Positions 1-64,000 of a stretch of 64,000 nt of DNA are shown in pieces (position 1 is the first letter of the stretch; each line of letters starts with the position of its first letter). The DNA is from Saccostrea echinata. Taxonomy: Eukaryota. Made by a program: the position numbers and the translations under genes. Under the pieces are notes generated by a model. The model was not told the DNA's origin and did no database searches. It worked only from the letters and a program-made list of their open reading frames with translations. The DNA lies in assembly GCF_033153115.1 (NCBI RefSeq), contig NW_026889815.1, positions 682,001-746,000 of the forward strand. Reading direction: 5' to 3'.

Positions 1-1485
1 TGTAACCACTCTAGAAATATTTGAATTATGGGTTCTCAGTTGTTTATCTCCCCTCTGTATGAATGACGGCATTTCCATTTGGATACCAAGATCTTCCAAC
101 ACATCTCCAGTGTCCCTGAATCCCCTATCCACAACAAACACGTCATCTTCTTTTAACCAGGATTTCATTTCTTCAGTGTTGTGTAGAATCATGTGTTTTA
201 GAATGCTAGCATCGTTATTTTTTGAATCCGCTAGATAGGGTCCAAGAACGGAAATTATGTAACCCGTAGTAGTTACAACCATCATGGGTTTAACGAGGGG
301 CCTATGTTTGCGCATGCTGTAAGATCTTCTGGCAAAGGCGAAGTTAGAACTTTTCTGGATATACACGTAAGTTCCATCTAGAACTAATATTGCCGGATCT
401 GCCGTAGCACTGTTCGTGAAAAGATCTCTAGCAAGTTGGCGGGTGTGGTTCTCAATCACTGCCTCCCGCGTGATGTGCTGAAAACCCCGATTTTGTGGTA
501 CAAAATCTGTCATCAGTGCTTTTCTTCCTGATTTAATAGCTCGTCTTATCTGTATAAAAGAATAAATGTGAAGTGATCCTTTTCACAAAATATCTAACGA
601 CTATGTATATACATATTATTTAACATATTTAGTTTATAAATAGGATAATGACTGCTTTTGCATAAAACAATAGATACAAAATTATGTAAAAACCTGATGC
701 TTCGTCATGTTGAATAATACTCCCAGCAATTTGTTTGACATTGCTGTACGCAGTTTCACCAGGAGAATGGCAATGCATGTCCTCTTACTTCTTACTTTTG
801 TTGAGTTGATACTGGTCACCGTTGACACAACATCTTCGAATTCACGACGAGTAAGTCCAGTTAGAATCTTGTAGTCGTCATCATCCATGTTGCCCTCATC
901 ATCAAAATCGAGCCTGGAATTGCGAAAAGCTATTTCCCGTAAGTCTTGAATGATGTTATATACTGCGGTTCTATTCAACATTACACCCTCACTGGTTTTA
1001 ATATTTTCTATAGCTTTCTCCGAAAGGTTTCCATTTATTAAGTGACCTGTACAACACCTTGCTCCTGACGGAATTATGATTTCTCCTATGATAAGTACAT
1101 GCAGGCGAGCTTGATTTGAAAGCGAAATAAGTTTAGGTCCTGGCTTTTTGCACACAAAACAATATCCATGACTTTTTGTTGAAGATGAGAAAGGTAATGC
1201 AACAGATGGCGGACTTGATATTTCTGTCAATTTAGTGCGTTTGGGAGATGTAAAAGATGGATCATTAGCCTCATCCTTATCACGTACAGGAATTGTACAA
1301 ACCTCCCTTTTTCGAGAAATGTTTCGGCATTTATGACGGCACTTGTTGCACAGTACGTCTGATTCTGTTGCACCAACTGCAAATTTTTTTGACAGAATGT
1401 TTATATATCCCGACTGTACTGGACGACGTTCTTGTGGAGGTGGTCTTCCTCGACACAAAACACACGAATAATGTCTCCTGTCCAT
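1..1485 (-). CDS. Spliced DDE transposase, PIF/Harbinger-ISL2EU type (DDE_Tnp_4); exons 1485-694 and 549-<1, continuing past the window edge
   Basis: The GT..AG intron 693-550 joins MDRRHYSC...NMTKHQ in frame to IRRAIKSG...ILVLDGTYVYIQKSSNFAFARRSYSMRKHRPLVKPMMVVTTTGYIISVLGPY...NDASIL...VFVVDRGFRD. This gives the DGT and DRG catalytic motifs. The N-terminus has Cys-rich Zn-finger-like motifs and an HTH-like LTGL..F segment. No stops are seen in either exon. Confidence 0.88.
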
Positions 1486-2825
1486 TCTGAAAAAAATGAT
1501 CATGTATAATTATTTTCAGATATGTTATATATAGTGTAAAAAAAGTGTATTTTCTTCATCAAATACATAGTACATGTAACATGACATAGTAAGGAAAAAA
1601 AAAAAAACAAAACACGCATGCCGGATTCGAATCCACACCCTTATTACCGTACCATATCGTGTCGTACAATATTCGATACGGACTATTCACTACCTATATG
1701 CGAGCACGTTATTTAAGACCTACAAATGTATACAAACTCAAAATAAAGTAACAAGCTGAGTTTGAAACAGACAATATTCAATAAATATGCCGTCTAAATA
1801 CTAGTTTTCTTTTTTATTATGCATGTATGTATTGTAAAGATTAAAAATAACACTAGGCTATCTAGCCATGGCGTCAAAGGTCCCGAAAGCTTATACAGCT
1901 GTTGTCACCGGTACTTGCAGACGATGTAAATATTAGAATGGCTAGCCTAATAATTTTTGCTAAAACATACAATATTTTTAATGTAAAAAATTAAATCATT
2001 ATCTAAGTTTCAAGATTCAGTTCGTAACATTTCTCCCTCTTAGCTTTCGTCTGTTCACAAGGCTTTATCCGCCGTGTACGCGTGTGACGTACAATCGTCG
2101 GTTAAATAGTTGATCATATTCATGAAAACTGCACATATAAAAATTTTCACACATAGAAGTGATATGTATATATAATTTTTCCTCACCCGTAAGATCTTGA
2201 TGTCGGTAAACCAGAATCCTGGTACATCTACTTCTGTTTACATTAACCCATGGTAACGAAAATGACGTCATTCAAACGACGAGATGAAAATTCCGGATAG
2301 TTTATATATGTTATTCAAAAAAAAAAAAAAAAAAAGAATACAGTTTGCCAAGACACTATTATAAGCTTTACTGAGCACTTAAATGATATACTGCTTTCAA
2401 CTATCTTGAAATCACCGTACTGAGGATATAATTCGAGAGTTTATAACATCTTCTACCGACATGGCAACCGATATGATTAGATTTTACCATGTCCACAGTC
2501 CTCGCCCACGATGAAATTAAGACTGAATATGGATTTACACTTCATATTCATTCTGTCAAAATTTAATCGTGGGCGATCACTGTGGAGGTATTGAATTTTG
2601 ACTTTTACTGGCTATTTTTTGTACAAATAATGGCAAATGAGTCAAGGATATTATCTTTTTGACAGTGCATATTGCGCATGCGTACTAGTGTTTTTTTTTA
2701 AATATATGTTTTGGTGTCTATGAGGGTTACTTTATTAAATAACAAAAAAGAAAGAGTTAAATAAACATATTCAATTTTTGGGAAAATCACCAGGCAAACT
2801 TTGGCTAAAACTGTACCTTGTTCTT

Positions 2826-3805
2826 TACATCTAAAAAATTCCCTAATTGGTCTTCATGCACAAAAAAAGTCATTTTTAGGCAATTAGATTTGTAAGTTTT
2901 GCATCACTCAATCAATGAATATAGAAAATACAATCACTTATTCCCTGTTTCAAACCAATTAACTTGTGCTCATGTGCACAAGGGAATTTGGGTAAAAAAC
3001 TAAGTCCAAATTGATTGGACATTTTCAGGTTTCTTTAGAATTTCAGAAGGATTTCATGAAATCTTTGATGCACCCTTACTTGGCATTGGCAAAGTGATGA
3101 AGATGACACTAAACATTCAATAATCACTGTACATCATCAAAATATATCATCCAACATCATATGTCACATTGCGATAACAAGTAAATAGCTGCCATTTCCC
3201 TTGTTAAAGCCTGTACACCAAGTGAATTTCAAATCATTCCCAAAATGCATGAAACTCTTATGGCTATGAAATGAATATGATGATTTTAAAGTTTTAAAGT
3301 CCCTGATTTTTCTCTAATAATAAGAGTGGATCATCAATTTCTCATTTTCTGTCACAAATTTACATCTAAAAATTCACTAATTGCTCTTAATGCACAAAGT
3401 AAATCATTTTCAGGCAAGTGGATTAGTAAGTTTTGCATCACTCAATCAATGTATATAGAAAATACAATCACTTATTCCCTGTTTCAAACCAATTAACTTG
3501 TGCTCATGTGCACAAGGGAATTTGAAGGAAAAAACTGCGTCCAATTTAATTGAACATTTTCAGGTTTCTTTAGAATTTCAGATGGATTTCTTGAAATCTT
3601 TGATGCACCCTTACTTGGCATTGGCAATGTGATGAAGATGACACTTGACATTCAATAATCAATGTACATCATCAAAATTATTCTGGGATTTACTTTTATA
3701 AATTTCAACACTAGCATAATCCAAATGCTCACAAACATACAATAATACATTTGTGACTGATATATCTTCAATTTTAGCCAATCCCATGAATTTTTTTTTT
3801 GTAAA
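2826..3805 (-). repeat. ~538-bp tandem satellite (~1.6 units) plus ~130-bp unique cap, inverted relative to 4790-12862
   Basis: 3661-3803 is the reverse complement of about 4793-4935. The unit recurs, e.g. CCCTTACTTGGCATTGGC at ~3072 and ~3608. Confidence 0.9.
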
Positions 3806-6789
3806 CAAAACACTAGCAACTTGTTCCGACAAAGAGAGGTAATCAGCTAATAGCGTTTTTAGGTCAAAGTTGAAAAACTGGAAAATTCTCTATCTCGATG
3901 GAATGCATCAATTTCTATGATCTTTATTTAAATTTCAATTTGATACACTTGTCAAATCATGCCAATGTGCCTCTTTAATTATTTGTTATAATTGACAATA
4001 TAAAATTATTGAACAGAGATTGATTCTTCTGCAAGATGGTCAGCTAGTGTTTTGTTTACATTGCATTCCAGAGCACGAACCTAATGACCTCTTCCAAGTT
4101 ACTTCCTCTTTGACTGCGTACAAATCATGCACATGGAAGAAATACTGGCTATGCTTTTTTTTCAATCGTTCGGTTAATAAATCGAGAACATTGGGATTTC
4201 TAATAGCCTGCTTATATATAGTTTATTATTTCGTACGCAGCCTTAAGAATATTATAATACCTACTTATAAATGCAAGAACAGGTGCTCCCCTACATGTGA
4301 TTATTATAATGATACAGTGTATTATCTTTCATAATAATTGATGGACTTTACTTGGCACTGTCCATTAAGTTAGACCAAAGGAAACTAGTTTTTGAATTAA
4401 CAACTGTAGTTTTTCAATTGTAGGAGTCATCAAGTCACTGATTTATATCGATGAGTATGAACATTAACTTTTTTCAGTCTTATTTATAAGATGTATAAAA
4501 TGTATATAAAAACTGATGGAAAAATATTTTAATTTCGTTGAATTCGGGTAATCTTCAATGTAAACAACAACAACAAATCACAACAAAAAAAATGTGGAAT
4601 GAAGAACCAGTGAAGGATAAAAAATATTTTGTAAACAAAAGCATATATGTTAAGATCCTCTAACTCCAGATCAAATAATGTCAGAAACTTTTTCAAGCAG
4701 AAGTCCAATTTTAGGATGAGACATTATTGCAAAGTAGAGAAGAAATGTTAAACAGAAAAGGATATTTAGTTTTCAATATAGTGTGTAAAATTTGCAAAAA
4801 AAAAAAATCATGGGATTGGCTAAAATTGAAGATATATCAGTCACAAATGTATTATTGTATGTTTGTGAGCATTTGGATTATGCTAGTGTTGAAATTTATA
4901 AAAGTAAATCCCAGAATAATTTTGATGATGTACATTGATTATTGAATGTCAAGTGTCATCTTCATCACTTTGCCAATGCCAAGTAAGGCTGCATCAAAGA
5001 TTTCATGAAATCCTTCTGAAATTCTAAAGAAACCTGAAAATGTTCAATTAATTTGGACTTAGTTTTTTTTCACCCAAATTCCCTTGTGCACATGAGCACA
5101 AGTTAATTGGTTTGAAACAGGGAATAAGTGATTGTATTTTCTATATACATTGATTGAGTGATGCAAAACTTACAAATCCAATTGCCTAAAAATGACTTAT
5201 TTTGTGCATGAAGACCAATTAGGGAATTTTTTAGATGTAAATTTGTGACAGAATATGAGAAATTGATGATCCACTCTTATTATTAGAGAAAAATCAAGGA
5301 CTTTAAATCATCATATTCATTTAATAGCCATAAGATTTTCATGCATTTTGGGAATGATTTGAAATTCACTAGGTGTACAGGCTTTAACAAGGGAAATGGC
5401 AGCTATTTACTTGTTATCGCAATGTGACATATGATGTTGGATGATATATTTTGATGATGTACAGTGATTATTGAATGTTTAGTGTCATCTTCATCACTTT
5501 GCCAATGCCAAGTAAAGGTGCATCAAGGATTTCATGAAATCCTTCTGAAATTCTAAAGAAACCTGAAAATGTTCAATTAATTTGGACTTAGTTTTTTTTC
5601 ACCCAAATTCCCTTGTGCACATGAGCACAAGTTAATTGGTTTGAAACAGGGAATAAGTGATTGTATTTTCTATATACATTGATTGAGTGATGCAAAACTT
5701 ACTAATCCACTTGCCTGAAAATGATTTACTTTGTGCATTAAGAGCAATTAGGGAATTTTTAGATGTAAATTTGTGACAGAAAATGAGAAATTGATGATCC
5801 ACTCTTATTATTAGAGAAAAATCAGGGACTTTAAAACTTCATATCATCATATTCATTTCATAGCCATAAGATTTTCACGCATTTTGGGAATGATTTGAAA
5901 TTCACTAGGTGTACAGGCTTCAACAAGGGAAATGGCAGCTATCTTCTTGTTATCGCTAGGTGACATATGATGTTGGATGATATATTTTGATGATGTACAG
6001 TGATTATTGAATGTTTAGTGTCATCTTCATCACTTTGCCAATGCCAAGTAAGAGTGCATCAAAGATTTCATGAAATCCTTCTGAAATTCTAAAGAAACCT
6101 GAAAATGTTCAATCAAATTGGACTTAGTTTTTTTTCACCCAAATTCCCTTGTGCACATCCTGTACGAAATTGTACGCCTGGTAATAACACGTAAACCAGG
6201 CGTCATACTCTGCAAAAACCAGGGGGATTTTGACTCAATACCATATAAATAAACCAGGCGTCAAATGAGAAGGAAACCAGGCGTAAAAAGAGGCGTAATA
6301 TGCCAATTTTACGCCTCTTCAATAAACCAGGCGTAAAGGTTCTTAGTGTCCAGGCGTAAAAATGTCCAAGCGTAAAAAAGTCCAGGCGTACAATACACAA
6401 TGATATATACAAAATACATTACATGTTTTGAAAACTAAGTATTTATTTTATCAAAACATCCATATCTTAGTATCAATTTAAATAACATTCAAAGACAGTT
6501 TTTCTTAACATTTTGATGGACAATAAAATGTAATACAAGTAAACTTTACATTAATAAATCTTCCCATTTAAGGAAAATTCAAAATTTGTATTATACAAAA
6601 ATTTATAAATTATCTGGAAAATACCAATCTCTGATAACTTTGTATTACAGCAAAGATGCTTATAATGAATTCATGGTTATAGTGATTTTCATTTCCTTAA
6701 ATTTTAGAATATTGCTGTGAACTTAATGAATATAATGAACTACGTCTAATCAAAATTGTTCATTCCTTGTACCTCGCAATAAATGTGTT

Positions 6790-7892
6790 TTACATTAGCT
6801 TATCTTGTATCGTGCACTGAGCTCTCCTTAGCATTCTCATATTTTTCTTTCCTCTGTTCCTTTTTAAATTTTTGTCCTGCAATGAGACTTGCTCTGTGAT
6901 GGCATTGTTCAGTTCTTGGTTCACTTTTTTTTTCATTTTCTCCACACCACTTAAGGGTATAACCTGAAGGAAAATTGTAGCCATGCTTTAAAGTCGGTCT
7001 GAAATCACATGCATTATGTCCAACGAGATCAGTATTTACAATAAGAGAAAAAAAATGTTGTATTACATAATGGGTTGACAGGAAAACAAACAGACAGACC
7101 AAACACTATATATCCCCAATCCTTCAATTGGGGGCATGAAAATCTTACCCCTTCAGATATTCCAGGGGGTGAAATATCCTGGTCATTCTCCCTTGGTTTT
7201 TCTGAAGAGGGAGGATTTGGTCACAGGAGGCCTGCTTCTTGATTATCTGGATGATAGGAATATAAATATATTACAGCCGTGCATATAGTTAAATATATCA
7301 AATATTGAATGTGTATTTTACTATCACACAAATACTTTATTTAGGTTTTTATTTTTTATTATTATCTAACCTCAACACAATCCCCCATGGGATGAAATGC
7401 TAATATCTACTACCACTACCAATGAAAGGATGTTGGTAGTAGAGTGTTTTCTCAAGGGAGGAGTTTTGTGACTTGGTATTTTCTTTTCCCTTGGGACTTA
7501 GCTCCTGTTTCTTCTCTCTTGTATCCTCAGTGATTTTCTTCTTATTTGGGATAAACTCTTCATCATGTTCCTTAATTTCTTTTATTTTGTCTGTTGGAGC
7601 CCTTGTTCTCTTCCCATTTGCTTTCTCTGTGTTTAGATTGAGAAATTAAACAGTCTCTCTGGAACATCTTTAGCTTTCTCCTGCACGTTTCCTAATAATT
7701 TGCTGCATGCCGAATAGCAAACTTTGTTAGCTCCTCTTCATCATCTACAAATACACAATCAGATAACAAAATTATCACCAAGAAATGTGGGCTTTGTGCA
7801 TATCTGAGCTTGACCCCCCCCCCTTTAAGAAACACAAAACAGACCCCTTGTAAGTCAGTAGGAAGGAACGAATATACAAGAAAGTTAATGAG

Positions 7893-7973
<81 letters not shown>

Positions 7974-8772
7974 GGTTATGAAAAGTTTCCGATCCACCTA
8001 TGCATTGTAGCAACCCATTAAACATCACCTTAACCATGTTAACATGGTCAGCTTATCAGGAAGTGCACTCTATTTGTTATCAGGAGAGCTTTTGATTAAA
8101 ATTACTGTAAATATTTTGTTTAGTAAAATTTTTAAGACAGCCACCGTGTGGCAAATTTATAATTCATACCATCATACCATGTTTTGATCCATGCGACTTT
8201 ATATTCCCTCATCTTGAACCCGACTTTTTTCAAAAAAAAGAAAAGGTGGGAAATGCCTCGTATATTTTTTGTTTTGTATATTTTTTTTTTCGAAATGTTA
8301 AATACTAAAAATGATAATTATGCGATAGAAAGATAATTTTTTTTAAAAAAAGCATGGAGTATACAACAGCAGTAGTTTACAAATACGACAGGTCTCCATA
8401 CGTAAACAAACACGCATGTTACATGTAATCTAATCATTAACAAATTAACCATGTTAACAGAATGATTTTAAAAGCACATTTCTTAAATTTTTATAAATAA
8501 TACTATATGGTATATTTCAAAGTGTTAACCTCGCTGGAGTATGAAAATCTTAAAAATTCTTACCATGAACATTGATGATGGGGCCATGAATTATGGTATC
8601 TCACTTCGAATTCCGTCCTTATTGTCAACGTTTTGTGTTTTTCTCCCACAAAAGTCAAACTGCAATCCTCATCGAAGTATTTTCACTTTCAAGTAAAATC
8701 AAGTTGTCAGAAACAAGTTGAAATCGGCAGGGCAATGTTTCTTTCAATGCAACAGAATTTGAAATGACCATG
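6790..8772 (-). pseudogene. Degenerate multi-exon accessory gene of the CACTA element, divergent from the transposase
   Basis: Exon-like purine-rich blocks have splice-like edges (donor ATG|GTAAG ~8563; acceptor TTCCTTCAG| ~6964). The last exon reads YTLKWCGENEKK(fs)VNQELNNAITEQVSLQDKNLKR. Function is not established. Confidence 0.35.
7896..7970. repeat. (TA)n microsatellite
   Basis: Uninterrupted TA dinucleotide run of about 75 bp. Confidence 0.98.
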
Positions 8773-9403
8773 CGGGCGGGATTTTGATAGCGTGGGGTAT
8801 CAAGTTTCTGCAGCCCCGGTTCGAAGATGCTCTACTGTTGAGGTTTACGACGGGATCGATACAAAAGCTATTACAAGCTTTTCCCCAAAAACATCCCTCA
8901 AAATAATAAAATGCGTTCTTTTAGTATTAATTTGTCGCATTTTTTTAAAGATGCAAAATCAATGTATAGATCAATAAATTTCACTGAGATCATTTTGTAA
9001 GGCGATTCCCCTTGGCCTCTGAGAAAACACCTTAGTTTACAGTTGTTCTCGGCACATTGGAAAATCATGGAATAACCAAACAAAATAAAAGAAGCTTCCT
9101 TACGGAAAGCGTTTGTAAAATTTAGCAAATTTCAGCTCAAGTTAATTTATGGAACGATGGAGATTTAAAATATGAGATGTATTACAAGTTACAGAATTTG
9201 TGATCGAAATGTGTAGAATTGGTCGAGACATAAATAACCAGAACAGGAATCCTTGATTGCGAGAAAACCGTAGACGATTCTAGTAAACTGTTATCGGTAA
9301 GTATTTTACAGTTTTTTTAAACATTAAAAAAACGATCGACTTACATATATCGGGATCGACAATCAAATTAATAGAATGTTACTTCCGTTTTACAGATTGC
9401 AAC

Positions 9404-9580
9404 CCGGATTCGTTTGTTCATTCAAAACTGCGTTTGACCTCTAAAAAGGTCTAAATCTATTTCTCCGGATAACTATTTAACACTGAAACATTTAATCCAA
9501 TTTATCCGGATAAAAAGTTTTAGACTTTTTTATAGGTCAACCGGGTTCAAACGCAGTTTTGAATGAATAAACGAATCCGG
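9404..9580. mobile_element. Palindromic MITE-like insert inside the CACTA element
   Basis: ~34-bp TIR CCGGATTCGTTTGTTCATTCAAAACTGCGTTTGA / TCAAACGCAGTTTTGAATGAATAAACGAATCCGG, with further internal inverted symmetry. Confidence 0.65.
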
Positions 9581-9867
9581 TGACACAGATATCGCAAGTA
9601 AGTGTTCTACCGTGATGAATGTTTTTGAAGTCAGCAGAATTGGTATTTTTAATTGCATTTCCATTGCAAAACAACATCTGTGCATCCAAAATATGTCTAT
9701 GATAATGCATCAATCCTAAAACACCGATCGAAGTGGGACCCGGTTTTGGTTCTTCATTTAGTCAATTTCTGAACTGCTTTTATTAGGCCTTTCGTAGAGA
9801 AGTTGAGGGGGAGTATTAAAACGAGCCATCAACTTCTCAATAGAGAATAGACGATTTGTTGAGTAAC

Positions 9868-10550
9868 ATGGCAACATTTAAGAAACAAAGAACCCTAACT
9901 GCCAACAAAAAGATAGTTACATAAAATTTAGTGATGAGGATTTTTCTGATAATGAAGAGGAAGTATTATCTTTTCTGATTTATCTGATGAAGAGGAATAC
10001 ATTTTGGATGATATCACTGAAGAAATTGCAATGTTACGGAGCATGATGATCAAGACTTCCAACTTCATTCTTTGCTCTGTAACATCCGTGTTTCAATAAG
10101 AGTATATTCATGTTAGTGCTTGCTGTGATTTGCACCAATAATAGATGATGAACCCAACAACTTTTGAACATAATTTCAGATGTGATGCTAGCAGAAAACA
10201 TTTTATATACCATTTGACATATATGCATCTAACAGTTGTCCAAAAAACAAAAACAAAAACAAAAAAAAAAAAAAAAAAAAAAAACTAAGGAATCTTTGTG
10301 ACGGTGTTTACCACTTTTATTGTCATCGTTGTTTGAGGGCCATATAAAATGTTGATTGTGTCATCTGTCTAAAGGAATTTTGTCAAACACCATTCAAGAA
10401 ACCAAAAACTTCTTTCTGGAAATACCTGTTATAAATCTACTCCACAATCGATTATTTTTCAAGATGGATTTTTTAAAGCAAAATGCAAGTTGGAGTGGTT
10501 TAACAGAAATATAGCTGGTGGAACTTATAAGGACATCTGTGATGGGACTG
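9868..10550 (+). pseudogene. Remnant N-terminal part of a CACTA-like transposase
   Basis: Broken frames give QLLNIISDVMLAEN, YHFYCHRCLRAI..VDCVICLKEF (HxYCxxC..CxxC) and YKDICDG, resembling the N-terminal motifs of animal CMC/EnSpm transposases. It is truncated before the catalytic core. Confidence 0.5.
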
Positions 10551-13500
10551 TAATTTCAGCTAGAAATTATCTTAGCTCAACAATGATGTTGGGAAGGACA
10601 AACACAAATGCTGAAATATTTTTCTTAAAGTTTTCTAATCTATAAAGTATTTCACTGTAAATATTGCCAATGGATTTATTGTTAACAAAAGAAAAGTGAA
10701 ATATAATGTTTTGCCTACATCGTACCTCTTCTTATTTTTTCTAAGACCAACATTACGCCTCACCAATTTTTCTAAGTCCAACATTACGCCTCACCAATTT
10801 TTCTAAGTCCAATATTACGCATTACCAATTTTACTAAGTTCAGCATTACGCCTGGTTTTAAGAAGTTACGCTTGATACAAGAATTACGCCTGGCCCAAGA
10901 GGCGGAAAATGACACGTATTCCGTGTGTGCAAAGAGCAGGAATACGTGTCCTGCTCATGTACGCCTGGTAAAGACATGTAATTCTGAATTCCGTCTAGAA
11001 ACCAGCTGGTTTCCATGTCTCATCCAGCTGGTTTACGCCTCACTTGTTCGTACGGGATGAGCACAAGCTAATTGGTTTGAAACAGGGAATAAGTGATTGT
11101 ATTTTCTATATACATTGATTGAGTGATGCAACACTTAGTATTCCAATTGCCTAAAAATGACTTATTTTGTGCATGAAGACCAATTAGGGATTTTTTTAGA
11201 TGTAAATTTGTAACAGAAAATGAGCAATTCATGATCCACTCTTATTATTAGGGAAAAATAGGTGACTTTATAACTTTAAAATCATCATATTCATTTCATA
11301 GCCATAAGATTTTCATGCATTTTGGGAATAATTTGAAATTCACTAGGTGTACAGGCTTTAACAAGGGAAATGGCAGCTATTTACTTGTTATCGCAATGTG
11401 ACATATGGTGTTGGATGATATATTTTGATGATGTACAATGATTATTGAATGTTTAGTGTCATCTTCATCACTTTGCCAATGCCAAGTAAAGGTGCATCAA
11501 ATATTTCATGAAATCCTTCTGGAATTCTAAAGAAACCTGAAAATGTTCAATCAAATTGGACTTAGTTTTTTTCACCCAAATTCCCTTGTGCACATGAGCA
11601 CAAGCTAATTGGTTTGAAACAGGGAATAAGTGATTGTATTTTCTATATACATTGATTGAGTGATGCAAAACTTACAAATCTAATTGCCTAAAAATGACTT
11701 ATTTTGTGCATGAAGACCAATTAGGGAATTTTTTCATGTAAATTTGTGACAGAATATGAGAAATTGATGATCCACTCTTATTATTAGAGAAAAATCAGGG
11801 ACTTAAAAACTATAAAATCATCATATTCATTTCATAGCCATAAGATTTTCATGCATTTTGGGAATAATTTGAAATTCACTAGGTGTACAGGCTTCAACAA
11901 GGGAAATGGCAGCTATCTTCTTGTTATCGCAATGTGACATATGATGTTGGATGATATATTTTGATGATGTACAGTGATTATTGAATGTTTAGTGTCATCT
12001 TCATCACTTTGCCAATGCCAAGTAAAGGTGCATCAAGGATTTCATGAAATCCTTCTCAAATTCTAAAGAAACCTGAAAATGTTCAATTAATTTGGACTTA
12101 GTTTTTTTTCACCCAAATTCCCTTGTGCACATGAGCACAAGCTAATTGGTTTGAAACAGGGAATAAGTGATTGTATTTTCTATATACATTGATTGGGTGA
12201 TGCAAAACTTACAACTCCAATTGCCTAAAAATGACTTACAAATCTAATTGCCTAAAAATGACTTTTTTGTGCATGAAGACCAATTAGGGAATTTTTTAGA
12301 TGTAAATTTGTGACAGAATATGAGAAATTGATGATCCATTCTTATTATTAGCGAAGAATCAGGGACCTTAAAACTTTAAAATCATCATATTCATTTCATA
12401 GCCATAAGATTTTCATGCATTTTGGGAATGATTTGAAATTCACTAGGTGTACAGGCTTTAACAAGGGAAATGGCAGCTATTTACTTGTTATCGCAATGTG
12501 ACATATGATGTTGGATGATATATTTTGATGATGTACAGTGATTATTGAATGTTTAGTGTCATCTTCATCACTTTGTCAATGCCAAGTAAGGGTGCATCAA
12601 AGATTTCTTGAAATCCTTCTCAAATTCTAAAGAAACCTGAAAATGTTCAATCAAATTGGACTTAGTTTTTTTCACCCAAATTCCCTTGTGCACATGAGCA
12701 CAAGCTAATTGGTTTGAAACAGGGAATAAGTGATTGTATTTTCTGTATACATTGATTGAGTGATGCAAAACTTACAAATCTAATTACCTAAAAATGACTT
12801 ATTTTGTGCATGAAGAGCAATTAGGGAATTTTTTCATGTAAATTTGTGACAGAATATGACAATTATTTGTAATGAAAAACTAAGAAGAGAAATGTAGGGC
12901 AACCTTTTCTCCTATCCATAAAATAATATTGTCAAATTTTGAGTTTTATTATTTTTCAATAAGTGTTTTATGTTCCTTTTTCTTCTTAATTTAAATTTTT
13001 AAAGAATACATCGTCTTCAGTTAGTTTGGGACAGTACAATTTGGGACCATTTCCTGTATGTTCGTATTGATTAAGGTTCGAGTTGCATTACCATTTTTCT
13101 CACAATTTTGTATTCAAAAATTATATGTATTGATTAAATAAATCAATACTCTATTATCATCAGAAGCCTTTCACCAAATACGTATGAGGAAATACCAAAT
13201 TTCAACATTATTTTTCATAAAGAACGTCTATTTATTATTCGCACTGATATGTATGTAGGCAGCAGCATTGAACAAACAGCCTACCCAATGGAAATCCAAT
13301 ACGAGAAAAAAAGGTTAAAAATTTTAAATTATGCCTTCATTCTAGGAATTGTTCAATGGACTCCTAATAAATATTTCAACTGCACAGAGATCTAAAACTA
13401 AATATGACTGTTGTCAGAACAATCAGTGTCAGGGTATATTTTTCCTTATTTAGGAAATTATACTTGTTTCATGTGACTGTGAAGTATTTATATTTATGGT

Positions 13501-26648: not shown

Positions 26649-28439
26649 TCCTTCAACTGGCGTAGGAATTTCATTAATATTATGGATTCTGTAGAGGACT
26701 ACGCCAGGCGATGGGCCAGACATGAAAAAGAAGACCTTGACACTTTGTCAGAATGGATTAAATGTATCAGATATGTTAAAATCGCGCATAAAAAGATTGA
26801 GGGGCAATATGAGAACCATCTGTCCTTCTGTATTCAATAATCCAGAAGTGAAGAAAGAATTAGATTACATGATCAGTACGTACTGGTCCCTGCTGACAAA
26901 GCAGGTAACATTGTCTTTGTTTGTAAGGCTCATTATATTAAATGTATTTTAGAGGAACTTAGATTTAATTCTACAAGTGGTAATCCAACTTATACTCATA
27001 GTTCCCTTTCTAAGGAAGAAATTCTTCAAAATCATATGTCAGTTTTGAATATTTTTAATATTCCAAACAACCAAAATGAATTTGAATTACCATATTTATA
27101 TTGGATTCCGAAACTTCATAAAAATCCTTACAAACAAAGATACATAGCGGGTTCCAGCAAATGTTCAACCAAGCCTCTTTCTTTACTCTTCACTAAGATA
27201 TTAACAGTAGTGAAGGAGAAACTTCAAGAGTACTGTGCAACAATATATTCCAGAAGTGGTGTAAATCAGATGTGGATACTTATAAATTCCAAGGAACTTT
27301 CGGAAAATTTGAAATCACAAGATTTTACCAAAATCAACAGCTGAAAAACTTACGACTTTTCAACTTTATACACAACCATTCCCCACGATAAATTAAAGTC
27401 CAGGCTTTTTGATATCATTGACAGCTGCTTTTTCAATAAAACTGGAACTCGTAAATTTACTTACCTTGTCATTGGTCATTTGCAAAATTATTTTGTTGAA
27501 AAACATTCTGATTGTACACACAAGTACTCTGAAGTTGACATTAAAAAGATGCTCGAGATTCTGATTGACAATATCTATGTGGTTTTTGGAGACCAGGTCT
27601 TCCAACAATCTATTGGAATTCCCATGGGTACCAATTGCGCCCCGTTATTAGTAGACCTTTTTTGTATTCATATGAAGCAGAATTTGTCCAAAATCTTGTA
27701 CGTGAAAAGAAGAAAACACTTGCTGTGGCCTTCAACTCGACATTTAGATATATCGACGACGTATTGTCAATTAACAATGGCTATTTCCATTCTTATGTCG
27801 ATACGATATATCCTGGTGAGCTTGAGATAAAAGATACCACAGAGTCTGACACATCTGTTTCATATTTGGATATTTTACTTGAAAAAGACGTTAATGTTAA
27901 TCTAACAGCCAAGCTTTATGATAAACGTGATGACTTTAACTTTTCAATCGTCAACTTCCCTTACTTATGCAGCAAAATACCTTCATCACCTGCATACGGG
28001 ATATATATCTCTCAGTTGATTAGATACGCAAGAGCATGCTCTACGTATGTACAATTTCTAAAAAGAGGTAAATTACTGACAAGTTGATGAAACAAGAATA
28101 TCAGCTGTCTCGTTTGAAGTCATCATTTCGTAAGTTCTATGGTCGATACAATGACCTTGTTAGCAAATACAATTTATCATTGAGTCAAATGCTGACTGAC
28201 GTTTTCCATACAAATTGTTAGGCCATTATTTACACACTGAATTGTCGACGGATTTTTCCGTTATTTCCCGATCATGACAAGGAGCACACGGTGTGACCGG
28301 TCGGCAGGGATGCTCACTCCTCCATGGCACCTGATCCCACCTCTGATGTTTGGAGGTCCGTGTTTGCTTTGCTCCTATTTTGTATTGTTTGATGGACTTT
28401 TGAGCCTGAATACTGTTCGTTATCTTCATATATTTCATT
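26649..28439 (+). mobile_element. 5'-truncated Naiad-type Penelope-like element (RT C-terminal half plus 3' UTR)
   Basis: RT motifs VPADKA, YWIPKLHK, KTYDFSTLYT, GIPMGTNCAP, FRYIDDVL and KLYDKRDDF in broken frames. Near-identical to the minus copy. Flanked by TTACTC at 26645-50 and 28438-43. Confidence 0.9.
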
Positions 28440-29805
28440 ACTCTAAATACTAAATTCACAAATTGAATATGATTTTTTATATATATATGAAGCTATAGGC
28501 ATTCTGCTCGCCTTGATCGCCAATTTCTTTCTTAACTACGGTTTTCTCAGTAACGGATCAGGCAATCATTTTGAAACTTGAAAGGAGTTTCATTTGCATT
28601 GCTTGAAAGTGGTTTCTATTTTTTTTTTTTTATAAAAAGTTGGAATCGGTTGCAAACAGTTGCCATAGAAAAGAAACAGAAAAAAGGTAAATATACGGAT
28701 ATGTGACAAAGTGCTCCGAGGTAGCTTGGATAATCGCGATGAAACATCACAGAAATTTTTATTAGAAACTCTTGTTGTGCAGTCAACATTCAAAATTTTC
28801 TTAATGCCTAACGTTGCCATGGAAACAAAAGAAAAGTAAAGATTCTCTCATTTTCTCAGTAACTACCCAAGCAATTTTTTTGAAAACTATAAAAGTTTAA
28901 TCCTTTCACTGTATCAAAGCGGTTTCTGCAAAAATGGAATCGATAGTCACCGGAAGTAAGTCGAGGCCTTTTGCTGTTTTGTTTCACTCTAGTTTTGTCC
29001 GGTAGTGTTCTCCTAGATGGCTTATAAAATCTTTATGAAAAAACTTTACAGAAATAAAAGTCACCACTCTTAGTTATGCAGGTATATTTTAAATTTTCAA
29101 AGTTTGTCGCTTTAGACATGGATAGAACAAATAATTTAAGAAATGTTGCTGTCACGTGACCATTGTATTCTATCACAAGTTTCTTTTTAGGAATCACATC
29201 TCAATTCCCTCTTCAACATATTTTTGTTATTGAATATTTTTGTGATTTATTGGCGGCGATGTCCATTTACAAACTACACAAGAGGCCCAAGGGCCTTGAT
29301 GGTCACCTGAGTATAATACAACAATTTAGAGGATCCATAGAGTATAAAATAAACTGATAAATGAAGTTTTGTTGCCCAAAAGCAAGAGAAATAGGATGAT
29401 CAGGATAATTTCTCTATTGTGTTGTGACATAATCTTGGAGTTATCCGGAATTTTCATAACTTCTTGTATTTGGTTCTACTTTTATATCGAGCCTACATTT
29501 TCCCTTTATCATTGTTAACGTGGCTCGTAGCACCTTACCAACTTTGATTGTTTCGTTCTCTGCAACTTTGAAGCACAATGGAGTAATAAAATATGAAGAT
29601 AACGAACAGTATTCAGGCTCAAAATTCCATCAAACAATACAAAATAGGAGCAGAGCAAACATGGACCTCCAAACATCAGAGGTGGGATCAGGTGCCATGG
29701 AGGAGTGAGCATCCCCTGCCGACCGGTCACACCCGCCGTGTGCTCCTTGTCATGATCGGGAAATAACGGAAAAATCCGTCGACAATTCAGTGTGTAAATA
29801 ATGGC

Positions 29806-32588
29806 CTAACAATTTGTAAGAAAAACGTCAGTCAGCATTTGACTCAATGATAAATTGTATTTGCTGACAAGGTCATTGTATCGACCATAGAACTTACGAA
29901 ATGATGACTTCAAACGAGACAGCTGATATTCTTGTTTCATCAACTTGTTTGTCAATAATTTACCTCGTTTTAGAAATTGTACATACGTAGAGCATGCTCT
30001 TGCGTATCGAATCAACTGAGAGACATATACCCCGTATGCAGGTGATGAAGGTATTTTGCTGCATAAGTAGGGGAAGTTGACGATTGAAAAGTTAAAGTCA
30101 GATGTGTCAGACTCTGTGGTATCTTTTATTTCAAGCTCACAGGGATATATCGCATCGACATAAGAATGGAAATAGCCATTGTTAATTGACAATACGTCGT
30201 CGATATATCTAAATGTCGAGTTGAAGGCCACAGCAAGTGTTTTCTTCTTTTCACGTACAAGATTTTGGACAAATTCTGCTTCATATGAATACAAAAAAAG
30301 GTCTACTAATAACGGGGCGCAATTGGTACCCATGGGAATTCCAATAGATTGTTGGAAGACCTGGTCTCCAAAAACCACATAAATATTGTCAATCAGAAAC
30401 TCGAGCATCTTTTTAATGTCAACTTCAGATTACTTGTGTGTACAATCAGAATGTTTTTTAACAAAATAATTTTGCAAATGACCAATGACAACGTTAGTAA
30501 ATTTACGAGTTCCATTTTTATTGAAAAAGCAGCTGTCAATGATATCAAAAAGCCTGGACTTTAATTTATCGTGGGGAATGGTTGTGTATAAAGTTGAAAA
30601 GTCGTAAGTTTTTCAGCTGTTGATTTTGGTAAAATCTTGTGATTTCAAATTTTCCGAAAGTTCCTTGGAATTTTTAAGTATCCACATCTGATTTACACCA
30701 CTTCTGGAATATATTGTTGCACAGTACTCTTGAAGTTTCTCCTTCACTACTGTTAATATCTTAGTGAGGAGTAAAGAAAGAGGCTTGGTTGAACATTTGC
30801 TGGAACCCGCTATGTATCTTTGTTTGTAAGGATTTTTATGAAGTTTCGGAATCCAATATAAATATGGTAATTCAAATTCATTTTGGTTGTTTGGAATATT
30901 AAAAATGTTCAAAACTGATATATGATTTTGAAGAAGTTCTCCTAAGAAAGGGAGCTATGAGTATAAGTTGGATTACCACTTGTAGAATTAAATCTAAGTT
31001 CCTCTAAAATACATTTAATATAATGTGCCTTACAAACAAAGGCAATGTTGTTACCTGCTTTGTCAGCAGGTACCAGTACGTACTGATCATGTAATCTATC
31101 TAATTCTTTTTTCACTTCTGGATTATTGAATACAGAAGGATAGATGGTTCTCATATTGCCCCTCAATCTTTTTATGCGCGATTTTAACATACATCTGATA
31201 CATTTAATCCATTCTGACAAAGTGTCAAGGTCTTCTTTTTCATGTCTGGCCCATCGCCTGGCGTAGTCCTCTACAGAATCCATAATATTTATGAAATTCC
31301 GACGCCAGTTGAAGGATCGGGGTTCCCTATATTTAGGACCTTTTAAAATTAGTGATCTAATTTCCTCATTTTTAACTATATTTACGTCACCAGTAATAAC
31401 GTGTCCAGCAGGACTATAGTTATAGGGTGAAGAAGAACATGAACACGACGGAGGATTATGTTTCAGATATTCGATATCCAGGCCCTGTAAAGTTTTCTTG
31501 TAATTAAAAAGTTTGGAAGCAATAGTCGATGTATATTTGTAGGAAATACAAGGTGTAGTCTTTAACTTGAAATATGGTGGAATACAAGACTGGACCCTTT
31601 TGTGATTAAGAATATTACTTATATTAACCGCGTCAATTCCTTTGATGGCATATTGAAGTTTAAGGAAATAACGGATTGTTTTAGCTGCATTTACCTCAGT
31701 AAAACGTGGGGGTTTAAAAAGCCTATGATTTGCAATAACCATAATTACAGATCCGAGCCTATATTCTGGTGTCGAGGAATGAAAATATGGACTTTCCTTG
31801 ACCTTCTCAAGAAGACTATTTAAAAGTTTCAAAGGGACAGAGTAAAGTTTGGTGCGAATATGATGTAGACCTAACTGTTGATTTACGTAAGGTAGTAATG
31901 AATCAAAAGAGACATAGTGTATCAAAGGTTTATTATAAGACCGATGCCCATGACTACGCTTACGTCTCTGTGTATGGTTAAAAAGTCCCATCACATTTAC
32001 ATTGTTACACTGTGGACTGGAAAGATTTCCAACACTATCGACATTGTCATTACACCCATAAGGAAAGGCTGTCCCTAGCTTTCTAATCCAAAAGTCTTCT
32101 CGTTGTCTACTCAGTGATGGGCTGTTTGTGTCGTGGTAAATCTTGTCTAGAATTCTAACTTTCATTGATAAAATAGAATGATCAGGTAAATTAAAATGCT
32201 TGTATAAAAGTTGCTGACCCCCATTATTTATCTGAAATCTATCACCTGAAATTCTTTTATTGAGTGATCCCTTGGTTTCACCAACATAAACAAGTCCACA
32301 AAGACTACATTCTATTCCGTAGACAACATTTGAGGATTTGCAGTTCAGATTTTCCCAAGTTTTGGTACAGAAGCTCTGTCCAGTAAGATTACTGGTGAAA
32401 GAAATGTTAGTTATCAAAATGTCACATGTTTTACAATTTTTCGCAGAACATTTTGAAATAGAAGACATGGGATCGGAAAAGGAATCCTCGAATATATCTC
32501 TAATAGAAACCTTACATTCTTTCAATTTTTTGTATGAATTATTGGTTTTATACCAAAACTGGGAATCTGAAGACTGTAGATATGACAT
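29806..32588 (-). pseudogene. PLE GIY-YIG endonuclease-RT ORF, disrupted
   Basis: ORFs 30942-32588, 30613-30912 and 29806-30408 join into one EN-RT protein. Private lesions are TAG plus frameshift at ~30942, TAA at ~30430 and a ~75-bp deletion at ~30100. An in-frame TGA at 30613-15 is shared with the other copy. Confidence 0.9.
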
Positions 32589-32674
32589 ATGTTTAATATC
32601 CCTGAGGATTATCCGAGGGGCACCGAATCAACTCCTTGAGTCTGTGTCCCTTATAGACTCAAAAGAGTGACGCC

Positions 32675-32682
32675 TTTTTATA
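32675..32682 (-). promoter_or_regulatory. Candidate TATA box of the PLE ORF
   Basis: TATAAAAA on the minus strand, about 90 nt upstream of the ATG at 32588. Confidence 0.4.
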
Positions 32683-34307
32683 CTGGGCGACGCGACTGCC
32701 AGTATCATTTCGTTAATCTGTATACTCATGAATGAATAGGTACCCAACGACAAGTATCCTCGGGGACAGACTGTCCACCAGTAGCGATACATGTTCGGTG
32801 GTTAAAATGAAATATATGGAGATAACGAACAGAATTCAGGCTCAAAGGACCATCAAACAATACAAAATAGGAGCAGAGCAAACACGGACCTCCAAACATC
32901 AGAGGTGGGATCAGGTGCCATGGAGGAGTGAGCATCCCCTGCCGACCGGTCACACCCGCCGTGTGCTCCTTGTCATGATCGGGAAATAACGGAAAAATCC
33001 GTCGACAATTCAGTGTGTAAATAATGGCCTAACAATTTGTATGAAAAACGTCAGTCAGCATTTGACTCAATGATAAATTGTATTTGCTGACAAGGTCATT
33101 GTATCGACCATAGAACTTACGAAATGATGACTTCAAACGAGACAGCTGATATTCTTGTTTCATCAACTTGTTTGTCAATAATTTACCTCTTTTTAGAAAT
33201 TGTACATACGTAGAGCATGCTCTTGCGTATCGAATCAACTGAGAGATATATACCCCGTATGCAGGTGATGAAGGTATATTGCTGCATAAGTAGGGGAAGT
33301 TGACGATTGAAAAGTTAAAGTCATCACGTTTATCATAAAGCTTGGTTGTTAGATTACCATTAACGTCTTTTTCAAGTAAAATATCCAAATATGAACGAGA
33401 TGTGTCAGACTCTGTGGTATCTTTTATCTCAAGTAAGTAATATTGTTTGTCATGCTCAATTTCTACTGTTGCATCTGTACGGTATATGATTTTGACATAA
33501 TCTTGGAGTTATCCGGAATTTTCATAACTTGTTGTATTTGGTTCTACTTTTATATCGAGCCCACATTTTCCCTTTATCATTGTTTACGTGGTTCGTAGCA
33601 CCTTATTAACTCTGATTGTTTCGTTGTCTGCACCTTTGAAGCACAATGGAGTAAGTAATATTGTTTGTAATGCTCAATTTCCATTGTTGCATCTGTACGG
33701 TATATGATTTTGTATGCAATTTGGTCATTATAGTGTGTGAAGTCTATTTTTGGATAACGTGCGAGTTGCACTTTTCATGATTTTTAAGACTTAAAGAAGT
33801 TTTGTGTCACAAGATAGTGCATTTTGGATTGAAAAGCACACATATATACCAAATATTTCTGTAATGTTTTTTCTAGTCAAGCATTTTTATTTGCATGTTA
33901 AATGCAAACAATTTATGCCATTGTAAAGAGTGCAGGAAAACTTGAAGGCATGCTATAAAACATTGATTGTATTAAGTACATGTACCTAAGTTTGTTGGCA
34001 TGTTGTAAAACATAGTTTGATCAAGATACATGTTCATACCTAAACAGAGAGTTACCTGTTGTATGATAGTTCTAGTCATTTCACTCATTTGTCATGTTAC
34101 GTTCATTCACTTCCTAGATAGCTTTGGATGTAATTTCATTTATTATTTTCTCCGTTCTTATTTGATTCATTGTAATATTTTCAGATCTAACCATATCCTC
34201 ATGGAGAAATAAATGGTTGAACTTACTGCGACTTGCATTTTTATTGGACCAAGGCAATAAGGCAGTACAGTTAGATTCCATTTTAGCAGAATACAGTGAG
34301 GCCAGAG

Positions 34308-37300
34308 ATGGGTACAGAAGACGAGGAACGGACAAGAAAATTAACAGAAAAAGGATCAGAACTATATAGTGAAAGGAGTTGTGCTCACAGAGACAAGACA
34401 GAGGAGGCATGGAATGAGGTTCAGAAGATTTTGGAAAACCTATGCGAAGCGGACGGCAGCAGAGTGGACACCATGGAATCGGAACTCCGCAAGCGATATG
34501 ACTGCTATGTATCTTTGCGCTCTGATTACATCGACTTTCTGAAAGGGACAAAAACTGAGGAGAGCAACAATGAGTTACGTGTTCTGGAACGATCAAGTGA
34601 AAACAGTGATCGAATATTTAAATCAGCTTTGACGCAAATCAAGATTATAAAAAAAAAATGCGGATGCGAGATCTACTGCAAATACCTTTGCTGGCTATTC
34701 TGCATCACGGGGAACAAAGGTTCAAATTAAGTTAGAAGAAATAAAGACAAAGGTAAAATTGGCCGAAGAGGAAGCTGGTATCCAAAAACAGTTGGCAGAA
34801 ATTAGACACAAAAAGGAAGAGGAGAAGTTAAATGCAGAATTAAATGTTATAAATTTGACAAAGGAAGCTGTTGAATTGGAAGCGGAGGCAAAGGCTTCAT
34901 CTGTTGGAGAAGATCGGGACGACTCTCCTTCTCCTCCTGTACGATTACCGGTGGAGAGAAGTCGTGCTGAGCGATATGTTGCTGAACATTTTCATGATCC
35001 TATAGTTCATCCTTTACATTATGGATTCTCAAACTCGCCTTACATCTAATCTGACCACCGTGACCGAGATCCATTCCATCGTCATACACCAAGCAACGAT
35101 AACCATGTGGCATCAGAGCTTACTTCTTTTCTTTTAAAGAAAGATCTTTTGATGATAAGACTTACTGTTTTTGATGAGAAGCCGGAACACTACTCTTCCT
35201 GGAAAGTGAATTTCAAAGACATCATAAATGATCTCAGAGTTAATCCTTCTGAGGAATTGGATTTGTTAATTCGCTGGCTAGGCCCAGATTCTGCAAGACA
35301 CGCCAAAACTATAAGGACTTCAATAGGTTCTGATCCTAGATGGGGAGTAGCAAAAATTTTGGGAGCGTCTAGATGAAAGGTTTGGTGCCCCTGAGATGGT
35401 CGAGTCTTCAATCAAAAACAAGCTTAACTCTTTTCCAAGGCTTGGGAATAAAGACAATAAGAAGTTATACGAGTTAGTAGATATCATGATCGAAACAGAA
35501 GCATTGATGGGAAATCCACAGTATTCCATGCTGCTCTCGTATTTCAACTCATCATCTGGTGTATCTCCAATTATCAACAAACTGCTGTATAACCTTCAGG
35601 AAAAATGGATCATGAGAGCAGCCAACTATAAGAAGCAACATGATGTTCCATATCCGCCATTTTCCTTTGTATTAGACTTTGTCAAGGAAATGAGCAAGAT
35701 CCACAACGATCCAGCATTTTTTCACACCTTTGAGACACACACCTCTAAACCAACTACTGGTTCATACGTGACTGGAAACCAGAAACCTGTTATTGCTAGG
35801 AAGACAGATGTCAAGGCTAATATAAGTAGCAGTCCAGACAAAATATGTCCAGTGCATATGAAAGAACACTCGCTGAATCAGTGCAGGGAATTCTTAAAAT
35901 GGGATATTAGGAAACGTAGAGAGCTGTTGAAGCGAAGAGGCATTTGTTTTAAATATTGCGCATCTACGACTCATTTGATGAGAGATTGTAGACAATCTGA
36001 GGAATGTGCCATATGCAAAAGCCAACAACACCCAACAGCGTTACATATGGAAGGAAGAAATGCTACTGTATTTGTTGTCAATCAAACATCAAAAGACAGT
36101 CCGAAAGTAACAATTGCTCATGGCGGGGAGAAAGCTAAAGATGTCGTTGCGTCATGCACCTCACTATGTGGAGAGGAGTTCAATGGTCGATCATGTTCAA
36201 AGATTGTGCTCGTAAAGGTGTATCTGGAAAGGGAACCTGAAAGGACTATCACAGCGTACGCTCTTCTGGACGAGCATAGTAACAAGACTTTAGCATTGTC
36301 GGAACTTTTGGGTCAGCTTTCTGTAGAAGGTTCTCAGGCTGCTTACACACTGTCAACATGTGCAGGTACAGAACAGAAAACAGGCAGACGAGCTGTGGGG
36401 ATTATGGTCAAATCAAGGGATTGGATAAACCAACATACCTTGCCAACAGTAATTAAATATAACGACATTCCAAATAATATCTCAGAGATCCCTACCCCAG
36501 AAGTAGCGAGGGCACAGTCTCATTTAAAACATATCGCTAGTCAGATTTATCCTCTGGATCTTAAGAAAAAGGTCCAGTTACTTATTGGCCGTGATTTGCT
36601 GGAAGTTCACCGTGTTCAACATCAAATAACAGGTCCACGTGGAGCACCATTTGCTCAAAGATTGAGCTTGGGCTGGGTGATCGTGGGAGAAGTTTGTATT
36701 GGCAAGTTCCATAGAGACAATGTCAATGTATTGAAAACCAACTTACTTGTGAATGGTAGGAGAACAATTTTCAACCCATGTGACTCAAAACTCGTCTTGC
36801 GTGAGCAGCCAGTTGAATCTCCCATTGGAGAAAATCTCATTGTTAGAACCCAACAGGATGAGAAAATAGGAATGTCTTACGAAGATCGAAAGTTCACAGA
36901 GTTAATGGACTCAACACTCAGGAAGGACTCCTCTGGAGTATGGATGGCTCCCCTACCATTCAAAAGTCAAAGGGCACGGCTTCCCAACAACAGGCTACAA
37001 GTATTGCAAAGAGCTTGACAACTAGAGTCGAATCTTAAAAAGAGTCCGGAGAAACTGAACCACTTTATTACCTTTATGGACAAAGTTTTCCGAAGTCAGG
37101 CTGCAGAAAAGGCTCCTGATCTACAGGATGATGAGAAGGAGAGATGGTATTTACAAATTTTTGGGGGTATATCATCCAAAGAAACCCAACCAGATCAGGG
37201 GAGTATTTGACTCCTCAGTAGTGTACAAGGGACTTTCTCTGAACAATGTGTTGCTAACAGGACCAAATTTGACCAACAGTTTGTTGGACGTGCTGTTGCG

Positions 37301-40120
37301 ATTCAGAAAGGATGAATGTGCAAATACAGCGGATATAGAGCAAATGTTCTACAGATTCTTCGTCATACCTGAGCATCGAGACTTTCTGCGGTTCTTCTGG
37401 TTCGAAGACAATAACCCTAATTCCCCAATGGTTGAATATCGTATGACAGTCCATGTTTTTGGTAATCGCCCGTCGCCCGCCATAGCCACTTATGAACTGA
37501 GAAGAGCGGTACAAAAGGCTGACAATGATGTCAAAGAATTTGTTAGTTGTGATTTCTATGTTGACGATGCACTGACGTCCACGTCTTCGCCTGAAGCAGC
37601 AGTGAGTTTATTGGAATGTACCAGGAGGAGTCTTGCAGAATGAAGGCCACATCCGACTACATAAAATTGCATCAAACAACAAGAATGTGATGTCTCAGTT
37701 TCCTAAGGAAGATCTTGGAAAGGATCTCAAGAACTTAGATTTGGGTGATGATGCATTGCCCTTACAAAGAGTCTAGGTCTATCTTGGAACCTGAATACGG
37801 ACAGCTTTGTTTTCACTGCTCCTAAACTGAGTAGTTCATTCACAAGAAGAGGATTGGTTTCAGCAGTTAGCAGCATTTTTGATCCTATAGGATTTTTGGC
37901 ACCCTTTACAGTTTATGGAAGAATGTTATTGAGAGAGGCATGTCCACACAGACTGGGATGAACAACTTCCTGAAACACATCACAAACGTTGGTAGAACTG
38001 GATGGACGACTTGAATCTGTTGGATGGATTCTGTATTCCTAGAATGTATGTACCGAGTTCGTACAGTCAGATGAAAGTACGGGAAGTGTTAATCTTTTCT
38101 GATGCTTCGGAGAAGGCTGTAGCTGCAGCTGCTTATCTCAAGACAACAGATGACCTCGGTCAACAGCAGTTGGAGTTCATTATGGTTAAATCCAAATTAG
38201 CACCTTCAGCTGGTAATAGTATACCTCGCTTAGAGCTTTGCGGGGCAGTCCTGGCGACAGAAATTGGGCAGTTCCTTGCAGAACAGCTTGAAATACTTAC
38301 AACCAAGATGAAATATTTTGTTGATAGCAAGGTTGTCCTCGATTATATAAAGAAGGACACACGGAGATTTTATACCTATGTTAGCAATAGGGTAGCCAGG
38401 ATTCGTCATGCCACTTCACCAGAACAATGGAATTATGTGCCTACCCATTTAAACCCTGCAGATGTTGCTACAAGGGATGTGTCACAGGACATTTTGACAG
38501 CCATACAAATATGGTTGAAAGGACCTGAGTATATCTTAAAGGGCATGGAAACATCAAAAGAAGAACCAGAGATATTTCCCCTCATTGAACCAGACTCTGA
38601 TAAAGAAATCCGTCCAGTACAGGTGCTACAATTCACTGTCTCAACACACTTACCACTAGATGAACGATTCACGAAATTCTCAACATGGAAGGGGTTAGTT
38701 CATGCAATTGCCATCTTGAAATATAATGCAGGCTGCCACAACAAAGAAAATGACTCATCTTGCGAAGGATGGCATTGGTGCCAGGAAGGAACAAGTCCAG
38801 CTGGACTTAGAGAGGCAGAAAAATTTGTGATAAAAACCCTGCAACAAAAGCACTACTACAAGGAGATCAACAATTTAAGACTAGGGTTGTCGCTCACCAA
38901 GGAAAGTCACATCATACCACTGTCTCCTTACTTGGATGAAGATGGTCTCCTGAGGGTTGGTGGCCGATTAAATCGTCTTCGAGATAGTCTAGGCCTCGCA
39001 TCTACGAATCCTATCATCATTCCGAAGGGGGTTGTAGCAATGTTTCTTGTTAAACATTTTCATGAAAAAACCTTTCACCAGGGCCGGAAATTTACTGAAG
39101 GGAAAATACATCTCATCTCTCATTGGGAAATGTGTTTTGTGTAAAAAGCTAAGAGGAAAAACGCTAGTACAAAAGATGTCCGATTTACCAACAGATCGAT
39201 TGGTTCCTGGACCACCCTTTACAGCAGTTGGCGTAGATACCTTTGGACTATGGAACGTCACCACACGCAGGGCACGAGGTGGAGCCGCTCAAAGTAAGCG
39301 CTGGGCAATTATTTTCACCTGTTTAACAACCCGTGCAGTGCATATCGAGCTTATCGAAGAAATGAGCAGCTCTAGTTTCATAAATGGCTTGAGGCGAGTC
39401 AATGGATCAGACCGAGGGACGAACTTCGAAGGTGCAACGGATCAGATTGGTCATGACGCAATCAATGTGGAAGATGTTCAACTAAAGGCTCATGTAAACA
39501 ATTCAGGATCAATCTGGACTTTTAATGCTCCCCACTCCTCCCACATGGGAGGAGTGTGGGAAAGAATGATAGGCATTACTCGGAGAATTTTAGATGGAAT
39601 ACTAGTTCAACAGAAATCCAAAACCTTGACTCTTGAAATCCTGTCCACATTGATGGAAGAAGTCTCTGCTGTTATGAATTCCATACCAATCTCAACTATT
39701 CCATCTGACCCAGAGACACCCTTGATATTAAGCCCAAATATTCTCCTCACTCAAAAACAAGATAATAATCCACCTATGTTGTCAGAACAATTTTCACTCA
39801 AGGATGTCTATAAAGCAGAATGGAAACATGTTCAAGTACTCTCTGATCTCTTTTGGAGGAAGTTGAAGGATACCTACTTGAATGAATTGCAAGAACGCAG
39901 AAAGTGGCACGACAAGAAACCAAATATAAAACCCAGTGATGTTGTCCTCATCAGGGATGCGAGCCTTGCTCGAAACAAGTGGCCCGTTGGAGTAGTGGAG
40001 GAATCCATAAAGAGTGATGACCAGTTGGTTCGTAAGGCCGTTATCCGTGTACATTGTGATGGCAAAACTGTGTTGTATACTAGACCTATCAGTGAGCTTG
40101 TTTTGTTATTAGATGATTAG
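34308..40120 (+). pseudogene. BEL/Pao gag-pol polyprotein with frameshifts and stops
   Basis: Gag (FDEKPEHYSSWK, three Cys/His knuckles), protease ALLDEHS, RT FYVDD, RNase H IFSDASEKA and SIPRLELCGA, integrase GVDTFG / SDRGTNF / GGVWERMI, and a C-terminal RPISEL. The PR-RT-RH-IN order is that of BEL/Pao. Confidence 0.93.
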
Positions 40121-40186
40121 TTTAGAATACTTAGTAAGTGTAGGAGTTTTAGTTTATTGTTATATCTTGAGATATAAGACAGGGAG

Positions 40187-40997
40187 TGTGTTGTGACATA
40201 ATCTTGGAGTTATCCGGAATTTTCATAACTTGTTGTATTTGGTTCTACTTTTATATCGAGCCCACATTTTCCCTTTATCATTGTTTACGTGGTTCGTAGC
40301 ACCTTATCAACTCTGATTGTTTCGTTGTCTGCAGCTTTGAAGCACAATGGAGTAAGTAATATTGTTTGTATTGCTCAATTTCCACTGTTGCATCTGTACG
40401 GTATATGATTTTGTATGCAATTTGGTCATTATTTGTGAACATCTAGTTTACATAGTAGTGTGTGAAGTCTATTTTTGGATAACGTGCGAGTTGCACTTTT
40501 CATGATTTTTAAGACTTAAAGAAGTTTTGTGTCACAAGATATTGCATTTTGTAATGAAATGCACACATATAATATTATTCCAAATATTTCAGTAATGTTT
40601 TTTTCTAGTCAAGCATTTTTATTGCATGTTAAATGCAAATAAATTATGCCATTGTAAAGAGTGCGGGAAAACTCGATGGCATGCTATAAAACATTGATTG
40701 TATTAAGTACATGTACCTAAGTTTGATGGCATGTTGTAAAATATAGCTTGATCAAGATACATGTTCATACCTAAACAGAGAGTTACTTGTGTGATAGTTC
40801 TAGTCATTTCACTCATTTGTCATGTTACGTTCATTCACTTCCTAGATAGCTTTGGATGTAATTTCATTTATTATTTTCTCTGTTCTTATTTGATTCATTG
40901 TAATATTTTCAGATCTAACCATATCCTCATGGAGAAATAAATGGTTGAACTTACTGCAACTTGCATTTTTATTGGACCAAGGCAATAAGGCAGTACA
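40187..40997 (+). repeat. 3' LTR, 811 bp
   Basis: TG...CA ends; direct repeat of 33493-34269 with scattered substitutions and a ~27-bp indel. Confidence 0.95.
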
Positions 40998-42509
40998 TCT
41001 ATTATTCAGTAACAACTCATTAAATAAGTTTAATATGTCCCCCGTTTATCACTATCACAATGCAGACTATTAACAAATTATTAGTGCTTCTGTACCCAAT
41101 ATTATTAACCTCTTGCACTGGTATTTGTTGGTCTTTGAAGAACATTTAATAAGTTATTTTTGTCTCATTTTTATTTATCTATTATTTACAAGTCTATCTG
41201 ATCATTAAAACTATTAAAGTACTTTTTATATTATACAACAAAAATTCTTGCATAGTTCTCTTATTCTATTAACCTTTCAAATACATTATTTACAGTGAAT
41301 AATTATCAAAAGTGAATGGCAAAGGGGAATAACTTCTCTCAGTAGAATACAAATTAATAGAACCCTGGTCAGGACCAGAACACTTGACCAAATAGTCCAG
41401 ATGTTCAAAACTCCGGTAAAATTACCCTTACTTATTAAAACGTTTTCTCTGTTTGCCTCGAATATGATCTTCACTACAAATTTTACACAGCCCTACCTTA
41501 ACAACAGAACCCATGACCAAGGGTCAGGAAATTCACAAATTTGGAATAGCTACCCTAATCTTCATAACTATAGACTTGATTTATCTGCTAAATACCCAGG
41601 GACAGAAAAGTAGATTGCAAAGAAATAATGCACTTTCACTACATAATCAGTAGAGCCCCGCCCTACAATGTCATTCTGGGCTTATTAACACTTTTTTAAG
41701 ACTTCCTATATTATACTTAAAGTGTTCTGGGAATTATTTGAGATTATTATCTAGTAGTTTTCGACCAAAAAAAAACCCAAAAAATAAGTTGTTATTTAAA
41801 CCTAACCCTAGGTTTAAATATGTAACCCTAAGGTCTGAAAAGTGTAAAATGTAACATAATTCATTTGGGCTTATAAACGAACGGAGTTAGCGGGTTAAAA
41901 ATTGGGTTTAGGATTGTAGCTAAACCCCTCAATGGTTTGTTGCAAAACCTATTCTAACCCCATGTAAGAAAAAATGGCATAAAAATCGAATAAAAAAATT
42001 CATGTCTGGGGGTATACCCAACTCCAAATTTTTCTCAAGGTTTTGAAAATTCTTAACGTCTTATAGCATCAAATGCTTAAAAACCGGCCGATTTCCATGG
42101 TATAGATCTGGGTTTTCTTGGCTGTAGCTAACTTAATTTACGCGAAAAAAATGTTTTCTGAAAAATATCCCTTACCTTAACTTTTTAACTAAAATTTTGA
42201 TTATGTTACATTTTACACTTTTTTGATCCTACCCCCCTGGGGCAATTTTAGAAGAACTCTGTGGCTTTTAAAACTATTTAAAAATCTCAAATCTGCGGCA
42301 TAATTTTTTTGTGGCTATAAGCATCCCTTAAAAAATAATAGGAGTTTGAAAAGTGTAAAATGTAACATAATTTTTATATCATATAAGGAGAGAATGGGCT
42401 TGGTCTGGGGTTAGCTCTAAATATAGGGGAAGTTCATAACCCTTCTTAGGGGACATTGTCATGATGACAAACACAAACTGTAGCGTTTTCTAAGTTATAT
42501 TTACAGTAT

Positions 42510-42601
42510 TTTCTTTCGTTTGTAATGGATTTATTGTACAGAGAGGCGTGACAGTCGAGTCACGCCTCTCTGTACAATAAATCCATTACAAACGAAAGAA
42601 A
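42510..42601. repeat. Perfect 43-bp-arm hairpin with a 6-nt loop
   Basis: TTTCTTTCGTTTGTAATGGATTTATTGTACAGAGAGGCGTGAC-AGTCGA-reverse complement. Confidence 0.95.
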
Positions 42602-44686
42602 GTTTCTGTAAATGTCTTGTGTTATGGTCATTTGCATAGTCACTCCTTCAGCACTAATCTGCACGCAACATTACGTCACAGGCCTTGGTCCATCGTAAGT
42701 GTACATGGTGTTCAAACAAAGCAGAAAGTACAAAGGAGATGGTTGCATCATGCGATGTTAAACGAGTGTGCAATTGTATTTGATGGATTAATTTAAGCAG
42801 TATGAGTATTTCAAAAAACACGGTATACACAGGCACAATACTGAAAACTTTGATCCGCCCGCACTATGATCCGCTACATTACTGTTACTAGGAATACGAT
42901 TGTATGTGCTGAGTAAATCTGAGTCAAGTACTGTAGCCACAAGTGTCAAAATTATGGAATGTAGTGTGAAAGAGTCCAAATACATGCATATACAAACATG
43001 TATCCGTTTGCATGTAACTCAAGGAACACATAAAACAGGTGCTATTAAGGGAATCATCGAACTGCGCGCGTTTTCAATATTGTCACATTTGAATTATCGT
43101 TTTAATTTGAATACATGAAATTCTGTATATTTTTAAAAAAAAAAATGTTTAAAGCAGTTAACCTAGTTTCCATGTATTCCTCTTCAAAATGGTTCTCACG
43201 TATGCATTTTCAGATTGAAGAGAGGGGGTTGAATTTTGTGAGGTTTCTCATGTTTCCTCTGTATAGGTTGTATAAACTTACAGAAATTGAAGAAAAAATA
43301 TTCAAAAAGTATCGAGTTCTTTTGGAAGTTATTGTACAGTATATTGGAATTTATTGTACGGCTAAGCTCCGTCCCCTAGAATTTATAGTACGTTGGAATT
43401 CAGATTTCTATCGGATTTAAAGTATGGCTAACATCAAAAGAAAAAGTACCGCACCATGACACAAATGACCTTATGGCCTAATTTACTGAGTATGGACAGA
43501 AACCCAAAGTGTAAATGTAACACAATTTTTTGTGACTTTTACTTTTTGGGCCCTATTCTCTTATAAATCAATTTTAACTGGATATTTTAGAAAAAATGAC
43601 TTTTATTTAAGAGAAATAATCAAAATATAATGCCAGAAGTTCATGGTGTTCAATTATCTTTTCGATTATCATCCATATGACCCCTGCTCAGATGTAAGTA
43701 GCCATTTAGGTGAATTTTTATAAGTCCCAACAAATATACATTTTTCTTGTATTTCTTGAAAATACAGGAAATTTAAGTGAAATTTGGCTTCCTTTTCCTT
43801 CGCCTAAGGTAACCGTACAAATATAAAGGAAAAAAATTTTGTTCTATACATAATCGACAGAAATAAGGACAAATCAGGTGTCGCGACATGTCAGAATCAC
43901 TTAAGTCATTCTTAATTTGTTGCGACATGATTTTTCGACTAACCGAGTATTGAACAATTAAAAACATATTATATTTTGTTAATTCAATGCATTTCCTACC
44001 TTGTTTCTATTAAAGTAGGTTCACAAATTGATTTAAGCTACATTTTACACTTTCAAACCCAAGAGTGATATTTATATTTCCCTTTTTGGCTAATATTTGC
44101 TTATTATTAAATTTATATTTGATATTAGAGAAAAATCAACCTTCATTTAATATGAATAACCTGTGTAGCAACCTCTAATGATAAAACGCCGCTTAATGAT
44201 ACAAATATCATTAAGCGTTGCAATTGCAACGCTTAATGCCATAAATTATTGCATTAATAGTTGACATTCTCAACCGCTAATGCTAAATCGCCGCTTAATG
44301 ATAGAATTATATCATTAAGCGTCACAAATGCAGAGCAACCCTTGATGAAACAAGCAAATATCGACATAATCGACGACTAATGATACACAGTAGTGTATCA
44401 TTAAGCGTTGCAGTTGCAACCTTAAATGATATAAAATTTAGAAATGGTTTGCAATATCTAAGAGAAACACACATCCACCTTTCCTGAACTATGAGATATC
44501 ACTTGCCAAAACATTTATATATGCCCTTGTGCTATATAAATGGTAATTATTGGAGTTTTACTATGTTTTCTAGCTAGTCAAGGGAACTTCTTTAAGCTCC
44601 GGATGTTTAAAAGACAGACAGTCAGAAAGCTGAGAGAAAAAGATACAGACAAATAGATCAATAAAATGATATTCAAATCCTTTTAA

Positions 44687-44864
44687 GAGGGCTATATTGA
44701 TCTCTTTAGAAGAAGAGCTCCATATAAAGATACACAAAAATGATCAAATTTTAAAAATAAAATGTATGATTTTTTTCTTTGCCAAATGATAGTTGACAAC
44801 TTAAGATATTATATAAAAAAAAATAAGTTATATCTGATGGTTAATTTCTTCACCCCCAGCCTCC
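44687..44864. mobile_element. TTAA-targeting MITE (Kolobok-like), 178 bp, in the left arm only
   Basis: TTAA|GAGGGCT...AGCCTCC|TTAA. The right arm shows the empty site (rev. comp. CCTTTTAAAAGAACC), which demonstrates the TTAA duplication. Confidence 0.85.
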
Positions 44865-46699
44865 TTAAAAGAACCACTTTTTTTTACTGAAAATACAGAA
44901 ACAATCAATTTCTTTTTAAATTTATATAACGATTTGAATAGTCAACCTAAAATATATATAATATATTTGAATATTTTTTATCGAAACTTTGTATTTTAGA
45001 TTTGATACAGCTTAACACATGTCACTGTTAACGTTTCAGATATACATATCGAAAAATAAATTTATAGTTTTAACTATTGTATTTCTAATCTGCTCCATTT
45101 CTCCAAATTTCGAAAAAGAGAGACATCAATATTCACAACTTATGTTTAAGGATACATAACGCAAAAAATACAATGTAATACATTGAATAATATATATTGT
45201 TTTGAGAAAAAAGTTTCATTTATCCTTTATTCGTGATCAGAGTTACTTGAATACATTACTGTTGCATGATTATTTTATTATCATTTTTGAATTTATATCA
45301 AAATATAAATATGGGTTTTTCATGTTATCAAATCTCATAAAGCCTGGGCCGAGGAGCTTCTTGTTGAAATATGATCATGTACCAATCGTATTTTTATCCC
45401 TTTTGATGTTTAAAAATAATACATGTGCCTTATTACTGGTCGGATATAGTTTTGGACTAAAATTTACCCCCCCCCCCCCCCCATAGACGGATTTATAGCC
45501 GAGTAAAAACGGAACTTATAGGAATACTTGTGACTGATTTTTAACAAATATTTGCAAAGTATAGTTTTTAGCCCATGAAACGATTAAATTGTCAGACCTC
45601 GGTGGTTTATTTTGGAATTTGTTGAACTTGTTTTTCAACTACTTATGACGTCATTGTGAATCACGTCTATCATTTATAATTTAACAATGAACTTGTGGTC
45701 ATGTGGGAAACCTGTTTGTATAAAGGGTTAAAACGTAACAATGAGATAATGTGGTGCAAGAGGAAATATTTGCGAAACTATGTAAATATTGAAGAATACA
45801 GTGTATAAATTCCACTTTTCTGTGACTGAAAATAATGGACCCGAAGAGAAATTAATAATCCTAATCCTATAAAATAAATGTATTCTTTGTCCATTTCATA
45901 CTTCGTGTGTGTGGTACGCATTGTAATCTTTTATTGTGTGTCATACCAATCCATCCTTATGCTAACTGTTACATGTTACTTTTAAATGTTTCATCATTAT
46001 CATCAGTGGTAGATCTAAGAATGGAATAACAAATAGTAAAGATGATTATAAAGATTTCAGTTTGCTTTACTTTAAGTCTTGGTTACAACTATTAAGAGAT
46101 TTACATGATTTATAGCCAGTGTTTGCAGGCTGGGTGAAAATATTTCTTTTAGTCATAAATCAATGACATCAACAGAGTTAAAATGGTCGGTTTTTAAACC
46201 AGATATCTTTTTATTATCAGTCGCCCGAAGACATATCCATGCGTGATGCCAATCCGAGGAAGCAATTATTCTTTTGATCTCTAAAACCAGTCCACTAGAC
46301 GAACCCGCAAGTCTCATGAGTCTTCTAACACTTATGATTGATGGTATATTTGTTAAAGACTTGGTGAAATATATACTCTTGGGCCTGGTTTAGCATCAAT
46401 GATTGAACGAAACAATTCATTAACGTTCCTGATACGAAACCTAGAATTGGGATCCATTTCCAAAACGAATTGGAATATTTTACTCCAAATTTCCCGAGGT
46501 ATTATAAAATAGAAAAGGTAAGTCACTTCCATTTGTTTACACTGGACCCCTCTTGGATATCAGGACCGAAATATCATTTACCTAATACATGTCACAAAAA
46601 GGTGTCATTATATCTTGTTTCGGTAGATATTTTTGTCTTTAATCGTGCTATTTAATTGCCCAGGCCTTCCATAATAATTCGAGTATTCATCGTGAAAAA

Positions 46700-47790
46700 T
46701 GCTACAAGATTTGGAAATGTCAAAGTAGAAATTACGGAAGTGATGCAAAAACGACACCTAGCGTTTAACTCTTGAGTTTCGAGTGTTATAGAATCAAGGG
46801 AAAAGCCAGAGGTCTACGAAAAAGTTTGGGAAAATTTTCATAAAGAAGTCGAAATTGATTCATTAGAATATAATAAATTCTGCTTAATTCTGCTTAATTT
46901 TCGAAATGAGTGAGGGTAGTCGTCAATATTCCCTTTAAAGGATGTTATCACTGATACCAAAAAGCGTTTCAAAAATCGCTTAAACATTACAATACATGTA
47001 AACAGTCCTGTTTATGAGTTGCAAGAAGACACACCATTACACTGTAGAATTCCTGTGGACGTGTTGGAAGAAGACACGGTTTTAACTGTAGCATATCTAT
47101 CGACGACTTCGACGAGGATATGTCTCCAACCTGTAGTATTCAATTCGACAATTTAGACGAAGACAAACCTACCAACTGTAGCAGTCCTGTGGATGAGTTG
47201 CAAGAAGACAAGCATCCCAACTGTAACATTCCTGTCGACGTGTTAGCAGAAGACTTATCTCTAAACAGCGGCGGTCTAGTCGACAATCTTGGCGACAAAA
47301 CACCTCCCACCTGTACTAATCCTGATGACAAGCTAAACGAGGACACGCTTAACAACTGTAGCAGTCCTGTCAAGAAGTTGCAAAAAAAAAACACGCCTCT
47401 TTATTGCAATAGTCCTGAAAGAGATAAGTCAATGTGCCTACCTCGGGAAATTTGGAGTAAAATATTCCAATTCGTTTTGGAAATGGATCCCAATTCTAGG
47501 TTTCGTATCAGAAACGTTAATGAATTGTTTCGTTCAAACATTGATGCTAAACCAGGCCCAAGAGTATATATTTCACCAAGTCTTTAACAAATATACCATC
47601 AATCATAAGTGTTAGAAGACTCATGAGACTTGCGGGTTCGTCTAGTGGACTGGTTTTAGAGATCAAAAGAATAATTGCTTCCTCGGATTGGCATCACGCA
47701 TGGATATGTCTTCGGGCGACTGATAATAAAAAGATATCTGGTTTAAAAACCGACCATTTTAACTCTGTTGATGTCATTGATTTATGACTA
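46700..47790 (+). pseudogene. Cargo gene remnant: ~9 x 15-aa acidic Cys/Pro repeats followed by an F-box-like motif and a C-terminal domain
   Basis: ORF 47120-47587 contains (xxPVDxLxEDxxxxC)n then LPREIWSKIFQFV..IRNVNELFR. After a frameshift it continues TNIPSIISVRRLMRLAGSSSGLVLEIKRIIASSDWHHAWICL. Confidence 0.55.
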
Positions 47791-49901
47791 AAAGAAATAT
47801 TTTCACCCAGCCTGCAAACACTGGCTATAAATCATGTAAATCTCTTAATAGTTGTAACCAAGACTTAAAGTAAAGCAAACTGAAATCTTTATAATCATCT
47901 TTACTATTTGTTATTCCATTCTTAGATCTACCACTGATGATAATGATGAAACATTTAAAAGTAATATGTAACAGTTAGCATAAGGATGGATTGGTATGAC
48001 ACACAATAAAAGATTACAATGCGTACCACACATACGAAGTATGAAATGGACACAGAATACATTTATTTTATAGGATTAGGATTATTAATTTCGCTTCGGG
48101 TCCATTATTTTCAGTCACAGAAAAAGTGGGATTTATACACTGTATTCTTCAATATTTACATTGTTTCGCAAATATTTCCTCTTGCACCGCATTATCTCAT
48201 CGTTACGTTTTAACCCTGTATACAAACAGGTTTCCCACATGACCACAAGTTCATTGTTAAATAATAAATGATCGACGTGATTCACAATGACGTCATAAGT
48301 ATTCAACAACAAGTTCAACAAATTCCAAAATAAACCACCGAGGTCTGACAATATAATCGTTTCATGGGCTAAAAGCTATACTTCGCAAATATTTGTTAAA
48401 AATCAGTCACAAGTATTTCTATAAGTACCATTTGTACTCGACTATATATCGTCTATGGGGGGTAAATTTTAGTCCAAAACTCTATATCCGACCAGTACTA
48501 AGGCACATGTATTATTTTTAAACATCAAAAGGGATAAAAATACGATTGGTACATGATCATATATATTTCAACAAGAAGCTCCTCGGCCCAGGCTTTTTGA
48601 GATTTGATAACATGAAAAACCCATATTTATATTTTGATATAAATTCAAAAATGATAATAAAATAATCATGCAACAGTAATGTATTCAAGTAACTCTGATC
48701 ACGAATAAAGGATAAATGAACCTTTTTCTCAAAACAATATATATTATTCAATGTATTACATTGTATTTTTTGTGTTATGTATCCTTAAACATAAGTTGTG
48801 AATATTGATGTCTCTCTTTTTCGAAATTTGGAGAAATGGAGCAGATTAGAAATACAATAATAAAAATTATAAATTTATTTCTCGATATGTATATCTGAAA
48901 CGTTAACAGTGACATGTGTTAAGCTGTATCAAATCTAAAATACAAAGTTTCGATAAAAAATATTCAAATATATTATACATATTTTAGGTTGACTATTCAA
49001 ATCGTTGTATCAATTTAAAAGGAATTCGCTTGTTTCTGTTTTTTTTCAGTAAAAAAAATTGGTTCTTTTAAAAGGATTTGAATATCATTTTATTGATCTA
49101 TTTGTCTGTATCTTTTTCTCTCAGCTTTCTGACTGTCTGTCTTTTAAACATCCGGAGCTTAAAGAAGTTCCCTTGACTAGCTAGAAAACATAGTAAAACT
49201 CCAATAATTACCATTTATATAGCACAAGGGCATATATAAATGTTTCAGCAAGTGATATCTCATTGTTCAGGAAAGGTGGATGTGTGTTTCTCTCAGATAT
49301 TGCAAACCATTTCTAAATTTTATATCATTTAAGGTTGCAACTGCAACGCTTAATGATACACTAGTGTGTATCATTAGTCGTCAATTTTGTCGATATTTGC
49401 TTGTTTCATTAAGCGTCAATATTGCTCTGCATTTGTGACGCTTAATGATATAATTCTATCATTAAGCGGCGATTTAGCATTAGCGGTTGAGAATGTCAAC
49501 TATTAATGCAATAATTTATGGCATTAAGCGTTGCAATTGCAACGCTTAATGATATTTGTATCATTAAGCGGCGTTTTATCATTAGAGGTTGCTACATAGC
49601 TGTTCCAGACAGCATAAAAGATAATAAAAATCCCAGGATGTTTTCATTCTTTTTCTGTAAATATGTATTTGCTTCGCTATTTCCATCTAATTTCATTCGC
49701 ACTCTAATTAATTACACACTCAATCACTAATCTTTTAGTATATTATGGTATGTTCAAACGTAATGAGTAATGAAAAATCATCTTGTTTTAGTACTGATTC
49801 ATTTAAATATGTAATTTTTTTCAATTTATATACTCGGTATACGTAGAAAAACTAGTGCCAAATTGATGTTTGAAGGAACGTGAGAAACTACGACCACTTA
49901 A

Positions 49902-52171
49902 GGAAGCGATTGCATGGCGTCACGTGATCGACTCATTTGATGTTTAAAAAAAGAAGATTTACGGTAACCATTTCCGGAGTAAGGAGCCTGATTATGATTA
50001 CGCCCATGACAAAAGGTCTTCGTGGCAATATTTTTAAAATGGAGAAAGAATAAGATAGGCCCTAAAGATGTGATGTAGCAGAGTGTTGGTGAGCGTCGAC
50101 GCAGATTTTTTTATCCATGTGTTTTTTCGTTTTGACACGTCTAGCCTTTGTCGTAGTTCCGAACGCTGTAATCTATTTCATAAATAAATTTAATTCATAC
50201 CTGGATCTTTACGTCCTCTAGTTTTAATTAAAATACTAGAATTTTATTTGAGATCGGTTTTTTTACTATAGGATTAACATCTATGAATAGATAATCATTT
50301 CCTAGAAGCTTCGGACGGCGTGATTTTCTCAGTGATTATAATGAATATAGACCTATATGGAAGCATAAACGAATGCGATTTTCATTTATACGTGTATAGA
50401 CCAGTTTCAGGTTGCATGCTGGACATGAACGTATTTTAAAAAAACTATTGCGGAGGAAATCGTTTTCCTCTGTAAGATCTTCTCTAGCATTTTCAACGCT
50501 TACATCGACCATGTACATTGTAAACATTGAATCATCGGCACATATTGCGTAAACATTTGTTGTAGTAAATTGTTTTATGCGTCGTATTTGGTAAAAAATT
50601 GAAACTCAACACACTTCTTCTGAAAAGAAAAGAAAGGTTTCTTTTTGCAAGTTTTCACAAATCTAGCAAAAAATACGCATGTAAGAATGACAGACGAAAT
50701 TAAGAGAGGATAACTCTGACAATCGAGGTACTACGGAGGTACCAGGTATAGGCTACCAGAGAAAGAAAATTATTTTGAGCATAATGTTATTCATTTAAAA
50801 AAAAATTTCAACTCATCATTCTCACGGGAATATATTTGAAAAATTAATTTAATTTTTGAAAATTCACGAGGACATGAACAAAGACTCTTCACCTCAGCAT
50901 ATTTCATGAAATGCGTGATCATGAAGCGCAAATTTATAAATGTCATTCAACCATTATTTTGGAAACAAAACAGTTTGCACTAGGCCTATAGTTTTGACGT
51001 CAAGTGTGGCATTACGACGTCACAATGGAGATATGTAGGCTTACCTTGTTCATGAGAAAATGAACTGTTTTCTAACTTGCAATGAATGTGTAGGAAAAAT
51101 ATTTGCAAATGTAAATATTACATGGCAAATTAATAAAATTTGTCAAATAAGATAATAGCTAGGATTTATTTTATATACGGTATAGATTGCAGATACAAGT
51201 TCTCTGAAATAATCTACTACTCAATCAATGTGTTCAAGTGACTAACCCCCCCCTCCCCCCCCCCTTCCCTTTCCGATTCCAAGTCACAGTGCAGAGACCT
51301 CGATGAGTGTTCAGAGCATGAACAATTTGGCCCTTGGACCACTGTGTACTGGTTTAGAATGTATATATTTATATTGAAATAATAACGGAATGAATATTTT
51401 GGAGATGTAAAAATTAACCCAAAAATGTGCATATTGTTGTTTTTTGTGTACATGATACTTATATCATTCTGCTCTACGTATAAAATGAGCAACCACCACA
51501 AGATTTTCAGAAATAAAATATTTTATTAATCTGTACGTATTTTTTTTTAAATAGTCTTTTAATTAACAGATTATGCATATTAAAGGTTCAGCAACAAACC
51601 ATCAGATTAAAATTTATGAAGTTTTTTTTTTATATTTTAGGAAGGGGGGGGGGGCTTTTGAAATGCATGTAGCTTAAAAAAGAATGTGATGACCCCACTT
51701 CATATTTTAACCATAAGTCACTTATAATATTTGTTACAAAATATATCAATTTTAGGAAAATTCATTGAGCAATTTTTTGTCAAGACGTTGAAAACTGCTC
51801 TTGGGGTGAAAATATTACTGCAAATTTACAATGACTACTCCCCAAAGCAACTGTGGCATTACTATATCTATCAATAGTTTCCGATACAATTTTTATTTTC
51901 AATGAATATAAAGCATATTATTTAATATCTGGTGAAAATTATTTAATTTGTTTCAATTTTGATACCTGTATGGCATACTTAAAGTTTCACTTCATAAATA
52001 TCAAAATATTGAAAAACGGTGGTTACCATGGCAACCATATCTTCTTTATAACCCTGATGACCATGGTTGACATTTTCATATTATGATACCATTAACGTAA
52101 GGCAAATTATATGTAAAAATGAGAAAAATTCATAGAGCGGATTTTTTTCATGGACCCTTGCAATCTCTTCC
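49902..52171. mobile_element. TTAA-flanked DNA transposon (Kolobok-like), 2270 bp
   Basis: TTAA|GGAAGCGATTGCA ... TGCAATCTCTTCC|TTAA. Confidence 0.75.
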
Positions 52172-53578
52172 TTAAAGAAAAAGAAATCAGAATCTTACGA
52201 CCATCAGAATGCAGAATCTCTTAAAGTTCGAATTAAGTACAGAACAAGAGGGACCTTCAAAACGACCAAGGAATGACTGTTACCCAATGAAGCTCCAGAG
52301 AGAGAGAGAGAGGGAGAGAGGGAGGGAGACGAGATGTATTTATTATGTACAGAACTACGTGTCTTATGTATATGCAAGTATTATCTGACACTCCTCTTTT
52401 TTATGCAATTATGATTATTTAGGTATTCAGCATGATGCGTTAAAAAATCTTTTTTGTTGTCTTTATAAATTACTGTGGCATGAACTCCGTACAAAGGCAC
52501 TTGTTTGCAAGACTGTTTTCAGAGATTGAAATATTGTATTCATTAATTGAAATGTATTGTAAAAAGAACTGAAGCCAATTTTTTTAACATAATTGTATAT
52601 TTATAAACAAAATGTGAAACAAGCATCTATGCCACAGTATATATGAATTGCTTGTCTTTTGCTTACACAGTATAATTTCGCACATATAACTACAGACACT
52701 TATCGTTATATATTTTTCTTATACAATTATATAATTATAATTCATATAAGATATTCTCATACATAGAATATTGATGTTTGACCTTAAAGGATAAAATTTA
52801 AATTTTCGAATAGTTTGACATTCATAAAATTCATAGTATTCAATCTATTGTTTTAAATCCATTGAGACGCGAAACATAGAGATTTTCTGAGGTAAATGTT
52901 TTCTAGGGAACGACCATGCTTTTGATCCTGAAAGGGTAGGGGTTCCTGGCACGCTAGTCACGTTATGCATTTTCATGCCTTCATTGGTACTGGGATCATT
53001 TATTTATTTTTACAACTTATTTTTAACTTATAAGCCAGTGATCGAGGTTAATTATTCGTGGATTCATATTAACTATATGGGAAGTGGGGGGGGGGGGTCT
53101 AAGAAATTTCTTATTATCCTTTAAATTTTATTTTTGTATCGGTATAATTAAACAATTAAAAGTGATCATTGAAGGCGTAAGCAAGATTCCAGTTCCCCTC
53201 GACCAGGACTATTTCCCTCGGCTTCGCCAAGTCTCGGGGATAAACATAACTCGTTGGATGCAAATCAAATACGGAACCAATTTTGATGCACTAGATGCGC
53301 ATTTCGACAAATTATGTCTCTTGAATGATGCTCATGCCGAAACGTTGGAAATCAGAAATATCTTAAAAAAAATAACATTGAGGAGCTGAAAAAGAGGGGC
53401 CGAATACGTCAAAGGATCGGAGCTATGCATGGGGGAGATAATCCTTAATTTTAAAATAAATTTCTAAATTTTACCACAACAATTCAATAAATATCCGTAT
53501 TTTCAAGCTTGTACCGAGGTACTTAGCTACTGGGCTGCAGAGACCCTTGGGGACGAACAGTCCACCAACTCGTTGGAT

Positions 53579-53923
53579 TGATTGATTGTATATTGTTTTA
53601 CGTCCCGCTCGAGAATTTTGCACTCATATAGAGACGTCTCCATATACTCGTGAAGGGCTCCAAATTTAGACCTTACTCGGCACTCAGGGCCTTTCAGCAG
53701 TGAGGGTTCTTTATCGTGCCAACGCCTACCGTGACACGGGGCTTTGGTTTTTAAGGTCTCATCCAAAGGACCCACAACTTTCACTTCACAAAGTACCGAG
53801 CGCTTGGCGAGGGAACGGTTGATACCTATTTTTATCGCCTTGGGTCAGTCGCAGCCGTGATTCGAACATACGACCTTCCCTCCACGGAGAAAGCGCTCTA
53901 CAGACTGAGCTACCGTGACGGTC
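53579..53923 (-). mobile_element. tRNA-derived SINE
   Basis: On the minus strand: A-box GTAGCTCAGTCTG, B-box TGTTCGAATC, and a 3' tail GGGACGTAAAACAATATA(CAAT)n. TSD about AA(C/T)TCGTTGGAT on both sides. Confidence 0.9.
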
Positions 53924-54066
53924 CAAATTCGTTGGATAAAAAATCATATCCAGCTACAAATCATGGAAGATCGTATTTATCTTGTCAAAAATGAGCCCAT
54001 TCGGCTTTCGTTATTTAATGACTTATTCAAAAGAAAAAAAAAGCTCAAAGTACGCAGGTGTGTTAA

Positions 54067-55049
54067 GGAAGCACTAAAATAATCTGACTTGACTAAATCA
54101 GTGATACAATATGACGTCATAGTAGGCGAGATGACGTCAATTTTAGAACACAAGTTTTCTAAATATTGTTATTTAGAGATCTAATTTAGCTCCTGAAAAT
54201 GAAAATAAACTTGCAAATATTCACAAAAATAAAATGTTTTTATTTTGTTATGCTGTATCTGTCACTTGAATTAAAAACTCCGACCGATGACGTCATATCT
54301 GTTCAACAAATGACTTGAGAATTGATCATGTGGTGTAATGAGAATTTGGCTAAGACGGCATGTAAAAAGATACGTAAAAGGGGATTTAGAAGCAAATACC
54401 GTGAATGTGTGTGATTCATGTGAAGTTAAAGTTTGTTAAACAGGTATGCTAATTCATTTTCATCGATTACATCTTCTATTGAAGACAGTCAGCTATTTAC
54501 GTATCCCGGTCGGCCTTTTCTCTGTCATTCGTGACAACAATAATGCCACAGAACAACACTAAGCTGGATACTTCAAAACATTATATTTGTACATATCAAA
54601 AGCTTGCGTTCAATAATACTTGGAAAGTGCTGCTAGAATCGTGAGGTAAACTTGGTTTGAAGAAATTTCTCGGGTTATTTGTATAAAATGCAAAACATTG
54701 GGTAAGGTTTCGTACGAATATGTGGAATAATTATTTTCTCAACCGGACATTGGGACTCTAGCAGCACTTTTTAGGCATAAGAGATGTTTTTGAACTATAT
54801 TATTTACTCAAAGAAATAATCAAACCCCGGGGTATTGTTTTCTGTTAAATTTTTTATTAAGGAATATTTTGCTATTAATAGCAGTCACGTGATGACGTTG
54901 TGGTGGTGCACTTCTCGGCCCCAGACACTCTGTTGTCTTAATGCAATAGATAATAATAGTTTACGTTTTATTGGCGACTTTGATAAATTATCAAACTTAA
55001 TTTTCTTTAAAAAAGTCTAAATTTCCCGACAAACGATTTGTATGCTTCC
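54067..55049. mobile_element. TTAA-flanked element (Kolobok-like), 983 bp
   Basis: TTAA|GGAAGCA ... TGCTTCC|TTAA, with imperfect extension of the TIR. Confidence 0.65.
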
Positions 55050-55703
55050 TTAACATACCCGCGTAAACAAGAAAGTATTCATCCTAATGTTTACTCAGAC
55101 GTCCGCACTGAATGGTAGACCCCCATTTCATTGTTGGAAAATTTAATAATTCCATATTTATCAGTTGATGTTCCGCGATCTTTATAATAATAAAGCATAT
55201 TTTTTCAATTAAATATATAAACATTTTATGCAAATGTTACTCGGAACTTCTCGGACAATTTCTGCAGTAAAAAAATATACCTTTTTAAGCGCTAAGCGCA
55301 GCGCAAAGCGCTTACTGTCATCGTAAATCTACTTCCGTTCGCGATCCAGCGCCACTAAGCAAGTTAAATAACTCCACTGGGTTTTCTAAAAATATGCAAC
55401 TCGAAATTCCCGACTCTCTTTCGGCTATTTTAGTGTAATACTGAGTCACGTGCAGTTCTAATAATAGGAGTCAATTAGTAAGGGAAAGATATGCATGTAC
55501 ATTGTACGAAAATCCACTGTTAGTAGATAAGGGCAGTTCTTGTCATGCTTATCTCTATACATTGTAGTTCATTTAAAATCGTGTCAGCACTCATCACTTG
55601 TGTACCATGTAACTAACAATTGCTGCATCTATGGCGCAAATACTTAATTGAAAACGGCTTATTATATATGTCATGTACATGTGATGTAGTGATTGAATAA
55701 GTA

Positions 55704-57309
55704 CAGTGGTACCTCGGTATATTGCCCTATGTTATATTGCCACCCTCGCTTATTGCCAGGAATTCTCGAAGAACGGATTTCCCCCTGTGTTAATACACCC
55801 GTTATATTGCCACCCCCGCTTATTGCCATCCACCACTGGTTTTGGGAAACAAAAGGTCAAATTATGTAAGGAAAACCCTCGGTAACAATGCCAATTATCT
55901 AGCGCGTGTCGATAATTTGGACACCACACCCGTGCTTTGACAGTGGTTGCGGTGAAGCGTGACTGGCTGGACAAGGAATTTAGCTAAATTAAAGATAATC
56001 GTTGTATAAAACTCAAAATTAGCAATGTCTTTGGCGTGTGTTTATAAGACAGAAGATTATTTCATCACAATAATGGAAACGTCAGGCGAGAGAAAGCGTA
56101 AAAATTTAGATTACGAAAAAAAAAAAGATTGATCAACATTCGATAAATTTGATTGTAAATCGCCGATTATTGCTTATCATGGATAATGCACAAAACCATA
56201 ATAAATGCAAAAATTAATCCGTATCCCCTTAGATTAAGGACTTACGCAACATTGGTTGAACTTTATTGTCTTTTTCCCTGGAGTTGAAGAGTTCCAATAC
56301 TTGAAGGAACTGTGTGCTACATTTTAATGTTTATATATGCTGTTGTACACATCTTCTAAAACCAGTTTGGATAAATAAAACATCTAGAATATATGTTTAG
56401 TAATTTTTGTTTATTTTTCTTTGAATTATACAAGAATTTTCATCAATTGATATCTTTTCAAAACCCCTGGTAATACATGCTGATTTTTTGTCTACGAACA
56501 TCTGATGGCAATATAATCTTAAATTAAGAATATCTTGAAAAATTATCAGTAGGTAAGGTACGTTGCGTATGTCCTTAAGAAGCCATTCTATCGATTAAAA
56601 AGGAAACCCCATTATCTATTTTTAGACTACTATATAGTTCCGCACGTGAAAATATTAGAGATTCCGTTAGCCCTGAAATTTTCTTAAATTATCGGACATA
56701 TATTGGTTTGATTGATAAATATAAAAACAGAATCGGAAGAGAAGTACACAGGTACTAGCAAACATGAGAATACACGTTTAATATAACGGGTTGACGTATT
56801 CTGACATGCGACTTACCATTCTTCAGTCATGATGCTTTACCAACCGAACTTTTTAACTAATTCAGAAATTCTTGAGACGGTGAAATAATCTACATGTGTA
56901 CTTTCGATTCAGATGAAATTAATGATAATTCTCAAAACATTTTTTTTATACCAAAGAGCCACAACGGCCACTGACATCTTTGTCATCCGGGTTATTAAAT
57001 TGTTAGAGCATGACGAAAGGAAATTGATGTGTTCAATATTCTGGTATTTTATTTCTTTTCAGTCAAAACATTGTAAACAAAGAAAACCCCCCCATTAATA
57101 ATGACTTTTTCCCCAAAAAGAAATGAGAGCTTTCCCTATACACATGTGACATAAATAGTTTGTAACTGAAATAAATTACGTAATATATTTATTTTGTTTT
57201 GATAACCAACTGAATTGTAATTTATGGCAGAATTCATTATATTGCCACCCTCGCTTTAATGCCAAAATCTGTCTTGAACAAAAGTTGGCAATATACCGAG
57301 GTAACACTG
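55704..57309 (+). mobile_element. Pogo/Tigger-type Tc1/mariner deletion derivative
   Basis: TA|CAGTGGTACCTCGGTATATTGCC ... GGCAATATACCGAGGTAACACTG|TA, subterminal TATTGCC repeats, and a remnant METSGERKRKNLDYEKK (CENP-B/pogo-like start) at ~56073. Confidence 0.88.
56238..56574. mobile_element. TTAA-flanked MITE (Kolobok-like) nested in the pogo element
   Basis: TTAA|GGACTTACGCAAC ... GTTGCGTATGTCC|TTAA. Confidence 0.8.
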
Positions 57310-60130
57310 TACATATCTTTAAAACTCAGATGGGATTTTAAGAATAAGTATTTAAAACTCAAACTGGAATTGAGTTATTTAGTAGAAAATTTCGCATAAA
57401 AATGATTTACAATGTACTTACATATGTACGTTCCATATAACTTATATCCATATAAACTATTATTTCTTCTTCTAGACCCTTATTTCAGGCAATGTAACTA
57501 AAAACAAGTCTTCCTATTATCACCCTTGCACCATGCAGAGAGCTATCAATGAAGTTGATTTTCGCATCTCGGTATCAATTAGTAACAGACTGGAATGCAT
57601 TCATGGACTGTCTATACTTGTGTTGTACTCTATACTTGTAATGTGGTAAAAAATATGATGTAAATAATTCGCAAGGAAAGGAAGTTTGCGGCTGTACGTA
57701 CATGTAGGGCACATGGTGGCTGTGTTTTTAACGAATCTATTCACTATATATACAAATAGGAAAACTAATTTTTCGGAATAATGTGCTTTTAAATTTTGTG
57801 TGCAATGCGCAAGATATGGTTAAATTGCAAAAACCTTAAATAAACGTTCTTAGCAATGGGCATGAATAGCGCCGATGAAATGTTAAGCAAACAGTGTAAT
57901 ACTTATATTAGGAAACTAGCAAGAAATAGTTTATGTAAAGATTTGCGCGTGTTACCGATTGGATTGCTAAGCAACTTAATGAGGACTACATGAAAACCGG
58001 AATAAAACAATGTTGTATACCTTCATGAAGATTTATTAATACTTGAGATTAATATGCTGTATTTTCTTTCTTGGGCTGTTGAATTTTTATCATGGAAATA
58101 GCAGAAAAATTAAGGGCAATTATTTTCAGTATTCCTTTTCAACTAACACAACAGTGCTTTGGATATCTTTTTCCTCTAAACACATTTAGCGTGGTAGTTA
58201 ATGTCATACATAAACAAGTAAAGAATGGTGTAAAGCATCAAACGTCTGTAAAAAAAAAATACTGAAGCATTTTAAAGTATTTCAACAATAGTCCAAAATA
58301 CGTTTGGGGGGTTAATAACATATTTTTAATCCGAAGAAGAAAAGTATAAAATATTTTTTAAAAAGTAATATTTACAAATCAGATATACATATTGTGAGAT
58401 CAATAGAAAAGACAAATATACATTATAAATTATGTATATGAAAATCAGAGATAAAAGGATAGCACAGATGTTTTATCATCAAACGAAGAAGACAAATTAA
58501 TATCTTTATACTCAAAATGTACATTTACCAATTATCTCTGACCAAAGGAAGTTAACTCTACGGGTGCTCATTTCATTGACATGGAGTTTTGTCACATGAC
58601 GTTGTTACAAACATGATACCGATATGCTGCACAGCGCGATGAAAGTGAAGTGTTAAAAATGTATAATATACAACTGTAGCATATTCAAAACAAAATGTAA
58701 TATATAGTCTAAGTTTTATTTATCATTAATATTTAATGTAAATATCTTACACACTCCATTAATGTATTTCTTGTAGAATCCTTTCTATAAAATCGTACAT
58801 TTATAAGTCGCTTATGAATATGAAAAAAAAGAGATATACTAAAAACAATTTTGTGAGAATACTAGTATTCGATATTTTTGAGATGTTTTATTAATAACTT
58901 TAATAAATAATTATGTTATCAATAAGGAAATATTTATCGACGCAATAAACAAATAACATCTTTATTTTCCGAGTGCAGTTTCTAAAATTAAAGCACAGTC
59001 ACTAACAGCCAATCTTCAATTTGAAACACTCGTAAACACGGAATGAATTAATTATCAAAAATTATCACCAGAACATTTTAGCCGTTGGTGTTCCACATAA
59101 ATGAGAGGAATTTCAGCGACATTTTCAAGTGTTCAAAATTATTTAGAAATATACATTTTCCAGCAAATGTATAGCTACATTTATAGTCTAAGTTTGGTCG
59201 GAAAACTCGTCGACCATCCCTCCTCCAATAAATTGCGATTTATACGCAAAGCTACCTCTTATAGACTCCTATAAGGAGATGGAGAAAGAAAATATTTTGA
59301 CATGTTTTTTTTTTCTTTTGTTTATTAGGTTTGAGAAATATATTGCTGCTTGGAGTAAATATCTGCCATTTAATTTGTATATATATTTTTTTTTAAGAAA
59401 CGGAGAAATATTTTCTTGCAATTTCATGTATGTGAAATTGATTGATCTTTTGACAGAAGAAGAAAATGTAAAATGCTTAAAATAAAAAGGATAAGACAAT
59501 GTTGATTTTCATATCCCAACGGGAAATTTTCATGACTCACATATTTGATTATGTATCAAACAACTGTGCTCGCCCTAGTGCAGCTGCACTGTCAAGATAT
59601 TGCTTAAATTCCAATACAACAGCCAATTTAAATTCAATCAATTCTGATGAAATTCAAACTTTCAGTACTTTGATTTTAAAAAGCAATTTAAAATTCAGGT
59701 TTGAATTATTTTTGGTCAACACTAAAGGGATTATTCTCATCTTTTTATGTTATCATTATTTTACATCTGCTGAGGTCTAATTCTGTCTCGCACTTTACAA
59801 AACATACAGTTTAGGATTTCCCCCTCTAAATTTTAGATTCACTTTCGAGGCTGCAAAAAAGGAAGACGCGTTTTACGCTCAAATTTTCATTCCACTGATG
59901 AAATCTTTAAAAGTCTAAAAAGAGCATCCTCAAACGGGTTTTTTAAAGCACTTGAACCACTTTCAATAACACAGAGAAAAAAATCAAGTGGAAAACAACA
60001 CAACAAGAATCAACTGCCCATGCCCACTTCCAGCAGCATAGATATGCTTCAGATACTTCACTGATCTATGACGTAGATTTAATTAAAGAGAAAAAAAACC
60101 CAGGTAAAGCATAAAATATAGCAGACTTTT

Positions 60131-60601
60131 AAACAAGAGGTCCATAGGCCACAATACTCACCTGAATTGCCCTGGTCGTGTCCTTTTTTTAGAAGACGAC
60201 TTTTAATTATTTCTTTCTTTTTTCTCTTTGGATACTTTGATCTCCACATAACAGCCAACACAGGCTACTGGGTTATGATTTAATTGAAATAGAACAATAT
60301 TGCGGTTCTTAATTATGACTATGACTCAAATTACCTCCCTATTAATTTATCAATATAAAATCCTGTTAACATGGAAGTTGTGCAATTTATTCACAATTTG
60401 ATCCCAATCCTCACCCCTGGGTCCAATTTCCAATAAATACACAATTTATTTACATGACTGTAAAACTCCGATCCCCTGCTGTAACACTAACCTGATCAGA
60501 GAGTCCATGACTTGAACAAACTTCGGTGGTTAGTCTGACAGATGGACAACGACAAACTTTTATTATAAATGCTCACTTGCGTTTCAGCACAGGCAAGCTT
60601 A
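60131..60601 (-). mobile_element. Degenerate HINE
   Basis: AAACAAGAGGTCCATAGGCCACAATACTCACCTGA (reverse 3' end) ... GACAGATGGACAACGAC microsatellite and GCTCACTTGCGTTTCAGC (reverse 5' end). Confidence 0.7.
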
Positions 60602-60644
60602 TGTAATCAATCTCTCATGTTAATGTTTATTGCTTTCTTTTTAG

Positions 60645-61625
60645 GGATTTCAAAGTGAGCATAGAAAGGTTAAATATGGCGCCAAAAGAATATAGGTAAG
60701 GAACCACACACGCTAACTCTCGATCCCCGCCTACATTTTACACCCATTTAATTTAATATAACTGGCAGTTTGGCCATTAAATCTTGATTGAATTCAAAGA
60801 AGAGTTCATTAATAATTGATTAATAATTTTAAAACCAGTATCAAAAGCTTAATTGCTCCTGTTTACGACTCCTTTAAAAAGGGGGGTTGAACATTTTATC
60901 CATTGAAATCAGGTTTTAAAAATTGCTGGATTTACAAAAACGCATGGAAATGGATAAATGACCCTTAAAACTTTCCGTATGTTTAACCTGTGTAAAATTC
61001 GACATAAAAGATTGATAAAAGACCTTATTTAATTTGAAATTTCATTTGAAATTGATGATAAAATGACTATTTTTGCAGTTTTTTGTCTGTAAACATATGT
61101 CCCCCCCCCCCCCCCCCGTGAAACAACAAAAGTTTTGGTATGAATTTGTCAAATAACAATTCATAAAACCCATAAAAAGGAATTTTTGTTTCACGGGGGG
61201 GGGGGGGGAGATGTTTTAAAAATATTTTCCGTTTTCCATTGATTTCTATAGTGAAAAACACAAGTTTTACCAAAATTATAGAGTTATCTCTCTTTGTTAT
61301 TCCAAACCATTTATGTTTTATGAAAATTCACATAAATATCTCTATAAATATGAAAAATCATTCAAATATGTTAACTTTTGAAATTTGACTTGGAGGTAGG
61401 CGGCAGAACAATACTATCGTTCGCAGTTCTTTTGATTCTTGGTAAATACTATATCTGTATGTTTAGGAGGCATTTTTAATTGAAATGATTCACAAATCCA
61501 TTGTTTAATACATTGCTAGGTGAAGGGAACTCGATGAAGATTGGGTAAATGCCATCAAAAACAGTGTAAAAGAGGCCTCAGGACCAATTATCACCAAAAT
61601 ACATGTGCTCCTAGACCCGGATATG
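60645..61625 (+). pseudogene. Two splice-compatible exons (60645-60695, 61520-61625) encoding a ParB/Srx-like N-terminal segment with one in-frame TGA
   Basis: AG|...|GTAAG and CTAG|...|GTAAT boundaries with a phase-2 join give DFKVSIERLNMAPKEYR*RELDEDWVNAIKNSVKEASGPIITKIHVLLDPDM. Confidence 0.45.
60698..61431. mobile_element. Old MITE-like insert with imperfect TIRs within that intron
   Basis: AGGAACC..CCGCCTAC versus GTAGGCGG..GTTCTT; internal C-run/G-run inverted symmetry. Confidence 0.4.
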
Positions 61626-62994
61626 GTAATACATTTAGTATGATTGAGAAAATGATATGAAGACGTTAATAACACTGTAATTGAATGCAAAATGACCAAT
61701 CGGATAACCACAACAAGTTGCGATAGATTAGGGTTAATATTACATGTATATAATTAGACATTGATACATGATACGATCTTGATTTCATTTTCTCGGGCAC
61801 AATCTAATTAGACCTAGTATGGCGATTTTGATTTTCATAAAGATAAAGAAAACTATGAAACATGATCGAGATATCAGAAAAAAATAATTTCAGAAGTACA
61901 TTTTGTTTCGTAAATATCATCAGAGCAACCAATTGTTTTAATGTTAGTGTTAAGAAGTAAAACTTCATTAAACTTGATAGGAAATGAAGATAATGGACAA
62001 GATTACGCACGCATTGAACACATATTCACTAAAAGGTTTACTTAATTGAATAATTCACTATTTAACCTTTTTTTTGAAAATGCTACAACGCAATGTCATT
62101 CATGAGATAAATTTGTGTCCAGTCTTGACATATAATCAATAAAATATGTTCAAAACACATTTTATTTGAATCTCCTTCTTCGATACTAGAGGAGATTATC
62201 CCTTCTCCGAACTGCTCACACATTATTCTCTTGAGCAAATATATGAGGGTATTCTTTCCAACTATAAAATAGAAATAATATCGGGATTTGACAGCACAGT
62301 TTGCGATGGTCCTACTTGTAGTGCCAGTAAAATTCAAGAAAACCACTGTAATTTTGGTAAGTATTTTCATTCATATTTGAATTTGATTTTTAAAAATCAC
62401 TATTCTGTATAAAATTATCATTAATTCATAAACATTTATTAGTATCAAAGACAAATCAACAAATTGCAGATGCACAAGAACCAAATAAATGTATCAGCAA
62501 ATCCTATCTGCAACTGCCACAGCTACAAATTACATGTATAACATCTCGAAGAAAGGTAAAACGTATGAAAAAGCGATCTTACTTTTTTGACTCAAGCAAT
62601 TAATTAAAAATAAATTAAGTCAATAATTTTCGGGAAATCATGAAAAAGTACTAATTTGATAACCGTTTCGTTTTTCATATAAAGTTGGTGCTTGCAGCAG
62701 AAGAAAGTTAAAAAACTCGGAAGAGGAAAATTTGCAGCTAGATAACAAGGGGCTTCATTTTGAAATTGATCATCTAAAATCAAACAAAGAAATCATGGCA
62801 CTTCAAAAGGAAATTTTAATGCTCAAGAAATCGAAACTTGAATTTGAAATAAAGGTTAACTATCCCTTTCTACTGATGCATTTTCCTACAAATCCACGTA
62901 CACATATTCCTAAGTGTTAATGGTAATGACATTTAGAAACTTAGATAGAATGTTCTAATCGTAATTATAATTCATGAGTAACTCTAACAAAAAA

Positions 62995-63230
62995 TACTTA
63001 AGTAAACTATAGTAAATCAAAGTTTCAAAGTTATCAATATGACATCAACGTTTACATAGTGATAACTATAGAGTCATAGTAAATTAAAGTTATCACTATG
63101 GTTAATCAAAGCTTTCATAGTTATCACCATAGTAAATTAAAGTTTTCAAAGTTATCAATATAGAGTCATAGTGATCACTATAGTAAATCAAAGTGTCACT
63201 ATAGTTAACCATAGTATTTTTTTGTAAGGG
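62995..63230. mobile_element. Right terminus of a CACTA/EnSpm-type element with an ACTATAGT subterminal repeat array
   Basis: Repeated (C)ACTATAGTAAATCAAAGT units end in ACCATAGTATTTTTTTGTAAGGG (a CCCTTACAAAA terminus). The left end was not found in the window. Confidence 0.7.
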
Positions 63231-64000
63231 ACGGAAGGTTTGATCTTCTCACTTAGATTACCACATGTTGTAGAGAATCAGGGGAGGTAAGAAAATTCGT
63301 TACAGGTTATATACATGTACATATTGTGTAGATATATAAACTTGTATTATACGATTAGAAAGTGATAAGAATATAACTGAGTGTTTAAATCATTCGAGTA
63401 CGAAATGATAATAAAGCTTTCGACATAATAGACCTCTGACCAGTAATTTTCATTTCTACCTAGATTTGGCAAATATTATTACAAATATATTTTCCCCGTG
63501 AAGACTAGTTGGGTGAATTATGACTAAATTGTATTCTTTTGATAAAATAAACAGTAAATGTGATTTAATATAACAAAATAACTCAAGAAGAATATAATTC
63601 TGCAATTTTGTTACATCTTCAACAATGAAATAATGTGATTTATTGATTGAGTAAAAGTGATATCCTGTCACACTGTGAAAGGATACCAAAGCGATATTCT
63701 GTCACAGTGTGAAAGATATCAAAGTAAGTAAAAATAATTTTTGGCCTCATAAGAAAGAGATAGTAACTAAACCATCTTGATGGAGACTAAAACTGCCAAT
63801 TTCTTCCCAAATATGTTGCTAAAATCAATGTTCCAATTTTTCAATCTTACGCTAAGACGTCTCAGCCGCTCAACTATGACGTCACAGCCTACGACAATGT
63901 AAAGAAAAGACAGAGGAAAAGGGAAATCAAAAGAAAATGTAATAAACAGAAAATGCAATGCTTAATAGTTATATTATTGAATTTATTTCACTCGTGAGAT

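Follow-up and report, generated by a model that had tools for sequence, protein, structure and literature searches.

A palindromic element built from the doubled 3' end of a likely Ginger2-type transposon in Saccostrea echinata

This locus raises the question of which kind of mobile element ends in two long arms that both run into the same gene, and how such a structure could have come about. An earlier note had described it as an element without transposase, carrying a cargo gene and bounded by unclassifiable ends. We have analyzed it within the window (the whole 64-kb stretch of DNA) and compared it with known transposons and with run X1, a DNA sequencing run of another, related organism in which 5% of the words are present and whose contig depth does not equal copy number.

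Architecture of the palindrome

The element covers 44164 to 49596 (5,433 bp, TGTAG..CTACA), with a start at 44164 and an end at 49596 that replace the bounds proposed before (44161 and 49599); the left boundary is also given by the X1 contigs of the flanking repeat. A left arm (44164..46501, minus strand, 2,338 bp with a MITE) pairs with a right arm (47439..49596, plus strand, 2,158 bp) across a spacer of 937 bp, and 79-83% of the element is inverted repeat, in line with the earlier estimate of about 80%. Arm identity is 97.7% (2,093 matches, 50 substitutions, and 10 gaps), with 24 transitions and 26 transversions. Arm alignment and X1 contigs resolve the right arm into a gene tail, 1.83 kb of 3' noncoding DNA, and a terminal region. 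As it is continuous with the transposase linker, this arm is the native copy, and the left arm is an inverted copy of the 3' 2.16 kb of the element, plus the MITE. Both arms are the 3' end of the element, placed head to head and without a TSD. A single ORF of at least 100 aa lies inside, scans with Rfam and ARAGORN found nothing, and there is no second copy of the palindrome within the 64-kb window.

The MITE (44683..44864, 182 bp, flanked by TTAA) is present in the left arm only, as had been noticed, and the right arm has the empty site, a single TTAA. It may be piggyBac/Kolobok-like, and it is very abundant in X1. It also bears on a technical explanation, a fold-back read or two haplotypes joined in inverted orientation, since long inverted repeats are error-prone. 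However, the arms are told apart by 50 substitutions, 10 gaps, and the MITE, which has a TSD of its own, and the organism of X1 agrees with the left arm at 3 sites and with the right arm at 3 others (among the matches listed). An assembly artefact is thus most improbable, and the previous argument against misassembly, based on the arm-specific MITE and substitutions, stands.

The gene tail and its parent transposase

Homology to relatives places the C-terminal tail of a transposase at 47439..47762 (plus strand), with an F-box-like motif, a conserved SVR..AW..W domain, two frameshifts, and a stop at 47760-47762. The second copy, from the F-box-like motif through the stop, lies at 46178..46501 (minus strand; tblastn and arm alignment) with the same two frameshifts. 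The earlier note had placed the inner arm ends at the F-box-like motif and one frameshift in both arms. Both observations are borne out, as the arm ends at the Leu codon preceding PREIW (47439) and the frameshift lies near 47585/46355; the second, also in both arms, is near 47730/46210. The duplicated part had been overestimated as the 3' half of the gene: it consists of the last ~108 codons (47439-47762), about 1/8 of relatives of 780-1008 aa. Upstream, a single copy of the acidic-repeat linker of the gene (46980..47438, plus strand, with a 45-bp [15-aa] repeat) is recognizable by homology to the linker of P0007, the closest relative. The rest of the spacer (46502..46979, 478 bp) is unassigned: neither the transposase profile nor the window self-comparison returned a match for it. 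X1 contigs show a stretch of it to be a high-depth repeat.

The F-box-like piece led to five relatives, these to a 646-aa cluster member with an OTU domain, and that to six proteins, all with OTU (PF02338) and four of them with rve as well (Pfam). Five of the six match both tail copies in the window (tblastn; best E per protein from 5e-10 to 8e-18). P0007 shows the end of OTU, a linker like that of the window, and the tail; P0014 to P0017 carry the full rve core; and a D-D(34)-E arrangement together with an LPxEIW tail occurs in all seven long relatives checked. By sequence similarity, the ORF tail is homologous to the C terminus of mollusc integrase(rve)-OTU proteins, so what had been taken for a cargo gene in an element lacking transposase is the tail of an rve-OTU transposase. 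Across all six frames of the window, a profile built from these relatives finds the tail only, and no integrase or OTU sequence. Among candidates from protein searches, 0 of 57 were longer proteins related to the second ORF piece and 0 of 43 were longer proteins related to the P0007 tail. One locus among the relatives is a decayed tail on a 5.3-kb contig without visible ends, and viral and genome contigs contained none (0 loci).

From these comparisons, the parent was likely a Ginger2-type DNA transposon. The DDE core of P0014 is identical to Ginger2-2_CGi at 51 of 113 positions (45%) and to Ginger1-1_AC at ~26 of 113, as counted by hand, without a tree, against the alignment in the supplement of PMC10045372, where the oyster/clam Ginger2 subgroup comprises Ginger2-1, -2, and -3_CGi, Ginger2-1 and -2_CySi, and Ginger2-2_TeGr. 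By eye, relatives and Ginger2 have in common QIDLxDM with a 7-residue insert, YILSVxDxFSRF, EFxG, and SRPYHPQSQGKxERxH. The element resembles Ginger2/TDD in its TGTNR termini and in the DDE motifs of its relatives, but differs in its 2.16-kb arms with a 3' end at both ends and no TSD, in the OTU and F-box-like tail of the relatives, and in having only the C-terminal tail, with no integrase-like DDE in the window. The OTU speaks against Ginger2, as it has been described for Ginger1 and not for Ginger2 (PMC2836005), and the tail could ride with OTU on other element types. Ginger1 has TGTNR ends, TIRs of up to 270 bp, and a C-terminal OTU or Ulp1 (here OTU, in the relatives only) (PMC2836005), but its CCGG or CCGT/ACGG TSD is absent at the element and its DDE core is about half as similar to that of the relatives as Ginger2_CGi (hand count).

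Ginger2/TDD elements are marked by an H2C2 zinc finger, by the lack of GPY/F and YPYY motifs, and by an integrase with no RT/RNase H next to it. In P0014 to P0017, Pfam detects only rve, rve_3, and OTU; the missing H2C2 finger counts against Ginger2, and no RT/RNase H lies within these proteins. The Atlas look-alikes have Integrase_H2C2 plus rve. Two other groups were compared. IS3EU/GingerRoot has TA..TA, rarely TG..CA, ends and a 6-bp TSD (PMC10045372, PMC6839031); the element ends in TG..CA, its flanks match at 4/6, and the WHID..HGxIDGFSR and NQRIE motifs of the IS3EU-type DDE core are, by eye, missing from the relatives. Polinton/Maverick, with a 6-bp TSD and a virus-like gene set, was set aside given flanks matching at 4/6 and a single ORF of at least 100 aa. 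In the literature searched, which left out Repbase reports and subscription journals, we found no rve-OTU-F-box-like transposase architecture (those sources may record it), only Bao 2010 for Ginger2 with OTU, and no nonautonomous Crassostrea Ginger2.

The tail is called F-box-like as its Pfam score stays below the limit: for the window piece, P0002, and P0005, PF00646 scores 18.8-19.1 bits where 20.5 would be needed, with no match in 5 of 7 relatives scanned, and the Atlas F-box clusters give 0.92 or less for the tail. A structure model of the tail (pLDDT 76) has no clear PDB match, with no Foldseek hit at E <= 0.001 and a best VIA Z of 4.4, values that exclude neither an F-box nor a known fold. 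The full-length fold of P0017 is poor (pLDDT 52).

Termini, target site, and flanks

The ends, TGTAG at 44164 and CTACA at 49596, follow the TGTNR pattern of Ginger termini (PMC2836005) and can be classified after all. The left modular terminal region (44164..44440), delimited by motif counts, folding, and X1 depth, is built of palindromic CGCTTAATGAT/ATCATTAAGCG units; its right counterpart (49314..49596), from arm alignment and motif positions, ends in CTACA. CGCTTAATGAT occurs five times and its reverse complement five times in the 64-kb window, all within the outer ~270 bp of the arms (0.05 expected from base composition), and the outer 277 bp fold with z = -7.7 against 100 dinucleotide shuffles, in agreement with the micro-palindromes reported there before. 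Judging from the sequence, the units are likely transposase binding sites. The left modular region is likely the original TIR. A modular outer ~270 bp with high X1 depth fits this reading, but the repeat now measures 2.16 kb; TIRs in Bao's table measure 45-297 bp (PMC2836005). X1 depth is 1,285-2,165 per bin at the termini, flanks partly included, and 1-44 inside the arms (45,403-46,470 and 47,539-48,606); overlapping X1 contigs span the 3' noncoding arm. The earlier note had considered, as a reading contrary to its own, a described superfamily with short TIRs at a locus that is a one-off inversion or a misassembly; the termini do fit such a superfamily, but misassembly is unlikely.

The arms are identical over their outermost 173 bp, with P = 7e-4 if the mid-arm rate applied there, so any model has to invoke constraint or conversion. 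The link between termini and transposase rests on one locus. The terminal 24-mer had no match in metagenome contigs and the terminal palindrome pattern none in viral contigs; nine matches to the pattern in prokaryote genomes resemble the element over at most ~40 bp around it and were judged to be chance.

At the TGT..ACA boundary there is no TSD of 2-10 bp, the best match being 4/6 (AACCTG/TAGCTG), and the flanks differ at 4-5 bp (CCTG/TAGC, ACCTG/TAGCT), consistent with the earlier failure to verify any TSD rule. The RTATAY target is absent as well. As the 4-5-bp TSD and the RTATAY target are missing, we read the locus as what is left of a Ginger2-type element rather than an intact insertion. 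A TA target, typical of Tc1/mariner elements, would suppose ends GCAACC..GGTTGC in a palindromic target and a captured gene piece. There is TA on both sides (44166-67 and 49593-94), found only with the ends shifted inward by 4 bp, but the left-flank repeat departs after 44163 and not after the TA, and an internal gene that is the tail of an rve-OTU protein would predict TGT..ACA ends; we regard a TA target as very unlikely.

The left flank (43542..44163, plus strand) is a host repeat with a period of ~540 bp (43542-43619 and 44082-44159 are 70% alike) that is cut at the end of the element, as seen in X1 contigs and the window self-comparison. X1 contigs of this repeat track the window up to exactly 44163 and then diverge, and the sequence with which they go on does not occur on the right flank, which makes it likely that the two flanks come from different sites. 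The left flank does not clearly match the 537-bp satellite in the left part of the window (score of 128 against a shuffle maximum of 111, other comparisons in the shuffle range).

Arm divergence and origin

Divergence between the arms drops in one step from 4.1% to 0.5% at ~45,908 (0 of 500 permutations as strong). The inner tract of the left arm (45908..46501, minus strand) is 99.5% identical to 47439-48032 and has 3 events in 591 columns, compared with 57 in 1,379 further out. At least six substitutions could be polarized with X1, three derived in each arm (among 40 of 542 matches listed). The change point supports the earlier proposal of arms extended by copying of one end over the other or homogenized by conversion, in that sequence has been exchanged or recopied between them.

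We consider it probable that the element is a dead nonautonomous remnant whose two 3' ends arose, likely, by repair copying and whose TSD was likely removed later. The parent would have been a single-ORF Ginger2 element of ~6.5-7.5 kb with a modular TIR of ~270 bp. A break in a defective copy, with two frameshifts and without integrase and OTU, may have been repaired by synthesis templated, in inverted orientation, by its own or a sister 3' end, halting where the F-box-like motif begins and overwriting the 5' end. The TSD would have disappeared later, when sequence was exchanged with another copy or an adjacent deletion took it away. The later step we favor is a crossover with a second copy of the family, placed near 45,908, as importing the outer left arm, the MITE, and the flank at once would explain both the step from 4.1% to 0.5% and the unmatched flanks. 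With two intact ends, the unit could presumably be mobilized in trans.

The same copying step is compatible with a different history, the view of the earlier note placed in Ginger2, in which a mobile foldback-like Ginger2 subfamily multiplied the palindrome, the mid-arms drifted, the ends were kept by selection, the inner tract came last, and the TSD was lost by adjacent deletion. It differs from the remnant in claiming many copies. Both ends are intact with 173 identical bp, Galileo has long-TIR nonautonomous copies with TSDs, and short derivatives bounded by these termini are suggested by X1 joints, for example 44320 to 49499 (among 15 of 70 joints listed); against it, the 64-kb window has no second copy and the present copy has no TSD. 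This history is possible, if doubtful. We find it rather unlikely that the palindrome has at no time transposed as a unit, that is, that two defective Ginger2-type insertions lay head to head, lost both 5' parts by deletion, and later underwent conversion of the inner 0.6 kb. Such an origin would explain the unmatched flanks and the cut left-flank repeat, the arm-specific MITE, the mid-arm divergence of 4.1% with derived changes on both arms, and possibly the unassigned 478-bp spacer. Nevertheless, it calls for two insertions close together and inverted to each other, for a deletion as well, and for conversion over a tract whose end coincides precisely with the inner limit of the arm (3 events in 591 columns).

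The arrangement preferred here, a remnant with two copied 3' ends, is already known from Drosophila Galileo elements, from which ours differs in its likely Ginger2 parentage. By comparison of structure, its architecture has a near-exact precedent in Galileo copy 147 of D. willistoni, which has TIRs of 1,575/1,608 bp that are 97.5% identical and at least 545 bp of transposase in both (PMC4168063). Similarities to this copy, to 2RT, and to the chimeric copies of D. mojavensis include long, internally repetitive TIRs extended by internal DNA, the transposase 3' end in both arms, ~97.5% arm identity, nonautonomy, and chimeric copies without matching TSDs (unmatched flanks in 12 of 170 in D. mojavensis; PMC3573991). 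However, Galileo belongs to the P superfamily, with its own transposase and termini and a 7-8-bp TSD that copy 147 retains; the flanks of the element show no 7-9-bp duplication. Transposase sequence in both arms has been called unique to Galileo (PMC4168063), and TIR extension of this type would reach the Ginger superfamily, where nonautonomous Ginger2 derivatives such as Ginger2-1N1_NV (252 bp) are known (PMC2836005). The unmatched flanks may also mark a rearrangement breakpoint made by a transposon. As this is a single decayed copy, the weight of the case is modest.

Maize Mu killer and Ac killer also have one transposon end twice, inverted, with part of the transposase and unequal arms of ~2 kb (PMC3440606; bioRxiv 2020.01.07.897926), but theirs is the 5' end, transcribed and silencing, and the composite Ac insertions are flanked by TSDs. 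Ginger transposons have been proposed to engage the ubiquitin system (PMC2836005), and the locus points to a mollusc rve-OTU transposase clade with a conserved F-box-like tail of ~110 aa that bears on this proposal. It would be a long shot, though conceivable, that the element is a mobile palindromic Ginger2 derivative whose read-through hairpin of up to 2 kb silences the parent clade (an animal "Ginger killer") and that the parent transposase joins an OTU deubiquitinase to a working F-box adaptor, removing and adding ubiquitin.

A minor observation concerns the position of the change point, which lies ~25 bp past the AATAAA that comes first downstream of the stop (48005); as there are seven such signals per right arm, this proximity is possibly chance.

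Gene content and anatomy of the palindrome

The palindrome is a real and explicable structure, with ends that can be classified and a missing target site duplication (TSD) that is accounted for by inference. The element is 5,433 bp long, with a 937-bp spacer. In a global alignment with the reverse complement of the right arm (47439-49596), the left arm (44164-46501) matches at 2,093 positions and differs by 50 substitutions and 10 gaps, which confirms the inverted-repeat arms described in an earlier note. One gap corresponds to 182 bp inserted into the left arm with TTAA on both sides, the MITE that had been assigned to one arm only. Ten occurrences of the 11-mer CGCTTAATGAT or its complement were counted in the window (0.05 expected), each within the outermost ~270 bp of an arm. 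No second copy of the element was found elsewhere within the 64-kb window.

The earlier note read the element as carrying a cargo gene but no transposase, and this view was not supported. A 61-aa piece (47402-47584) scored 18.9 bits on the Pfam F-box, below the 20.5 cut-off, and a protein search with it gave five matches among 1.84 billion representatives, the clusters of which contained P0007 (334 aa) and P0011 (646 aa, with an OTU domain). The N-terminal part of P0011, used as a query, yielded 6 proteins out of 2,578 candidates. P0014 to P0017 (780 to 1008 aa) all contain rve and OTU, and OTU is also present in P0018 (Dreissena) and P0019 (Mytilus). Named relatives in these two genera suggest that the host is probably a bivalve. 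The same C-terminal tail is found in five of the six, and tblastn matched each of these five to both copies in the window; P0019, which has no such tail, had no tblastn match there. D-D(34)-E and LPxEIW are present in all seven of the long relatives that were checked. The closest relative, P0007, shows 43% identity over 117 aa, the acidic repeat linker included, and retains the end of OTU. A profile of nine relatives, compared with the window in six frames, had no match outside the tail. The supposed cargo therefore consists of the final ~108 codons of a transposase gene. Both tail copies share two frameshifts, in line with the shared frameshift noted before. The right copy extends 5' into the 45-bp repeat linker, back to ~46980, leaving the other 478 bp of the spacer without assignment.

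P0014 to P0017, P0020, P0025, and P0038 look like intact proteins of the rve-OTU-repeat-tail type, each with D-D(34)-E. Of the 37 members of the P0015 cluster, many are Dreissena polymorpha fragments, which suggests a recent spread of the family in that species.

The tail (~110 aa) is conserved among the relatives, and its predicted fold (pLDDT 76) consists of two helices, a strand, two helices, and a terminal hairpin. Structure searches with this model gave no clear PDB match, and Atlas F-box clusters reached 0.92 or less. "F-box-like" is still only a lead. A search of the published literature outside Repbase found no transposase with the rve-OTU-F-box-like-tail architecture.

Termini, flanks, and probable relationship to Ginger

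Ginger1 and Ginger2 are defined by integrase-like transposases, TGTNR ends, and 4-bp TSDs, with OTU listed for Ginger1 (PMC2836005). The core of the relatives resembles the Ginger2-1,-2,-3_CGi and CySi/TeGr rows of a supplementary alignment (PMC10045372); in a hand count, made without a tree, P0014 was identical to Ginger2-2_CGi at 51 of 113 residues and to Ginger1-1_AC at about 26 of 113. P0014 to P0017 sit on contigs of 6.57 to 7.03 kb, and 6 of the 10 further nonchromosomal cluster members listed are on contigs of 6.6 to 7.5 kb, sizes that only hint at a unit length. GingerRoot/IS3EU has a different core (PMC6839031). Few bivalve DDE elements belong to Ginger (98 of 14,275; PMC10294476).

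We examined 12 symmetric boundaries with TSD lengths of 2 to 10 bp. The TGTAG..CTACA boundary (44164-49596) lacks a 4- to 5-bp duplication (best flank match, 4/6), and a TA/TA pair lies 4 bp inward. To these we added run X1, from another organism with 5% of words in common, of which 3,012 contig records were compared with the window. Among the loose ends (6 of 707) and joints (15 of 70) listed, contigs with the left-flank repeat agree with the window up to 44163 and then run on as AAATTAAAAG..., so the element starts at 44164 and the TGTAG..CTACA ends are chosen over TA/TA. Previously called unclassifiable, these ends match the Ginger TGTNR pattern. Gene and termini thus point to Ginger independently of each other. 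The locus has neither the TSD nor the transposase core and is therefore classed as a relic of a Ginger2-type element, not as an intact member.

The right flank is TAGCTGTTCC, and the X1 continuation of the left-flank repeat is absent there. The left flank resembles itself 540 bp apart within the window (43542-43619 versus 44082-44159, 70%), a likeness that weakens at the end of the element, although the signal is weak (score of 80 versus a shuffle maximum of 70). The two flanks likely derive from different sites, which we infer to be the reason why, as the earlier note stated, no TSD rule fits.

Divergence of the arms and possible origin

Arm differences are unevenly distributed, with 0 events in the first 173 columns, 57 in the 1,379 middle columns (4.1%), and 3 in the innermost 591 (0.5%). 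The strongest change point lies at 45,908 (0 of 500 permutations as strong), and the longest stretch of identity spans 426 bp (P = 1.5e-4, or 6e-3 with clustered events merged). Coding constraint cannot account for the inner tract, since the ORF is no longer intact in either arm; this tract was copied more recently than the remaining arm sequence diverged. At six arm substitutions (among 40 of 542 difference rows listed), X1 has the right state at three and the left state at three. The most economical history is that break repair first copied the 3' end of the element in inverted orientation and that a crossover with another family copy followed near 45,908; this crossover would bring in the MITE and the left flank along with the outer left arm. 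Nearly as good a fit is given by a mobile palindromic subfamily that later underwent an adjacent deletion, or by two insertions united by deletion plus conversion.

In Drosophila mojavensis, Galileo TIRs lengthen by taking in internal sequence, repair from the other end has been proposed, and among 170 copies, 12 are chimeras whose flanks do not match (PMC3573991). In copy 147 of D. willistoni, the TIRs measure 1,575 and 1,608 bp and are 97.5% identical, and each holds at least 545 bp of transposase sequence (PMC4168063).

X1 contig depth, which is no copy number, is high over the termini but falls to low values within the arms. Joints such as 44320 to 49499 (among the 15 of 70 listed), which modular ends can mimic, suggest that short derivatives with the ends of the element exist. 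Depth is also high in spacer 46709-46980 (894 and 555 per bin), which likely holds another abundant repeat.

Structures of this kind can silence their family, as described for Mu killer (PMC3440606) and Ac killers (bioRxiv 2020.01.07.897926). Here, hairpin RNA would need read-through that starts outside the element or at its left end, because the sense transcript of the right copy would exclude the left arm.

Other features of the window

A BEL/Pao-type LTR retrotransposon with broken reading frames occupies 33490-40997 (+), with two LTRs 93% alike over 811 bp and Pfam matches to Peptidase_A17, DUF5641, and, weakly, RVT_1; a further LTR piece of 169 bp lies at 29418-29586. Nested inverted fragments of an RT-bearing element (26649-33433), 95 to 98% alike, gave no Pfam match at an E value of ≤0.001 for the two ORFs scanned. 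Judged by eye, the element is Penelope-like, and ORF 30942-32627 (-) has a GIY-YIG-like stretch. Blocks of a ~537-bp tandem repeat, 91 to 96% alike, are found in both orientations at 2824-6158 and 11057-12862. A 168-bp tandem array (17187-18472, 7.6 copies), with a related inverted fragment at 40998-41667, may resemble oyster Helentron-associated satellites. A 275-aa ORF with Cys motifs (682-1509, -) and no Pfam match resembles a DNA-transposon protein fragment. A perfect 43-bp hairpin with a 6-bp loop (42510-42601) is surrounded by repeated AAAAGTGTAAAATGTAAC motifs (41833-44058). Last, exons at 23027-26005 (+) belong to a gene that likely encodes a secreted fibrinogen-domain protein (PF00147, E value of 2e-10).
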